Assembly (NCBI GenBank): GCA_002010065.2
Contig: MTMD02000002.1
Span: 128,001-192,000 of the forward strand
Reading direction: 5' to 3'
Length of the DNA stretch: 64,000 bases
Origin: Candidatus Pyrohabitans jungbluthii
Lineage (GTDB): Archaea > Hydrothermarchaeota > Hydrothermarchaeia > Hydrothermarchaeales > BMS3B
The notes beneath the pieces were generated by a model. That model saw only the letters and a list, made by a program, of their open reading frames with translations. It ran no database searches and was not told where the DNA came from. Both the position numbers and the translations under genes were made by a program. Each line of letters opens with the position of its first letter. Within the stretch, counting starts at the first letter, position 1. This document shows, in pieces, positions 1 through 64,000 of this stretch.

Positions 1-442
1 GCTGCTGGGAATAAGCGAGCGAAGTCTTGGAGACTTGCCAATAGAGGTAGTTTCCACTGGCTTACCGGCGCTGCTTGTGCATCTCTCGCGGAGAGAGGAG
101 CTTCTAAGGCTGAAGCCAGATTTTCCGGGCATCGCCCAGGCGTGCGCTCGGGCTAAGGCGGCTGGCATCTATGCCTTCGCCCTCTCAGGCAATGAAGCTG
201 AAGCGAGGTTCTTTGCGCCCCTCTGTGGCATAGATGAGGACCCGGTCACTGGCACCGCCGCAGGTGCGCTGCTCGCATATCTATTGCGCTATCGCGCGTT
301 CAAAGGCAGGAGGCTTATAATATCCCAGGGTAAAGTCCTGAGAAGGGAGGGGGAGATTTATGCAGAGCCTTGCGAGGATGGAAGGGTGAGAGTTGGTGGC
401 TACGCAACCACCTTCCTGCGGGGAGAAATCCTTGTGCCATGA
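1..442 (+). CDS. PhzF-family isomerase/epimerase (5' end probably upstream of window)
   Basis: Motifs STG, ARFFAP..GIDEDPVTGTAAG and QG...R.G typical of the PhzF/DAP-epimerase fold. Confidence 0.8.
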   Translation, partial: LLGISERSLGDLPIEVVSTGLPALLVHLSRREELLRLKPDFPGIAQACARAKAAGIYAFALSGNEAEARFFAPLCGIDEDPVTGTAAGALLAYLLRYRAFKGRRLIISQGKVLRREGEIYAEPCEDGRVRVGGYATTFLRGEILVP

Positions 443-495
443 TGTTCAAATTTTGTCATCGTCGTCACCCTGTGCACATTCTGCTGGTGGCGATA

Positions 496-1512
496 ATGAA
501 GGAGTTTATTTCAAAGGTTGTTGAAGGCAAGGATTTAAGCGAAGAAGAAGCTACGCAAGCGATGAAGCTCATAATGAGCGGCAAGGCGACGCCTGCTCAG
601 ATCGCAAGCTTTCTTACCGCCCTTCGCATGAAGGGTGAGACGATCACCGAAATCTCTGCCTTCGCTCGTGTTATGCGCGAGTTTGCAGCGCAGATTAACC
701 CTCGTGTTGACGGCAGACTTGTGGACACCTGTGGCACCGGTGGAGATAAGGTGAAAACCTTCAACATCTCAACCATAGCCGCCTTCGTTGTCGCTGGCGC
801 AGGCGTGCCCATAGCCAAGCACGGCAATCGCAGCGTCACCTCGAAGGCGGGGAGTGCAGATCTGCTCGAGGCGCTGGGGGTGAACCTAAACCTCTCACCA
901 AAGCAGGTAGAGAGCATTATAGAAAACATAGGCATAGGCTTTATGTTCGCTCCCACCTTTCACGGGGCCATGAAGTATGCGATAGGCCCGAGGAAGGAGA
1001 TAGGCATCCGCACGGTGTTCAATGTGCTTGGTCCGCTTACAAACCCCGCCAACGCCCAGGCGCAGGTCCTGGGGGTTTTCGACTCCGCGCTGGTGGAGCC
1101 TCTCGCGCAGGTTCTTGGTCGCCTTGGGGTGGAGCATGCGCTGGTGGTGCACGGCTTAGAAGGCCTGGACGAGATTTCCATCTGCGGAGAAACCTTAGTG
1201 GCGGAGCTCAAAAATGGAAGCGTGGAGACCTACACGCTTTCTCCAGAGGACTTCGGAATAAGGCGCGCCCGCGCCGAGGAGCTCGCTGGCAGAGACGCTC
1301 AGGGGAATGCAGAAATCGCTAAGGCGCTGCTAAAAGATCGCGAAGAGGGAGCGAGGCGCGATATAGTGGTGCTCAATGCGGCGGCGGGTATCTACGTTGG
1401 GGGTAAGGCGAAAAGCATCGACTCAGCTATAGACCAAGCGGAGAAGAGCATAGACTCCGGCGGAGCCTATGAGAAGCTCTTAGCTCTTGTGGAGGCGAGC
1501 AGGCAAAGCTAG
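496..1512 (+). CDS. trpD: Anthranilate phosphoribosyltransferase
   Basis: DTCGTGGD, FNIST, KHGNRSVTSKAGSAD, GLDE motifs; start re-assigned to ATG at 496 (MKEFI). Confidence 0.97.
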   Translation: MKEFISKVVEGKDLSEEEATQAMKLIMSGKATPAQIASFLTALRMKGETITEISAFARVMREFAAQINPRVDGRLVDTCGTGGDKVKTFNISTIAAFVVAGAGVPIAKHGNRSVTSKAGSADLLEALGVNLNLSPKQVESIIENIGIGFMFAPTFHGAMKYAIGPRKEIGIRTVFNVLGPLTNPANAQAQVLGVFDSALVEPLAQVLGRLGVEHALVVHGLEGLDEISICGETLVAELKNGSVETYTLSPEDFGIRRARAEELAGRDAQGNAEIAKALLKDREEGARRDIVVLNAAAGIYVGGKAKSIDSAIDQAEKSIDSGGAYEKLLALVEASRQS

Positions 1513-1573
1513 TTTCAAACTTTTCTGACGAGAAGCTACCGCCTTCTTCTGCCGCTGGGCAGGGCTGAAAGGA

Positions 1574-2215
1574 ATGGTTAAGGTAAAGATATGTGGGAAC
1601 ACAAGCATCGCTGACATTGAGTTGGTCTCTGAGCTAGGTGCAGACTTCGCAGGTTTTATAGTTGAGGTGCCCGTGGATACGCCGCGGAAGATTACCCTAG
1701 CTGAGGCTGAGAAGATAATGGAGGAGATGCCCTTTACCACCGCTGGCGTTATGGTTATAATGCCTCAGAGCGTGGAAGAAGCTTTGAACATGTACATGGC
1801 GGTTCGCCCCGACTTCCTTCAACTGCATGGCAACGAGTCTCCAAAGTTCGTGCGGGAGCTTCGCGGCTTGGTGTCGTGCAACATAATCAAAACCATCCAC
1901 GTCAAGGGCGAGGAAAGCATCTCCGAAGCTAAGCGCTACGTCAACTACGTGGATGCGATACTCCTGGACACCCCCTCTCCGCAGCAGGGAGGCTCAGGCA
2001 GGACCCACGACTGGGAGGTCTCGCGAAAAATAGTGGAGAGCATACCCAAGCCCGTGATACTTGCGGGAGGGCTTACCCCTGAGAACGTTGCCGAGGCTAT
2101 TGAGATAGTCAAGCCATACGCAGTGGACGTTTCCAGCGGCGTCGAAGCTGAGCCTGGAAAGAAGGACCCGGAGAAGGTCAGGCGCTTCATTGCCCAGGCA
2201 AAGGGATTGGAATGA
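1574..2215 (+). CDS. trpF: Phosphoribosylanthranilate isomerase
   Basis: VKICG, QLHGNE, LLDT, GGSG..HDW, LAGGLTPENV, VDVSSGVE. Confidence 0.97.
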   Translation: MVKVKICGNTSIADIELVSELGADFAGFIVEVPVDTPRKITLAEAEKIMEEMPFTTAGVMVIMPQSVEEALNMYMAVRPDFLQLHGNESPKFVRELRGLVSCNIIKTIHVKGEESISEAKRYVNYVDAILLDTPSPQQGGSGRTHDWEVSRKIVESIPKPVILAGGLTPENVAEAIEIVKPYAVDVSSGVEAEPGKKDPEKVRRFIAQAKGLE

Positions 2216-2775
2216 CAAAGCTCAAGGTGACTGTCTCCTCCAAGGAGGAGGCGAGACATGCTGTGCCTTTTGCCAGCGCCATAGGGGTTAGCGTAGATGT
2301 TAACAGCAGGGAGAGCATCCTTGCGGCAAGGGAGATATTCGCAAGTCTTCCTATCTTCCTATACACCGTGGCTGAGATTGAGCCGAGATTTGCTGCTCAA
2401 GCAATGCGCGTTTATGAGCTCGCTGCCCCTCACGCACTCGAAATTAGAGGAAGCGAAAAGCCTGAGTACCTCAAAAAACTACGCTCAAAGCTGGGGTGCC
2501 ATGTGATAAAGTCTCTCGAGGGTGGCGACGCAGAGAAGGTCGCGAAGTATGCGGAAGCCTGCGATGCCATCGCCATTAAGCTTGCTAAGCCTGAGGTGGA
2601 ACTTGGGCTCAGGTTGAAGGGCTTGACTCCCAAGCCCGTGATTTTCTCCTTTTACGAGGTTAATGAGAGCGTAGAGGATTTTCTGGCTGAGGTCAAGCCC
2701 TTTGCAATAAGCCTGAGCTTTAAGCAGCTTGCAGGGCAAAGGATTAATAGCCTCCTCGCCAAATTATCTCCATGA
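2212..2775 (+). CDS. Degenerate TrpF-like TIM-barrel protein (probably catalytically inactive)
   Basis: Collinear similarity to adjacent TrpF (LEIRGSEKPEYLKKLR vs LQLHGNESPKFVRELR; CHVIK vs CNIIK; PKPVI; VKPFAI vs VKPYAV) but catalytic Cys/Asp and phosphate-binding motifs absent. Confidence 0.7.
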   Translation: MTKLKVTVSSKEEARHAVPFASAIGVSVDVNSRESILAAREIFASLPIFLYTVAEIEPRFAAQAMRVYELAAPHALEIRGSEKPEYLKKLRSKLGCHVIKSLEGGDAEKVAKYAEACDAIAIKLAKPEVELGLRLKGLTPKPVIFSFYEVNESVEDFLAEVKPFAISLSFKQLAGQRINSLLAKLSP

Positions 2776-4142
2776 GGGAACTGTTTTCCTTCCTCTCTGA
2801 GGAGCGCGTTCTCGTTGATAAGGAAGACCTGCTCCTATACTCCTACGACGCAACGCCTTCACGAAGGTATCCCATCGCCGTGGTTAGGCCGGTAAGCACA
2901 GAAGAGGTTGTGGAAATCGTAAAGGTGGCTTCACGAAAGCGAATACCTCTCGTCGCTCGCGGTGCCGGCACGAGCCTGAGCGGTGCCCCACTTCCCTGCG
3001 AGGGCTGCATTGTGGTGGACTTCTCGCTGATGGATGAGATTATTGAAGTGGATGAGGTCAACGCCTTTGTTGCTGTGCAACCCGGCGTGGTGTATGAGGC
3101 GCTTAACCGTGAGCTGGCGAAGCACGGGCTCTTTTTTCCACCTGACCCTGGAAGCGGAAGCGTTTGCACCATCGCGGGCATGGTGGCAATGAACAGCTCA
3201 GGCATACGCGCCGTGAAGTATGGCACCACTCGCGACTACGTTGCCTCGCTTGAGGTTGTGCTCGGCACAGGCAGAGTTGTTAAGCTTGGCGGGAGGTACA
3301 AGAAGAGTTCATCCGGCTACGACCTCAAAAGCCTCTTCGTTGGGAGTGAGGGGACGCTGGGGCTCTTTACAGAGATAGGGCTCCGCGTGATACCTAGGCC
3401 AAACCACCACGCGGCTATGATTGCGCACTTCGACGACTTCACAGAAGCTGGGAAGGCTATAACCCAAGCTATGGCAAAGCGCCTTGACGTGGCTGTGCTG
3501 GAGGTTATGGACTCCCTGGTTGTGGAAGCCGTGGAAAGCTTCTCAGGCATAAACCTGGGCTCAGCCGAGGCTCTCGTCTTAGCTGAGGTTGAGGGCTTTG
3601 ACGCTAACGTTAAGGAGGAGATTCGCAGGATTGCGCAGGTTTTCACCCGGAGAGGGGCGAAGGTGGAGCTTGCCTTCGACGAGGCAGAGATCGCTCGCCT
3701 GTGGCGTGCTCGAAAGGCTGCACTTCCAGCGTTGGCGCGCCTCGCAAGCACACTGCTGCTCGAAGATATCACTGTGCCCGTCTCGGCGCTGCCCGAGATG
3801 ATGCGTAGAATTCGCGGCATTGGCCAGAGGCATAACATTAGAATCGCCACCTTTGGTCACGCTGGAGACGGCAACCTGCACCCAACTTTTCTCGTAGAGA
3901 ACGAGGAGGAGATGCGCAGGGTGAGCGCTGCGATAGAGGAACTGTTCAGGGAGTGCCTCTCTCTCGGGGGCACCCTCTCGGGAGAGCACGGCATTGGCAC
4001 CGAGAAGCGCCGGTATTTCGAGCTTGAGCACGGCTACGCAACGCAGGTAATGCGCGAGATAAAGCGCGCCCTTGACCCAAAGAACATCCTCAACCCAGGA
4101 AAGATTTTTTATGGAAGGCAAGCTTATTTTAAGCTGAGATGA
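2772..4142 (+). CDS. FAD-linked oxidase, GlcD/D-lactate dehydrogenase family
   Basis: RGAGTSLSG, PPDPGS, GSEGTLG, GHAGDGNLH, SGEHGIG, DPKNILNPGK. Confidence 0.92.
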   Translation: MRELFSFLSEERVLVDKEDLLLYSYDATPSRRYPIAVVRPVSTEEVVEIVKVASRKRIPLVARGAGTSLSGAPLPCEGCIVVDFSLMDEIIEVDEVNAFVAVQPGVVYEALNRELAKHGLFFPPDPGSGSVCTIAGMVAMNSSGIRAVKYGTTRDYVASLEVVLGTGRVVKLGGRYKKSSSGYDLKSLFVGSEGTLGLFTEIGLRVIPRPNHHAAMIAHFDDFTEAGKAITQAMAKRLDVAVLEVMDSLVVEAVESFSGINLGSAEALVLAEVEGFDANVKEEIRRIAQVFTRRGAKVELAFDEAEIARLWRARKAALPALARLASTLLLEDITVPVSALPEMMRRIRGIGQRHNIRIATFGHAGDGNLHPTFLVENEEEMRRVSAAIEELFRECLSLGGTLSGEHGIGTEKRRYFELEHGYATQVMREIKRALDPKNILNPGKIFYGRQAYFKLR

Positions 4143-4672
4143 AAAAGAGGCTTCTATTGCATGTGTGCTGCGCTCCAGACGCTACTGTGCCCTACCAGCG
4201 ACTCAAAGATGAGTACGAGGTAATCGCCTTCTTCTACAACCCCAACATCCACGGAGAGGAGGAGTATCAGAAGCGCCTGCACGAGGTGGAGAGGCTTGCG
4301 AAGCTCTGGGACTTCCCTCTAATAGTTGGGGAGTACAACGTGGAGCAGTGGTTCAGCGCAGTTCGAGGCCTTGAGGATGAGCCAGAAGGGGGCAAGCGCT
4401 GCGAGGTGTGCTACTCGCTGCGCTTGGAGGAGACGGCAAAGCTTGCGAAGGAGCTTGGATGCGAGGCTTTTGCAACAGTGCTCACCATAAGCCCCCACAA
4501 GAAGGCGGAGAAAATAAACGCCATAGGTAAAGAAGCAGGCGAAAGACACGGCATCGCTTACCTTGAGTCTGACTTCAAGAAGAAGGATGGGTTTAAAGAG
4601 AGTGTCAGGATAAGCAGAGAGCTTAATCTCTACCGGCAGAACTACTGCGGCTGCAGGTTTTCTATGAGGTAG
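4139..4672 (+). CDS. queH: Epoxyqueuosine reductase QueH (DUF208) family protein
   Basis: LLHVCCAPD, FYNPNIH..EY..R, RCEVC, SPHK, YRQNYCGCRFS. Confidence 0.88.
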   Translation: MKKRLLLHVCCAPDATVPYQRLKDEYEVIAFFYNPNIHGEEEYQKRLHEVERLAKLWDFPLIVGEYNVEQWFSAVRGLEDEPEGGKRCEVCYSLRLEETAKLAKELGCEAFATVLTISPHKKAEKINAIGKEAGERHGIAYLESDFKKKDGFKESVRISRELNLYRQNYCGCRFSMR

Positions 4673-4673
4673 C

Positions 4674-5648
4674 TCATTCTAAAATAGTGGTGTTCCAGGG
4701 CAGGGAGCTGAACTGCACAACCTCGCCTGGCAAGACATCGTGGCGTATTGCTATCTTGTCCTCACCAACGAAAACAACTGTGGAGTTCCACGGATATCCC
4801 ACACTTACGGTATCTCCAGCCTTTAGAAGAAGCTCAAGCGTAATGGTTTCACCAGCCTCGGAGACCCTTGCCTTTATATTCATGCCCGGCAGCTCAACCA
4901 CATCACCCTCGCTGGCAGCCCCGAAAACTGATTCAAACTCCTCCTTTGAGACCACAACAAACCGCTTCAGGTACTCCACGCGGGGGATCTCGTCATATAT
5001 AGGGATTACCGTCACGAGCTCAGGGTTTACATCGCCGTACGCCTCACTCGGGGCAAGGGTAACCGTCTTTGTTTCGTTTATTCTCATCCCGAGCACCGCT
5101 CTTTCAAATCCGCTTATCACCTCGCCACTGCCAAGAGTGAAGGTGAAGGGCTTATAGCTACCACGGAGGTCAAACTCCTGCGCCTTAGGTATACTCTGGT
5201 CCCTCGCTATTTCCTCAATCGTCGTATCGAAGACCTGGCCATTCTCAAGTCTCCCTATATAGTCTACAGTTACGACGTCTCCTTCCTGCGCCACCTTAGG
5301 GTTAGCCACACCCTCACGCGATATATTGAGAAGCCTGACAGTGAAGGTGAGCGTTTTGCCAGCAAGGGGATGGTTATTGTCTATGAAGGCATGTGTGCCA
5401 TTGGTGTAGATCATCACCATGCCAAAGGGGGTCATAACTGTGGTATTCTCCACATTGTGGTGAAGCTTTATTGGGGGCAGCAAGGGCTCAGACTCAGGCG
5501 CCTCCTCCGGAAGTGTTTCCCCCTCAGGCTTTGAGCCAAAGAGGTTGAAAACAACACCGCTCGCCAGGATGCCGCCCACCATTATAACAAGGATGAACCA
5601 CAGCCAAAGGCGGGAGTTCTTCTCGGGTTTATTTCCTTTGCTTCTCAT
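4674..5648 (-). CDS. Membrane-anchored FKBP-type (SlyD-like) peptidyl-prolyl isomerase, circularly permuted
   Basis: N-terminal TM helix; NHPLAGKTLTFTV precedes GDVVTVDYIGRLENGQVFDT, GFERAVLGM and EAYG; start at ATG 5648. Confidence 0.85.
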   Translation of the reverse strand: MRSKGNKPEKNSRLWLWFILVIMVGGILASGVVFNLFGSKPEGETLPEEAPESEPLLPPIKLHHNVENTTVMTPFGMVMIYTNGTHAFIDNNHPLAGKTLTFTVRLLNISREGVANPKVAQEGDVVTVDYIGRLENGQVFDTTIEEIARDQSIPKAQEFDLRGSYKPFTFTLGSGEVISGFERAVLGMRINETKTVTLAPSEAYGDVNPELVTVIPIYDEIPRVEYLKRFVVVSKEEFESVFGAASEGDVVELPGMNIKARVSEAGETITLELLLKAGDTVSVGYPWNSTVVFVGEDKIAIRHDVLPGEVVQFSSLPWNTTILE

Positions 5649-5671
5649 CGCACAAGCTTGCACGCTGCTCT

Positions 5672-6208
5672 TTATATAGTTTTCCTCGAATTGTTCCCGC
5701 AAGCTCTCGCGTAAAGTTTAGCCACCCCTTCCACGACCTCCTCTACGCTTAGCTTACTGGTGTCCACCATGTAGTCGTGGTTCGCATAGTAAGGGGCGCG
5801 CTGCTCCATGAGCTCCTTTATCCTTCTCAGAGGATTATCTACCCTAAGCAGGGGTCGTGAGGTATCACCGCGAAGGCGCTGGTATATCACCTCGGGCTCA
5901 GCGTGCAGATACACTATAACTCCATTCTTGCGGAGGTTGGAGATGTTCTCCTTGTTGAGCACAACCCCCCCGCCGGTTACTATCACACAGCCTTCGAGCT
6001 TTGAAACCTCCTCCACCACGCGGCGCTCCAGCTCCCGAAAGTGTGGCTCGCCGTGCTTCTGGAAAATTTCCGCAATCTTCATCCCTGCCCTGCGCTCTAT
6101 CTCCTCGTCGGTATCCACGAAGCGCAGCCCGAGCTTAGCTGCCAGAGCTTTGCCCACTGTGCTCTTTCCAGCGCCCATGAATCCTGTGAGTACGAGATTC
6201 TTCTTCAT
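5672..6208 (-). CDS. aroK: Shikimate kinase (bacterial-type, NMP-kinase fold)
   Basis: GFMGAGKS Walker A, DTDEEIE, GEPHFRELE, TGGG, RPLL, R.PYY. Confidence 0.93.
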   Translation of the reverse strand: MKKNLVLTGFMGAGKSTVGKALAAKLGLRFVDTDEEIERRAGMKIAEIFQKHGEPHFRELERRVVEEVSKLEGCVIVTGGGVVLNKENISNLRKNGVIVYLHAEPEVIYQRLRGDTSRPLLRVDNPLRRIKELMEQRAPYYANHDYMVDTSKLSVEEVVEGVAKLYARACGNNSRKTI

Positions 6209-6284
6209 GATTCTTCCCCTTACGCACAGCATTGTAACGAGCTCAATCCCTAAAGCTTTATATTAAGGCGTGCTAAATATTAGC

Positions 6285-7592
6285 ATGGTTAGAGTTGCGA
6301 TAATCGGCGGCAGCGGCGAATTTGGCAGACTTTTTGCGAGAGTTTTCGCCGAGGAGGGGCACGAGGTTGTTATCACGGGCAGAGACCAGGCAAAGGGGGA
6401 GCGAGTAGCTAAGGAGATAGGTGTGCGCTTCTCGCGAGATAACGTCGCTGCCGCGAAGTGGGGGGACATAGTGATAATAAGCGTGTACATAGACAACACT
6501 GTCGAGGTTATAAAGCAGGTGGCGCCGCACGTGCGGGAGGGCTCGCTTCTAATGGATGTCACCAGTGTAAAGGTGGAGCCGTGCAAAGCGATGCTCGCCC
6601 ATGCCAGGCGAGGCGTGGAGATTATAGGCACCCACCCTATGTTCGGACCCCGCGTAACCAGCTTCGAAGGCTTGGTGTTCATCCTCACGCCGTTGCGAGG
6701 AGAGAAGTGGAAGCGCTGGCTTCTCGAGTGGCTGGAGAAGCACAAGGCGAGGGTGATAGTAACCACGCCAGAGGAGCACGACAGAATAATGAGCGTTGTT
6801 CAGTGCCTGACCCACTTCACCTACATAAGCGTAGCCTCAACGCTACGCGAGCTTGGCATTGACGTTAAATACTCCCGCCGCTTTGCCTCGCCGATTTATG
6901 AGCTGATGCTGGACCTTATCGCGCGCATTGTGGGGCAGAACCCCCACCTCTACGCCAGCATACAGATGCACAACCCCCTCGCCACGAAGGTGCACGACAC
7001 CTTCATATCGCAGGCTTCCAAGCTGCGTGGGATAGTCGCAGCCAAAGACAAGCGCGCTTTCGTTGACCTCATGGCCAAGGCAGCGCGTCACATGGGCGAC
7101 GTCGAGGCGGCGATGGGGCGCAGCGACAAAGCTATACACGCGCTGAGCGAGGAGCTCAAAAAGCTCAAGGAGAGCATAGGCAAAGAGGTTGCGCTCCGCC
7201 ACCTCTACTCTGGAGCGGTGCATATGGGCAGGGTGGTGGAGGTTGACCCGGAGAAGGTTACGCTCATAGCAGGCAAGAAAAAGGTAACCCTCAAGATAGC
7301 CAATGTGGAGCTTCTGCCCGAGGAGGAGCTTCTGCGCTACAAAGCTGAGCACCTGCCAAAGGAAAGGCGGGACTTTTCTGTTGTTTTGCCGGAGGGTGCG
7401 GATGAGAAATTTATCGCATCGCTCCTTCGGCACAGCATACGTGGAGCACTCACCTGCGAGGTCATAGACATCTACCGCGGAAAGCAGATTCCCCAGGGAA
7501 TGAAAAGCGTTACCTTCCGCGTGATTGGCGTTGACCTCGACTTTGCACAGGTGGAGCGCTTCCTGCGCGGCATAGGTGGTAGGCTAAGATGA
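6285..7592 (+). CDS. tyrA: Prephenate dehydrogenase with C-terminal extension (FDX-ACB-like domain)
   Basis: IIGGSGEFG, DVTSVK, HPMFGP, HD..MS.VQ.LTH; tail DIYRGKQIPQGMKSVTFRV. Confidence 0.92.
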   Translation: MVRVAIIGGSGEFGRLFARVFAEEGHEVVITGRDQAKGERVAKEIGVRFSRDNVAAAKWGDIVIISVYIDNTVEVIKQVAPHVREGSLLMDVTSVKVEPCKAMLAHARRGVEIIGTHPMFGPRVTSFEGLVFILTPLRGEKWKRWLLEWLEKHKARVIVTTPEEHDRIMSVVQCLTHFTYISVASTLRELGIDVKYSRRFASPIYELMLDLIARIVGQNPHLYASIQMHNPLATKVHDTFISQASKLRGIVAAKDKRAFVDLMAKAARHMGDVEAAMGRSDKAIHALSEELKKLKESIGKEVALRHLYSGAVHMGRVVEVDPEKVTLIAGKKKVTLKIANVELLPEEELLRYKAEHLPKERRDFSVVLPEGADEKFIASLLRHSIRGALTCEVIDIYRGKQIPQGMKSVTFRVIGVDLDFAQVERFLRGIGGRLR

Positions 7593-8141
7593 GCTCTTCT
7601 TCCTTTCTTTTATGTAATCCTCCACCATGCCAAAGGTGATGAAGAGCAGCAAAACAAGCAGCAGAACCTTTACAAGACCATACTTCGCCGCAAGCTCTGT
7701 GAAGAGCACCTTAACCCAGCCAACTTTGGGTATCCAGAACACCACCTTCCCGCGGAGGTACTGCTCGCTCACCGGCGGGGCTAGCATGACGCGGGGGTCC
7801 TGGTCGGGGTAGGGATTCGTGAGGTTATTGTCGCCCTTGGTTATAAAGTACAGCTTTCCGTCTATCTCCTCAATCGCCACGACGCGGTGCACTACAGGTA
7901 TGTGCTTAAACGGGTTGTAGTAGACTATTATGTCCCCAACCTTCACATCCTCTGGCTCTACTCCCTTTATAACCACAAGGTCGCCCTTGCTGAACGTCGG
8001 TTCCATGCTGCTGCTCACGACCGCCATCACCGGCTTCTCTGCGCCAAGCACTAAGCCCAGGCCAAAGTTTAAGGCAATAGCGAGGATGAGCCCTATTACG
8101 ATGTACCTGCCTGTGTCTAAGAGTTCGCTTTTCACATCCAT
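7584..8141 (-). CDS. sec11: Signal peptidase I (Sec11 type)
   Basis: VVSSSMEP, VVHRV, TKGDNN; N- and C-terminal TM helices. Confidence 0.93.
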   Translation of the reverse strand: MDVKSELLDTGRYIVIGLILAIALNFGLGLVLGAEKPVMAVVSSSMEPTFSKGDLVVIKGVEPEDVKVGDIIVYYNPFKHIPVVHRVVAIEEIDGKLYFITKGDNNLTNPYPDQDPRVMLAPPVSEQYLRGKVVFWIPKVGWVKVLFTELAAKYGLVKVLLLVLLLFITFGMVEDYIKERKKSSS

Positions 8142-8178
8142 TATTGCTTTACCCGCAAAGATATTCTCTGAAAAATAT

Positions 8179-9123
8179 TTAAAATTCTCCAAGCTGCTCC
8201 ACGCTACACTCGCTTGCGGGCTTATCTAAGCGGAGTCTCACGAAACGGGGCATGCGCAGCCTTAAATCGCGGGTCACCGAGTCGTACGCTATTTCAGCTA
8301 CGAACTCTGGCTTTACAAAGCTCGCCTCCTTCACACCTTCATAGCCAGCCAGCTCCAGAGAGTTCACGCGAAGCTTTTCAAGCTGCTCTCTCAAGCTACG
8401 TAGCGTGGCTTCGTCAAAACCTGTGCCCACCTTGCCCACGTAGCGCAGCTCGTCGCCATGATAGAGCGCAAGTAGGAGCGCCCCAAAGCTCTCCTCTCGC
8501 TCACCTTTGCCTTTTGTGAAGCCTACAATAATGCAGTCCACACTCTTAATCCGCTTTATCTTGAGCCAATCGCTGCTTCGCTTTCCAGGATCGTAGATGC
8601 TCTTCTTCCGCTTCGCCACTATGCCCTCGAGGCCAAGTTTAAGCACAGCCTCGTAGTAAGCCTCGCCGTGCTCCTCAACGAAGTCTGCTATGACTACGTG
8701 TTTCCCCTCCCTCAGCGCTTCCCTCAGCACCTCCTTTCGCTTCATGAGGGGCGTGTTAAGTAGCGACTCGCCTCTATAAGCCAAGATGTCAAACACCACG
8801 TAGCTCGCTGGAAAGCGCTTCGCCAGGTAGGCGACGCGCTCCTGCGGGGCGTTGAGCCTCTCTATCGCAAGCTGAAAGTCTGGCTTGCCCCCGCGAAGCA
8901 CCACAATCTCGCCGTCGAGAATCGCTTTGCTGGAGACCAGCTCCTTGAGCTCCGTAAGCTCCGGAAAGGCTTCGAGCAGCTCATTACCCCGCCTGCTCCT
9001 TATGCTCAGCTTGGTGTCAATATAACTTATGGCGCGAATCCCATCCCACTTAACCTCAAAAATCCAATCGGGCGAAGAAAAGGGCTTTCTTGCTGTCTTT
9101 GCAAGCATCGGTTTAATAAACAT
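8179..9123 (-). CDS. ATP-dependent DNA ligase, NHEJ LigD-type ligase module (stand-alone)
   Basis: Motif I EVKWDG, ILDGE, VFDIL, EGIVAK, WLKIK, VGTGF, RMPRF. Confidence 0.95.
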   Translation of the reverse strand: MFIKPMLAKTARKPFSSPDWIFEVKWDGIRAISYIDTKLSIRSRRGNELLEAFPELTELKELVSSKAILDGEIVVLRGGKPDFQLAIERLNAPQERVAYLAKRFPASYVVFDILAYRGESLLNTPLMKRKEVLREALREGKHVVIADFVEEHGEAYYEAVLKLGLEGIVAKRKKSIYDPGKRSSDWLKIKRIKSVDCIIVGFTKGKGEREESFGALLLALYHGDELRYVGKVGTGFDEATLRSLREQLEKLRVNSLELAGYEGVKEASFVKPEFVAEIAYDSVTRDLRLRMPRFVRLRLDKPASECSVEQLGEF

Positions 9124-9126
9124 CTT

Positions 9127-9924
9127 CTACTCCTGCTTTGCCTTGAGTTCCTCCACAGTCTTTCGCAGGGCTTCCATTAGGCTCTTAACCTCCTCCTTTT
9201 CCGCCTCCTCCACCACGACGACCTCGCCCGCTAGCTTCTTGTTGATAAGCTCCTGAAGCCTCTCCACGTAGGTATCGCGGTAGCTCGCTAAGTCAAACTC
9301 CCCCGAAAGCGCGTCCACTATCGTCGCCGCCAGCTCCAGCTCCTCCTCAGGGGGCTCCTTTATGCCCTGGAGCTCCTCCATGTCCTGTGGACTTACAACC
9401 TCATGAGGATAGTGCAGCGTCGTCGCGATCAGCGCACCCCTGTAGGGGTGTACCAGTACTGGATATTCTTTAGAGCGGAGCGTAAGCCTGCCCGCCCCAG
9501 CTTTGCCCGTGCGCTGAAGGGTATATAAGAGCAGGGCATACGCCTCCTCGCTCTTATCAGGGGTGAGGATGTAGGAGGTGTGGAAGTATATCGGGTCAAC
9601 GCTGGCAAGGTCAACAAACTTCTCAAGGGCTATCTTCTTACTCGAAGCCGGCTTAATAGCCTCAAGCTCTTCTTCCTCAAAGACCACATACTCACCCTTG
9701 CGCACCTCGTAACCTTTAACTATTTCTTCCAGGGGGACCTCCTCACCGCACTTGCTACACACCCGTTTAAATTTTATTGGCGCGTTGTCTCTGCGGTGAA
9801 GCATGCGGAAGGAGAAGACCTTCTCTCGAATCATGGGGTAGAGCTTTACGGGCACGTTGACCAGGCCCACCGTTATACTCCCGCTCCATATCGCCCGCTT
9901 TGGCGGCTTAGCGCTAAGCTCCAT
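9127..9924 (-). CDS. ku: Ku end-binding protein (prokaryotic NHEJ)
   Basis: RAIWSGSITVGLVNVPVKLY, EIVKGYEV..GEYVV, IDPIY-like VDPIYF, Y.DTY.ERL..LI..K, LMEALRKTV. Confidence 0.96.
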   Translation of the reverse strand: MELSAKPPKRAIWSGSITVGLVNVPVKLYPMIREKVFSFRMLHRRDNAPIKFKRVCSKCGEEVPLEEIVKGYEVRKGEYVVFEEEELEAIKPASSKKIALEKFVDLASVDPIYFHTSYILTPDKSEEAYALLLYTLQRTGKAGAGRLTLRSKEYPVLVHPYRGALIATTLHYPHEVVSPQDMEELQGIKEPPEEELELAATIVDALSGEFDLASYRDTYVERLQELINKKLAGEVVVVEEAEKEEVKSLMEALRKTVEELKAKQE

Positions 9925-10729
9925 ACCTCACCTCCAGCCTCTGAGGCTCAAAGAACCCGCACCAGGGGTCTCCCCTCTCAGGTACAGTATTTATATTCAA
10001 CTCCACAGGTGATAAACCTTTCTCCAGCTCTTCCCAGGCGAGAGGCGTTGAAACCGGCGCCCCTTCCAGGGGGCGCAGTGAGTATGGCGCCGCCATGGTC
10101 TTGCCCACGGCGTTCTGGGCATAGTCTATTTTAACCTCTTTTCTGAGCTTGGCAACGAAGCGCCCAAGCTCGCGCACAAATGCTCGAGTGTCCTTGAAGG
10201 AGTACTCCCTCACAATGGGAATGAGCACATGCAGTCCCCTCTTGCCCGAGGTTTTAACGTAGCTCCTTAACCCAAGCTCCCTCAGCCTGTCGTTAATCAG
10301 AAGCGCCACCTCGCGAGCTTCGGCGAAGCCGGAACCTTGAGCCGGGTCTATGTCTATGAGCACTATATCAGGCTTCTCAAAATCGTCCACCCTTGATAGC
10401 GTGACGTTTATCTCCAAGCTTGCAAGGTTAGCCATCCACAAAAGCGTGTCCAGGTCGTCGCCCACGATGTAGTTAACATAGCGCTTTGCGTGCTCTGAAT
10501 AACGCCTAAATGTTTTCACCCAGCTTGGGGTATGCGAAGGGGCGTCCTTCTCAAAGAAGCCTTTGCCTGCGATGCCATCGGGAAACCGGTGCATAACCAC
10601 AGCTCGCTTCCTAAGGTAGGGCAGCATCTTCGGCGCTACCTTGATGTAGTACTCAATCACCTTCGCTTTGGTAATACCCGGAAAAAGCTCCTTGCTGAGG
10701 TTGGTGAACTTTACCTTAGTCAGCTCCAA
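9914..10729 (-). CDS. NHEJ polymerase/primase module (LigD PolDom, AEP fold), stand-alone
   Basis: TN.SKELFPG.TK, RFPDGI.GKGFFEK, DIDP, KTSGKRGLH, IDYAQN..GKT.AAPYSLR, APVSTPLAWEE; TTG start. Confidence 0.94.
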   Translation of the reverse strand: MELTKVKFTNLSKELFPGITKAKVIEYYIKVAPKMLPYLRKRAVVMHRFPDGIAGKGFFEKDAPSHTPSWVKTFRRYSEHAKRYVNYIVGDDLDTLLWMANLASLEINVTLSRVDDFEKPDIVLIDIDPAQGSGFAEAREVALLINDRLRELGLRSYVKTSGKRGLHVLIPIVREYSFKDTRAFVRELGRFVAKLRKEVKIDYAQNAVGKTMAAPYSLRPLEGAPVSTPLAWEELEKGLSPVELNINTVPERGDPWCGFFEPQRLEVRYGA

Positions 10730-11150
10730 CTTCTATCCCCCTCTCCACTAAAAACTCCCTCGCCGCCTTGAGCACGCGCTTGGCATTGGCATACGTAACC
10801 CTGGCGTATGCCTCCTGGAATGGAAGCCACGCATAGTCCACGTGCTCATAGCTCAGCGTAACCTCGCTGGTTTTAGCCTCCGCCAAGTAGAACACCACCT
10901 CCTTGTATACAAGCTCCCTGCCCGAGCGGTAGAAGTACTCTATCTTCTCCTTGAAGCCGGGGATAATCTCCAGCTCATTTATGCCGGTCTCTTCCTCCGC
11001 CTCCCGGAGAAGCGTTTCAATCTCACTCTCCCCCTCCTCTATATGCCCCTTCACAAAATCCCAGTGGCCTGCGCCGTACTTGAGCAGGAGGTACTCTACC
11101 CTCGAGTTCCTCTTGAATATAACCGCACCCGCACTCTTCTCTCGCCTCAA
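10716..11150 (-). CDS. Nudix hydrolase, Ap4A-hydrolase-like
   Basis: SAGAVIF, YLLLKY.AGHWDFVKGH, Nudix box GHIEEGESEIETLLREAEEETG, SYEH.DYAW; TTG start overlaps PE stop. Confidence 0.9.
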   Translation of the reverse strand: MRREKSAGAVIFKRNSRVEYLLLKYGAGHWDFVKGHIEEGESEIETLLREAEEETGINELEIIPGFKEKIEYFYRSGRELVYKEVVFYLAEAKTSEVTLSYEHVDYAWLPFQEAYARVTYANAKRVLKAAREFLVERGIEVGAD

Positions 11151-11605
11151 TCTTTCTCCTCCTTAGCTTTGAAAAAGAGCCACGCGTTTTCGCCGCCTTT
11201 CTTGAAACGCAGCAGTACGTAGCGTCCCCGCAGCTTCTCGCCCTTTAGGTGAAATACTATCTTCTCATCCTTCCTGCTCTCCAGCTCATAGCTGCCGCGA
11301 TCCCAGATTTTCACCTCACCCGCGCCGTACATACCTTCTGGAATAACCCCCTCGAAGTTTGCGTACTCTAAGGGGTGCTCCTCTGTTTGAATCGCCAGTC
11401 TGCGCACGCCTTGCTCAGTGGGCGGCGGCTTTGGAATCGCCCAGCTTTTGAGCACACCGTCCATAGCCAAGCGAAGGTCATAGTGAAGCCTTCTCGCATG
11501 ATGCTCCTGCACAACAAAGATGTTCTCATGCTTTGCCTTCTCTTTAGGCTCTGGTTCAGGCGTTTTGGAGAAGTCGCGCTTCCGCTGGTATTCTTCAAGG
11601 CTCAT
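11147..11605 (-). CDS. NHEJ 3'-phosphoesterase module (LigD PE), stand-alone
   Basis: LEEYQRKRDFSKTPEP, FVVQEHHARRLHYDLRL, LKSWAIPK, RLAIQTEEHPLEY..FEG.IP.G.YGAG.V.IWD.G. Confidence 0.95.
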   Translation of the reverse strand: MSLEEYQRKRDFSKTPEPEPKEKAKHENIFVVQEHHARRLHYDLRLAMDGVLKSWAIPKPPPTEQGVRRLAIQTEEHPLEYANFEGVIPEGMYGAGEVKIWDRGSYELESRKDEKIVFHLKGEKLRGRYVLLRFKKGGENAWLFFKAKEEKD

Positions 11606-11731
11606 TGGTATTGTTTTGTAAGGATAAAACTTAAGGGTAGCGCTTGTGCGGAGTTGCAAGTTGCGATTAAAGTGGGAGAGGTGAGACTTTAAATAACCCT
11701 TTCGCCCAGTAATAAAATGAGGTGGGTGAAA

Positions 11732-12466
11732 ATGGCAAGAATACTCCAGCGAACGCCTGCAGTATGCGCTTCGATAATAGAGCACTCAGTGGACGAGTTT
11801 TTAAACACAGTGCGTTTAGCCAAGGATGCTGATATAATTGAGCTTCGCGCCGATGGGCTGAAGTTTGAGAGCTCAAGCGAAAGAGCTTACGAAGCCGAGG
11901 TTAAAAGACTTCTCAAAAATGTTCGCCTACAGACGGAACTCCCTATAATCCTAACAATACGAAGCGAAAAGGAGGGTGGAGTTTTTCCTGGTAGCGAGAA
12001 GGACATCGCCCTGTGCTTGAAGGAAGGGCTGAGGCAGGCTGACGCCGTGGATGTGGAGCTGCGCATGAATTTAGAGCTTCGCGACGAGATAATTCAGCTG
12101 GCTAAAAGCAGCGACGTTGATGTTATAGTTTCCTTCCACGACTTTAACGAGACACCAGAAGTGGATACGATGTGCGGAATAATTGAGGAGGAGGTTGATG
12201 CTGGCGCGGATATAGCAAAACTTGCAGTAACCGCAAGATCCAAACGCGACGTGGTGAATCTGCTGAAGGTGACGCAGGAGATGAGCGAGCGCCTTGATGT
12301 GCCAATAGTTACCATTTCCCTTGGCGAGCTTGGGAGGGTTACAAGGATCGCAGCACCTATGCTGGGCTCGGCGATAACCTACGGGTATGTGAATCGCGAA
12401 ACCGCGCCGGGACAGCTCAGTGTTAAGGAGCTGAAGCAGATGCTCTCAGCGTTAGGTGGAGCGTAG
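11732..12466 (+). CDS. aroD: 3-dehydroquinate dehydratase type I
   Basis: ELRAD, TIRSEKEGG, DVEL, SFHDFNETP, DIAKLAV, APGQL. Confidence 0.95.
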   Translation: MARILQRTPAVCASIIEHSVDEFLNTVRLAKDADIIELRADGLKFESSSERAYEAEVKRLLKNVRLQTELPIILTIRSEKEGGVFPGSEKDIALCLKEGLRQADAVDVELRMNLELRDEIIQLAKSSDVDVIVSFHDFNETPEVDTMCGIIEEEVDAGADIAKLAVTARSKRDVVNLLKVTQEMSERLDVPIVTISLGELGRVTRIAAPMLGSAITYGYVNRETAPGQLSVKELKQMLSALGGA

Positions 12467-13330
12467 ATGGTGGACGCAAAGACAAAGGTTTTCGCCGTCA
12501 TTGGCTCCCCAGTGGAGCACAGCCTCTCTCCGCAAATGCACAATGCTAGCTTTGCAGAGCTCAAGCTAAACTGCATATACGTGGCTCACCGCGTGGAAGG
12601 GCATGAGCTCCGCGACGCCATCGCAGGCTTTAAGGCGCTTAAGTACGGGGGCGTTAATGTTACGCTGCCCCACAAGCAAGAGGTTATCCCCTACCTGGAC
12701 GAGGTGAGCGAAGAGGCTAGAGCGATAGGTGCGGTCAACACCATAGAGTTCCGCGAGGGCAAAGCGATAGGGCACAATACCGACGGCGTGGGAGCGCTTA
12801 ACGCGCTAATAGAGGCAGGGGTGGAGCCGAGAGGTAAGCGCGTGCTTATCCTGGGCTCTGGTGGTGCCGCTCGAGCAATAGCCATGACCCTCGCTATTCG
12901 TGGAGGGGTGGCTGGCATCACCCTGCTCGGCAGAACCCAGGCGAAAGTTCTGGCATTGGCGAGAGATGTGGAGCGCGCCGGAAAGGTGAGGGTCAGCGCC
13001 AAGAGCCTCGCTGAAGTAGACCTGCGCAGCACCGTGGAGGAGCACGAGATAGTGATACACGCAACACCTGTAGGCATGCATCCCCGCGCTGAGGAGACGC
13101 TTCTCAGGGCGGAGCATCTCACCTCTCAGCCGGCGGTAATGGATATAGTTTACATCCCCAGAGAAACCCTGCTTCTGAAGGAGGCAAAAAAGGCGGGGTG
13201 CAAGGCTATAGACGGCGTGGGCATGCTGGTTCATCAGGGCGCTGAGGCGGAAAGAATCTGGCTTGGCGTGGAGCCGAGCATTGAAGCCATGCGTAGGGCT
13301 GTGTTAGAGGCACTTGGGGAGGAGGGATAG
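12467..13330 (+). CDS. aroE: Shikimate dehydrogenase
   Basis: HSLSP.MHN, NVTLPHK, GAVNT, NTDG.G, GSGGAARA, ATPVGM, DIVYIP, MLVHQG. Confidence 0.96.
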   Translation: MVDAKTKVFAVIGSPVEHSLSPQMHNASFAELKLNCIYVAHRVEGHELRDAIAGFKALKYGGVNVTLPHKQEVIPYLDEVSEEARAIGAVNTIEFREGKAIGHNTDGVGALNALIEAGVEPRGKRVLILGSGGAARAIAMTLAIRGGVAGITLLGRTQAKVLALARDVERAGKVRVSAKSLAEVDLRSTVEEHEIVIHATPVGMHPRAEETLLRAEHLTSQPAVMDIVYIPRETLLLKEAKKAGCKAIDGVGMLVHQGAEAERIWLGVEPSIEAMRRAVLEALGEEG

Positions 13331-13337
13331 CGAAATC

Positions 13338-14558
13338 ATGCACAGCAAAGAGGCTGTTGCCCACCTTCTCTACTTTATTAAAGAAAAAGACGATGAGATT
13401 AAGAACACCTGGCACGCGATAACACAACTGCTCAAAGAAGGGCGGGAGGAGAGGATTTTTGAGGAGTACAACCAGCTAACTTTGGTGAGAGCCTTTCATG
13501 CCCCGAGGGCGAAAGCCTCTCTCTACATCCGTGGGGATGTGGTTGTGCTCCAGATCCTCATATTATCCCCTGAGGAGGACATAAGTTTATCAAAAAGGCT
13601 GAAAGACGCCGCTTTGGAGGAGATGTCCCTATTTCTCGGCGAGACTGTCATATTTATCTCAGAGGATAAGGAAAAGATAAAGAGGCTATATGGGGGCATT
13701 ACTTGGAGGAAATGTGAACTCTTGCAGGGAGAGCTTTACCTTCTGGAAAGAGAGAAGGACAGGGAGAGCTACCTTCTATTATCTCCTCTGCCGGAGCAGG
13801 ACTTCTTCATTAAATTTGTTTATATTGACCTGCTGAGCAGAAAGATTTCCAGGGAGGCAGAGCTTTTTCTTGAGCAACGGCAGGCAATAAGGCTGAAGAG
13901 GAAGGAGTTTGAAAAAGAGGCTTCACAGCTCCTGGGTGAGAAGTGCTGCGACTTGGAGGCTTTTGAGAAGGTTGTTGAAAAGCTGAGCTTCATCTACATT
14001 GAGCTTGCCCAGTACCTGGAGTGGGTGAGCTCAACAATAACAACACTGAGAGAGGATATACACGAGCTTGAGGAGGAGATTAAGGGCTTGATAACAGGCG
14101 AAGATGAGATTTTTTCAGAGAGACTAAATAGCTACGCCTATGCTCTTGATGTTTTAATGTACGAGAGGGAGAATTTCATCCTAGCTCAGGAAAAGGTGAA
14201 GAACGCCATAGATGTGATTAGAATGAAGATTTCAATTGAAAGGGGCAGAGAGACAATAGAACTTCAGCATGAGAGCATCTCCCTCCAGGTGGCCGCGGGC
14301 TTTATTGAGTTTATTGTTGTGTTCTATTACACCCTCAACTCATGGAAGATTCTCGCAGGAAAAGTCTTCTCTACCCTTTCACCGGGGGTTATTCTGATAA
14401 CTTTGACTGCCTTCTCCTCTTCGGTGGTGCTCTTCACCCATGCGGTTGCCACCGCGCGAAAGGAGAAAAAGAGGTTTACCGCTGAGATGGCAGCCTCGCT
14501 GGGGTTAATTCTCCTCTTCACCTCGCTGATGTTCCTCCTCACCCTCAAAAGCCTTTGA
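13338..14558 (+). CDS. Hypothetical coiled-coil membrane protein with about 3 C-terminal TM helices (DUF3422/CorA-like architecture?)
   Basis: Long helical acidic region followed by hydrophobic C-terminus; LQVAAGFIEFIVVFYY resembles the DUF3422 tail; no GMN motif. Confidence 0.5.
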   Translation: MHSKEAVAHLLYFIKEKDDEIKNTWHAITQLLKEGREERIFEEYNQLTLVRAFHAPRAKASLYIRGDVVVLQILILSPEEDISLSKRLKDAALEEMSLFLGETVIFISEDKEKIKRLYGGITWRKCELLQGELYLLEREKDRESYLLLSPLPEQDFFIKFVYIDLLSRKISREAELFLEQRQAIRLKRKEFEKEASQLLGEKCCDLEAFEKVVEKLSFIYIELAQYLEWVSSTITTLREDIHELEEEIKGLITGEDEIFSERLNSYAYALDVLMYERENFILAQEKVKNAIDVIRMKISIERGRETIELQHESISLQVAAGFIEFIVVFYYTLNSWKILAGKVFSTLSPGVILITLTAFSSSVVLFTHAVATARKEKKRFTAEMAASLGLILLFTSLMFLLTLKSL

Positions 14559-14745
14559 GCAACTTCAGCGTCTTGAGCCTCTCCCTGAGAAGCTGCTCAT
14601 GCCTCTCCTCATCCTTGACCAGCTGCTCAAAGAAAACCTTGGTCTCGGGGTCTTTTGCCTCCTGCGCTGCCCTCCTGTAGCGCTCCTGGGAGGTCTTCTC
14701 GCTCTCTATCGCCTCTTCCACTATACGCAGAAGCTCGTCGCTCAC
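14545..14745 (-). CDS. Small half-rubrerythrin/ferritin-like protein (about 66 aa)
   Basis: AIESEK.SQERY...A.DPE.K.FF..L..DEERH; GTG start after GGTGGT RBS. Confidence 0.8.
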   Translation of the reverse strand: MSDELLRIVEEAIESEKTSQERYRRAAQEAKDPETKVFFEQLVKDEERHEQLLRERLKTLKLLKGF

Positions 14746-14800
14746 GTTACCACCAGGAAACCTTTTCAGAGAAGGCATTGGCTAACATCTTGAAGTGGTC

Positions 14801-15514
14801 TTAAATCTTCACCGTCTCTAAGTCTCCAGGCACGAGTATGCTGTCAAAAATCTCCCTGGCTTTTTCAACTTCCTCTTCGCTGAGCCCGCGGTACAGGTGC
14901 ACCAGCGCCAAAAGCTTAACCTTCGCTTTCTTTGCAAGCTGCGCCGCAAGCACAGGCGAAGAATGCGTGGCAGCACCTCCTCCGTAAGCCTCAGCCACCA
15001 GAAGGTCTGAGCCGGAGGCAAGCTTAGCCAACTCTTCGGTGGGTGCTCCGTCGCCCACGTAGGTTAGCTTCTTCCTCCTCTTAACTGAAATTGCAAGCGC
15101 TGACAGCGAATGCTGTGTTGGTGCAAACTCAAGCTCATAGCCATGCAGCTTAACCTTCTCCCCTGCCTCAACAAAGTTAACCTCATACGGAAGCTCCTCC
15201 AAGCTCTTGCGGTAGGAGAGGTAGAGAAGCTCCTGGGTAACTCTGCTAAGCCCCTCTGGACCGAGAAGGGTTAGAGGCTCCTCTCTGCCATCTTCTCGCG
15301 CTGCAAGAAGAAGCGCTGGCAAGCCCAAAAAGTGGTCGCCGTGGAAATGGCTGATAAACACCAGCTTGATCTTCGCCAGATCCGCGCCAAGCTTTCTGAG
15401 CTGGAGCAGAGCGTGGGGTCCGCAATCCAGGAGAAGCTCGCGGTTTACGAGCAGCGCTGTGTTAGCGCTCGCCCCGAAAGCCTCACCCACGCCGAGAAAA
15501 GCGACCTCCATCAT
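14801..15514 (-). CDS. Metallo-beta-lactamase-fold hydrolase, RNase Z/AtsA-like
   Basis: FLGVG, LDCG, SHFHGDH, GDG, HSS, LVH. Confidence 0.85.
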   Translation of the reverse strand: MMEVAFLGVGEAFGASANTALLVNRELLLDCGPHALLQLRKLGADLAKIKLVFISHFHGDHFLGLPALLLAAREDGREEPLTLLGPEGLSRVTQELLYLSYRKSLEELPYEVNFVEAGEKVKLHGYELEFAPTQHSLSALAISVKRRKKLTYVGDGAPTEELAKLASGSDLLVAEAYGGGAATHSSPVLAAQLAKKAKVKLLALVHLYRGLSEEEVEKAREIFDSILVPGDLETVKI

Positions 15515-15855
15515 TACACCCACACGCTGTCCTCGCCGTGGTAGTTGAGCTTGAGCACAAGCAGCTCAAAAGCTTCGTCGCTTGCCCTGTTGTCCACAGA
15601 ATGTATATCTCCAGGACGGCACACATAAGCTTCTCCCTGCTTAGCTTCGTAAACCTCCTCACCTATTCTCAGCTTTGCCTTTCCACGGAGGATGTAGTAA
15701 AACTCCGTCTGTCGCTTGTGGTAATGCTCCCCCACCGCCTTTCCTGCTGGCACCTGCACAACCTGCACAAGGATGCCTTCTCCAAGCTCTCCCTGAGTGA
15801 GAATGCGCTTTCTGTAATTTCCCCTGTCAATCCAGCCTCTACGCTCGAGTTTCAT
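15514..15855 (-). CDS. Cupin-domain protein
   Basis: HYH..QTEFYYIL.G and PGDIH. Confidence 0.85.
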   Translation of the reverse strand: MKLERRGWIDRGNYRKRILTQGELGEGILVQVVQVPAGKAVGEHYHKRQTEFYYILRGKAKLRIGEEVYEAKQGEAYVCRPGDIHSVDNRASDEAFELLVLKLNYHGEDSVWV

Positions 15856-16925
15856 CTCCCCGATGTTTCTTTGGCTTTTTGTTTAAGTGCATGCTTTATC
15901 GGAGGCGTCATCGTTACTGGCTTCTCTTTTATAAGCCCGTCGGGCTTATAGTATAGGATGAGCAGCATGAGCACCCCAAAGAGAATGTATTCAAGCCACG
16001 TTGCCTCGAAGGGAAGGTGCAGCGTAGACTTTATTTCAAACTTGTAAACAATAAGTAGCACCTTTACAATGACAAAAGAAAACACACCAAGGACAACGCC
16101 TCTGTTATTTCCCATGCCCCCCAGCAGCAGCATGAGGAATGGGAAGAATGTCCAATCAACCCTAAAGAATGTGGAGGCTATGACGTTAACGCTGTAAAGG
16201 GAGTAAAAGGCTCCTGCTATGGCTGCAATAGCAGAGCCCAATGCTACAGTTTTTATCCTCAGCACAAGTATGTTCTTTCCAAAAGCCTTAACCACATCTT
16301 CGTTCTCCCTCATAGCCTTTAAAAGCCTGCCGTAAGGCGAGGTGAGGAGCCTCTCCACAAAGAGGTAGACCAGCAGGGCGATACCCACGCCAAGAAGGGC
16401 AAACGCCAAGAACCTCCTCTCCCCAGGCACGAAGGCGAGCACATCCGGAATACTGACGCCGTAGTATCCTCCTATAATGGAAGTGTTGTAGTTTGAGACC
16501 AGGAATAAAACCTCACTTATTGCGAGGAGGGTTATCGCGAGGTAGTCTTGGCGAAGCTTTGCACTGGGAAGAATAAACAGGGCGCCGGTAACAGCGCCCA
16601 TAAGCGCCGCTATCAATAAACACAAAACAAGAATACCCAGCCCAAGCAGGGGATTTTGTGAGATCATCGCATTTACTGTACTCTTGAGAGTTCCGCTTGT
16701 CTCTATAATTCCTCTCCCCTCGATTCCTAATAGTAGGATGAGAATCCTGTTAACCACTCCTCCAACTGCTATGGCACCAATGAGCACAGCTAAAGCGCGA
16801 CCAAAATTTGGTATCCCGGCATAGCCGTACTCTATGTTAAGGCTCAAAGCCACTATTAGATATATGGAAAACCAGAGGATTATGTCTAGGAGGAGGTACT
16901 CCTGCGCCATGTCATTTTCCTCCAT
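15852..16925 (-). CDS. Branched-chain amino acid-type ABC transporter permease (LivM-like)
   Basis: SLNIEYGYAGIPNFG, DYLAITLL, SPYGRLLKAMRENE, LLGGMGN. Confidence 0.92.
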   Translation of the reverse strand: MEENDMAQEYLLLDIILWFSIYLIVALSLNIEYGYAGIPNFGRALAVLIGAIAVGGVVNRILILLLGIEGRGIIETSGTLKSTVNAMISQNPLLGLGILVLCLLIAALMGAVTGALFILPSAKLRQDYLAITLLAISEVLFLVSNYNTSIIGGYYGVSIPDVLAFVPGERRFLAFALLGVGIALLVYLFVERLLTSPYGRLLKAMRENEDVVKAFGKNILVLRIKTVALGSAIAAIAGAFYSLYSVNVIASTFFRVDWTFFPFLMLLLGGMGNNRGVVLGVFSFVIVKVLLIVYKFEIKSTLHLPFEATWLEYILFGVLMLLILYYKPDGLIKEKPVTMTPPIKHALKQKAKETSGR

Positions 16926-17809
16926 ATATCCAGCCCTGCGATTCCCTTGGGGCTGACTATTAAGGCGATTATAAGTACTATGAGGGAAACAACCTTGCTA
17001 TATAGCAGTATAGAGGGACCCAGTGGCTTTGAAAGGTAGAAGGTTATTAGTGATTCAGACATCCCTATAATATAACCTCCAATCAAGGCTCCGTATATGC
17101 TTCCCAGCCCTCCAACTATGCTTGCGGCAAAGATTGAAACTATTATTATCGCCCCAGTTGCAGGAACAATCTCTTGCCGGAAGGGAAGCAGACTCCCAGC
17201 TACCGCGGCGAGGGAGCCAGAGAGAAACCAAGAAAAGAGGCGGGTGTATTCCACGTTTACCCCCATTATCTCAGCAAGGGCAGGATTTTCCATGGAGGCG
17301 CGCAGAGCAATTCCAAATTTAGTCTTATAAAGGAGTAGAAACAATGCAAAAAGTATAAGGAGAATGACTGCGCTTGAAACCACGAGTATCGCATCCAAGC
17401 CAGCGAGCTTAAAATCCATTGGCGTAAAAATGAACTTTTTTGTTCCCTTGCTGGTTATCCCTGCCAGAGTGTCTGAATATGCTCCCAACACTCCCAAAAG
17501 AATCAAATCTACAGCGAGGGTTGCTATCATCAGCGTGACTACCATTGCCTCCTTTCTAATCATAGGTTTTAGCACTAGGGTATAGATTGCAATTCCAAGG
17601 CCTCCTCCGAGGATAAAGGATACGGGAAGGGAATAGTACGGGTGGATGTTGAAGAGGAGCCAGAGGGATAGGGAGACGAAAGACCCAAAAATTGCCATGC
17701 TTCCCTGAGCAAAATTGGGTACGCCAGTAGTTATGTAAGTGATGGTTAAACCGATGCTGAGAAGAACCAGGAGGTTGGAGTAAACAATCGCTCCTTCCAA
17801 AACAGCCAT
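16886..17809 (-). CDS. Branched-chain amino acid-type ABC transporter permease (LivH-like)
   Basis: IGLTITY...VPNFAQG, TKFGIALRA..EN, FAASIVGGLGSI.GA. Confidence 0.92.
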   Translation of the reverse strand: MAVLEGAIVYSNLLVLLSIGLTITYITTGVPNFAQGSMAIFGSFVSLSLWLLFNIHPYYSLPVSFILGGGLGIAIYTLVLKPMIRKEAMVVTLMIATLAVDLILLGVLGAYSDTLAGITSKGTKKFIFTPMDFKLAGLDAILVVSSAVILLILFALFLLLYKTKFGIALRASMENPALAEIMGVNVEYTRLFSWFLSGSLAAVAGSLLPFRQEIVPATGAIIIVSIFAASIVGGLGSIYGALIGGYIIGMSESLITFYLSKPLGPSILLYSKVVSLIVLIIALIVSPKGIAGLDIWRKMTWRRSTSS

Positions 17810-17897
17810 GGATACCTCATCAACCTTAAAGTTTATATACTTTATCTTAAAACAGAATGATGGAGATTCTAAAAATCTAAAAGAGGAGGTACAGACT

Positions 17898-19214
17898 ATG
17901 AACAGGGGCTGGTTTAAACTTTTTGGTATTTTACTGATTGCGGCGATTCTATTTTCTGGGTGCACCCAGCCAGCGGAGAAAGCTGCTCCGGCACCTGCAG
18001 AAAAACCTCAGGAAACGGCTGCTCCTGCACCGACAGAGGTGAATATTCCCCTGGGGGTGCTTGTTGATCTTTCCGGACCGCTAACAACTTATGGTGAGGA
18101 CATTAAGACTACCGTCACCATCGCCAGCGAGAAGATAAATGAGCACTTTGAAAAGGCTGGCAAGCCATACAGGGTCAAGATATACGTAGAAGACACGAAG
18201 GTGGATCCGAAGATAGCCCTAGACAAGGTCATGGCTCTCCACAGCAAGGGTGTTAAGCTTATCGTGGGTCCAATGGGCAGTGGAGAGGTGAAGAACGTTA
18301 TTGAGTATGTGAGATCCAACAAGATTATCATAGCCTCCCCGTCTTCCACGGCGGACCCCAAGTACATAGGCGTTACCTCCCCAGAGGAAAAGAAGTATGT
18401 CTTCAGGTTCGTGGCTACTGATTCCTTCCAGACAAAAGCCATCGCCAAGCTTGCCCAGGAGCTCGGGGTTAAGGCAGTGGTTATAACCTACATCGGCAAC
18501 GCCTGGGGCAAAGGCTTAGAGGAGTTCGGCCGGGCAGAGTTTGAAAAGCTTGGAATAGAGGTTAGGAGTTCTGTGGAGTATCCTGACCCGCCACCCGCTG
18601 ACTTTACGCCCTATATAGCCACTGTAGAAGAGGCGGTAAACGACCTTCTAAAGAGCTACAGCAAGGATGAGGTTGCAGTGGTGACTTTCGGCTACGAGGA
18701 AGTTGCGACGATGCTGGCACAGGTCAAGAGCGATTCCGTGCTGCTCAGCGTAAAATGGATTGGCTGCGACGGCACTGCTAAGAGCAAGAAGGTTGTGGAG
18801 GATGTACCAGACAAGGCGAGTAAAATCATGCTCTACAGCACCGTCTCAGAGACAAGAGGTGGAAAAGCCTATGAGGAGCTCAGCAAGGTATACGCAGAGC
18901 GTACCGGCGGCAAGACTCCAATCAGCTATGGATTGAATGCCTACGATGCCGCCTGGGTCTTAGCCCTGTCGTTTGCTGAAGTTTACGACAAGCTCGGTAA
19001 GTACGACGCCGATGCTATGGCGGAGACTATCCCTGAGGTCGCTGAGAAGTACAGTAAGGGCGAGTATGGCGTAGAGCCGGTGAGTGGCGAGGTTAAGTTC
19101 GATGAGTACAATGACAGAGTCGGTTCTGAGTACAGAATCTACGCAGTTAAGGAGGGAAGCTGGACTGAAGTTGGAGTATGGAAATTCGCAACCAACTCCA
19201 TCGAGTGGAGCTAG
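17898..19214 (+). CDS. ABC transporter substrate-binding lipoprotein (LivK/Peripla_BP_6)
   Basis: Lipobox FSGC, Pro/Ala linker, DLSGPL, EDTKVDP, VGP.GS, AYDA. Confidence 0.92.
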   Translation: MNRGWFKLFGILLIAAILFSGCTQPAEKAAPAPAEKPQETAAPAPTEVNIPLGVLVDLSGPLTTYGEDIKTTVTIASEKINEHFEKAGKPYRVKIYVEDTKVDPKIALDKVMALHSKGVKLIVGPMGSGEVKNVIEYVRSNKIIIASPSSTADPKYIGVTSPEEKKYVFRFVATDSFQTKAIAKLAQELGVKAVVITYIGNAWGKGLEEFGRAEFEKLGIEVRSSVEYPDPPPADFTPYIATVEEAVNDLLKSYSKDEVAVVTFGYEEVATMLAQVKSDSVLLSVKWIGCDGTAKSKKVVEDVPDKASKIMLYSTVSETRGGKAYEELSKVYAERTGGKTPISYGLNAYDAAWVLALSFAEVYDKLGKYDADAMAETIPEVAEKYSKGEYGVEPVSGEVKFDEYNDRVGSEYRIYAVKEGSWTEVGVWKFATNSIEWS

Positions 19215-19962
19215 TGCACTGGTTACGCAGAGACTTACAAAAAACTTCGGTGGACTCAGAGCCCTAGATGGGGTGAGCATAGATGTAGCCAAGGGAAGCA
19301 TAACCCTTGTGATCGGACCCAACGGAAGCGGCAAAACTACGCTGATAAACGTGGTTACAGGGTTTCTCAGCGCCGACGATGGTAAAGTAGTCTTTGAGGG
19401 CAGAGACATAACAAACAAACCACCCCACGAGATATTCCAGATGGGGGTTGTCAGGACATTCCAGAACCCCCATCCCCTTAAAAAATTAGCAGTTCTTGAA
19501 AACCTGCTAATAGCAGAACCTGGCTATGGAGAGAGTGTTCTTCAGAGCTTTACCAGAAGATGGGTCGACAAAGAGGAAAGGCTGGTCAAAAAAGCCTTTG
19601 ATATTTTAAATTTTTTGGGGATAGAACACCTCTGGGACGAGCAGGCGATGAATCTCAGTGGTGGTCAGCTTAGACTCCTTGAGATAGGCAGGGCTTTAAT
19701 GTGTGATGCCAAACTGATTATTATGGACGAACCCATTGCTGGAGTTGCCCCTGCCTTGTCCCACAGCATTCTCAAAAAACTTAAAGAGCTTACAAAAAGT
19801 GGTATTTCCTTCCTTATCGTGGAGCACAGGCTGGATATAATCCTAGACTATGTAGACTGGGTCTACGTCATGGCAAACGGAAGAATTGTTGCAGAGGGTA
19901 AAAGTGACGAAATACTTAAAAATCCAAAAGTTATCGAGGTGTATCTGGGTGCTCAGGGCTAA
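19171..19962 (+). CDS. ABC transporter ATP-binding subunit (LivG-like); start uncertain
   Basis: [33 protein letters not shown]; nearest canonical in-frame start is TTG 19171. Confidence 0.88.
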
Positions 19963-20653
19963 GAATCTTTCTGCAGGGTACAAGGAGCTTCACATACTCT
20001 TCGACATAAACGCCAAAGTGGAGAAGGGCAGGATAACAACCATAGCAGGCCCTAACGGCAGTGGCAAGAGCACCTTTTTAAAGTCTCTGTTTGGTTTGGC
20101 CACTATTCATTCGGGGAAGGTAGTTTACAAGGGAAGGGATATAACGCCCACTCCCCCTCATGACAGAACCAAGATGGGCATTGCATACCTGCCTCAGGTT
20201 GAGAATGTTTTCACAAATCTCACCGTTGAAGAGAACCTTAAAATAGCTGGCTACACCTTGGAAAATGGGGAGTATGAGGACAGGAGAGAGCTTGCCCTTA
20301 GTGTCTTTCCAGAACTGGAGAAAAGGCTTAAACAGAAGGCTGGCACTCTTAGCGGGGGGGAGAGGCAGTTTTTAGCCATTGCCACTGCCTTAATAAGGAA
20401 GGCGGAACTTCTAATGCTCGACGAACCCACTGCAATGCTCTCGCCAAAGTTTGCAAACAATATTTTTAACAAAATACTGGATTTAAAAGACAAGCTCGGG
20501 CTCACAATACTCCTTGTTGAGCAGAATATTAAAAAGGCACTGGAAATAAGCGACGACGCCTACATGCTCGCCAGCGGCAGAGTTGTTTTTGAGGGCAAAG
20601 CTGAAGAGTTGCTGGAGCATGAGAAATTTGGGGAGTTTTGCATAGGGGTATGA
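19949..20653 (+). CDS. ABC transporter ATP-binding subunit (LivF-like)
   Basis: [24 protein letters not shown]; GTG start after GAGGTG. Confidence 0.92.
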
Positions 20654-21054
20654 TTCTGAGAAACCGCCGCATGGTTAGGGCTTTTGTTACAAAGGACGGC
20701 TCCGAGGTTTACGAGCTGCTTCATCCGAAAAATTCCAGAGTGCGGAGGCTGAGCATCGCAGAGGCAGTGGTCAAGCCAGGAAGCGCAACCAAAGAGCACT
20801 TCCACCGCACTAGTGAAGAGGTGTACTACATCCTCAGCGGGGAGGGAGAGATGTACATCAACGAAGAAAAAGCCTATGTGCAGGCTGGAGATGTGGTGCT
20901 CATTCCAGCAGGAGCGAGGCATTACGTGGTGAACACAGGCAATGAAGAGCTCGTTATACTCTGCGCCTCTTCTCCGCCATACTCGCATGAGGATACGGAG
21001 CTGGTTACGCCCGCCGCCCAATCCTCTTCACCACATAGCTCGGGAGACTCCTGA
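20650..21054 (+). CDS. Cupin-domain protein
   Basis: [38 protein letters not shown]. Confidence 0.88.
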
Positions 21055-22165
21055 GGCTGAACGCGAGGGCACGCCTTAGGATTACCCTCGGCCTTGGCTC
21101 GCCCCCGCCAAGGGCGGAGATGACGCTTAGCAGAACATCGCTGTTCTTAAAGAGGTGGTAGGAAAAGTCCAAGTTGAAGTAGAAGAGCTTCCCCAAGTAG
21201 AGCATTGCCCTGAGGTCTGGCAGAAGCTCGCGGTCGCAGAAGCTCTGATAGGCAAGCAGACTCTTCTCTTTGCCGTTTAGCACTTCGCTAACAAACTGCG
21301 CCGCTTTTATGCCTGAGAGGGCGGCATAGTAAGTGCCCTCACCCGAGAGGGGATCCACGAAGCCGGCAGCATCGCCTGCGAGGGCGGCACGTGGAGCGGC
21401 GACTTTACGCCTTATGCCGCCCATGGGTATGAGGTGCGCCTTCGCCGGTGGGAGCTCTGAAGCCTTGACATATGGAAGCGTTGAGGCGAAGCTTTCCAGG
21501 CGGGAGACTATGCTCTCCCCCAGCCTAGATGCAAGCTCTGCAACGCCTATGGTGGCGCCTTCACGTTTGGGAAAGGCCCAGGTGTAGGAGAAGCTCGCAT
21601 GCCCAAAGTGGATCTCCATGGCATCCAAGCCCAGCCCGGGAATCTCATACTCCGCTGCCACGCCGAGCTCGCGTGAGGGAAACCTCCATCCAAAGAAGTG
21701 CTTTCTCACGACGCTGCTCACGCCATCGCAGCCTATCACAAAGCGTGAGCTAACTTCACCATGCTCCGTCTCAAGAAGGCACTTACCATGTTCCAGCTTT
21801 ATTCCCCTAACCCGCGTGGCGTCCCTAATCTCAGTACCTGCACGCTCGGCTTCCTTCGCTAAGGCGTAGTCGAGGACATCTCGATAAGTAGTGAGGATAT
21901 CACCTCTCGCTACGTCTATCTCCCTTTCTGCGCCGGGTATCTTCACCCTAACCTTCCTGACCTCATGGAACAGCTTTGTCGGGAGCCTCATCCCCTCGCC
22001 GGCTAGAAGCTCCATTGTTTTACGCGTCACAGCGCCGCCGCACAGCTTGTACCTGGGCAGCGCCTCTTTCTCAAGCAGCACAACGCTAAGCCCGCGTTTC
22101 GCCGCTGCATAGGCTGCGCACGAGCCGGCGACGCCAGCACCAACCACAGCCACGTCGTAGAGCAT
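21005..22165 (-). CDS. Geranylgeranyl reductase-family flavoprotein
   Basis: VVGAGVAG, PRYKLCGG, GCDG..S, YTWAFPK, AGDAAG.VDP.SGEG. Confidence 0.9.
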   Translation of the reverse strand: MLYDVAVVGAGVAGSCAAYAAAKRGLSVVLLEKEALPRYKLCGGAVTRKTMELLAGEGMRLPTKLFHEVRKVRVKIPGAEREIDVARGDILTTYRDVLDYALAKEAERAGTEIRDATRVRGIKLEHGKCLLETEHGEVSSRFVIGCDGVSSVVRKHFFGWRFPSRELGVAAEYEIPGLGLDAMEIHFGHASFSYTWAFPKREGATIGVAELASRLGESIVSRLESFASTLPYVKASELPPAKAHLIPMGGIRRKVAAPRAALAGDAAGFVDPLSGEGTYYAALSGIKAAQFVSEVLNGKEKSLLAYQSFCDRELLPDLRAMLYLGKLFYFNLDFSYHLFKNSDVLLSVISALGGGEPRPRVILRRALAFSLRSLPSYVVKRIGRRA

Positions 22166-22202
22166 GGAAAGGCTTAATACTTCCCAGAATAAATTTGCTT
22201 CG

Positions 22203-22604
22203 ATGATTAAGAGGTATACAATAAGAACTAGGAAAGATGTGGAGCTCATCGACATTACCAGAGAAGTCGCTGAGGCGGTTGCCGAGGCTAAAGTGGAGCA
22301 TGGCTTAGCCAGCGTTTACACGAAGCACACCACAACGGCGATATTCATAAACGAGGCTGAAAGCGGGCTTCTTCAAGACTACCTCACGCTCCTCGAGAAG
22401 CTCGTGCCTGCGCACGGGGGTTACGCCCATGATAGAATAGACAGCAACGCCCATGCGCACCTGCGCAGCATGCTTCTCGGAAGCGGCGTAACCCTTCCTG
22501 TGATTGAAGGAAAACCAGCGCTGGGCACATGGCAGCGCATTCTCTTCGCTGAGCTTGATGGACCAAGACAGAGGAGCTTTCTGGTCAGCGTAGTGAAAGC
22601 CTAA
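22203..22604 (+). CDS. yjbQ: YjbQ/UPF0047 family protein
   Basis: HTTTA..INE, YAHD...NAHAHLRS, LGTWQ.I.F.ELDGPR.R. Confidence 0.92.
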   Translation: MIKRYTIRTRKDVELIDITREVAEAVAEAKVEHGLASVYTKHTTTAIFINEAESGLLQDYLTLLEKLVPAHGGYAHDRIDSNAHAHLRSMLLGSGVTLPVIEGKPALGTWQRILFAELDGPRQRSFLVSVVKA

Positions 22605-22652
22605 GCCTCCGAGAAGCTTAAAAAGGCTGAAGAGAATTTATATTCGAGTTGT

Positions 22653-23849
22653 ATGTCAACAAAGGTTATACGTGACCCGATTCACGGAGATATCTTCCTT
22701 ACAGAGCTTGAACTGAGGATTGTAGATACCCCAGAGTTCCAGAGGCTACGCAGGATAAAGCAGCTGGGAATGACCTACTTGGTTTACCCCAGCGCCAACC
22801 ACACGCGCTTTGAGCACTCCCTGGGTGCCCTTCACCTCGCTGGAAGACTTGCTTCAAGGCTCAGGTTAAGCGAGGAGGAGACAACGCTTGTGCGCATAGC
22901 CTCGCTGCTACATGATTTGGGTCACGGGCCGCTTTCGCATACAAGCGAGGAGCTTCTCGCGAGGTACCTCAACGCCTCCCACGAGAGCATAACCGCTGAG
23001 ACAATAAAAAGCTCCACCATCGCGGAGGTGCTCACAGAAGCAGGGATTAACCCGGAACGCATTGTGGAGATAATCTCAGGCGACGCAAGCTACCTAAGCA
23101 GGATTGTGAGCGGGGAGTTTGACATCGACAGGATGGATTACCTCGTGAGGGATGCGCACCACACCGGTGTGGGCTACGGCATTATAGATTTAGACAGGCT
23201 GATAAACACCATAGAAATCAAGGACAACCTGCTTGTGGTTAATGAGCGTGGGTTGCGCGCCGTTGAAGGCTTGCTCGTAGCCAGGTTTCTGATGATACCC
23301 ACAGTTTACCTGCACCACGCCTCGCGCATCGCCGACGCCATGTTTTTGAAGGCAACTGAGGTGGCGATAGAGCAGGGGGAGCTTGAGTTTCAGCGCTTGA
23401 TAAGGATGGACGATTACGAGGTGATGAGCTTCTTCCGCTCTTCTCGCGGCTATGTGCGCGATATTGGTGAGCGCTTTGACCAGCGCAGGCTTTTCAAGAA
23501 GGCTCTGGTGAAGGGCTGGCACGACCTGACGCCCACGCTGCGGGAGCACGTGCTTGCGCTGCGCCATGAGGTGAAGAAGCTCTCGCGCATAGAGAGGGAG
23601 CTTGCCGAGGACGCTGGCATAGACTACGGCTACGTGCTTCTCGACGTGCCACCTGAGCCCAGCTACCGCGAGCTTGACGCGCTGATTGCTGAGGAGGGCG
23701 AGATAAAGCGCATCGAAGAGGTCTCTCCCCTCGTGGGTGTGCTCAAGGTTGCGCAGAAGAGTCACTGGAGCCTGGGGATCTACGCGCCTAAGGAACATCT
23801 CGAAAAGGTTAAGCGAGTGGCAGCGAACCTGGAGAGTTATGTTGATTAA
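22653..23849 (+). CDS. HD-domain phosphohydrolase (SAMHD1-like dNTPase family)
   Basis: IRDPIHG, FQRLRRIKQLG, HTRFEHSLG, LLHDLGHGPLSH, DIDRMDYL.RD, VYLH. Confidence 0.92.
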   Translation: MSTKVIRDPIHGDIFLTELELRIVDTPEFQRLRRIKQLGMTYLVYPSANHTRFEHSLGALHLAGRLASRLRLSEEETTLVRIASLLHDLGHGPLSHTSEELLARYLNASHESITAETIKSSTIAEVLTEAGINPERIVEIISGDASYLSRIVSGEFDIDRMDYLVRDAHHTGVGYGIIDLDRLINTIEIKDNLLVVNERGLRAVEGLLVARFLMIPTVYLHHASRIADAMFLKATEVAIEQGELEFQRLIRMDDYEVMSFFRSSRGYVRDIGERFDQRRLFKKALVKGWHDLTPTLREHVLALRHEVKKLSRIERELAEDAGIDYGYVLLDVPPEPSYRELDALIAEEGEIKRIEEVSPLVGVLKVAQKSHWSLGIYAPKEHLEKVKRVAANLESYVD

Positions 23850-23857
23850 TTTCTGAA

Positions 23858-23897
23858 AAATAACTAAGTTATTTGTGCAAGATTGCAGAAAATCTTG
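23858..23897. promoter_or_regulatory. Two short inverted repeats in an intergenic gap (possible operator or terminator)
   Basis: AAATAACT-A-AGTTATTT (23858-23874) and CAAGATT-N6-AATCTTG (23878-23897). Confidence 0.35.
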
Positions 23898-23958
23898 TAT
23901 TCCTTCCCATTTTCTAGACGTAACAAGCCTTTACCTCGTTATGCCTGAGCGATGATGC

Positions 23959-24687
23959 ATGAAGCGCCTTGTCCTTGTGCTTCTACTGCTTATCCCGGGT
24001 TGCTTCCAGGAAGAGAAGCCCCTGCTTCTCGTTGACTACGCCCATGGCGAGATTTTCCCGCCTTTAGATCCCCGAGACCTTGGGTATGCTACGCTTGATA
24101 CGGTGTTTAAGGAAGCTGGCTACGAGGTCAGGGTTATCTCAGAGCCTCTCACCGCTAAGGAGCTGCGCAGAGCCAAGGTGTACCTGCTTGCAGGACCCAT
24201 GAACGAGCTGAGCGAGGAGGAGCGCAGCGCACTTAGAGATTTCGTTGAGCGGGGCGGTAAAGTCGTTGTGCTGGTGCACATCGCTTCGCCGCTAAGGAAA
24301 TTTCTAGAGGAGTACAACATTACCCTGGGCTGGGTGGTGGCGGAGCATGAGAACACCCTAGGTAGAGCCCAGGATTTCATGGTTAGGAACGTAGGAGAAG
24401 GAGAGCTTTTCGAGGGCGTGGGCTCGCTTTCATTCTACGGCGCTTTCTCTGTGCGCGCGCCCGAGAGCTATGCCTTCACTTCCCCCAGAGCCTGGGAGGA
24501 TTTGAATCTTAACGGTGTCTGGGAGGAGGGCGAGCCTCGGGGCAAGTTTGCGCTCATTGGTATGGCGAATTACGGAAAGGGCTACATCTTGGTTTTAGGC
24601 GATGACGCCACGCTGGCGAACCGTTTCATAGGCGAGGAGGATAACTTTAAACTTGCCAGGAATCTCGCGGAGTGGGGGCTCACGTGA
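23959..24687 (+). CDS. Secreted/lipoprotein of DUF4350/GldG-like (class I GATase-like fold) type
   Basis: Lipobox-like IPGC, DYAHGE, L..FV..GG, YGKG..LVLGD, N..LA.NL..W. Confidence 0.65.
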   Translation: MKRLVLVLLLLIPGCFQEEKPLLLVDYAHGEIFPPLDPRDLGYATLDTVFKEAGYEVRVISEPLTAKELRRAKVYLLAGPMNELSEEERSALRDFVERGGKVVVLVHIASPLRKFLEEYNITLGWVVAEHENTLGRAQDFMVRNVGEGELFEGVGSLSFYGAFSVRAPESYAFTSPRAWEDLNLNGVWEEGEPRGKFALIGMANYGKGYILVLGDDATLANRFIGEEDNFKLARNLAEWGLT

Positions 24688-27600
24688 AGAAATCTTTTAT
24701 GCTTTTCTGCTCCACGCTCTCATCGATAAATATGCTCTCAATGCTCATACGCAGTATCTTAACGCGCTGCTTCAGGTAGTCCTCCAGCGCGTACTTATCC
24801 AGAAGATTCTCGGTTACGCTGAGGTACTTCTCAACACTTCCCCTCGCCACAGTTAAAACAAGCTTACCACCGCAGCGACGGCAGCGCCCCAGCAGAGGGA
24901 CGCGGCGATACTTCGCATTGCAGTTTACACAGCGCACCTTCTGCGTGGCAAAGGCGCGCAGGTTTCCTGCCAGGTCTGGCAAGAAGTGGCTCTCTATCAC
25001 CCGCCTAGCAACGTCACGCTCGTCTACGCTGCGCAGCTTCTTAGCAAGAGAAAGCTGCTTCTCCAGCTTGTCCACCATCTCCTTTAGCGTCTTGTACGCT
25101 GAGACGGTAACGCCAGCGGAGATGTCGCTGGTATCGTGGGTAAAGCGCAGCCCGTAGTACGCCTCTCGCCTGCCCAAACGCTGCCTCACCGTCTCTATCT
25201 CCCCCTCAAACTCCTGGGGCTTAGCAAGGCGCAGCGTGGCCTCGTAAAACTCTATGGGGTAGCGCTCCACTATGTCTATGTTGTGCGCCTCGCCATCCAC
25301 CTCGCTGGGGTCGAGGCGGGTGGTTAGAACCAGAGGGGCGTCCATCGTACCGCCGCGCGTCGCTGGCAAAAAGGCCCGAGAGAAGTTGAGAAAGGCGTCC
25401 ATCATCAGAAAAACGCTATCTTCGTCGCCGTCGCAGTTGCGACGCTTCGCTGCGTGGAAGTATGGGTGAGCATAGCCCACGCTGGCACGGGAGAAGCCCA
25501 CGATGCGCCCCAGTATCGCCGCCGAGGTATGGGGAGCCAGGCCAAAAACTAGGTGGCCAAGCAGGTCTTCTTTAGTGGTGGCGTTGTAGTAGGGCTCAAG
25601 CCCATAAAAATCCTCGAGAAGTTCGTCCACAAACTTAGCAACGCGCAGCAGGTATTCAGCACCGCTCTCAGGCAGAATTATATCCTGGGGGAATAGCTCC
25701 ACAATCTGCTCCTCGCTCTCCAGTGGCTTGCCCATATAATCGTGAGTGTAGCCCAGCTCCCGCATTTTCTCAACGCTTACACCTATCTCCCTAGGCCTAA
25801 CGTGGGTTACCGGCACGTCCGTGGCGTCGAAGCGCGCTGTGCCGTCTTTGAATACAAAAACTTCATTTCTGGAGCGCAGGATGCCCTTCTCCAGAGCCTC
25901 CGGTATCTTGTAGCTGGAGGTCATGCCTATGACGCCTTTCAGGTCGTTGGATGTGCTTCCAACGCGGCGTTCCGCCTCGGCAAGAAGCTTCTTCAGCTCA
26001 ATCTCCCGCTCAGAGTAGTATGCCAGCCTTCCATTGCACTTCGGGCAGGAGTCGCGCTCATCCTCTGCGACAAAGCCGCAGGAGGAGCAAACCCTGCGAA
26101 GCCTCGTATTGCCTCCGCAGCGGGGGCAGCGTGAGAAGATGCTCACCTCTCCACAGCTTTCGCACTCGCGGTAAGCGACCTCCACACTTATCTTACCAGC
26201 CTGGGCAGCCTTCTTCACATCGCGCGTCTTGCCTCCGTGCTGCCCGATGGGAAAGAGAACGTTAACCGGAGGAGACATCTTGCGCTCTTTGGCTTTTTCT
26301 GGCCTGCCCATACGCGCGCCGATGTATGTGGGCGCCTTCTCGCGCACTTTTATGCCAAAGGAATTCACCAGCTCCATGACGCTGCCCGCGCGCTCATACG
26401 CTTGAGAAAAGCGCTCCAGGCTTGAGCCCAGGCAGTAGAGAAGCGCCTTGTACTCGTTGAGAACAACCTTGCCCTCAACAACGCGGTGAGGTATGCAAAG
26501 AAGCTCTAAAACGCGCTTCTCTGGGCTCATCTCCAGGACAAGAGCGTCGCCTTGGGTTTTCCCTGTGAAAAGCCACTCAGCGAGAGCCTTTAAATCCTCC
26601 TTGGTAACGTCGTGGTAGAAGTAGGTATAGCGAGGGTGCAGGGGTATACCCAGCTTCTGGCTTAGCTCCAGCGCCTCTTCCTCGGTGGGCACATGTGAGG
26701 GGTCGAGGAAGTGGCTGTATTCAGCGTGCTCTTCGCCCTTCAACGCCTGCTCCAGCTCCTGCACCCACCACTCCTCGCAGTAGCCCGCTGGTACAAGAGG
26801 ATGGTTGTTCTCCAGGAAGTCGCCATAGTTCACCAAGATATCGCCCAGGAATAAAATCTCCTCTACCTGGTCTTTAATCTCCTGAGCCTGCTCAATGGTG
26901 GAGACGCGAACAACACTGCCGTCGTGCAGCTTCACCACAGGCCCTTCGATAGTGTCGCACGGCGTTACAGCGGTGCCCTTGCCTGGGCGCTCTGTTTTCA
27001 TCTGCGTCCCAATGGCTATGAAGCCACCAGTTATAACCATCGTCGCTGGATGAATAGCCATACTTGCGAAGCCAGAGGCTCTACTTCTGCCGTAGCGCAG
27101 CCTGAAGCCACCTTTCGCTGAGGGATGCGCAAGCACAGGTCTTCCCGCGACCAGATCTTTAATATACTTAAAGTTGGGCTTTACCTCAGTATCGCCGCTC
27201 TCCTCCTTCTTCTCCATTTTACCCGAAACTAGCTCAGCCAACCACTCCCAGCCTTCAAAATTAAGCTTACGCACATACTTGAGCACTTTCGGCGCCTTCT
27301 GGAGCAACCCCTCTGCGAGAACGAGCACCGCTCCACCGCGAAGCTGATTGGTTTCAACGCGTGGCAGGTCACGGTAGCCTGCTACCTCCACCTTGTCGGT
27401 GGGCTCGCCCGTGACTTCCACAGGCAGAGAGCGAATCGCCTTGCGCACCTCCTCAGCCTTGGGATAGTACTGCAGGCGAGCAGCTTCATGGTGGTACAGG
27501 TCAACCTCCTCCACGAAGCGCTCCACCTCATCTTCAGTCGCTAAGTAGCGCTCAAGACCGAGAGCCTGCCTTATGGCGTCGCCCACGAGCACCGCCAATG

Positions 27601-28048
27601 CCTGAGCAGAGCCGCCAGCCGAGCGTATTGGGCCAGCGAAGTAAATCGCCAAATACTCGCTTCCATCAGCATTCTTCTTTATCTTCACCTTAACTATGCC
27701 CTCAAGGGGCGCGGCCACTATACCTTCGGTGAGAATAGCAAGAGCTGTGCGCAGCGCCTGCTCAGCCGCAGCTTCCCTCGAATCGAAGCGTCCAAACTTG
27801 CCCTCTACTATCTCCCTGGCTATGGTTATCGCCGCCTCCTCAGCGCTCATCTTTGAGCAAAGCTCGCGGATGCGCGGAGCCACGCCTCTGGGTCCTACCA
27901 ATCCCTCAACGCGCTCTGCCATGTCTTTGGCGAGGGGGATTTCTACCTCTAACGAGGGGTCATAGCCCAGCTTTCTTGCTTCCCGCGCTATCTTTAACCC
28001 CTCTTTAACCTTCTCCTCAAGCAGAGAAAAGTACTCATCTATCTCCAT
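24680..28048 (-). CDS. polC: DNA polymerase D large subunit DP2
   Basis: GFRLRYGRSR, RMGRPEKAK.R, Zn fingers, LAPHTSA, HAAKRRNCDGDED, C-terminal PIP-like QKSIKDFF; no intein. Confidence 0.98.
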   Translation of the reverse strand: MEIDEYFSLLEEKVKEGLKIAREARKLGYDPSLEVEIPLAKDMAERVEGLVGPRGVAPRIRELCSKMSAEEAAITIAREIVEGKFGRFDSREAAAEQALRTALAILTEGIVAAPLEGIVKVKIKKNADGSEYLAIYFAGPIRSAGGSAQALAVLVGDAIRQALGLERYLATEDEVERFVEEVDLYHHEAARLQYYPKAEEVRKAIRSLPVEVTGEPTDKVEVAGYRDLPRVETNQLRGGAVLVLAEGLLQKAPKVLKYVRKLNFEGWEWLAELVSGKMEKKEESGDTEVKPNFKYIKDLVAGRPVLAHPSAKGGFRLRYGRSRASGFASMAIHPATMVITGGFIAIGTQMKTERPGKGTAVTPCDTIEGPVVKLHDGSVVRVSTIEQAQEIKDQVEEILFLGDILVNYGDFLENNHPLVPAGYCEEWWVQELEQALKGEEHAEYSHFLDPSHVPTEEEALELSQKLGIPLHPRYTYFYHDVTKEDLKALAEWLFTGKTQGDALVLEMSPEKRVLELLCIPHRVVEGKVVLNEYKALLYCLGSSLERFSQAYERAGSVMELVNSFGIKVREKAPTYIGARMGRPEKAKERKMSPPVNVLFPIGQHGGKTRDVKKAAQAGKISVEVAYRECESCGEVSIFSRCPRCGGNTRLRRVCSSCGFVAEDERDSCPKCNGRLAYYSEREIELKKLLAEAERRVGSTSNDLKGVIGMTSSYKIPEALEKGILRSRNEVFVFKDGTARFDATDVPVTHVRPREIGVSVEKMRELGYTHDYMGKPLESEEQIVELFPQDIILPESGAEYLLRVAKFVDELLEDFYGLEPYYNATTKEDLLGHLVFGLAPHTSAAILGRIVGFSRASVGYAHPYFHAAKRRNCDGDEDSVFLMMDAFLNFSRAFLPATRGGTMDAPLVLTTRLDPSEVDGEAHNIDIVERYPIEFYEATLRLAKPQEFEGEIETVRQRLGRREAYYGLRFTHDTSDISAGVTVSAYKTLKEMVDKLEKQLSLAKKLRSVDERDVARRVIESHFLPDLAGNLRAFATQKVRCVNCNAKYRRVPLLGRCRRCGGKLVLTVARGSVEKYLSVTENLLDKYALEDYLKQRVKILRMSIESIFIDESVEQKSIKDFFT

Positions 28049-28056
28049 AGTACTCC

Positions 28057-29589
28057 CTAACTGAACCTCATAATAGTGGTGCGCATGTTCTGCAGGTCTA
28101 TGATTGGTATCCTCCCAGGCGTGGGGTGGATGTTCATCTTCTTCTGAAAGCTGGTCTGCTCCTGGAAGGTGCCCGAGTTCACCAGAATGGTGCCCCTGTA
28201 GTTAGCCACCTCTGTGGTGTGGACATGCCCCGCGTGGAGTATATCAGGAGGCTCCTCCAGTAAGAGGTAGTCGAAGAGTTCTGGGGCAAGGGGAACGCGA
28301 CCGCCGTAGATTGGCGAGAGGTGACGCTTTCTGAGCAGCGCCTGCATCGCCTTGGCTGGCGAGGAATAGCTCAGCCCGGGTATACTCGCTATGATGTCGT
28401 CAAGACTTCTGCCGTGATAACTCACAACTTCAACGCCGTGAATGGTGGCAAAACAGGGATTACCCACCATGTGGATGCGAGGGTCCTCGTAGAGCATGGG
28501 AGCAAACTCCTCTTCGATCGCCGGCTGCGGCTCCGCTTGCCTTGCAGCGTCGTGGTTTCCGGGCGTGATGATTATCTCTATGTGCTCGGGAACGCGCTCA
28601 ATAAACCTGGTGAAAGCAGCGTACTGCTCGTGTATGTCTTTAATAACCAGCTCATCCTTCTGCTCTGGATAGATTCCCACTCCGTCGACGAGATCGCCGC
28701 CGATAACAAGGTACTTAACCCGGGAGGCAAGCTCCCTCTGGCGAGGCGTGCCCAGCTCTCCTGCAAGCCATTTAATAAAACGCGCAAAAGTGTCTTCGAG
28801 AAACTGAGTGCTCCCCACGTGAATGTCCGAGATCATAGCCACCGCCACCGGCTCCTCACTCTTCCTGGGCTCGCGGTTCACCGGCACATCTGGAAAGAAA
28901 ATCTCATTTGCTATAACCATATCAAACCCATTGGGCATAAACCCGGCTACGCCTATCACCTCATCCTTTGTTATCTCCTTTGCCTCTTCGAGAAGCTCTC
29001 TATCTTGGCTGCGGATGAGCACAGGTATCACGCCAGTTGGATCCTCAAGCTCCAGTATTAGGTTCCCCTTCTTGCTTGTGCGAATGTCAGTAACCATGCC
29101 GATGAACTTAACCTCCCCTGAGTAGCGGGAGCTTTTAATGAGCTCAATCACCACGCTCTCCTTGAGAGCCGTGCGGGATTTGAGCAGCTTGGCAAGGCGC
29201 TCAAAGCGGTTGTTGAAATAGCTCACAAAGCTTTCAATGCTCCCCTCACAGTAGGATTTTTTTGTAATATCCCGCTCGCGCTTTATCTTGAGATTTGAAT
29301 CGTATTCCTGAGAAAGTCGCCGCTTGGAGCGTTTGAGTACGACTCGACAATCTCTTGGAGATTGCCTTCGGCTTCCTTCACCTACGTTCGGGAAGTCCAC
29401 CTCTTCCTTTTCTTTTACTTTCCTGAGTTTGTCAATGGTTAAAACGCTTGCAGATTCTTCTCTGGCGATATTGATTAATCTGTTTATCACCTCCTCCCTG
29501 TTTGGACTCCTTTTTATCTCCGCCAGAACCTCAGGGTGAAGGTTGACCCCGCACTCCACAAATTTCGAAACTATCTCAGCATCATCCAT
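28057..29589 (-). CDS. polB: DNA polymerase D small subunit DP1 (proofreading exonuclease)
   Basis: OB fold, SDIHVGS, GDLVDGVGIYP.Q, PGNHD, YHG.SLDD, GHVH. Confidence 0.98.
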   Translation of the reverse strand: MDDAEIVSKFVECGVNLHPEVLAEIKRSPNREEVINRLINIAREESASVLTIDKLRKVKEKEEVDFPNVGEGSRRQSPRDCRVVLKRSKRRLSQEYDSNLKIKRERDITKKSYCEGSIESFVSYFNNRFERLAKLLKSRTALKESVVIELIKSSRYSGEVKFIGMVTDIRTSKKGNLILELEDPTGVIPVLIRSQDRELLEEAKEITKDEVIGVAGFMPNGFDMVIANEIFFPDVPVNREPRKSEEPVAVAMISDIHVGSTQFLEDTFARFIKWLAGELGTPRQRELASRVKYLVIGGDLVDGVGIYPEQKDELVIKDIHEQYAAFTRFIERVPEHIEIIITPGNHDAARQAEPQPAIEEEFAPMLYEDPRIHMVGNPCFATIHGVEVVSYHGRSLDDIIASIPGLSYSSPAKAMQALLRKRHLSPIYGGRVPLAPELFDYLLLEEPPDILHAGHVHTTEVANYRGTILVNSGTFQEQTSFQKKMNIHPTPGRIPIIDLQNMRTTIMRFS

Positions 29590-29656
29590 ATCTTTTTAAC
29601 CCTCTTGTGTGAGCTCTATATAAGGTGAATGGGAGCACCATAAAAGTGAAAAGAAA

Positions 29657-30892
29657 TCATATTAGCCTGGTCTGAGTAAGAGTGAACTTGGACAGGCTGC
29701 GCAGGCGTATATCCTCTTCAACCACGCGTTTTATGTCCTTCAGCGGTACTTCAAGCTTTATCTCGCGGGTTCTTCCATACCTGCCTTTGCTTATAACAGT
29801 GGAGTTTAATATGCCAAGCATATCCAGCTCGGAAATTAAATCTGAAATCCTCCTCTGGGTAAGCGAGTCTATGGAAACTGCCCTGCATAGGCTCTTATAA
29901 ACCTGATAGATCTTGCCTGTGGTTATGAATTTAGTGCCCCGCTCTTCGAGGAGTATAACCGCGTAGAGCAGGACCTTTGACTGCGTTGGTAAGGTGCGCA
30001 CCGCCTCGACGACGTTATCCCGCTCTATCTTCTCATTGGCTTTGCGCACGTGTATCTCGGTTATTATCTCCGCATTCTCCCTCTCCGCCACTTCTCCGCT
30101 CACTCTGAGAAGGTCAAGGGCACGACGAGCATCACCATGCTCTCTAGCGGCAAGAGCAGCGCAAAGGGGAATTACATACTCGTCCAGAACCCCTGGCTCA
30201 AAGGCAAGCTCGGCTCGTTGCTTGAGTATATCCTCCAGCTGCTTGGCATTGTACGGCTTGAAGATTATCTCCTCCTCACCCAAAGAGCTCTGCACCCTGG
30301 TATCGAGGTAGCTTGTAAACTTTAAGTTGTTGGAGATTCCTATTATGCTCACCCTTGCGCGCTGAAGCTCAGAATTTATTCTCGTCAAGTTGTAGAGCAC
30401 CCGGTCGCCGCCCTTGGAAACGAGACGATCAATTTCATCAAGGATAATTATCACATTCTGCCTCCTCTCATCCACTGCTTCTTTAAATGCTGCATAAACT
30501 TTATCAGTGGGCCAGCCTGTGAAGGGCACATTTTCTCCAAAATGCTTAGCTAGGTTTGCAAGAACGCGATATTGAGTATCTGTAACCTCGCAGTTTAAAT
30601 AAACAGTAGAGATGGGAACTCCATACTTTTTACCAGTTTCTCTTAACCCTCTGCATATAAATTTAGAAACGATTGTTTTACCTGTGCCGCTTTTACCGTA
30701 AATAAGAATGTTTGATGGCGTTTCTCCCTTCAGTGCTGGAGCAAGAATAGTTGCAAGAGCATTTATTTCCTCTTCCCTGTGAGGGAGCTCATCGGGAGTA
30801 TAACTGTGCCTCAACGCTTCTTTGTTTTTGAACAGAGGTTGACGATGAAGGAAAGATTCAAAAATCCGTGCAAATGAATTCCTGACCTCCAT
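29657..30892 (-). CDS. cdc6: Orc1/Cdc6 replication initiator
   Basis: LPHREE, GKSGTGKT, LDEID, GDARRALDLLR, wHTH SKGRYGRTR. Confidence 0.98.
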   Translation of the reverse strand: MEVRNSFARIFESFLHRQPLFKNKEALRHSYTPDELPHREEEINALATILAPALKGETPSNILIYGKSGTGKTIVSKFICRGLRETGKKYGVPISTVYLNCEVTDTQYRVLANLAKHFGENVPFTGWPTDKVYAAFKEAVDERRQNVIIILDEIDRLVSKGGDRVLYNLTRINSELQRARVSIIGISNNLKFTSYLDTRVQSSLGEEEIIFKPYNAKQLEDILKQRAELAFEPGVLDEYVIPLCAALAAREHGDARRALDLLRVSGEVAERENAEIITEIHVRKANEKIERDNVVEAVRTLPTQSKVLLYAVILLEERGTKFITTGKIYQVYKSLCRAVSIDSLTQRRISDLISELDMLGILNSTVISKGRYGRTREIKLEVPLKDIKRVVEEDIRLRSLSKFTLTQTRLI

Positions 30893-30985
30893 ATCCACAA
30901 GCTCCTCAACGTCCACTTGAAATAAAGGTTCGGGGCAAACCAACTAAGTATAATACATCAGTCGTATTTAATATTTTTGAGTTCT

Positions 30986-31006
30986 CACCCTGTCTTTCCA
31001 CTGGAA
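30986..31006 (-). promoter_or_regulatory. Origin recognition box ORB1
   Basis: Minus strand TTCCAGTGGAAAGACAGGGTG; matches archaeal TTCCAGTGGAAA + G-string. Confidence 0.88.
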
Positions 31007-31108
31007 TTTTATTATAGATAGTAATAATGCTTAAATATTAAACAAATTTCTATTATAAATCATGATAAAATACAAAAATACAAAAATTTTTTCACCCTAA
31101 TAATAGAG

Positions 31109-31129
31109 ACCCCTTTATTTCCTGTGGAA
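31109..31129 (-). promoter_or_regulatory. Origin recognition box ORB2
   Basis: Minus strand TTCCACAGGAAATAAAGGGGT. Confidence 0.9.
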
Positions 31130-31417
31130 TGTTTAGCTGTAACTTAGACAGGAGAATTAAGGTTATTTGGCGATATTGGAATTACAACGTCAATGTAGTA
31201 ATTATGCAAAATTATAGTGAAAGTTTTTACGGATAGATATGTGAGAATTCTTTTGCTTTTACTATTTTATAGAATCACTAAATTATGTAATTATTTGAAA
31301 AATACTTATAAATCTTAGTTATTTTCAAATCGTAAAACTTTTATACTATTAATGCCATAGTAACACTGAATACTTCTCGTCAAATATTATTGTAATAATT
31401 AAATTTTCCTTTTTGCC

Positions 31418-31438
31418 TTCCATAGGAAATAAAGGGGT
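31418..31438 (+). promoter_or_regulatory. Origin recognition box ORB3
   Basis: TTCCATAGGAAATAAAGGGGT; 20/21 identical to ORB2 in inverted orientation. Confidence 0.9.
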
Positions 31439-31497
31439 GTCACTATAACCTTGGCAAGATTTATCTATGCATGAAGCGAAAGCTAAATTGAGGTAAT

Positions 31498-33030
31498 ATG
31501 ACCAAGATTGTGGGAATGATTTTTGGTGAGGTTGGATATGGCGATTTCAATTTCCTTGTAGCCAGAGATGCAAACCTCGAGAAGGGTGAATATGTCAAAG
31601 TAAATCATGAGAAGTATGGCTGGGTTCTTGCTCAGGTTCGCACAATTAAGCGTTATAATGAGCTTTATTCTCTCAATGCAATTACAGGCACTTCTATACC
31701 CAAGGCTCAGGAAGAGCGCATAATCGCCAACGCAAAGGTTATAGGCTACATTGACAAAGATGGCCTTCTCAAGACGCCAAAGATACCCTTCAGACCTGGG
31801 GAGAAAATATACGAGGCAGATGCTGGAATAATACGAAAGTCGCTCAAACTCGAGCAGAAGAATGGTATTTACCTTGGCCTGCTTGAAGGGCACAGCAGAA
31901 AGATACCAGTGTATCTCAACCCCAACAAGCTCATCCAGAAGCACATCGCCGTGCTGGCGAAGACGGGTGCAGGTAAGAGCTACACCGTTGGCGTTCTAAT
32001 TGAAGAGCTTATTGAGAAAAAGGTGCCAGTTGTCATAATAGATCCGCATGGAGAGTACTCTGCCCTTCGCTACCCTAACGACAGTCCAAGAGAGCTATCT
32101 TTGATGGAGCATTACGGAGTCACCCCCAAGGGTTATGATAGCGTGGTGGAGTACACCCCAAATCAGAGTATCAACCCTCAGGCTGATCGCAAGCTGAGCC
32201 TTGACATTACCCGCTTTACCATAAATGACTTCATTGAAATGCTCCCCACGAAGATTACAGACTCTCAGAAGGGCATACTGTTTGAGGCTCTTAAGGTCGT
32301 GGAGACCTACGGGAGTTACACCCTTGAGGATATTATACGGGTGATTCATGAGCATGAGAGCAAGGCGAAGTGGAATCTCATCACAAGCTTAGAGATGCTG
32401 CGAGAGAGTAAGATCTTTGAAGGCACCCCTGTTAAGACCTCTGAGCTGGTGCGTAGGGGTGTTACCTCCATAATAAACCTCCGCGGAGTTCAGCCTGAGA
32501 TTCAGGATATCGTTGTGTCTCGCATAGCTACTGAGATCTTCGAAGACAGAAAGCGGGGCAAGGTTCCACCCCTGCTCTTCCTGATAGAGGAGGCGCACAA
32601 CTTCGCACCAGAGCGTGGCTTTGGTGCTAAGGCTTCCAACAAGATTATTAGAACAATAGCCAGCGAGGGTAGAAAGTTCGGAATGGGTCTGTGCGTAGTA
32701 ACGCAGCGCCCGGCGAGAATCGATAAGAGCGTCCTCAGCCAGTGCAATACCCAGATTATACTCAAGGTCACCAATCCCAACGATTTAAAGGCGATAAGCC
32801 AGAGCATCGAAGGCTTTACCTCAGATCTAGAAGAGGAGATAAAGCAGCTGGAGCCTGGAGAGGCTCTTGTTGTTGGCGATGTGGTGGAGCAGCCTATATT
32901 TGTGGATGTGCGCGTCAAGCGCTCCCGGCATGGCGGGGCGAGCGTTGAGGTTGTGCGCGAGAGGCGTGGCAAACGGGTGAAAAAGACAGGCTTCGACTCC
33001 TTGCTAAGGCGAATTTTCTCTCGGTATTAG
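31498..33030 (+). CDS. HerA-family ATPase (HAS barrel + FtsK/HerA ATPase)
   Basis: HIAVLAKTGAGKSY, IDPHGEY, IEEAHNFAP, EGRKFG.GL..VTQRP, SQCNT, NP.D, GEA. Confidence 0.92.
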   Translation: MTKIVGMIFGEVGYGDFNFLVARDANLEKGEYVKVNHEKYGWVLAQVRTIKRYNELYSLNAITGTSIPKAQEERIIANAKVIGYIDKDGLLKTPKIPFRPGEKIYEADAGIIRKSLKLEQKNGIYLGLLEGHSRKIPVYLNPNKLIQKHIAVLAKTGAGKSYTVGVLIEELIEKKVPVVIIDPHGEYSALRYPNDSPRELSLMEHYGVTPKGYDSVVEYTPNQSINPQADRKLSLDITRFTINDFIEMLPTKITDSQKGILFEALKVVETYGSYTLEDIIRVIHEHESKAKWNLITSLEMLRESKIFEGTPVKTSELVRRGVTSIINLRGVQPEIQDIVVSRIATEIFEDRKRGKVPPLLFLIEEAHNFAPERGFGAKASNKIIRTIASEGRKFGMGLCVVTQRPARIDKSVLSQCNTQIILKVTNPNDLKAISQSIEGFTSDLEEEIKQLEPGEALVVGDVVEQPIFVDVRVKRSRHGGASVEVVRERRGKRVKKTGFDSLLRRIFSRY

Positions 33031-33034
33031 GGAA

Positions 33035-33802
33035 ATGGAAGTGAAGGTTGGTTGCTGCGGCTTTCCGGGAGGGATGAAGAAGTACTTCCAGGAGTTCAGC
33101 CTGGCTGAGATTCAGAAGACCTTCTATTCCCTACCGAAAATTGGCACAGCGGAGAGGTGGCGCAGCCAGGCTGGCGAAGACTTCGAGTTCACCCTCAAGG
33201 CGTGGCAGCTTATTACTCACCCGCCAAGCAGCCCGACCTACAGGAAGGCGGGAATTGAGGTTAAAGATAAGGAGAAGTACGGTTTCTTTAAAGCCACCGA
33301 CGAGGTGCTTTCAGCTTGGGAAAAAACAAGGGAGATAGCAGAAGCTCTGCGAGCGAGCGTAGTGGTATTTCAATGCCCTCCAAGCTTTACTCAAACCCAG
33401 GAAAACCTCTCAAACCTTAAAAACTTCTTTAGCAGTATAGAAAGGGGTAATCTAACCCTCGCGATAGAACTCCGCGCCCCATGGGATCGTGAACTTTTGG
33501 CTAATCTATGCGAAGAGTTTGAGCTGGTGCACTGCGTTGACCCTCTTCGCGAGGAGCCGGTGACATCAAAGCTAGCGTACTTCCGTCTGCATGGGAGCTA
33601 CCATCATGGAAGGATAAACTACAAACACAGGTATACTGATGAGGAGTTGAGAGGAGTGCTTGAAAAGGTACTTAGCTTTGAGGTTGCGTATGTGCTCTTC
33701 AACAATATCTACATGGGGGAGGATGCGAAACGGTTTATGGAGCTGTTAAGAGGGAGGGGATATCTGAAGAATACCCAGCAAATTTTTATTCCACAACCAT
33801 AA
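33035..33802 (+). CDS. DUF72 (UPF0759) family protein
   Basis: VGCCG, E.QKTFY, FTLKA...ITH, FQCPPSF, ELR, YFRLHG, FNN. Confidence 0.9.
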   Translation: MEVKVGCCGFPGGMKKYFQEFSLAEIQKTFYSLPKIGTAERWRSQAGEDFEFTLKAWQLITHPPSSPTYRKAGIEVKDKEKYGFFKATDEVLSAWEKTREIAEALRASVVVFQCPPSFTQTQENLSNLKNFFSSIERGNLTLAIELRAPWDRELLANLCEEFELVHCVDPLREEPVTSKLAYFRLHGSYHHGRINYKHRYTDEELRGVLEKVLSFEVAYVLFNNIYMGEDAKRFMELLRGRGYLKNTQQIFIPQP

Positions 33803-33811
33803 GTAAGAGCC

Positions 33812-34246
33812 ATGAACAGATTCATTCTCCTTTGGATACTCATTGCCATGAGCGCCTGCGTGGGCTCTAGCTACTCTGGTGAGGTTTCAAAGGCGGAGGA
33901 GCTGATTTCCCAAGCTACCAACATGTGGGGAGATATAATCTCCAGCGACGACTATGCAAAGATTATCAAAACCTGCGATGTCAAGGCTGAGGTGGATGCA
34001 AAGGCGATGAAGCACCTCGAGAAGGCAGCGCAGCTTGCGAAGAGCGATGAAGAGAGGCTGTATGCCCAGTACCTTCTGAATTACGTGGAGAGCTCGGCAA
34101 AGGCTACGCAAAAGTACCGTGAGTACGCTGAGCTTATGCTCAACGGAGATGAAAACAGAGCCAATATCGCCGCACTTGAAGCAAACAGCTACCTAGAGGA
34201 GGCAATAGCCTGGAAGAAGCGCGCAGCCCAGCTCAAGCCTCAGTAG
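33812..34246 (+). CDS. Hypothetical helical lipoprotein
   Basis: Signal with SAC lipobox-like motif; alpha-helical composition. Confidence 0.6.
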   Translation: MNRFILLWILIAMSACVGSSYSGEVSKAEELISQATNMWGDIISSDDYAKIIKTCDVKAEVDAKAMKHLEKAAQLAKSDEERLYAQYLLNYVESSAKATQKYREYAELMLNGDENRANIAALEANSYLEEAIAWKKRAAQLKPQ

Positions 34247-35478
34247 CCTGCCCTTATGTGGCGTAACGCCTCTTCGACGCCCGCGGCTATGCCATCGGTC
34301 TCCATCCATCCTTCTGGTTTAACAGCGTCGCCCACCAAGTAGAGGCCCTCTACGGGCGTCGCCGGTGAAAGGTGCGTACCGCTGGGTGCGCGGTTCACAG
34401 GCCATGAGTTGCGGTAAACCTGCACCGCCAGCACGCGGCAATACTTCTTAAACTCAGGGAATAGTCTGTGCAGGTCTTTTAAACCCAGCTCAATCTCCCG
34501 CTTTACGTCTGCGCCCTCGGCTAGGCGCTGGTGGGACATGAGCAGGTGTTCACCTTGAGGAGCCAGCGAGGGATCTGCATTGGTCACCTCGTTTATCCCA
34601 TTTATCCTCTCCGCCTCTGGGGTAAAGAGCACACCACTGTGCCCGAGCATCGCCTTTTTGCACGCGACACTTATCTTGATACCAGCCGCGCCTTTGATGC
34701 GCGACACAGCGCGGGCATACTCCCGGGGCAAAATCTCCTGCGCCAGTTCCGCTGTTATCTTAGGCCCTGCGTTGCTGACCACTATGTCATAGCTCCGCTT
34801 CTCCTTCGCCACCACCTCAAAGGCTCTGCCGTTCTGCTTTATCGCAATAACCTTCTGCTTCAGGTAAAGCTCTCCCCCCTCGCTCTGAAGCACCTCCACC
34901 AATGCTCGGGTTACGCCACCGCATCCCCCAACAGGTATGCCGGGACCTCCAAGCTTGTTGATGTTTTTGGTCTGAGCGATTACCTCCTTCGCAGGCACCT
35001 CACTCGCCTTCAAGCTGAGACTCCAGCCTGTGAAGGAATCGGCTATCTTAAACACAAGCTCATTCTTAATCTGCTTTTCGAGCCACGAACGATAGCTCTC
35101 GTCGCTGGTAGCTTTGCCCAGCTTGAGCATCGCTATAATTTTAGTTATCTTGAGCTTGTCGCGCAGGGAGAAGAGCGAGGGCAACTCCTCGTACTCATAA
35201 TCCTTACCAGCGATGCGGAACATAGCTTGAGGCTGTGAGGGGATTATCTCCACGCCTGCGCCAAGCTGGCGAAGCATCCTGCCAAGAGGACCGCGTTCCC
35301 GATGAGGAATCATGTGCAGCGCTCCCGTGGAGAGCTGATAGCCCCTGTAATCTAAATTCGTAAAGCGCCCGCCCGCGTAGGGAAGCTTCTCGTAGACCTC
35401 TACCTCGAAGCCTTCCTTAGCGAGGTTTGCCGCCGCCAGCAAGCCGCCCAAGCCGGCACCTATAACACATGCACGCAA
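34240..35478 (-). CDS. FAD-dependent oxidoreductase, phytoene dehydrogenase-related (COG1233)
   Basis: VIGAGLGGL, EK....GGRF, STGALHMIPH, LYLVGD; TTG start after GGAGG. Confidence 0.88.
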   Translation of the reverse strand: MRACVIGAGLGGLLAAANLAKEGFEVEVYEKLPYAGGRFTNLDYRGYQLSTGALHMIPHRERGPLGRMLRQLGAGVEIIPSQPQAMFRIAGKDYEYEELPSLFSLRDKLKITKIIAMLKLGKATSDESYRSWLEKQIKNELVFKIADSFTGWSLSLKASEVPAKEVIAQTKNINKLGGPGIPVGGCGGVTRALVEVLQSEGGELYLKQKVIAIKQNGRAFEVVAKEKRSYDIVVSNAGPKITAELAQEILPREYARAVSRIKGAAGIKISVACKKAMLGHSGVLFTPEAERINGINEVTNADPSLAPQGEHLLMSHQRLAEGADVKREIELGLKDLHRLFPEFKKYCRVLAVQVYRNSWPVNRAPSGTHLSPATPVEGLYLVGDAVKPEGWMETDGIAAGVEEALRHIRAGY

Positions 35479-35480
35479 GC

Positions 35481-35645
35481 TCAGCCCTCCTCTATGGCAT
35501 CGTTTGGGCAGTAGGCCACGCAGAGCCCGCAGTTCTTGCACCTCTCGCGGTCTATCTCTGCAACGCCATAAACGGTAATAGCCTCATTCGGGCAGAAGGG
35601 CATGCATGCAGCGCAGCCTACGCATCGCTCCTCGCGCACAAGCAT
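35481..35645 (-). CDS. 2x[4Fe-4S] ferredoxin
   Basis: CVGCAACMPFCP and CKNCGLCVAYCP. Confidence 0.93.
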   Translation of the reverse strand: MLVREERCVGCAACMPFCPNEAITVYGVAEIDRERCKNCGLCVAYCPNDAIEEG

Positions 35646-35763
35646 GCTCCAGCTTCTCCCGTGGCGGGATAAATATTTTTGGGTTACCTGCATTTTCGAG
35701 TGGGGCAGGCACAGCAACCTTTTCATTAGTTATCCATTAAATATCAATTACAGGTAATGGAAA

Positions 35764-35955
35764 ATGAAGAAAAACTACGTTACCATAAGCATACCCCGCG
35801 AGCTTTATGAGAAAGTGGCTGAGATGATTAAGGATACCGGCTTCCGCTCGCCCACGGAGTTCATAATATTTACCCTGCGCTTATTGCTCATGGAGCGCAG
35901 TGAGCGCAAGGTGATTGAAGGACTGCGCGCTCTGGGGTACTTAAAGGAGGAATAG
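35764..35955 (+). CDS. Ribbon-helix-helix (CopG-family) regulator
   Basis: YVTISIPRELYEKV..MI..TGF.S.TEFI.F.LR; tail LRALGYL. Confidence 0.85.
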   Translation: MKKNYVTISIPRELYEKVAEMIKDTGFRSPTEFIIFTLRLLLMERSERKVIEGLRALGYLKEE

Positions 35956-35957
35956 CT

Positions 35958-36719
35958 ATGCTCATAATAGGCGTTGACTCCGCTACGTGGGATGTTATCC
36001 TGCCTAACATAGACAGGCTGCCGAATTTTAAGAGGCTTATGGAGGAGGGCGAATATTCGACTATTCACCTCAACCAGAAGCCCTGGTCTCCTGAGGTGTG
36101 GTGCTCCATGTTCACTGGGCTAACGCCGGAGGAGCACGGGCACCACGATTTTGTCGTCGATGGCGAGATTGTGCGCAGAGAGGATATTAAGGCGGAGTTT
36201 ATATGGGACCTGCTTGACAGAGCCGGGGTAAGTGTGAAGGCGCTCAACGTACCCTTCATTGTGCCGCCGTACAACTTCAATGTGGACTTCACGCCAGTGG
36301 CGGGAGGCGTGCCCGTAGAGGTGGACGAACTCCTAGAGGAGATTGAAAAGGTTACGGAAAAAGCGCTTGAAGTTCTTCGCAACGATAAGCCTGAGGTTTT
36401 CATTGTCGCTTACACAGCGCTGGACAAGCTTTCCCATCTCCACTGGGGCGAGCCAGTGCTGGTGGACTTCTATGAGAAGGTGGACGAGGCGATAGGCAAG
36501 CTTCTGCCCTATGACGATGAGGTTCTGGTTATCTCTGACCACGGCTTCTGCGACTACGATGCCGCGCCCATACGCACTCTTCCCAGAAGAACGCCCAAGG
36601 GGGAGATCAAGGGGGACCACCATCCGGATGCGATTCTGATAAAGAAGAACATACCCTGCGATATTACCCAGCCTATAGACGTTTTCCGCTGCATTAAAGC
36701 GCGCTACCTAGGTGATTGA
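35958..36719 (+). CDS. Alkaline phosphatase-superfamily (NPP/sulfatase-like) enzyme
   Basis: IGVDSA, WS...W.SMFTG..P..HG, D..SH, SDHGF, GDH. Confidence 0.85.
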   Translation: MLIIGVDSATWDVILPNIDRLPNFKRLMEEGEYSTIHLNQKPWSPEVWCSMFTGLTPEEHGHHDFVVDGEIVRREDIKAEFIWDLLDRAGVSVKALNVPFIVPPYNFNVDFTPVAGGVPVEVDELLEEIEKVTEKALEVLRNDKPEVFIVAYTALDKLSHLHWGEPVLVDFYEKVDEAIGKLLPYDDEVLVISDHGFCDYDAAPIRTLPRRTPKGEIKGDHHPDAILIKKNIPCDITQPIDVFRCIKARYLGD

Positions 36720-37529
36720 ATGGACGAGGAGATAATGGCGCTGCCAATAGAGAAGAAGATAGAGAAGAGCAAAGCGGTGATAGCCGAGGCTATAGAGCGC
36801 TATGGCGATAAGCTGGTCGCGGCGTTTACGGGAGGCAAGGACTCTACGCTAATGCTGTGGCTGACCAAGCAGGTTTGCGAGGAGCAGGGGTACGAGATGC
36901 CAGAGTGTATGTTCATAAATGAGGGCAGCGTTTTTGAAGAGGTGCTCGACTACGTGGAGAGGATGCGCAGAGAGTGGGGCTTAGTTATTCACGAGGTTAA
37001 GAACGAAGACGTGCTCAACCAGGTCACCAAGGTGGGCGATATTGTTTACGTGGCAAAGCTCAATGAGCGCAACCGCAAGGAGCTTGAAAAGATAGGCTTT
37101 CGTGGCGAAAGCTTTGTTTTCAACCCTGAAAGCTTCGAGGGCAACCATCTGATGAAGACCGTGGCGATGAACATGTTCATAGAGGAGCGGGGCATACAAG
37201 CGGTTATGACGGGCATTCGCTGGGATGAGCAGGAGGCGAGAAGGGACGAGGTGTACTTCTCACCTCGTAACGATCCTCCACACATGCGAGTGCACCCGAT
37301 ACTCCACTTCCGCGAGCGCGAGGTGTGGCAGGTGCTTCGAAGTAACCGCGTACCTGTGAATGAGCTCTATGCAAAGGGATACCGCAGTCTCGGAGCGAAA
37401 GCGACGACGCAGCCGGTGAGCGATAAGCCTGCGTGGGAGCAGGATTTCGACTCCATACCTGAGCGCGCTGGGAGAGCTCAAGACAAAGAGGGGATAATGA
37501 AACGCCTGCGAGATTTGGGGTACATGTAG
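36720..37529 (+). CDS. PAPS-reductase-fold adenylyltransferase, CysD-like
   Basis: FTGGKDS PP-loop, GIRWDE, HPILHF, GYRSLG, ERAGRAQDKE.IM.RLRDLGYM; lacks Fe-S Cys motifs and ECG(L/I)H. Confidence 0.8.
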   Translation: MDEEIMALPIEKKIEKSKAVIAEAIERYGDKLVAAFTGGKDSTLMLWLTKQVCEEQGYEMPECMFINEGSVFEEVLDYVERMRREWGLVIHEVKNEDVLNQVTKVGDIVYVAKLNERNRKELEKIGFRGESFVFNPESFEGNHLMKTVAMNMFIEERGIQAVMTGIRWDEQEARRDEVYFSPRNDPPHMRVHPILHFREREVWQVLRSNRVPVNELYAKGYRSLGAKATTQPVSDKPAWEQDFDSIPERAGRAQDKEGIMKRLRDLGYM

Positions 37530-37598
37530 GAATTACTTCTCAGAGCTAAAAATCGGAAGTCTTATATTGCGCCATACCAAGTTTATGGGGAGGAGGTA

Positions 37599-38570
37599 GT
37601 GGTTATTTTAAAGCTCGGCAATGGCATCGAGATCACCATAGGCGGCGAGAAGCTATACCTGGACCCGAGGCGTGCAGAAGGTACGAGCTTTATCTCCCAC
37701 GCCCATGCCGACCACTCTCCGCGAAGCGTCGAGGGGGAGGTTCTCCTTTCCTCAGCTACAGCCAAGCTTATGCGCAAGCGCGTCGAAGGCAAGAACCTTG
37801 AGATGGGAAAAGCCTACGAAATGCGCGACTTTACCCTTCGCGTCGTGGCGTCTGGGCACATCCTTGGCGCGAGTCAGCTTGTGATGGAAAACGGTTTTAA
37901 GGTTGTATATACCGGCGATTTGCACCTTGAGGGTGGTGCCACATGCGGCGCTGCCAAGGTGGAGCGCTGTGACATTTTAATAATCGAGTCCACCTTCGGT
38001 AGCCCCCATTATGAGTTTCCTCCCCGCGAGGAGGTGATTGCAGAACTCAAGGACTGGGTGGAGGCGCAGCATTCCCGCGGCAGGCTTCCGGTAGTGCTGG
38101 GCTATTCCTTGGGCAAGGCTCAGGAGCTGACATATTACCTGTCGAGGGATTTCTCGGTTGAGGTTCACCCCACAATTTATGAGAACAACCGCAAATATGA
38201 AGCTCTGGGCGTAGCCCTTGGTGAGTATCGCCTGTTTTCCAGCGAAAGCCGCGAGGACAAGGTGGTGATCTTCCCTCCAGCGGCACGCAAGGCAAAGATT
38301 CTGGAAAAGCTCAATTGCAGCTTCGCCTTCATGAGCGGGTGGGCTGTCCACGACGCTACCCGCTTTAGGCTTAGGGTGGACGAGGCGCTGCCGCTGAGCG
38401 ACCACAGCGATTTTTATTCTCTGCTGCGCTACGTAGAGAAGGCTTCGCCCCAGGTGGTTTACACGGTGCACGGCTTCGCCAGCGAGTTCGCAGAGGAGCT
38501 TCGAGCTAGAGGATTTTACGCCGAGGCGCTCGAGGAAAAGAAGCTACGTACGTTGGAGGAGTACCTTTAG
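37599..38570 (+). CDS. MBL/beta-CASP nuclease (ligase-associated exonuclease-like)
   Basis: SHAHADH, SGHILGA, YTGD, ESTFG, YSLGKAQE, SGWA, LSDHSD, VHG. Confidence 0.88.
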   Translation: MVILKLGNGIEITIGGEKLYLDPRRAEGTSFISHAHADHSPRSVEGEVLLSSATAKLMRKRVEGKNLEMGKAYEMRDFTLRVVASGHILGASQLVMENGFKVVYTGDLHLEGGATCGAAKVERCDILIIESTFGSPHYEFPPREEVIAELKDWVEAQHSRGRLPVVLGYSLGKAQELTYYLSRDFSVEVHPTIYENNRKYEALGVALGEYRLFSSESREDKVVIFPPAARKAKILEKLNCSFAFMSGWAVHDATRFRLRVDEALPLSDHSDFYSLLRYVEKASPQVVYTVHGFASEFAEELRARGFYAEALEEKKLRTLEEYL

Positions 38571-39095
38571 CTACAGCTCATAAAGCTCGCGATTTATCCT
38601 GGGCAGCATCGCCATGAGCACTGCCTGCTTCGTAAGCTCCTTTCTGCTCAGCTTCCCTTTGCTCAAGAAGCCTATGGCGCCGCCCTTCCTGCCTATGTTC
38701 CTGATCCCACTCAGCTCCTCCATAACCTCCCCCACCTCTCTTCCGCGAAGCACCTGGCGGATAACACTGGGCGGGTACTCAAAGCCAGAGCCAGCGCCGA
38801 GGGTAATAACCTCCCCATCGCTAATTGCGCAGAACTGCACATCCATATAACCTGTGATCGCGAAGGGTACCTCCACCAACCCTGCCTCAATTCCTACGCC
38901 AAGCTCCCCATGCTTAAGTGCAGCCCTAGCACGGTTCACTGCACCACGCACCGTCTCTTCCATACCAAGAGGCTGAGCGCTAACCTTTGAGCTCACCTCA
39001 ACCCCAAAAACCTCAATCTCAGGGTAAAACTCCCTCAGCACTTCCTCCACCGCTCTTACCTTCACCGGATTAGTTGAACCCACAGCTACGCGCAT
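38571..39095 (-). CDS. yjjX: Inosine/xanthosine triphosphatase
   Basis: [12 protein letters not shown]....T..GA.NRA, GIEAG, GAIG.LS. Confidence 0.92.
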
Positions 39096-39541
39096 AGCAG
39101 CACTCCCTCGCGGTCTATCTCTCCTCGCCTGATTCGCCGCGAAGATATGGGCTTACCGTCCTGGGCGAGGAGGAGTGGCACCAGGATTATCTCCAGCTCT
39201 CTTAGCCCGCGCTGGCGTCGGCGCTGGTTAATCTCCTCCGCTCTGGCAAGGGTTTCCTCAGTCACCACAATAGCCTCGAGCTCCGCGTCGCTCACCGCGG
39301 GTCCATAGTAATCGTCGAGCCTCACTATCTCCGCCCGCTCGGCAAAGCCCTCCTCCATGAGAAAGCGCTGTAGCTCCGCCAGCCTCTTCTCGTAGCTCTC
39401 TGCCCCCTTTGGCTTGGCAATCGCATCGCTGGTTAGCCCAATGAGCACCCTTTCGCCCGAGGTAAAGGCAACCCTGAGAAGCTCTCTATGGCCAGCGTGC
39501 AACCTGTCGAAGGTTCCACCCACCGCCACTTTCCTGAACAT
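39086..39541 (-). CDS. coaD: Phosphopantetheine adenylyltransferase (archaeal/eukaryote type)
   Basis: [35 protein letters not shown]. Confidence 0.92.
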
Positions 39542-39613
39542 CGCTTAAACTCTTGCGGTGGGATTAATAACTTTATTGCTTCGAAAAAAAGAGGTCAGCG
39601 CGGGATGCGCTGA

Positions 39614-40864
39614 CTAATGGAAGATGTGGGGGATTATTTCACCTGCCGCCGCCCAGTAGGATATCGCTAGCATGAAGAAAGCCCCCGCATAGTATAGCAG
39701 CTCGCCCGCGCGCGCCTTCTTATCGCCGCGTAGTGGAAGCCGCTCCACCACGTAGGGGAATATCAGCAGCGGGAGAAAAGCCAGCACTGGCATGACCACC
39801 ATGGTTGTGGCACCGAACAGGTTTTCCCCGGTGACCAGGAAGTATATTGGCCATGGCGGCTTGGTTACCTCTATCCCTGCGACAGTATGCTCTCCTTCTA
39901 ACCCCTGAATAAAGGGTGCCTCCATGAAAAGGCTCTGCATCACCAGGAAGACTGTGAGCACCGCTGAATAGACGACAGCCTTCTTCCAGCGCCTCTGCAC
40001 CTGAAGGTAAACCTTCCTCATGAGCACGTGGGGTGCGGTTAACAGGAGAATTGCAAAGGTTGTCAAGCCTATGTGGAAGGCGGTAAGCTTCATCACTGCA
40101 AGGTCGCCGGAGAAGAAGTTTGACACGTAGCTGCCCAGAGGCACCAGGCTGAAGGCGTACATCATGTGTTCAAAGCCCTCAAGGGACTCCTGGTCAGCTC
40201 TCATGAAGGTCCCGGCAAGGAAGCTCAGCCAGCTGATAATCAGAAGCAGTGCGCCTGTAACCCAGATTATCTTGCGCTTACCTAAGTAGGTTCTCGTGGA
40301 AATAGCGCGCGCAGAGTGCAGCATCATCAGGAACAAAAAGAGCTCGCTGGACCAGTTGTGGAGGTTTCTGAAGAAGGCAAGCGTTGCGTCTTGGGTAATA
40401 GCTTCAACGCTGTGGTACGCTTCCGTGGGCAGAGGCTTGTAGAAGAAGGTTATTATTATCCCCGAAGGGATTACTAGGCCAAGGAAGATAATGGCGGTGA
40501 CAGTACCGAGAGTGTACCAGTCTATCGCAGATTTGAGCTTCTCGCTTACCCCTTTTACCCTCGCAAAGGACAGGTAAACCAGGGCAAAGAGCAGCGCGAA
40601 TATGACGAACCTTATCTTGTCCACCTTTGCCTTTGCGTAGGCCTCCTCCATTACCCTTTCCATGTACTCCTCCAGTTCATGTTCATCCACCTCCTCACCA
40701 GGCTCCAAGCCTATATACCCTATTCTGGGTTCCCCGTGACCATGTTCTTCAACATCACCCTCCTCATGATGTTCCTCACCCTCCTCATGCGCCCCAGTTG
40801 CGTAGGCTGCAGGCAGGGCGAGGAGTACCATAATAGCCAGCAGGACCACTACTACCTTTCTCAT
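39614..40864 (-). CDS. Cytochrome b/b6-family di-heme membrane protein with signal peptide and His/Glu-rich N-terminal segment
   Basis: RNLHNW...MLH and AFH...APH heme-ligand His pairs, WVTG, KPPWP (PEWY-like). Confidence 0.82.
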   Translation of the reverse strand: MRKVVVVLLAIMVLLALPAAYATGAHEEGEEHHEEGDVEEHGHGEPRIGYIGLEPGEEVDEHELEEYMERVMEEAYAKAKVDKIRFVIFALLFALVYLSFARVKGVSEKLKSAIDWYTLGTVTAIIFLGLVIPSGIIITFFYKPLPTEAYHSVEAITQDATLAFFRNLHNWSSELFLFLMMLHSARAISTRTYLGKRKIIWVTGALLLIISWLSFLAGTFMRADQESLEGFEHMMYAFSLVPLGSYVSNFFSGDLAVMKLTAFHIGLTTFAILLLTAPHVLMRKVYLQVQRRWKKAVVYSAVLTVFLVMQSLFMEAPFIQGLEGEHTVAGIEVTKPPWPIYFLVTGENLFGATTMVVMPVLAFLPLLIFPYVVERLPLRGDKKARAGELLYYAGAFFMLAISYWAAAGEIIPHIFH

Positions 40865-40980
40865 CCATCGACCTCCTTTCTGACTCTGTTAATGATACGT
40901 AGATGTTAATATAATGTTACCTTAATGAAGCAATATTGTTATATATTGGCTACGCCAGATACACTCTGAGGTGTTAGAAG

Positions 40981-41289
40981 ATGGATGTGGACGGCCTGCT
41001 AATTTCTCTCACTGTCCTTGTTTCCCTCAGCTTTCTGGCGGCAGTTTACTTTTCCGTCAAGCTCTCCAGAGAAACAAGGTATGAGCGCTACTGGCTTGCT
41101 CTCGCACTGGCTGCCTTTCTGCTGGCGATCCACCACTGGTTGGCGCTACCCTGGGAGTTTCACCTGATTTCAGAGAGTCTCCTGCACAATCTTGAGCAGT
41201 TCACCGCTCTTTTCGGTGCTTCTCTCTTCGCCTACGCTGTGTACGGGCTTTATTCTTCAATGAAAAGAATAAGGGAAAAGCTGGAGTAA
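40981..41289 (+). CDS. Small 3-TM membrane protein (possible sensor)
   Basis: Three hydrophobic helices, HHW motif; 1 nt upstream of the wHTH gene. Confidence 0.7.
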   Translation: MDVDGLLISLTVLVSLSFLAAVYFSVKLSRETRYERYWLALALAAFLLAIHHWLALPWEFHLISESLLHNLEQFTALFGASLFAYAVYGLYSSMKRIREKLE

Positions 41290-41290
41290 A

Positions 41291-41575
41291 ATGCTGCCAA
41301 AGTCGGTGCTCTTCTACTGGAGCAAAGGAGCAGAGACGAGGAGGAAGATACTGAAGATAATCCACACCAGGGGGGAGAAGGGTGAGCCCAGCTTTCTTAA
41401 TGTTATCGCCAGCGAGCTTGGCATAACCCATGCGGCGGCGAAGAAACACCTCGACCTCTTAGTGGAGGAGGGCTACATAGAGCAGATAAACCCCGGCGGA
41501 AAGCCAGTCTATCTCAGGCTGACGGAGAAAGGAAAAGAGGTGGTAGAGGAGTTCTTGGGCGAGGCAGATCGCTAA
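41291..41575 (+). CDS. Winged-helix (ArsR-like) transcriptional regulator
   Basis: KGAETRRKIL, IASELGITH.A.KKHLD.L.EEG.I, LT.KG. Confidence 0.85.
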   Translation: MLPKSVLFYWSKGAETRRKILKIIHTRGEKGEPSFLNVIASELGITHAAAKKHLDLLVEEGYIEQINPGGKPVYLRLTEKGKEVVEEFLGEADR

Positions 41576-42033
41576 AATTTGCTCTGACTCTCTTTTACAG
41601 CCTCTAAGGCCTGGAGAAATGTATTCTCATCCATAAAGCCCACGATGCTGCCCAGCTTTTTCCCGTCGTGGGTCAGAAACACGAAAGTTGGTGTGCCCCT
41701 AACCTCGTAGCTGAAAACAAGCTCGCGGTTTTCGCTCTTGTCTATGTCTATGGCGACAGCCACGAAGTCTCTGTTGAGGGTATCCTTCACCCTCTGCTTG
41801 GGAAGAACCTCAGATTCAAACTTCCTGCACCAGCCGCAGGAGTCGATTCTGAAGTAGAGGAGCACAGGTTTTGAGGTTTTGCTCGCGTAGCTTAGGGCCT
41901 CTTCGTATGAGGTGTAGAACACAGCCCCGGAGAAGTTCCTGATTTTCTTGGGTGCCTCTTCCGTAGCCTCCGCCGCAGATTCTAGGCAACCAATAGCCAA
42001 AGTGAGCAGCACAGCTATAGCCCATCGCCTCAT
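41572..42033 (-). CDS. Extracytoplasmic thioredoxin-fold lipoprotein (SoxW/Thioredoxin_2-like)
   Basis: Lipobox AIGC, CGWC, cis-Pro GTPT, G.M. Confidence 0.88.
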   Translation of the reverse strand: MRRWAIAVLLTLAIGCLESAAEATEEAPKKIRNFSGAVFYTSYEEALSYASKTSKPVLLYFRIDSCGWCRKFESEVLPKQRVKDTLNRDFVAVAIDIDKSENRELVFSYEVRGTPTFVFLTHDGKKLGSIVGFMDENTFLQALEAVKESQSKF

Positions 42034-42097
42034 TGGAGCTCTCCTCACCCTTTACAACCTCTCAGGGAACTTATCAGGATTTTCTCAAATCATGCCA

Positions 42098-42124
42098 AAT
42101 TTCTGCCAGAAATGGGCAGAAATT
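42098..42124. promoter_or_regulatory. Inverted repeat in a divergent promoter
   Basis: AATTTCTGCC-N7-GGCAGAAATT; extra half-site CCAGAAATT at 42142-42150. Confidence 0.45.
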
Positions 42125-42155
42125 CTTTTATGATATGAGCGCCAGAAATTAAAAT

Positions 42156-42332
42156 ATGAAAAAGCGGAAGCCCATCAAGGACATGTTCCTGGACATAGCG
42201 GAGGAGTGGGAAAAGTACTGGCGCGATGAGATTGGCTTCTACGACTTCCTCAACGAGTATGTGGAGATAGATGATGACCTGCGCACCTACGTTATAAAGA
42301 GGAGGAAGAAGAAGCCAGAGGAGGAGTTGTGA
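42156..42332 (+). CDS. Small hypothetical protein (58 aa), absent from the ORF track
   Basis: MKKRKPIKDMFLDIAEEWEKYWRDEIGFYDFLNEYVEIDDDLRTYVIKRRKKKPEEEL; host-like codon use, fills the gap. Confidence 0.7.
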   Translation: MKKRKPIKDMFLDIAEEWEKYWRDEIGFYDFLNEYVEIDDDLRTYVIKRRKKKPEEEL

Positions 42333-42369
42333 GGGAGAAGATTATTAACTCTGTAGCGTAGCTAAGAAC

Positions 42370-43107
42370 ATGGAGATTTTCACAGGCGTTGAGATACTCT
42401 GCCCCTACCCTGCGCTTTATCTTGAAGATATAAAGGCAGTGGTTATTGCAGACCTTCATCTGGGATACGAGGGGATAATGGCGGAGCAGGGCATATTTAT
42501 GCCCAAGACGCAGTTCAGGAAGGAGCAGGAGATGCTCGAGAGTATCGCAGGTCTAAAGCATGCGGAGCGGGTGATTATTAACGGCGATGTTAAGCACGAG
42601 TTCAGTGAGACCAGCTACCACGAGTTTCGCGAGGTTGGTGAGCTTTTTGAGATTCTGCGAAGGCACTTTAGAGAGGTGCATGTGGTGAAGGGCAACCATG
42701 ACAACTTCATCATCTACGTTACCCGGAAGCATGGCATAGCCCTGCACGAGGAGCTTATGCTTGGCAAGTACCACTTCTTCCACGGGCACCGCATGCCGCG
42801 CGAAGCTGAGGCGGAGTTTTTGGTTATGGGCCACGAGCACCCTGCCATAGCGCTCTACGACGAGATTGGGGTTAAGGAAAAGGTTAAGTGCTTTTTATAC
42901 GGTGAGGCTGGCGGAAAAAAGCTGGTGGTGCTGCCTGCGTTTTCCCCGCTTGCGTACGGCAGCGATGTCAACCAGGTGCCAAAGAGCGAGCTTCTCTCCC
43001 CCCTTCTGCGCAGCATCGACGTGGATAAGCTTAACGTTGTGGCGGTGAGTGAAGAGGCGGGTTGCTTGCCCTTTGCACAGCTTGGGGAGCTGCGCAGGTT
43101 TGCGTGA
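42370..43107 (+). CDS. Calcineurin-like metallophosphoesterase (COG1407/MPE family)
   Basis: ADLHLGYE, NGDVKH, GNHD, HGH, GHEHP, LPAFS. Confidence 0.92.
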   Translation: MEIFTGVEILCPYPALYLEDIKAVVIADLHLGYEGIMAEQGIFMPKTQFRKEQEMLESIAGLKHAERVIINGDVKHEFSETSYHEFREVGELFEILRRHFREVHVVKGNHDNFIIYVTRKHGIALHEELMLGKYHFFHGHRMPREAEAEFLVMGHEHPAIALYDEIGVKEKVKCFLYGEAGGKKLVVLPAFSPLAYGSDVNQVPKSELLSPLLRSIDVDKLNVVAVSEEAGCLPFAQLGELRRFA

Positions 43108-43108
43108 A

Positions 43109-44038
43109 TCACTTTCTCCCAACCACAACGCGGCTCTCGCTCAGCTCAATCCTCTCAAACTGTTTAAACCCTGCCTCGCGAAGCCATGCTTCGACTTCGC
43201 TCCACGAGTAGGTTCTGCCTTCGCTGCTGAGGAGCATGTGGAGCGCAAATATCGCCGCTTCTCTCGGCGCCACCTTGGAGTCGTCGAGTATATAATCGTG
43301 GACTATCACCACGCCGCCCTCTGCTAAGGCGTCGTAAACGCGCCTGAAGAGCTTGCGGTTCTGTGCCTCGCTGAGAAAGTGGATTATGTTGGAGACCAGC
43401 GCTGCATCGTAACCCTTGCCAAAATCATCGCGAAGGAAGTCCGCCTCAAGCACGCGAATGCCAGTGACGCCCTTTCTTTTGAGAATCTCTCTCGTAGCGC
43501 TTGCTGTTTCGGGCAGCTCAACTATCGTCGCAGCCAGGCGGTAGCGCTGTGCGAAGGCTATCGCGTAGGCGCCTGAGCCCCCACCTAGGTCAACCAGGCT
43601 GCGCTTTCCCTCAAGGTTTACAGCTCTTGCAAGCTCATATGCGCGTGTCGCTGCAGTGCTGTCTAAAGCCAGAAGAAAAGCAAGCCTGTCCTCTTCCTCT
43701 GGTGCATGCCAGAATATCGCTTCCTCAAGCTTTGCCCACTTTGCAAAGCCCCTGTTCGCATGCTTCAACCAGTAGCCTAGGTAATCGCTGCTTGAGCTTA
43801 CCAAGTACCTGCTGGCTTCGGGAGAGTTTCTGTACCTATCCCCAGTCTTCTCTATAAAACCAAGCGCTACCAGTGCATTGAGCAGAAGCTCTAGGGCGCG
43901 GGGTTCCGCTTTTAGTGCTTTAGCCAATTCTAAAGTGGAGCGCGGCTCTTCCAGGTAGTCGAAGAGGTTGTAGGCTGCCGCTACGAGCAGAATCTTCGAC
44001 TCGCGGTAGGCAGCGCCCAGCTCTATTATTCTCTCCAT
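43109..44038 (-). CDS. SAM-dependent O-methyltransferase with wHTH dimerisation domain
   Basis: LL.ALVALG, VDLGGGSG, ADF, SNIIH, HD..L. Confidence 0.9.
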   Translation of the reverse strand: MERIIELGAAYRESKILLVAAAYNLFDYLEEPRSTLELAKALKAEPRALELLLNALVALGFIEKTGDRYRNSPEASRYLVSSSSDYLGYWLKHANRGFAKWAKLEEAIFWHAPEEEDRLAFLLALDSTAATRAYELARAVNLEGKRSLVDLGGGSGAYAIAFAQRYRLAATIVELPETASATREILKRKGVTGIRVLEADFLRDDFGKGYDAALVSNIIHFLSEAQNRKLFRRVYDALAEGGVVIVHDYILDDSKVAPREAAIFALHMLLSSEGRTYSWSEVEAWLREAGFKQFERIELSESRVVVGRK

Positions 44039-44039
44039 A

Positions 44040-45701
44040 TCACAATATCGCGCCCATATCCGCACTGCTCACGCTGCGGCGGTAGCTCTCAAGGTAGCTC
44101 CTTCTTGCCTCTGTGCGAGGAGGCTGCCATTCCTGCTTTCTCCTCTCCAGCTCTTCCTCGTCCACGAGAAGGTTGAGCTTCCGCGCTGGTATGTCTATCT
44201 CAACAATATCGCCATCCTTAACCAGGGCTATGGGGCCACCTTCGTAAGCCTCCGGCGACACGTGACCTATGCAAGGACCTCGAGTACCGCCCGAGAAGCG
44301 TCCGTCGGTTATTAAAGCCACGCTGTCGCTGAGCCCCATGCCCGCGATTATAGACGTAGCGGCAAGCATCTCCCGCATTCCGGGACCGCCCTTCGGGCCC
44401 TCGTAGCGTATTATCACCACGTCGCCGGGCTTAATCTCATCGTTGAGAATCGCCTTTACCGCCGCCTCTTCGCCGTCGAAAACTCGAGCAGGGCCGCGAT
44501 GCTTGAGCATCTTCTCACTTACGGCGGTCTGTTTCACCACACTTCCGCGAGGAGCGAGGCTGCCTTTTAGCACTGCAATGCCACCTTCGCTGTGATAGGG
44601 ATTGCTCGGATCGCGGATGACCTCGCGGTTCTTCTCTGGGTTGACTATCCTCACGTGCTTTAGATTCTCCTCCAGCGTTGAGCCCGTGACTGTGAGCACA
44701 TCCAGGTTGAGCTTATCCTTTATTTTAAGCATAACTGCAGGTATGCCACCAGCTTGGTCCAGGTCGAGCATGAAGTGCTCCCCTCCCGGCCTGAGGCTGG
44801 TGAGGTGAGGCGTCTCTCTGGAAATCTTATCAAAAGCATCCAGTGGAAGCTCCACACCTGCCTCCCTCGCAATCGCAGGCAGGTGAAGCGCGGTGTTGGT
44901 AGAGCCGCCTATTGCCATGTCTATGCGTATCGCATTTTCAAACGCCTTCTCAGTCATTATCTCCCTTGCTGATATGCCGCGTTCCAGAAGCTCCATAACC
45001 TTCATTCCGCTCAGCTTTGCGATGCGCAGCTTCTTAGCGTCAACAGCATGGGCGGTACCACACCCTGGCAAGCTCATACCCAGCGCTTCGGTAACGCACG
45101 CCATTGTGTTGGCGGTGAACAAGCCAGCGCATGATCCCGGGCCAGGGCACGCGAGGTTTTCGAGGTCATTAAGCTGCTCCTCGGTTATCTTCCCGGCCTT
45201 GAACTCGCCAACAGCCTCGAATACAGAAATTAAATCCACATTTTTATCTCCCACGAAGCCCGGGCACATGGCGCCGCCTGTCACGACGATGCTGGGGAGG
45301 TTGAGCCTAGCAGCGGCCATCAGGTGCCCAGGCACAATCTTGTCACAGGTTGGTATGAAGACCAAAGCGTCGAAGCGATAGGCTTGGGCAACCAGCTCTA
45401 TGCTTGCGGCAATCACCTCGCGCGAAGGCAGAGAGTAACGCATGCCCTCATGCCCCATTGCAATGCCGTCACATATCCCTATGGTGTTGAACTCGAAGGG
45501 CACACCCCCTGCTAAGCGAACCCCCGCCTTGACCGCGTCTGCTATCTTGTCAAGATGCACATGCCCGGGAATGAGCTCATTCCAGGAGTTAACAATGCCC
45601 ACGAAGGGTCTATCTATCTCTTCATCGGTTATCCCCATAGCCCTGAGCAGGCTTCTGTGAGGCGCCCTCTCCAGCCCTTTCTTCACGGCATCGCTCCTCA
45701 T
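44040..45701 (-). CDS. ilvD: Dihydroxy-acid dehydratase
   Basis: [57 protein letters not shown]. Confidence 0.97.
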
Positions 45702-45835
45702 AGTATACCACCTTCCTATAACCCTCGCGTAACAAGCGATAAACTTTATATATGCACCCCGGTGCTAGTTTTATTGATTGATATGGAAATTGCGTCTAAA
45801 AATAAATGCTATGCGTCTCCGCTAAGGTGAGAAAG

Positions 45836-48800
45836 GTGAATAAGGTTTATGCCGGGCTCGTATTCATCGTAATTGCTGCTTTAATCTCAATAACTTCAGC
45901 TCAAACAGAATGGCTTACGCTAGAAGAGGTTGTAATAAATCTTGGCACTACAGATGAGGTTGGAGTGGGACAGATTTTACGGGTTGATGTGGTGGTCAGC
46001 AGCTATGGTGCTCCTCAGCCTGTAAATGCGACAATTGGTGTGGACATCTACAATTCTTCAGGATACGTTACAAGCTTTCCAAACCAGACTGCGGAGATAT
46101 CACAGGACAGCAATGTAACTTTCACATTTAGTGCGAGTGTCGCATTGAGCACAGGTTACTACACCGCTCAGGCTTTTGTTGTGTATGATCAGAATGGAAC
46201 AAATAAAACACTGCTCAAAAATGCCAGCTTTAAGGTCGTAAATTTATCGGCAGTCTCTCTGGGCATAGATCACGAAGATGTGGCAGCGGGAGAAACAGCC
46301 ACCTTCCTTCAAACAATAAATAACAATGGCATTGTACCTGCTAATGCTACCGTTAAAGTCTGGATAGAATATGATGACCCCTCAACTACATACGTAGACC
46401 GCATAATGGCAACAGAGCCACCCGCCACTAAAACAATACAAAACAATACCGTTGGTGTGGTAAATGTTTTATGGGCAGTGCCAGAAGATTTAACGAGCTG
46501 TGACTACACCAATAGCAGCCGTTATAGTGTTTATTCCACCTGGAAATATGGTACTGCACCGGATTTTGTCTATGCAAATTCCTTGGCTAATTTTAATGTA
46601 TCTTACGTTGTGGTGGATACAGAAATTTTGCAGGGTGGTTACTCCCACTCAGGCCTTGACCAGACGGAGGCTGCCCCTGGAGGTGAGGTTTCGGGAGATA
46701 TAGAGCTTTTGAACAGGGGATATTATTCCACAGTTATTCATGAAGTAAGGGCATGGGTAGAGGATAGCGCTGGTAACAAAGTCACAGACCTCTCTCCTAC
46801 CGATTTTACTTTAAATATTGTGAATAATGGATATAAAGATGTTGTTCTTCCTGGACACAATGCTAGCTGCTCGGAGGTGAGTAGCAATACTACAATTGCC
46901 CACCAAGGTGCACTAGAGTTTCCATTTAAAGGCACACTACCTCCAAACCTTCCGTTAAATGATAGCTATAAGGTTGTCTTTGCTATAGACTATGGTGTGC
47001 CAAGGGATAAGCTCATGGGCAACCCGTGGAACATCTTGCAGAACTACTCTTTTGAGATAGTCAAGGCGGAGGTGACCAATGTCACAGCGCGTTCAGAGGT
47101 CGCTCCCGGTGCAACTCAGACTATAACAACTTCTATTAAGAATGTCGGTGTAAACACAATTGACAGTGCTAGTGTGATTGTAGAGATTCGCAATCCTTCA
47201 AACGCAGAAGTTAAGAACTTTACAGACACAATTCAGAATCTTGCTGAGGGAGATACCGTTAACCTTTCCTATAACTGGGATGTGCCAAGCAATCTAGAAC
47301 TAGGAACTTACATTGTTTCTTCGCGAGTACATTACGCTACTGGCGTTTATCACAACCTCTCCACCACATTTAATGTGGTGAGGTTTAGTGTGCTAAACAT
47401 AAGTTCTTCGCCTGTAGCTCCGTACGAATCCACAAATGTAACAGTTAAGATGGAGAATCAGGGACCAACGAATGCAACTCTGGAGCTACTGGGTGTGAAG
47501 GTAAAAGCAGATAAGACGGTGGACTTAGGGACAATAACCAACAGAGTAATACCTGCTGGAAGTACAGAACCTCTGAACTTTACATACTACTTTGACCCAG
47601 AAGGCATGAGCAATGGAACATTTAGCATCGAAGCCAACATCACCTACGGGGGTATATCTTATCCAAAATCCTCGAACATAACCCTCCTCCCCGTTGGCAT
47701 AAAATCCTTTTCTCTCCCGGACTACGGGGTAACCAATATCAGCTTCGACTTTAACGTTACTCTTCACAACATCGCGGGCAGCGCGGTGAGCGTATTCCTG
47801 AACCTCACCGTCAACGGGAGCACTTACAACTCCACCATTTTAAGCGTACCCGCAAACTCCACGCTTACTCACACCTTCCCGATAAACCTAACATCTTCGG
47901 GCAGCTACAATATAACCATCTATGCCAATTACTCCTCCCTGCCAGGAAGGCTCTCAAGGAGTGGTGTTATAACGATTTACGACGCTGGAGTGGAGCTTTC
48001 CCTAGCATCCAGCGACATAACTTACACCCCAGCGTCGCCAAAGCAGGGGGATACCATAACCATCTCTGCGATTGTGCACAACACTGGCGACATCGATGCC
48101 AGCAACGTGGTGGTGGAGTTTCTGCTCGACTCTGCGAGCTATGCAAACAAAACCATAAGCATATCCGCCAACTCTAACGCAACCATTAACTTCACTTGGT
48201 CGAATGCTGCCTCAGGTGCGCACACAGTAACAATAAGGGCTGACCCGCTAAACGCCTTCGGTGAGAAGAACGAAAGTGACAACGCGGCGAGCATCTCTGT
48301 GAGCGTTGCTTCGTCGGCGCAAACGCCAGGTGGCGGCGGAGGTGGCGGTCCGGGAGTAGAGCCTGCCTTCGAAGAGGGCCTTAACGAGGTTACCACAAAA
48401 TCGCTCCTCCAAGCGGTGAAGGAAAAGCGCCTCGAAAATGCGCGGTTCTATCATGCGGAGGAGCCGCTTCTTCCTGTGTTGGCGGTTCTAGGCTACAATC
48501 CAGCGCCAGATAGTATTAGAGAGAAGCTCACCAGGGTTGAGCCCGTAACCGGCGATGTCTATGCTATAGCTGCAGAGCTTGCGGTGGAGAAGTACACCCG
48601 CCTAACCTATCCGAATACTGTGGTCGTAGCCAGGGGCGACATACCCGCGGATGCGATTGCGGCTATAGCTTATGCGAAGAGCAACCGCATACCAGTGCTC
48701 CTCACTAAACCTGGAGACCTGCCAGAGGCGACGCTTCTCGCCTTGGAGAAATTCTCCCCACGCAGGATAATAATCCTGGGCGGAGAGAAGGCGGTTTCGC

Positions 48801-49408
48801 GAGAGGTGGAGGAGCAGCTTGCCTCCATAGCAAGTGTTGAGCGCATCGCCGGCGATACGCGCTACGAGACTGCAGTGAAGCTGGCGGAACTCACCAAGGG
48901 TTACGACACCATTGTAGTTACCAATGGAGAGGCGCCGAGCAGCGATGCGGTGTTTCTCGCAGCTATGTACAGGGCGCCTGTGGTGTATGTGAAGGGCAAC
49001 GAGGTGCCAGAGGTTACGGCGGATTTCCTCGTTAACCACAGAGTTACGCCGAAATTCAGACCCGTAAAGCTGCTTTTAGTAGGGGTTAACGCCTCGCTGA
49101 AAGAGCAGATTTTCGGGCTCATACTCTCCCCCCATCTCAGCGGCGAGGTTGTGGTCACTGTGGTAAACGAGGACGACGACAGGCTCTACGTCGAGGTGTA
49201 CGTGGGTAGCATACCTCGCGGAGAGTTCATAAACTCCGGCTCCAGCTACACATACAAGCCCTTTAAGCTTAAGCCAGGCGAGTACAAGGTGAAACTTAGG
49301 TGGCTCGACCCAGATAAGCTTGAGTTCAACTATCAGGAAACTAAGGTCTCTGTAAATCCGGCGGAGCGCACAGAAATAACCCTGAGGGTGCCAAGAATCA
49401 CCCCATAG
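45836..49408 (+). CDS. Large secreted surface glycoprotein: Ig/CARDB-like repeats, poly-Gly linker, cell-wall-binding repeat 2 (CWB2) domain
   Basis: Signal peptide, many N-x-S/T sequons, CARDB (V.N.G....NV.V.F..D...E.NE.DN), PVLLT, ILGGEKAVS, RIAGDTRYETA. Confidence 0.85.
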   Translation: MNKVYAGLVFIVIAALISITSAQTEWLTLEEVVINLGTTDEVGVGQILRVDVVVSSYGAPQPVNATIGVDIYNSSGYVTSFPNQTAEISQDSNVTFTFSASVALSTGYYTAQAFVVYDQNGTNKTLLKNASFKVVNLSAVSLGIDHEDVAAGETATFLQTINNNGIVPANATVKVWIEYDDPSTTYVDRIMATEPPATKTIQNNTVGVVNVLWAVPEDLTSCDYTNSSRYSVYSTWKYGTAPDFVYANSLANFNVSYVVVDTEILQGGYSHSGLDQTEAAPGGEVSGDIELLNRGYYSTVIHEVRAWVEDSAGNKVTDLSPTDFTLNIVNNGYKDVVLPGHNASCSEVSSNTTIAHQGALEFPFKGTLPPNLPLNDSYKVVFAIDYGVPRDKLMGNPWNILQNYSFEIVKAEVTNVTARSEVAPGATQTITTSIKNVGVNTIDSASVIVEIRNPSNAEVKNFTDTIQNLAEGDTVNLSYNWDVPSNLELGTYIVSSRVHYATGVYHNLSTTFNVVRFSVLNISSSPVAPYESTNVTVKMENQGPTNATLELLGVKVKADKTVDLGTITNRVIPAGSTEPLNFTYYFDPEGMSNGTFSIEANITYGGISYPKSSNITLLPVGIKSFSLPDYGVTNISFDFNVTLHNIAGSAVSVFLNLTVNGSTYNSTILSVPANSTLTHTFPINLTSSGSYNITIYANYSSLPGRLSRSGVITIYDAGVELSLASSDITYTPASPKQGDTITISAIVHNTGDIDASNVVVEFLLDSASYANKTISISANSNATINFTWSNAASGAHTVTIRADPLNAFGEKNESDNAASISVSVASSAQTPGGGGGGGPGVEPAFEEGLNEVTTKSLLQAVKEKRLENARFYHAEEPLLPVLAVLGYNPAPDSIREKLTRVEPVTGDVYAIAAELAVEKYTRLTYPNTVVVARGDIPADAIAAIAYAKSNRIPVLLTKPGDLPEATLLALEKFSPRRIIILGGEKAVSREVEEQLASIASVERIAGDTRYETAVKLAELTKGYDTIVVTNGEAPSSDAVFLAAMYRAPVVYVKGNEVPEVTADFLVNHRVTPKFRPVKLLLVGVNASLKEQIFGLILSPHLSGEVVVTVVNEDDDRLYVEVYVGSIPRGEFINSGSSYTYKPFKLKPGEYKVKLRWLDPDKLEFNYQETKVSVNPAERTEITLRVPRITP

Positions 49409-49413
49409 CCTCT

Positions 49414-50685
49414 CTACTTTTTGGGTATCTTCGCCTTCTCGTACGCTGAGAGGTTGTTCAGCGGCTTTGTGGCATCGAAGCCGAGCTTTGTTGTTAGCCC
49501 TGTTTTACCGGCGCTCGGGTCCAGGGAGGAGCCTCGCACCGAGCGAAGCATGACCAGGTCGCGATCGCCCTGGAAGCGCGTGGCTATGGCAAACTCCACC
49601 TCTTCGCTGCTGAAGATGTCAATATCGTCGTCTACAACCACCACGTGCTTCATGCTGGGGTGCCCTTCAAAGGCGGCGAGAATCGCCTTCTTGGCGTCTT
49701 CCTCGCCCCGCTTTTCTATAGCCACGACTCCATGAAGCCAGCTGCAGCCTCCCGGAGTGAGCACTACATTCTTCACCCTGGCCACCTTAGCGACGGAGGC
49801 GAAGATCCTTGGTTCTTGAGGCATGCCCATTAGCAAGCGGTGCTCCACACTGCTTGGAAGCAGAGCATGGTATATGGCATCGCGGCGATGGTAAATTCCT
49901 GTAACTTCCACCACGGGCTGCTTTCTCACGATGTCGTAGGTTCCGGTAATGTCTGTGAAAGGACCCTCGTCCACGCGCTCATGGGGTAAAATCCTGCCCT
50001 CTATAACAATCTCGGCATTCGCAGGAATCTCCAGATCGACAGTCTTGCACTTTGCCAGCTCAATGGGCTCGCCCAGGAGAGCGGAAGCCAGGCAGAGTTC
50101 GTCCTGGTTTATTCCGAAAGAGTAGCTCGAGGCGAAGAGCAAAGCGGGATGCATTCCTATTACTATAGCTACCTCAAGGGCCTCGCCCTTGGCTTCTGCT
50201 TTCTTGTAGTACTCATATAGATGGCGCTCAACCAGGCGAATAGCTAGGCGATGCCCGTCGAGCACAAGCATTCGGTGTACGCTTGCATTGCGACCGTGCT
50301 CCTCATCTTTGGCAATTACTACGCCTGAGGTTATGTACCTGCCAGCGTCCTTCTCAAAGTGCTTAAGTATGGGAAGCTCATCTAAGCTTGAGCATCGCCT
50401 CTCGTACACAGGTGCATTATCCACAAGACTAAACTCTCCTTCACAGCGCTTCGCCGCTTCTGTTACGTGGTGGATGTAGTTCTCTTTGGTCGTGCCCAGA
50501 GCTTCGCACATGCGCTCCCGCGAGGTTACGAGGTTGCCAACCACGGGAAGCTTGCTCCCCTTAACCCGCTGAAACAGGATGGTCTTTCGTGGGTTCTCGT
50601 GCAACATTGCGCTGATCTCATACTCGGGGTCTACCTCCTCCTCTACCACAAGGTCAGCCTTTAAAAAATCCCGCAGGTCTTTCAT
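49414..50685 (-). CDS. UbiD-family prFMN decarboxylase (probably anhydromevalonate phosphate decarboxylase of the archaeal mevalonate pathway)
   Basis: N.SVHR, EIVIEG, EGPF.D..G.Y, VVVDDDID, SLDPS, K.G.DAT. Confidence 0.9.
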   Translation of the reverse strand: MKDLRDFLKADLVVEEEVDPEYEISAMLHENPRKTILFQRVKGSKLPVVGNLVTSRERMCEALGTTKENYIHHVTEAAKRCEGEFSLVDNAPVYERRCSSLDELPILKHFEKDAGRYITSGVVIAKDEEHGRNASVHRMLVLDGHRLAIRLVERHLYEYYKKAEAKGEALEVAIVIGMHPALLFASSYSFGINQDELCLASALLGEPIELAKCKTVDLEIPANAEIVIEGRILPHERVDEGPFTDITGTYDIVRKQPVVEVTGIYHRRDAIYHALLPSSVEHRLLMGMPQEPRIFASVAKVARVKNVVLTPGGCSWLHGVVAIEKRGEEDAKKAILAAFEGHPSMKHVVVVDDDIDIFSSEEVEFAIATRFQGDRDLVMLRSVRGSSLDPSAGKTGLTTKLGFDATKPLNNLSAYEKAKIPKK

Positions 50686-51227
50686 TCGCCTCCCCACCTA
50701 GCATAGAGGTTGTTCTGTATTCCCAGAGCGTCGAGCACCTTGCCTGCGATGAAGCTGAGCATGTCGTCTATGCTTTTCGGACGGTGGTAGAAGGCGGGCA
50801 TCGCAGGCAGGATAACAGCGCCCAGCCTAGCGAGCTTAAGCATATTCTCAAGGTGAATCGCATTAAGCGGCGTCTCTCGAGGCACGAGCACAAGCCTGCG
50901 GCACTCCTTTAACATTACATCAGCGCTGCGCGTTATTAAATTAGAGGCATAGCCACTCGCAATGGCTGCGAGGGTTTTCATGCTGCAGGGTATTATAACC
51001 ATCGCATCAACGCGGAAGGAGCCGCTGGAGAAGGGTGCCTCTATCTCGTGCTCAGAGTAACATCGCTCTAGATCAAGCTTAGCATCGCCCACCTCATGTT
51101 TGAGGATCTTTTTCGCAGCATCGCTGATTACGCATTCGTAGCTTATATTCAACTCCTCCAGCGCCTCGAGAAAGCGCAGCGCATACGCCACGCCGCTTGC
51201 TCCGGTTATGGCCACGAGAACCTTCAT
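50682..51227 (-). CDS. ubiX: Flavin prenyltransferase
   Basis: ITGASG, SSGS, PCSMKTLA, RETPL, PAFYH.P. Confidence 0.96.
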   Translation of the reverse strand: MKVLVAITGASGVAYALRFLEALEELNISYECVISDAAKKILKHEVGDAKLDLERCYSEHEIEAPFSSGSFRVDAMVIIPCSMKTLAAIASGYASNLITRSADVMLKECRRLVLVPRETPLNAIHLENMLKLARLGAVILPAMPAFYHRPKSIDDMLSFIAGKVLDALGIQNNLYARWGGE

Positions 51228-51283
51228 AGGTTAAGCATGGGCGCGGGAATTTTTATAGGTTTTGGGATACATTTAAATTCAGG

Positions 51284-52474
51284 ATGCATCGCAGAATAGA
51301 GAAGCTGGTAACGCTGCTGCAGGAGGCAGGGGTTGAGTGCTGCATTATATCCAAGCCCGAGAATGTTTACTACTTCACTGGCGTATTCCCCATAGAGGCT
51401 TCCTTCCTCCTTGTTTCTACGAAGCGTGAGCCTGCGCTTCTTGTAGCGCCTTCAAGCTACCCCGAGGCTGAGGAACGCTCCTGCGTTGAGGTTATCAAAG
51501 GCGAACTGAACACCATTGCGGCGCTGAAGAGGGCACTACACCGGAGAGGATGCATGCCTGAGAAGAGCGGTGTTTTGCTGAGGGACTTTCTCAGAGCGGT
51601 GAGGAAAAAGCCCCTGGGGATAGAGGGAGATTATCTCCCTGCAGAGGTTGCGAGGAAGCTCGAGACGAAGTGGCTGGACATCTCGCCGCTCATCAGCGAG
51701 TTGCGCATGGTGAAGGATAGAGAGGAGATTGCTACAATAACTCGGGCGGTAAAAGCCTCTGAAGAAGCCTTGCGCAGGGTTTCGCAGAGCATAGCCCCGC
51801 GCATGCCTGAGCGCGAGCTTTCTGGCATGCTTGACCTTGAGCTCAAGCGCTTGGGCGCTGACCAGACAAAGGCGAGGGTGCGCTCCGGCAAAAACTCAGC
51901 CAAGCCATTTTCAAAGGAGATGAGCGGGAAGGTCGGTAAGGGCGCGCTGCTAATAGACTACGGCGGAGCCTTTGAGCACTACTGGACAGACCTCACGCGG
52001 ACCTTCCACGTGGGCAGGGTGAGCCCTTCATACGAAGAGGTTTATGAGTGCATACTGGAAGCGAAAAGGGCGGCGCTTCGGGAGATCGGCGCTGGTAAGG
52101 AAATCGCTGTAGTAGAGCATGCTGTGAGGGAGGTTTTCAGGGAGCACTCGCTTGAGAAGCATATAGTCTATACGCCTGGGCACGGCGTTGGCCTTGAGGT
52201 GCACGAATTGCCTGTGATAACCTCGCAAAAGCTCAGGGAGGAGCCACCAGTACCAAGAGGAAGCACAGACGCGGAGAGGCTGTACCGCACCATGGCGCGG
52301 CTCTTTATCCGCGAAGAAAAGCCGGTTTTCCAGGAAAACATGGTGCTTACGATTGAACCAGGCTTGTATTTCAATGACTTCGGGGTCAGGGTGGAGGACA
52401 TGGTTCTTGTGAAGCACTGTGCTAAGCTGCTCTCCCGCTTTCCCGATGAGCTGGAGGACGTGACCATAGCCTAA
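51284..52474 (+). CDS. M24 (Xaa-Pro) aminopeptidase family protein
   Basis: Creatinase-like N-domain, IDYG, DLTRT, GHGVGLEVHE, IEPG.Y, GVRVED. Confidence 0.88.
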   Translation: MHRRIEKLVTLLQEAGVECCIISKPENVYYFTGVFPIEASFLLVSTKREPALLVAPSSYPEAEERSCVEVIKGELNTIAALKRALHRRGCMPEKSGVLLRDFLRAVRKKPLGIEGDYLPAEVARKLETKWLDISPLISELRMVKDREEIATITRAVKASEEALRRVSQSIAPRMPERELSGMLDLELKRLGADQTKARVRSGKNSAKPFSKEMSGKVGKGALLIDYGGAFEHYWTDLTRTFHVGRVSPSYEEVYECILEAKRAALREIGAGKEIAVVEHAVREVFREHSLEKHIVYTPGHGVGLEVHELPVITSQKLREEPPVPRGSTDAERLYRTMARLFIREEKPVFQENMVLTIEPGLYFNDFGVRVEDMVLVKHCAKLLSRFPDELEDVTIA

Positions 52475-53304
52475 ATCCCCATCCTCCTGTAGCTCGCCAC
52501 CATGTTCGCCAGCTCACAGTCATAGGAGCAGAACTCGTATTTCAGCCATCGCTTCGCCCCCCACTTCTCTTTAAACCTCGCCACGCCGCTGTTTATTCCA
52601 AGCCCCAGGTTAAGATACCGCTTCCCTCGCTCCTTTGCCTCGCGGATAAACTCGCCTAGCAGGAGGTCGCTTGCTCCAGGCACGTAATTCTTGCGGGAGA
52701 TAAAGTTGAACATGTAGAAGGCAAACTCGCCATGCGAAAAGTCGAAGATGCTGAAGGCGACAAGCTCCCGCTTTTGCCTCGCCTCTAAAAGGAGCGCCTC
52801 GCCGCGGGAAGCGTAGCTCTCAAGTTTTTCAAACACCCCCTGCTTGCTCTCATCTATGCCCCGCCTTAGGAATTCTTCAACCAGGGCAAAGTGCTCCTCG
52901 CCAAACTCGCCTTTCTTCACCTCAAGCCTCTTATAGGCGCTCTTCAGTGTGCTCCTCAGCTTCTTACTTAGCTTAAGCTTCTCCAGGTCCAGAAGGTAGT
53001 AGCAGTCGCTTTCTTTTTTGAGTATAGCAAGCGGCTCCACATCAATTGAGCGAGGCGAGATCACCCCCACCTGTTCTGGCTCAAACTTCTCCACAGCTTC
53101 GTTAAGGGCCTGGCTAAGAGCAGCCATTTCAAACTCTCTTCCGAGAGGGTAGCCTATGAAGCTGAGTTTGCCCTCGCTGAAGTAGCACAGGTAGTCGGCG
53201 ATAAGGCAGGGCTCCGCTCCGGAAATCGATGTGAAGTAGTGCACCAGGTGCTCTGGTATGTAGGCGCGCTGAAGCACATAATGTCTTTCCGAAGCGCTCA
53301 GCAT
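52471..53304 (-). CDS. GNAT/FemAB-like acyl- or aminoacyl-transferase fold protein
   Basis: AYIPEH, LS.KLR..L..A, GASDLL...I..A...G..YLNLG.G...G..RFKEKWGA. Confidence 0.65.
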   Translation of the reverse strand: MLSASERHYVLQRAYIPEHLVHYFTSISGAEPCLIADYLCYFSEGKLSFIGYPLGREFEMAALSQALNEAVEKFEPEQVGVISPRSIDVEPLAILKKESDCYYLLDLEKLKLSKKLRSTLKSAYKRLEVKKGEFGEEHFALVEEFLRRGIDESKQGVFEKLESYASRGEALLLEARQKRELVAFSIFDFSHGEFAFYMFNFISRKNYVPGASDLLLGEFIREAKERGKRYLNLGLGINSGVARFKEKWGAKRWLKYEFCSYDCELANMVASYRRMGI

Positions 53305-53365
53305 AAGAACAGAGCAAAGATTCGCAAGCTCAGAGTTATTGCTGTTACTATAATCTTCTAATAAG

Positions 53366-54508
53366 ATGGGAATACTCGATAGGCTTTTTGGAAGGCGCTC
53401 GCAGAGCAAGAAGAGAAGCAGGAGATTTGACGCCTTCCAGATAGAGCCCACCTCGCGTTGCAACCTGCGCTGCAAAATGTGCCCCCGCTCGAGGTATGCG
53501 AAACACTGGCGCGTGGGCGACCTTGCTATTGAGCTCTTTGAAGAGATGAGCGCTGATTTTCATTTAGCCAGGCATGTGCATCTCCAGGGCTGGGGCGAGC
53601 CGCTGCTCCATGAAAATATAGTGGAGATGGTCAGCATAGCAAAGCAGAAGGGCTGTGCAGTGGGGCTAACTACAAATGCAACTCTGCTTGAGAGCGACTT
53701 GGCGAGGGAGCTTGTAAGGGCAGGTCTCGACGTGGCGGGAATTTCAATAGCTGGTGCCACTGAGGGGACGCATGCTAGCATAAGGGTGGGCTCCTCCCTG
53801 GAGGAGGTTGTTGAGGGTGTAAGAAACCTGATTGAGGCGAGAAAAAGCTTTGCCTCGCGAAAACCCAGGATAGTGCTATCATTCATGCTCACTACTCTGA
53901 GTGTTGGGGAGCTACCCAAGGCGGTAAGGCTTGCCTCTGAGCTGGGCGTGGACGAACTCGTGGCGACCAATCTGGACTACCCCTGCGATGAGCTTGGCGA
54001 CTCCCTGCGAGTATTCTCATGCACTAAAGCAGAGGCGGAGCACCACCAGCGCCTGGCGGAGGCTAAGGCATTGGCAGCAAAGCTTAAGCTCAGCTTTAGG
54101 CATTACCCCCTTGAAATGGAGGAGCTTCTGGTGTGCGAACTCGACCCCACGAAAAACCTCTTCATAGCCCATGATGGCGCGCTTGGACCATGCGTTTACC
54201 TGAACCAGACGCGTGGCGATGGCGAAATACCACGCATATTCTGCGGCAAAAACTATACCATCAGGCGCCTTTACTTCGGCAACGCTTGTGAGGAGGGTAT
54301 TGCTGGAATACTTGAAAAACCTGTCTGGAGGGAGTTTACACAGGTTTTTAGAAGAAGGAAGGAGATATATACGCAGGCTTTTGGTGCCCTATCCTCTGAG
54401 CTCAGCTTTGCTGACCTAAAGGAGGCTGAAGAATGTGTAGAAAGGCTTCTGAGCCGGAATCCCCTTCCGGAGACCTGCGCCACCTGCTACAAGGCGTATG
54501 GAATATGA
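53366..54508 (+). CDS. Radical SAM protein with SPASM/twitch domain
   Basis: CNLRCKMC, GWGEPLL, TTNA, C...DG...PC, C-terminal CATC. Confidence 0.92.
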   Translation: MGILDRLFGRRSQSKKRSRRFDAFQIEPTSRCNLRCKMCPRSRYAKHWRVGDLAIELFEEMSADFHLARHVHLQGWGEPLLHENIVEMVSIAKQKGCAVGLTTNATLLESDLARELVRAGLDVAGISIAGATEGTHASIRVGSSLEEVVEGVRNLIEARKSFASRKPRIVLSFMLTTLSVGELPKAVRLASELGVDELVATNLDYPCDELGDSLRVFSCTKAEAEHHQRLAEAKALAAKLKLSFRHYPLEMEELLVCELDPTKNLFIAHDGALGPCVYLNQTRGDGEIPRIFCGKNYTIRRLYFGNACEEGIAGILEKPVWREFTQVFRRRKEIYTQAFGALSSELSFADLKEAEECVERLLSRNPLPETCATCYKAYGI

Positions 54509-54533
54509 CAAGGTTAATTTTTTACCATTGGTT

Positions 54534-55103
54534 ATGCAGATAACCAAGAGTATCTACATATTTGCACCACCAGAGGTCGTATTCAGGACCATATCTAATG
54601 TTCCCCTCAGACTGAGCCTCAATCCCTTCTGGCGAGTGGTGGAGGTCAGGAAGCTCACGCCAGGGAAGCTTTCCAAGGGGACAAGGTTCAGAATAAGGCT
54701 CAGAACCAGCGAGGGAGAGGTTACATACACCAGCGAGTGCATTGAGGTGGAGGAGAACAGGAAGATACGCAGCAGAGCTATAGAGGCTGGGTTTGAGGTG
54801 CTTCTATCTGTGAGAGAGGTCGCCGGAGGCACACTGCTCACCCACACGGAGATGCTCAAGAATGGTGGAGAAAAGCTGAAAGGCATAGCGGAGGAGATTC
54901 TCGAAGCGTGGCTGGAGAATGTTAAGCGCTACTCTGAACTCAGGAACTCCAGGCTTAATTTCCTTATACCAATTGTAAGGCGCTGGCTCGCTATAAACCC
55001 CCGCGATAGGGAGCTCCTTAAAGCTGTACTCCTGCTTGATCTCAGTGTAACCATCGCAGGCTTTGCAGCGCTCCTTATCGCAAGAGTTCTCTTCACCATC
55101 TAA
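54534..55103 (+). CDS. SRPBCC (START-like) domain protein with C-terminal TM helix
   Basis: I.APPE.VF, LNP.W, GT.LTH.E, WL..VK.Y.EL, hydrophobic tail. Confidence 0.75.
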   Translation: MQITKSIYIFAPPEVVFRTISNVPLRLSLNPFWRVVEVRKLTPGKLSKGTRFRIRLRTSEGEVTYTSECIEVEENRKIRSRAIEAGFEVLLSVREVAGGTLLTHTEMLKNGGEKLKGIAEEILEAWLENVKRYSELRNSRLNFLIPIVRRWLAINPRDRELLKAVLLLDLSVTIAGFAALLIARVLFTI

Positions 55104-55136
55104 ACCTTTTTATTCTCGGGCAGAAATCTATAATCC

Positions 55137-55715
55137 ATGCGGGAAGTATATGTGGAGGAGAGGGTACGTGCTCCTCCTGAGAAGGTTCGCATGCTCATTA
55201 TGGACTTTGAGAGGTGGCTTCGCTTTAACCCGGCATGGTATGAGCTTGAGATTCTGACACGCGAGCCGAAGGTGGATAAAGGCGCTGGAATAAAGGTGAA
55301 GATGTCCTTTGAGGGGGAGGAAAAGAAGTTTCAGAAGGTAAAATTTTCTGTGGAGGAGGCATCTCCAGATAAGGTGGTCTATGCGCTCTCCAACGGCAAG
55401 CGGATTGAGCTCAGCATACGCAACGAAGGCGACGTAACCCTGCTCAGTCACAGGGAGACTCTGCACGCGAGTGAGAGCGAGGAAGAGAAGGAGGAGGAGG
55501 TCAAGCACTGGTTGGCTGCAATAAAGCACTACGCAGAGCTTAAAAACACACCCCTTGCAAAGCTCTCCAGGTTTTTCATAGACCGCGTTCTTCTAAGAAT
55601 GAACCCCATGCAGAGAAGAATCACAGTGCTTATAATCCTCCTACAGGCAGGGCTCCTCGCCACGGCCTTATTTGCTCTCCTCGTAATTTACGTTAAGCAC
55701 AGATTCAACCTTTAA
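55137..55715 (+). CDS. SRPBCC (START-like) domain protein with C-terminal TM helix (paralog of previous)
   Basis: V.APPEKV, FNP.W, T.LSH.E, WL.AIK.Y.EL, M.P.QRRI, hydrophobic tail. Confidence 0.75.
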   Translation: MREVYVEERVRAPPEKVRMLIMDFERWLRFNPAWYELEILTREPKVDKGAGIKVKMSFEGEEKKFQKVKFSVEEASPDKVVYALSNGKRIELSIRNEGDVTLLSHRETLHASESEEEKEEEVKHWLAAIKHYAELKNTPLAKLSRFFIDRVLLRMNPMQRRITVLIILLQAGLLATALFALLVIYVKHRFNL

Positions 55716-56160
55716 CCACAAGCAGGGGAGTGCTAATTTTTTCCAGCACCTTCTCGGGCGTGCGGTAAGATTTGAGGCGCTCAAGCTTGCTTTTATAGCT
55801 TTTGCCTCCCAGGATTACCAGGTCGTAGTCGCCAGAGTTGACCTCTGCAAGTATCTCCTTAGCTGGAGTACCCTCCCTTATCCTTATCTTTGCCTCTACC
55901 CCATTTTCCTCAGCCTTTTTGAGGAATCTCGAGACGATCTCTTCTGCCTGCTTACTTAGCTCCCCCTTAACGTAGCTTATGTACTCGTCCCTGCCAGCGG
56001 CGAATATCTCGTGTGAGATGTTTCTGCTCAATAACCACTGATCTATGACATGAAGGGCATAAAGCTCTGCATTCGCAAGCTTTGCAAGAGAAATAGCATA
56101 CCCCTCAGCTTTTTCGGTATGCTCCTCTCCGTCTATGCAGAGAAGTATCTTCCTGAGCAT
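55705..56160 (-). CDS. Universal stress protein (USP)
   Basis: KILLCIDG, LHVID, G.PA.EI, DLVILGG, PLLVV. Confidence 0.92.
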   Translation of the reverse strand: MLRKILLCIDGEEHTEKAEGYAISLAKLANAELYALHVIDQWLLSRNISHEIFAAGRDEYISYVKGELSKQAEEIVSRFLKKAEENGVEAKIRIREGTPAKEILAEVNSGDYDLVILGGKSYKSKLERLKSYRTPEKVLEKISTPLLVVKG

Positions 56161-56191
56161 AAAAATATAAAATAAAAAGGGATGGGGGCGC

Positions 56192-56386
56192 TCAGGCTAA
56201 TATGTGTGCCGGCGCCTTTACGAGTGCAGAGAGTTCCTTGGGGGAGTAGCCAGCTGCCACCAGTATGAGGACTATCACTATGGTTAACCCTGCAACTATC
56301 AGCGCACCTATGTCCTCGCGGCGCTCTGACATGAAGATTTCTCTGTCCTTGGCTTCAAGTTCTTCCACTCTTGCCTCTTCAGCCAT
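56192..56386 (-). CDS. Small single-TM membrane protein
   Basis: GGGGGTG RBS; EDIGALIVAGLTIVIVLILVA helix; sits between YeiH and USP. Confidence 0.7.
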   Translation of the reverse strand: MAEEARVEELEAKDREIFMSERREDIGALIVAGLTIVIVLILVAAGYSPKELSALVKAPAHILA

Positions 56387-56399
56387 CTTTCACACCCCC

Positions 56400-57554
56400 T
56401 TACGCACCTGCCGCAGCCATGCCTGCGAAGAAGTCCGCGCCAAGAGCAAGAATCACCAGTAGAGAGACGCCTGCCTTGAAGAGCGCTGCAACCACGCCGA
56501 TCACAAAGGCGGTACCACCAGCCTTCTTCATCTGCTGAACATCTATGTTGAGACCGATGCCAGCGAAGCCTATAGCGAAGAACCACTTCATCAGGTCCTT
56601 GCCCAGAAGCTGAGCCATGGGCGACCTCTTTCCTAATTCTGCAGCCGTTCCGAAAACGCCCAGACTGTTTAATATAACCACTGCAAAGAAGCCGAGAACG
56701 AACACTGGGAACTTCTCTTTGATGACGCCCCAGACGTCAACTTTCCCAGCTTCTTTGCCAGCGGGGCGAACGATGTAGAACCAGATGCCGAAGAGCACTA
56801 TGATGGGTATGAAGACCACTCTCACTATGTTGACTATTGTTGCGCTGAGCAGGGCTGCGTTGCCAGTGAACCAGGAGTCGTAGAGCGCAGCAGCAGCCGT
56901 GAGCTGGGCGGTGTTAAGTATAGCGGTAGCCACCCATGCGCCAAACATCTCCTGGGTCATTCCAAGGGCTCTGCCTATGAAAGGCAGCGTGAACAGCATC
57001 ACCGTTCCGAAGAGCAGTATAGTGGCTATAGCATAGAACAGATCTCTCGGTCTCGAGCGCACCACTGGCGACATCGCTATAATCGCCGAGACACCACAGA
57101 TACCTACACCAGCGCCCATTATACCGGCAAGGGAGTCAGGGACGCCAAAGCGCTTGCCCAGGGTCATCACCATTACCGCTGTACCGAAGACGAAGATAAT
57201 CACCATGAGCGTCGCAGGTCCGGTAGCTCTGACCACGTCACCCCACATGTAGTGAGCACCCAGAAGGATAATACCCGGCTTGATTATCGGTCTTGCGATG
57301 TTCACACCGTTCTGCAGCACCTTGGGTATGCCCACCGTGTTCCTGATTATCATACCTCCCAGCAGGAGTATGATGACGTAGCTGGCGAAGCCGCTCTGCT
57401 TGAGAACCTTCCAGAAGCCGCCGCCCTTTGCCAGTTGCCCTACCAGAGCTTCGATGTTCATTGCAATTATAGCAAATATAATACATGCTATTAGACCGGG
57501 TAGCCAGCCCATAAACTCTTCTGCAGTTGGCCATAGCCTCTTATACTGCGCCAT
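56400..57554 (-). CDS. YeiH-family (putative sulfate exporter, PSE) membrane transporter
   Basis: GIILLG, G.GICGVSAIIA, FGAW, N.VRV, FP.FVLGF, AGIGL. Confidence 0.88.
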   Translation of the reverse strand: MAQYKRLWPTAEEFMGWLPGLIACIIFAIIAMNIEALVGQLAKGGGFWKVLKQSGFASYVIILLLGGMIIRNTVGIPKVLQNGVNIARPIIKPGIILLGAHYMWGDVVRATGPATLMVIIFVFGTAVMVMTLGKRFGVPDSLAGIMGAGVGICGVSAIIAMSPVVRSRPRDLFYAIATILLFGTVMLFTLPFIGRALGMTQEMFGAWVATAILNTAQLTAAAALYDSWFTGNAALLSATIVNIVRVVFIPIIVLFGIWFYIVRPAGKEAGKVDVWGVIKEKFPVFVLGFFAVVILNSLGVFGTAAELGKRSPMAQLLGKDLMKWFFAIGFAGIGLNIDVQQMKKAGGTAFVIGVVAALFKAGVSLLVILALGADFFAGMAAAGA

Positions 57555-57566
57555 AACTCCACCTCC

Positions 57567-57747
57567 TTACCTAACCACATATACGGAACATTCCGCCTTC
57601 TCCGCCATCTCGCTGAAGACACTGCCCACTATTATCCCAAAAGTTTACAGTCACTTTTGCCCCGAAGGTCTCTGCAAACTCTGCCACCCCTTCGACGGCT
57701 CTATTGGTGTTTTCTGAGCCGTCGGTAATTACAAGTATCTTCTCCAA
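57567..57747 (-). pseudogene. Internally deleted, frameshifted USP gene
   Basis: After strong RBS AGGAGGTGA, TTG-EKILVITDGSENTNRAVE..AEFAETFGAKVTV (USP N-terminus) joined out of frame to IVGSVFSEMAEKAECSVYVVR* (USP C-terminus). Confidence 0.75.
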
Positions 57748-57794
57748 CTAATCACCTCCTCTATATCCTCCAAATCTATTTTAGCTCCCCCCGG

Positions 57795-57845
57795 TATATA
57801 AAGCCTTTTCGGAGTTTTGCAAAAATTGCACATAATTTGCAAAAC
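57795..57845 (-). promoter_or_regulatory. TATA box plus upstream palindromic TTTGCAAA boxes for the USP/YeiH operon
   Basis: Minus-strand TTTATATA at 57795-57802; GTTTTGCAAA (57814-57823) and TTTGCAAAAC (57836-57845) inverted. Confidence 0.5.
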
Positions 57846-57973
57846 CGTATTTTAAATGATTTTAATTTTTTTAAGACCCATGAAAATCCACTTTAATTTC
57901 TCGAAGTCCTAGAATATAATAAAGTTTCTGAAGGGTCGGTATTTTTATATACCCTGCACTGCGAGTAATTCCC

Positions 57974-58867
57974 ATGACTCTGCGGGAAAACAACTTGGGC
58001 GAGGTGCTTGCCCAGGCTCTGCCCTACATTGAAAAATTCTATGGTCACTACGTGGTTATCAAGTACGGCGGGCACGCGATGTTGGACGAGGAAGCTAAAG
58101 CGTGGACCATTCGCGATACTATACTCCTGCGCTATGTGGGCATGAAGCCTGTGGTGGTGCACGGCGGCGGCCCCGAGATAACTAGGGCGATGGAGAAGAT
58201 GGGAAAGACGCCTCGCTTCGTCGCTGGTTTGCGCTATACCGACGAGGAGACTCTGGATATAGTGAAGATGGTGCTGGTGGGCAAGATAAACACAGAGCTT
58301 GTTTCCATGTTCAATGCTCAAGGGTGTAAGGCTGTGGGGCTCTCTGGCAAAGATGGAAGCCTCATCGTTGCAAGAAAGCGAGCAAGCATGCTTGTGAGAG
58401 AAGGAGGCGAGGAGAAGGAGGTGGACCTGGGCTTAGTGGGTGAGACGGAGCGGGTTAACCCTGAGATAATTCACATCCTGAGCGAGCGAGGGTACATCCC
58501 TGTGATCTCCCCCATAGGTTTGAGCCACGATGGGACAAGCCTGAACCTCAATGCAGATACCGTCGCTGGCGACATCGCAGCTTCGCTCAAGGCAAAGAAG
58601 CTTATAATCCTCACCGACGTGCCGGGCGTGCTGCGCGACCTGAGCGATGAGTCGAGTGTGATAAGAGAGCTGAAAACCACCCAGATTAAGGGCCTGATAA
58701 AGAGGGGGATAATCAAGGGCTCCATGCTGCCCAAGGTTGAAGCGTGTAAGCGCGCTCTCCTTGGCGGGGTTGAGAAGGCGCACATCATAGACGGTCGCCT
58801 CAAGCACGCGATTCTGCTGGAGCTGTTCACCGATGAGGGTATAGGCACGATGATCGTCAAGGGCTGA
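57974..58867 (+). CDS. argB: Acetylglutamate kinase
   Basis: VIKYGG, VHGGGPEI, GLR.TD, DLG.VG, NLNAD, LTDV.G, M.PK, GIGT. Confidence 0.97.
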   Translation: MTLRENNLGEVLAQALPYIEKFYGHYVVIKYGGHAMLDEEAKAWTIRDTILLRYVGMKPVVVHGGGPEITRAMEKMGKTPRFVAGLRYTDEETLDIVKMVLVGKINTELVSMFNAQGCKAVGLSGKDGSLIVARKRASMLVREGGEEKEVDLGLVGETERVNPEIIHILSERGYIPVISPIGLSHDGTSLNLNADTVAGDIAASLKAKKLIILTDVPGVLRDLSDESSVIRELKTTQIKGLIKRGIIKGSMLPKVEACKRALLGGVEKAHIIDGRLKHAILLELFTDEGIGTMIVKG

Positions 58868-58868
58868 G

Positions 58869-60041
58869 ATGATAAGAGAAAAGAGGCTCTACAAGCTGCG
58901 CTCCCGCGATGAAGATTTTGTTGTGGAGGAGCTTATCGACCTGCCGCAGGTAGAGGATGGACGCTACGCTCTTTACCGAATGACAAAGCGCAAGCTCACA
59001 ACGCTTGAGGCGCTGAAGATTCTGGCGAGAAGGAAACGTGTACCTTTGAGCAGGATATCCTATGCGGGCTTGAAGGACAAGCACGGCATAGCGGTGCAGC
59101 ACCTCTCCTCGCCGAGAGAGTATGACCTCAGCATTGAGGAGAGGAACTTTAGGGTGGAGTTTCTCTACTACACCGACGAGAGGCTCCGCCTTGGCATGCA
59201 TCTCGGCAATCGCTTCACCATAACTTTGCGTAAGGTGCGCCGTCCTGCGTACAGAAAATTCCTCGCCAACGTGCCGCGCTTCCAGGAGGCGGAGATACCC
59301 AACTACTACGACAGCCAGCGCTTTGGCTCGCTTCGCGGCGCTCAGCGCTTCCTTGCGGAGGAGGTTATGAGGGGCAACTATGAGGAGGCGTTGAAGCTTC
59401 ACCTGACATCAGCGTATCGCAAGCAGAAGAGCTACATTAAGAGGATAAAGCGCTTCATCGCCGAGCAGTGGGGCGACTGGACTAAGTGCAGGAAATTCCT
59501 GGAGCAGGAGCGGCGCTATGAGAATTTTTTAGAGATAGTTGCCTTTCTGGAGAAGAGCGAAGATTTCGTGGGTGCCCTGCGCTTAATACCTGAGCAGCTG
59601 CGCATGCTTTACGCTGCGAGCTATCAGAGCTTTCTGTGGAATGAGGCGCTGAAGCGCATGCTTCTCTCGGCGCTGGGGAAGGAGGCGCTGGAGGAAGTTG
59701 AGTACCTTGCGGGGAGCCTTTACTTTCCGAAGGGAGAGCATGTCCACGCCCTGCGGGAAGCTCTCCCTAAGCCTAAGCTGGAGATGCCCTGTCCAGAGAG
59801 CAAGGAGCGCATATACAGGGTGCTCCTGAGAGAACGCGGGCTAAGGCTTAGAGACATGCGCAGACTTGAGAAGCTTGGCATGCCTATAGCGAGGAATGAG
59901 CGCAACCTGCTTTTTTCAGCAAGGGAGCTTTGCATCAAGGAGAAAGGCGTTGAGGGTAACTACCCGTGGCTCACCCTCAGCTTCTGGCTACCGCCTGGAA
60001 GCTACGCAACCATTGTGCTTAAGGCGCTGGTAAGCGCGTAA
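58869..60041 (+). CDS. truD: tRNA pseudouridine(13) synthase TruD/Pus7 family
   Basis: EDFVVEE, YAGLKDK, LGNRF.I, NYY..QRFG, QS.LWN, F.LPPGSYAT. Confidence 0.92.
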   Translation: MIREKRLYKLRSRDEDFVVEELIDLPQVEDGRYALYRMTKRKLTTLEALKILARRKRVPLSRISYAGLKDKHGIAVQHLSSPREYDLSIEERNFRVEFLYYTDERLRLGMHLGNRFTITLRKVRRPAYRKFLANVPRFQEAEIPNYYDSQRFGSLRGAQRFLAEEVMRGNYEEALKLHLTSAYRKQKSYIKRIKRFIAEQWGDWTKCRKFLEQERRYENFLEIVAFLEKSEDFVGALRLIPEQLRMLYAASYQSFLWNEALKRMLLSALGKEALEEVEYLAGSLYFPKGEHVHALREALPKPKLEMPCPESKERIYRVLLRERGLRLRDMRRLEKLGMPIARNERNLLFSARELCIKEKGVEGNYPWLTLSFWLPPGSYATIVLKALVSA

Positions 60042-60094
60042 ATGCCCCTCATTTCTGGGAATAATCTTCTAAACCCAGGATTTTGTATTGCGAG

Positions 60095-60697
60095 TTACTC
60101 CTCCACTTCAATTACAAACTCGTCCCCCTCAAGCCTGGTTGCGGCGATTCTCGCACGCTTTGGTATCGAGAACAGCGTGAAGTATGCCTTGTCCTGGGCG
60201 TAGGCTCTGACCTCCACCGACTCCCTCAGCCTCTGCACGTCTATATCCTCCTCGCTTTTTACGCCAGGTACCTTGATACGGTAAATTACCCTGTTGCCTC
60301 TGCGCTCCACCTTTGTCTCTGGCTCCTCCGTCACCTTTGGTGGCAGGCGCTGTGCCTTTGGCTTTGCCTCTTTCACGCCCAGGCGCTGCAGTATCTCTGG
60401 CTCCTTATCCTTGAAATCCCCAAAGGTGCGCACCTCCACGCGTGGCTCTTTTCCAGGCTCTGAGCTGATCTTTATGCTTACACCGCCCCCGCGCCGCTCT
60501 CTAGGAGGGGGCATGGTAAATCTGCGAAACATGCGCTCTATCTCGCGAAACTCGCGGTCTATCTCATCGAAGATGCTGCTGAAGTCGAGTAAGCCCGGAT
60601 ACTTCTCATAGGCGCGCCTTCTGCGCAGGTTTACGCCGCAGTTGGGGCAGTAGTTCCAGTTCCTGCGGACCTCCTCATTGCAGTTGAAGCAGCGCAT
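60095..60697 (-). CDS. Zinc-ribbon + Hsp20/alpha-crystallin-like protein
   Basis: CFNC...W.YCPNCG; EEP, VPGVKSEEDI.V, S.EV.A. Confidence 0.75.
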   Translation of the reverse strand: MRCFNCNEEVRRNWNYCPNCGVNLRRRRAYEKYPGLLDFSSIFDEIDREFREIERMFRRFTMPPPRERRGGGVSIKISSEPGKEPRVEVRTFGDFKDKEPEILQRLGVKEAKPKAQRLPPKVTEEPETKVERRGNRVIYRIKVPGVKSEEDIDVQRLRESVEVRAYAQDKAYFTLFSIPKRARIAATRLEGDEFVIEVEE

Positions 60698-60734
60698 GCT
60701 TCTACTTTTCTCCCCTGTCGTAATATAATTTTCC

Positions 60735-61484
60735 TCAGATTCCGTAGAACCTCCTCGCATTCGCAGATACTGTGCTTCTCACTTTCTCCTCGCTCATGCC
60801 CTTGAGCTCAGCCAACGTCTCAACACTCGCGAAGATGAACACCGGCTGGTTGCGCTTCTCTCCCTTAATTGGTGAGAGGTAGGGGGAATCTGTCTCCAGG
60901 ATTATGCTCTCAAGGGGCAAGGCACGAGCAAGGCGCTGCTGATGCTCCGAGAAGCACAGGTTCGTGGCGAGGGAGATGCTGTAGCCGCTTTCTAGGATTC
61001 TTATAGCCGTCTCCACACTTCCGCCGTAGCAGTGGAAGAGTGCCTTCTCCACCTCAAGATTGAGAAGCATGCGAAGCGCCTCTTCCTCCGCTTCCCGTGC
61101 ATGCACCACCAGGGGGAGGGAATGCTCCTTTGCTAGAGTAGCCACAGCCTCAAAAACTTCCTTCTGCCTCTGCACATTCTCCCTGTCCAGGTGGTAGTCT
61201 AATCCCGCTTCGCCCAGGGCAACAAGCTGGTCTATGCTCTTTTCTATGCGCTCAAGCATTGCCTCAACGGCGCTCCTCTCCATCTTCGCCGCTTTGTACG
61301 GGTGAATGCCCGCAGTAGTGTAGATGAACTTATATTGCTGGGAGAGCTCCAGGGATTTGGCTAAGGTCGCCTGGGTAACGGCGCAGTCAACAACGCTTAG
61401 CCTTGCGCGCCTGCATCTCGCTATAACCTCTTCGCGGTCGCGGTTGAACTTCTTGAATGAGAGGTGGGCGTGGGCGTCCAGCAT
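60735..61484 (-). CDS. tatD: TatD-family nuclease
   Basis: DAHAH, GIHP, GEAGLD, VHAR, FHCY, ETDSP. Confidence 0.93.
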   Translation of the reverse strand: MLDAHAHLSFKKFNRDREEVIARCRRARLSVVDCAVTQATLAKSLELSQQYKFIYTTAGIHPYKAAKMERSAVEAMLERIEKSIDQLVALGEAGLDYHLDRENVQRQKEVFEAVATLAKEHSLPLVVHAREAEEEALRMLLNLEVEKALFHCYGGSVETAIRILESGYSISLATNLCFSEHQQRLARALPLESIILETDSPYLSPIKGEKRNQPVFIFASVETLAELKGMSEEKVRSTVSANARRFYGI

Positions 61485-61529
61485 GCTGCTCCTTCTGCTC
61501 CGAAGGATAAAAAGGTATCCTGCACAAAA

Positions 61530-61566
61530 TTTATATAGTATTACTTTTTACTGCAAAAGTAATACT
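61530..61566 (+). promoter_or_regulatory. TATA box plus NikR-like operator
   Basis: TTTATATA immediately followed by perfect IR AGTATTACTTTT-N6-AAAAGTAATACT (= GTATTA-N16-TAATAC). Confidence 0.75.
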
Positions 61567-61588
61567 TAATATGAGGAGGTGAAATAGT

Positions 61589-62221
61589 TTGCATATTCCC
61601 GATGGGTTCATACCCCTGAGTCAGGCTGTGATTTATACCATAGTTGCCATTGCATTTATTGCACATTCCATCAAGTGGGCGCGGGAGGAGTTTCATGAAG
61701 TCCCCCTCTTTGCCACCCTCGCTGCAGGCATATTTGCGATTCAGGCGCTCAACATACCCATACCCTGGGGTACCTCCGGGCACATGACCGGTGGTGTTCT
61801 CGCTGCAATACTCCTGGGCTCCCCCTGGGCAGGTGTGTTTCTCCTCACCCTGGTGCTGGTGGTGCAGGCTCTTTTCTTTGCCGACGGCGGCATAACAGTG
61901 CTCGGAGCGAACATTCTAAACATGGGTGTTATTTCAAGCTTTGTTGGGTACTACATCTACGTTGCCTTGAGAGGCAGAATAGGCATCGCCAGTGCCAGCT
62001 TCATTGGAGCATGGCTTGGCCTTGTCACAGCTGCCCTCGCCACTGCAGTGGAGTTAGCGATCGCCGGCACCTTTCCACTGCGTGAGGGTTTGCTGTTCAT
62101 GGGCCTCTACCACATGGTGATAGGCTTGGTAGCTGAGGGCACACTTACAGCGCTTGTGGTTACCACTGTGCTCAAAGTCAGCCCGGACATGCTTCCTGCC
62201 AAGGCAAGGGAGGTGGTGTAA
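61589..62221 (+). CDS. cbiM: Ni/Co ECF transporter S component CbiM/NikM
   Basis: N-terminal MHIPDG, GTSGH, QA..FADGG...LGAN..NM, H..IG..EG. Confidence 0.95.
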   Translation: MHIPDGFIPLSQAVIYTIVAIAFIAHSIKWAREEFHEVPLFATLAAGIFAIQALNIPIPWGTSGHMTGGVLAAILLGSPWAGVFLLTLVLVVQALFFADGGITVLGANILNMGVISSFVGYYIYVALRGRIGIASASFIGAWLGLVTAALATAVELAIAGTFPLREGLLFMGLYHMVIGLVAEGTLTALVVTTVLKVSPDMLPAKAREVV

Positions 62222-62506
62222 ATGCTGCAGGAGCGCAGGTATCTCCTAGCGCTGGGTATTGCCTTTCTTATAGCAGTGCTTGCGCCTTTTCTCGCTTCGC
62301 CCAATCCCGACGGCCTGGAGAGCACCGCTGAGAAGTTTGAAAGCGCTCAAGATAAGGAGCTTGAACTTGTCTCCTCGCCCTTCCCGGACTACACCATACC
62401 TGGTATTGAGGGTAGCGCTTCAGAGGTTGCGGCGATGCTCATTGGCACAGCGCTCATCTTCATCTTAAGCTTTGGTGCTGCTAAGGCTCTGGCGAAGGCG
62501 GGGTAA
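62222..62506 (+). CDS. PDGLE-domain protein (NikN-like)
   Basis: AS.NPDGLE, P.PDY, two TM helices. Confidence 0.9.
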   Translation: MLQERRYLLALGIAFLIAVLAPFLASPNPDGLESTAEKFESAQDKELELVSSPFPDYTIPGIEGSASEVAAMLIGTALIFILSFGAAKALAKAG

Positions 62507-63346
62507 ATGCACATCATCGAAACCCAGAGGCTGTGCTACAATTACCCCGACGGAACTACAGCGCTTCGCCAGGTTGACTTCATAGTAAACAGAAGCGAGA
62601 TAGTTGCAGTACTCGGAGCCAACGGCGCGGGCAAGACCACGCTGCTCAAGCACCTCAATGGTTTGCTAACCCCAACCTCCGGCAGGGTGCTCGTCGCCGG
62701 AGAGGAGATTACCAGGGAAAATCTGCTGTGGGTTCGCAAGACTGTGGGACTGGTCTTCCAGAACCCGGAGGAGCAGCTTTTTGCACCGAGCGTGGAAGAG
62801 GACGTAGCCTTTGGGCCGAGAAACCTGGGGTTGAGCGAGGACGTGGTGCAGCACCGCGTAGAGGAGGCACTGAAGCTGGTGGGCATGCAGGGCTACGAGG
62901 AGAAGGCGCCCCACAACCTGAGCTATGGAGAGAAGAAGCGCATCGCAATCGCTGGTGTGCTCGCCATGGAGCCCCAGGTGCTTGTGCTGGACGAGCCCAC
63001 CTCTGGCTTGGATCCTCTTGGCGTGGAGGAGCTGGTAAGGCTTCTCAAACGTCTGCGCAGGCTGGGGCTCAGCCTGGTAATCGCCACCCACGACGTTGAC
63101 CTCGTGCCAATGCTGGCTGACAGGGTGTACCTGCTCCACAGGGGCAGTGTTGTGGGCGAAGGTACTGCTGAGGAGATATTCACGAGGGTTGTTCGTGGTG
63201 CGCCGGAGAGGTATAACCTGCGCCTGCCCTACGTTGCCCAGCTTTTGCTCAGGCTGCAGGAGATGGGCTTTGATGTGGAGGTCAAGCTTACTGTTGAAGA
63301 CACTGCGCAGGAGGTAGCAAGGCATCTGGGAGCAGGAAATATTTGA
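62507..63346 (+). CDS. cbiO: ECF ATPase CbiO/NikO
   Basis: GANGAGKTT, VFQNP..QLF, DVAFGP.N, LSYGEKKR, LDEP, THD. Confidence 0.95.
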   Translation: MHIIETQRLCYNYPDGTTALRQVDFIVNRSEIVAVLGANGAGKTTLLKHLNGLLTPTSGRVLVAGEEITRENLLWVRKTVGLVFQNPEEQLFAPSVEEDVAFGPRNLGLSEDVVQHRVEEALKLVGMQGYEEKAPHNLSYGEKKRIAIAGVLAMEPQVLVLDEPTSGLDPLGVEELVRLLKRLRRLGLSLVIATHDVDLVPMLADRVYLLHRGSVVGEGTAEEIFTRVVRGAPERYNLRLPYVAQLLLRLQEMGFDVEVKLTVEDTAQEVARHLGAGNI

Positions 63347-64000
63347 GATTGAGAGAGAGGCGCTCAAGCATAGCTTAATCCACGGCATCGACGCGAGGGT
63401 AAAGCTCTTCTCCACCCTCTCCTTAATTTTGGTGGCAGTGTTTCTTGGGCGAAGTGAGGAAATTGAGCTTAAGAGTAAGATGCTGAGCCTCGCGCTGCTC
63501 CAGACTTACATAGTGCTCCTTGTCCTCCTGGCGAAGCTCAACCTCCGCTTCTTTTTTCTGCGCGTCGCCTTAATTTTGCCCTTTGGGGGGAGCATCGCTT
63601 TGCTGAGGCCTTTCTTCGAGCCCGGAGAGGTGATTTTCTCATTTTACGTAATTAATGTTACTCGGGAAGGCGTTGCTGCCGGCGCTGTGCTGCTTGCGAT
63701 AATTGTTGTAAGCGTCTCAGCGGTGGTGCTGCTCTCCTCAACCACGCGCATGCAAGCGCTCATCGCAGCCCTGCGCAGCTTCCGCGTACCGGGCGAGGTT
63801 GTGCTCATTCTGGGCATGACATTGCGCTTCATTTTCCTGTACATGCGGAGCTTTCAGGAGGTGGTTCAGGCGCAGCGCAACCGCGCCTTTTCCCTGCGCA
63901 GCAAGCGGGTTAAGCGAAGCCATGTGCTTCGCGTGCTCGCTTACACGGCGGCGATGATATTCATACGCGCTTATAAGCACGGAGAGGCAATTTACCAGGC
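63324..64000 (+). CDS. cbiQ: ECF T component CbiQ/NikQ (runs off window; start uncertain)
   Basis: Read directly: FEIEREALKHSLIHGIDARVKL...LLSSTT....I.ALR..RVP.....ILGMTLRFI.....AQRNR....RAY..GE.IY. Confidence 0.88.
   Translation, partial: MWEQEIFEIEREALKHSLIHGIDARVKLFSTLSLILVAVFLGRSEEIELKSKMLSLALLQTYIVLLVLLAKLNLRFFFLRVALILPFGGSIALLRPFFEPGEVIFSFYVINVTREGVAAGAVLLAIIVVSVSAVVLLSSTTRMQALIAALRSFRVPGEVVLILGMTLRFIFLYMRSFQEVVQAQRNRAFSLRSKRVKRSHVLRVLAYTAAMIFIRAYKHGEAIYQ

What the first reader, a model, noticed from the sequence alone, without database searches (positions are those of the whole stretch)
8179..11605. Complete four-component archaeal NHEJ operon with an Ap4A-hydrolase-like Nudix gene coupled inside it
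Seen: one minus-strand run PE - Nudix - PolDom - Ku - Lig. The first three junctions overlap (4, 14 and 11 nt) and the last has a 3-nt gap, so the Nudix gene is translationally coupled on both sides. Known: complete Ku+Lig+Pol+PE sets are rare in archaea (Methanocella paludicola is the characterised case); a Nudix enzyme is not a standard NHEJ component; ATP-dependent ligases can make Ap4A and abortive 5'-adenylated DNA. Inference: this is a candidate fifth NHEJ factor. It could clear ligase-derived Ap4A, de-adenylate or decap blocked 5' ends (an aprataxin-like role), or sanitise the rNTP/dNTP pool used by PolDom.
Basis: partly seen in the sequence, partly recalled or inferred. Interest (0 to 1): 0.85.

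Follow-up and report, generated by a model that had tools for sequence, protein, structure and literature searches.

The report
Archaeal end-joining operon with embedded Nudix
An archaeon carries all four DNA end-joining repair genes in one tight gene row with an Ap4A-hydrolase-type gene in the middle, but comparison with relatives suggests that this extra gene was already sitting next to one of the four before the other three arrived, so it is probably not a new repair factor.

Summary
On the minus strand lie PE (11147-11605), Nudix (10716-11150), PolDom (9914-10729), Ku (9127-9924) and Lig (8179-9123). The junctions overlap by 4, 14 and 11 nt, then comes a 3-nt gap. The Nudix is a NUDT2-type Ap4A-hydrolase homologue by sequence and by predicted fold.

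The "fifth NHEJ factor" reading is poorly supported:
- The Nudix family is widespread in archaea. In 160 loci outside the phylum, none had PE beside the Nudix and one had Pol-Ku-Lig within 2.4 kb.
- In 78 Ku loci of another archaeal phylum, none had a Nudix nearby. None of its 77 Ku-bearing genomes held an orthologue.
- A relative with a complete Pol-Ku-Lig-PE operon keeps its Nudix 470 kb away.
- A PE-Nudix pair exists without Ku in two other genera.
- The PE groups with the family's stand-alone PEs. The Ku groups with "Pol-Ku-Lig-PE" cassettes.

Best reading: a Pol-Ku-Lig cassette joined a resident PE-Nudix bicistron. A lineage-specific role for the Nudix in end processing or ligase by-product clearance is not excluded.

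The parts
11147..11605 (-). Stand-alone LigD-type 3'-phosphoesterase (PE), 152 aa
   Evidence: Pfam LigD_N 7e-41. TIGR02777 scores 201 bits against a cut-off of 144. H35, H41, D43, R45 and H77 are invariant and Y81 nearly invariant across 17 sequences. It groups with the family's stand-alone PEs.
10716..11150 (-). NUDT2-type (Ap4A-hydrolase-like) Nudix hydrolase, 144 aa, TTG start overlapping the PE stop (TTGA)
   Evidence: Pfam NUDIX 1.6e-17. The Nudix box spans G35-I57. Best solved relative by sequence is human NUDT2 at 1e-27. The model has pLDDT 94.7, and its best fold matches are all Ap4A hydrolases, TM 0.82-0.84.
9914..10729 (-). NHEJ primase-polymerase (PolDom), 271 aa
   Evidence: Pfam LigD_Prim-Pol 3e-76. 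TIGR02778 scores 213 bits, just under its cut-off of 214.7.
9127..9924 (-). Ku, 265 aa
   Evidence: Pfam Ku 2e-45. TIGR02772 scores 277 bits against a cut-off of 150. It lies in a starred clade of Ku genes that all have Pol directly upstream.
8179..9123 (-). NHEJ ATP-dependent DNA ligase (LigD ligase-domain type), 314 aa
   Evidence: Pfam DNA_ligase_A_M 1e-37 and DNA_ligase_A_C 3.5e-26. TIGR02779 scores 281 bits against a cut-off of 227.75.
11606..11716 (.). Divergent intergenic region between PE and aroD; candidate promoter region (a TTTTAT stretch at 11624-11629, about 22 nt before the PE ATG)
   Evidence: Read directly from the sequence. The promoter assignment is inference only.
7584..8192 (-). 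Type I signal peptidase (S26) gene just downstream of Lig; membership of the operon is uncertain
   Evidence: Pfam Peptidase_S26 scores 27.6 bits against a cut-off of 22.9. The longest-ORF TTG start overlaps Lig by 14 nt. A TTTAAATA stretch at 8176-8183 and an ATG at 8141 suggest it may have its own start (inference).

Best explanation
The five-gene row is a composite. A two-gene unit, PE followed by a NUDT2-type Nudix, is resident in this archaeal lineage and exists without Ku in other genera. In the window's genus, a Pol-Ku-Lig block lies directly downstream of that pair. The block is of the cassette type that normally reads Pol-Ku-Lig-PE. The resident PE therefore supplies the fourth NHEJ activity, and the Nudix ends up in the middle for historical reasons. 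The NHEJ part should work as in the characterised archaeal and bacterial systems: Ku binds the ends, PolDom fills or extends them with (ribo)nucleotides, PE trims 3' ribonucleotides and 3'-phosphates, and Lig seals. This mechanism is inferred from family membership, not shown here. The Nudix most likely does what its family does elsewhere, which is to hydrolyse Ap4A or related dinucleoside polyphosphates as a general function, without a dedicated step in end joining.
For: (1) The Nudix family is widespread and mostly unlinked to NHEJ. Orthologues of 37-66% identity occur in Bathyarchaeia, Nitrososphaeria, Methanoculleus, Thermoplasmatota, DPANN and CPR records. Of 80 genome loci, none has PE, Ku or Pol within 6 kb. 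Of 80 metagenome loci, none has PE and one has Pol-Ku-Lig.
(2) Within the window's order of 35 genomes, the Nudix is found in 15, PE in 27 and Ku in 7. Eight genomes have the Nudix without Ku.
(3) G013 has Pol-Ku-(Lig-PE fusion) at C9:719.5-722.5 kb and its Nudix at C9:1191 kb.
(4) PE-Nudix pairs occur without Ku, Pol or LigD-type ligase. In G009 the pair is also next to aroD/aroE, as in the window. In G020 the two genes are 1 nt apart. G012 also has the pair. The Ku family was not found in these genomes, which are 93-100% complete.
(5) In the PE tree, the window's PE lies inside the clade of family f1's stand-alone PEs (SH-aLRT 94). G013's operon PE groups with NHEJ-linked PEs of another phylum.
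(6) In the Ku tree, the genus's Ku lies in a starred (97) clade of 14 rows. All of them have Pol directly upstream of Ku, and 10 of them have PE downstream.
(7) Ku, Pol and the LigD-type ligase are found in the window's genus only, in none of the 6 other genomes of its family.
(8) In another archaeal phylum, none of 78 Ku loci has a Nudix-box ORF or a hit to the Nudix profile within about 6 kb, and the positive control found all known copies. None of the 77 Ku-bearing genomes is among the 87 Nudix-bearing genomes of the same 401 (lists compared by hand).
(9) Overlapping junctions are the norm in this window.
Against: The Nudix is kept intact and as conserved as its neighbours in all 5 genomes of the genus: Nudix 84-96% identical, Pol 77-98%, Ku 89-100%. 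All 3 Ku-bearing genera of the order have the Nudix, against 7 of the 16 genera without Ku; that is too few lineages to test. One unrelated-looking metagenome contig (L222) has the Nudix 2.4 kb upstream of Pol-Ku-Lig, although an opposite-strand gene lies between them. In ten further loci, a replicative-type ATP-dependent DNA ligase gene lies 0.5-3.1 kb from the Nudix gene; nine of these are one related group. Two protein clusters fuse a PolX repair polymerase to a Nudix 44% identical to this one. The direction of events, insertion in the genus or loss in its sister genera, is not resolved. Landing exactly behind the PE pair by chance is unlikely, so selection for co-expression with PE is implied.
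Confidence: 0.6

Rival explanations
1. PE and the Nudix form a lineage-specific two-enzyme end-healing unit. PE cleans 3' ends. The Nudix removes a 5' block joined through a pyrophosphate (5'-adenylate left by abortive ligation, or 5'-triphosphate on primase-made RNA). The Pol-Ku-Lig cassette was recruited behind this unit because the two work together.
For: PE and Nudix are adjacent in 7 of the 12 genomes of the order that have both, in 3 genera of 2 families. The pair is tightly spaced in the window (4-nt overlap) and in G020 (1 nt). Apart from QueH, the surrounding genes differ between the families. From recall, not from a call: some Nudix enzymes of related subfamilies act on RNA 5' ends.
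Against: PE and Nudix lie apart in 5 other genera (G013, G015, G022, G023, G030). PE occurs without the Nudix in 15 genomes, and the Nudix without a detected PE in 3, one of which (G001) has an assembly gap where PE would lie. None of the 160 loci outside the phylum shows the pair. In G012 the PE is truncated while the Nudix is intact. In G009 the PE has Phe at the nearly invariant Tyr, and the Nudix lacks a common start codon at the conserved position. A single origin of the pairing is not rejected (AU p = 0.29), so the pair may be inherited synteny. QueH lies near the pair in both families. NUDT2-type enzymes prefer four or more phosphates (recalled).
Confidence: 0.15
2. The Nudix is a partner of ATP-dependent DNA ligases. 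It removes the Ap4A/Ap4N that a ligase-AMP intermediate makes when no nick is available, or resets stress signalling during repair.
For: A review lists T4 DNA ligase and human Lig3 as Ap4A synthesisers (PMC7705103, passages read). The closest solved relatives are all Ap4A hydrolases. The Nudix lies next to or near an ATP-dependent ligase gene in the window's genus, in L222, in L217 and in a Bathyarchaeia-like group of 9 loci.
Against: Nine of the ligase-linked loci are one related group (Nudix 64-96% identical to each other), so independent cases are few. Other Bathyarchaeia loci with full flanks show no ligase. None of the 78 Ku-Lig loci has a Nudix. A diffusible substrate needs no gene linkage.
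Confidence: 0.12
3. The Nudix sanitises the nucleotide pool for PolDom in the manner of MutT, removing 8-oxo-(d)GTP.
For: Two protein clusters fuse PolX to a related Nudix. Mycobacterial MutT1-type Nudix domains appear among the lower fold matches. NCBIfam gives weak matches to MutT models, all far below their cut-offs.
Against: Sequence and fold place it with the Ap4A hydrolases, not with MutT; the MutT models score 23-36 bits against cut-offs of 98-475. There is no Nudix at 78 Ku loci, 26 of which hold PolDom.
Confidence: 0.05

Closest known systems
Archaeal/bacterial Ku-LigD NHEJ with separate Ku, Lig, Pol and PE proteins (Methanocella paludicola type)
   Same: All four activities are encoded as separate proteins in one cluster. 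The Ku groups with archaeal Pol-Ku-Lig-PE cassettes.
   Different: The gene order is PE-Nudix-Pol-Ku-Lig, not Ku-Lig-PE-Pol (17 of 78 loci) or Pol-Ku-Lig-PE (4 of 78). The PE is the lineage's own stand-alone gene. A Nudix gene lies inside the row, which was seen in none of the 78 other Ku loci.
Stand-alone archaeal PE enzymes (Candidatus Korarchaeum and Methanosarcina barkeri PE; PMC3082917, passages read)
   Same: A small PE protein that occurs independently of Ku. PE is in 27 of 35 genomes of the order and Ku in 7. The spacing of the His, His, Asp, Arg, His and Tyr columns matches the published active site (the residue roles are recalled).
   Different: Here the PE is the first gene of an NHEJ row, and in three genera it is paired with a Nudix.
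NUDT2-type asymmetrical Ap4A hydrolases (human NUDT2, Aquifex aeolicus aq_158, C. elegans, Chlamydia CT771)
   Same: Full-length profile match to NUDT2 at 1e-27. The predicted fold matches with TM 0.82-0.84 and 27-37% identity. The Nudix box is complete, and Y72 aligns with the Tyr of NUDT2.
   Different: No activity has been measured. The genomic setting beside PE and NHEJ genes is not described for these enzymes in the papers I searched.
Aprataxin (HIT-family 5'-AMP DNA deadenylase)
   Different: A different fold and family. No evidence here that this Nudix acts on DNA ends.

Membership tests
Prokaryotic Ku-LigD NHEJ system | Ku homologue present | tested here: met
   Pfam Ku 2e-45. TIGR02772 scores 277 bits against a cut-off of 150.
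Prokaryotic Ku-LigD NHEJ system | LigD-type ATP-dependent ligase domain encoded next to Ku | tested here: met
   TIGR02779 scores 281 bits against a cut-off of 227.75. There is a 3-nt gap after Ku.
Prokaryotic Ku-LigD NHEJ system | AEP primase-polymerase (PolDom) and 3'-phosphoesterase (PE) present | tested here: met
   LigD_Prim-Pol 3e-76 and LigD_N 7e-41. TIGR02778 is 1.7 bits under its cut-off.
Prokaryotic Ku-LigD NHEJ system | End-joining activity of the proteins | not testable with these tools
   Needs biochemistry or genetics.
Nudix hydrolase superfamily | Nudix box GX5EX7REUXEEXGU (pattern recalled) and a Pfam match above the cut-off | tested here: met
   G35...E41...R49 E50 A51. E53 E54. 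G56 I57. PF00293 scores 64.2 bits against a cut-off of 21.1.
NUDT2-type Ap4A hydrolase subfamily | Closest solved relatives by sequence and by fold are Ap4A hydrolases | tested here: met
   3u53 at 1e-27 and 3i7u at 4e-22. The top 15 Foldseek rows are all Ap4A hydrolases.
NUDT2-type Ap4A hydrolase subfamily | Hydrolysis of Ap4A to ATP and AMP | not testable with these tools
   Needs an enzyme assay. No NCBIfam equivalog reaches its cut-off.
Dedicated NHEJ accessory factor (the proposed 'fifth component') | Conserved linkage or co-occurrence with Ku/LigD across lineages | tested here: not met
   None of 78 Ku loci and none of 77 Ku-bearing genomes in another phylum. G013's Nudix is 470 kb from its operon. 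One of 160 Nudix loci outside the phylum lies near Pol-Ku-Lig.
Conserved PE-Nudix gene pair (not a described system) | Adjacency kept across lineages with otherwise different neighbours | tested here: inconclusive
   Adjacent in 7 of 12 genomes with both genes (3 of 8 genera). Absent in 160 loci outside the phylum. A single origin is not rejected.

The most novel reading that the evidence does not exclude
PE plus the NUDT2-type Nudix is a small two-ended nucleic-acid end-healing unit of this archaeal phylum. PE cleans 3' ends. The Nudix removes 5' blocks joined through a pyrophosphate, or the Ap4N made by a stalled ligase. In one genus this unit was co-opted as the front end of a five-gene NHEJ operon, which would make the Nudix a true lineage-specific NHEJ accessory enzyme.
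Probability: 0.2. Interest if true: 0.65.

Novelty: new variant of a known kind. Interest (0 to 1): 0.35.

Why it matters
If the composite reading is right, this locus shows how an archaeal NHEJ operon can be assembled. An imported Pol-Ku-Lig cassette docked behind a resident stand-alone PE and dropped the need for its own PE. It is also a warning that overlapping reading frames in compact genomes do not by themselves show shared function. If the minority reading is right, a NUDT2-type Nudix would be the first dedicated nucleotide-pyrophosphatase partner of prokaryotic end repair, filling a role that aprataxin-like enzymes play in eukaryotes.

Tried and rejected
- Complex prediction of PE with Nudix: no verdict (score 0.02 against a mark of 0.32). 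It counts neither for nor against binding.
- RNA evidence for co-transcription: no RNA holder was listed.
- Apparent loss of PE in the same-genus genome G001: this is a run of 100 N in the scaffold, not a deletion.
- Apparent PE-Nudix fusion ORF in G012 (229 aa): the PE part lacks its N-terminal third, including the His-His-Asp-Arg columns. I read it as a decaying PE, not a functional fusion.
- G023: I tested whether the contig ends carrying PE and the Nudix join. They do not overlap, and another contig end shows a different gene upstream of the Nudix. G023 was counted as 'apart'.
- Nudix tree: too few columns to resolve. AU tests reject neither one clade of the PE-linked copies (p = 0.29) nor monophyly of the phylum's copies (p = 0.20).
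- Search for longer fused forms of the Nudix: 5 hits among 422 candidates. Four have only low-complexity Arg/Gly-rich extensions and one is a PolX fusion. No fusion to PE, Ku, LigD or PolDom was found.
- The rest of the L222 contig, to see whether PE follows Lig, could not be read because the record is not held.
- Earlier notes of this scan: nothing on this locus. Three notes on phage PE-ligase modules did not bear on it.
- Literature searches: no paper reporting a Nudix gene in a Ku/LigD operon was found in the library searched. Supplementary files were not consulted and might hold neighbourhood tables.
Full report
**What is there.** One search shows five consecutive minus-strand ORFs between 8179 and 11605.
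- They match LigD_N (PE), NUDIX, LigD_Prim-Pol, Ku and the two ATP-dependent ligase domains.
- They also match the NCBIfam NHEJ models. PE, Ku and Lig are above their cut-offs; Pol is 1.7 bits under its cut-off.
- The PE stop and the Nudix TTG start share TTGA, with GGAGGAG five bases upstream. A similar purine-rich stretch precedes the PolDom TTG.
- The PE start is the ATG at 11605, which orthologues share.
- aroD and aroE are transcribed divergently upstream. A type I signal peptidase gene follows Lig.
- Tight spacing is usual here. In a rough gene set of the window, 23 of 34 same-strand neighbour pairs overlap or lie within 20 nt. The overlaps therefore carry little weight for shared function.

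**What the Nudix is.**
- It has a complete Nudix box.
- A profile of 12 orthologues finds human NUDT2 Ap4A hydrolase first (1e-27), followed by the Aquifex, C. elegans, Chlamydia and Plasmodium Ap4A hydrolases.
- A confident model (pLDDT 94.7) matches the same structures best (TM 0.82-0.84).
- No NCBIfam equivalog reaches its cut-off.
- The window's genome has only two Nudix genes.

**Distribution in the lineage.** The window's phylum holds 38 species genomes, 35 of them in one order.
- In the order, the Nudix orthologue is found in 15 genomes, PE in 27 and Ku in 7. The Ku-bearing genomes are the five of the window's genus, G013 and G023.
- PolDom and the LigD-type ligase follow Ku, except that G023 lacks a clear PolDom.
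- In the window's family, none of the 6 genomes outside the genus has Ku, Pol or the LigD-type ligase, but all 6 have PE.
- Twelve genomes have both PE and the Nudix.
- The two genes are adjacent in seven genomes: four of the genus, G009, G020 and G012.
- They lie apart in five: G013, G015, G022, G023 and G030.
- G009, G012 and G020 have no Ku family match at 93-100% completeness.
- G009 also shares the aroD/aroE neighbours of the window.
- G013 has a full Pol-Ku-(Lig-PE fusion) operon and keeps its Nudix 470 kb away.
- The fifth same-genus genome, G001, has an assembly gap where PE would lie.

**Trees.**
- In the PE tree, the window's PE lies in the clade of its family's stand-alone PEs (SH-aLRT 94). 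G013's operon PE groups with the NHEJ-linked PEs of another phylum.
- In the Ku tree, the genus's Ku lies in a starred clade of 14 rows in which Pol always sits directly upstream of Ku. Apart from the genus itself, PE always lies downstream in these rows, as Pol-Ku-Lig-PE or Pol-Ku-PE.
- So the PE looks resident, and the Pol-Ku-Lig block belongs to a cassette type that usually brings its own PE. This is the basis of the composite reading.
- Whether the block was inserted in the genus or lost in its sister genera is not resolved.
- The Nudix tree is too weak to tell one origin of the PE-Nudix pairing from several.

**Outside the lineage.**
- With the Nudix alignment as query, 80 genome loci and 80 metagenome loci were fetched.
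- None has PE next to the Nudix. None of the 80 genome loci has Ku or Pol.
- One metagenome locus, L222, has Pol-Ku-Lig 2.4 kb downstream of the Nudix. A small unknown ORF and an opposite-strand beta-helix gene lie between them. Its cassette is closest to G013's.
- In the reverse direction, Ku was found in 77 of 401 sampled genomes of the phylum of a Methanoculleus record.
- The 78 Ku loci were fetched with about 6 kb on each side. They are mostly Ku-Lig pairs, with 17 Ku-Lig-PE-Pol, 4 Pol-Ku-Lig-PE and 5 Pol-Ku-PE.
- None has an ORF with a Nudix box, strict or relaxed, or a hit to the Nudix profile. The same filters recovered every known copy in the control loci.
- In the same 401 genomes the Nudix orthologue occurs in 87, and none of these is one of the 77 with Ku (compared by hand).

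**Evidence for a functional link.**
- The Nudix is intact and well conserved in all five genomes of the genus.
- All three Ku-bearing genera of the order have it, against 7 of the 16 genera without Ku. Three lineages are too few to test.
- L222 is a second case of proximity to Pol-Ku-Lig.
- Ten loci have a three-domain replicative-type ATP-dependent ligase gene 0.5-3.1 kb from the Nudix gene. In L217 and L237 the two are direct divergent neighbours. Nine of the ten are one related group.
- Two protein clusters fuse a PolX polymerase to a related Nudix.
- A review confirms that DNA ligases can make Ap4A (PMC7705103, passages).
- These points keep a lineage-specific link to PE or to ligases alive, at about 0.25-0.3 in total.

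**Literature.**
- Stand-alone archaeal PEs with end-healing activity are described (PMC3082917, passages).
- Ku is reported as rare in archaea, with 19 sequences in one survey (PMC11936186, passages).
- An archaeal Nudix linked to TFS is an ADP-ribose pyrophosphatase, a different subfamily (PMC2643942, passages).
- In a mycobacterial NHEJ paper, Nudix genes appear only as induced stress genes (PMC12848934, passages).
- No paper found reports a Nudix gene inside a Ku/LigD operon. Supplements were not seen.

**Verdict.** The comparative evidence favours a historical explanation for the embedded Nudix (confidence 0.6) over a fifth NHEJ factor. The locus is a new gene-order variant of a known system. 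It carries a modest open question about the PE-Nudix pair.

Noticed in passing
L122, L131, L133, L134 (PE loci of G028, G022, G021, G031): The stand-alone PE lies beside or within about 1 kb of an HhH-GPD (endonuclease III-like) glycosylase gene in four genomes of two families. This hints that stand-alone PE cleans 3' ends in base excision repair.
   Followed up: partly
L031:5610-7001 (G013): Lig and PE are fused into one 463-aa protein inside a Pol-Ku-LigPE operon.
   Followed up: yes
P0005, P0006 (proteins, no locus): Two protein clusters (476 and 484 aa) fuse a PolX repair polymerase core to a C-terminal NUDT2-type Nudix 44% identical to the window's. More distant Nudix domains are fused to CCA-adding enzymes.
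   Followed up: partly
L217, L237, L254, L263, L268, L275, L276, L290, L041, L045: A replicative-type three-domain ATP-dependent DNA ligase gene lies 0.5-3.1 kb from the Nudix gene, divergently oriented. DUF72 and a PhoU/PHO4 phosphate-transport pair are inserted between them in some loci. Nine of the ten are one related group.
   Followed up: partly
L189, L190, L198 (G171, G131, G327): The Ku match lies in an open frame of 663-671 aa, with the ligase match just downstream on the same strand. This suggests Ku-ligase fusion proteins in another archaeal phylum.
   Followed up: no
L022:5876-6808 and L027:3680-4501 (G012, G020): An AP_endonuc_2 (endonuclease IV-like TIM barrel) gene is transcribed divergently from the PE-Nudix pair, and QueH lies directly downstream. 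QueH also lies about 6 kb from the pair in the window (4139-4672).
   Followed up: partly
L021:1533-1575 (G009): The Nudix of G009 has no ATG, GTG or TTG at the conserved start position; ATA ATA stands where the window has TTG. Its PE has Phe at the nearly invariant Tyr. Both have long branches in the trees, so they may be under relaxed selection.
   Followed up: partly
window 30001-32000, 46001-48000, 16001-18000: Stretches of lower G+C (0.41, 0.45 and 0.46, against about 0.53 for the window).
   Followed up: no
L031:3976-4845, L032:7112-7987, L029:2267-3166: A formylmethanofuran:H4MPT formyltransferase (Ftr) gene lies next to the NHEJ genes in G013 and G023, and about 4 kb from the Nudix in G030. 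This is probably residual synteny.
   Followed up: no
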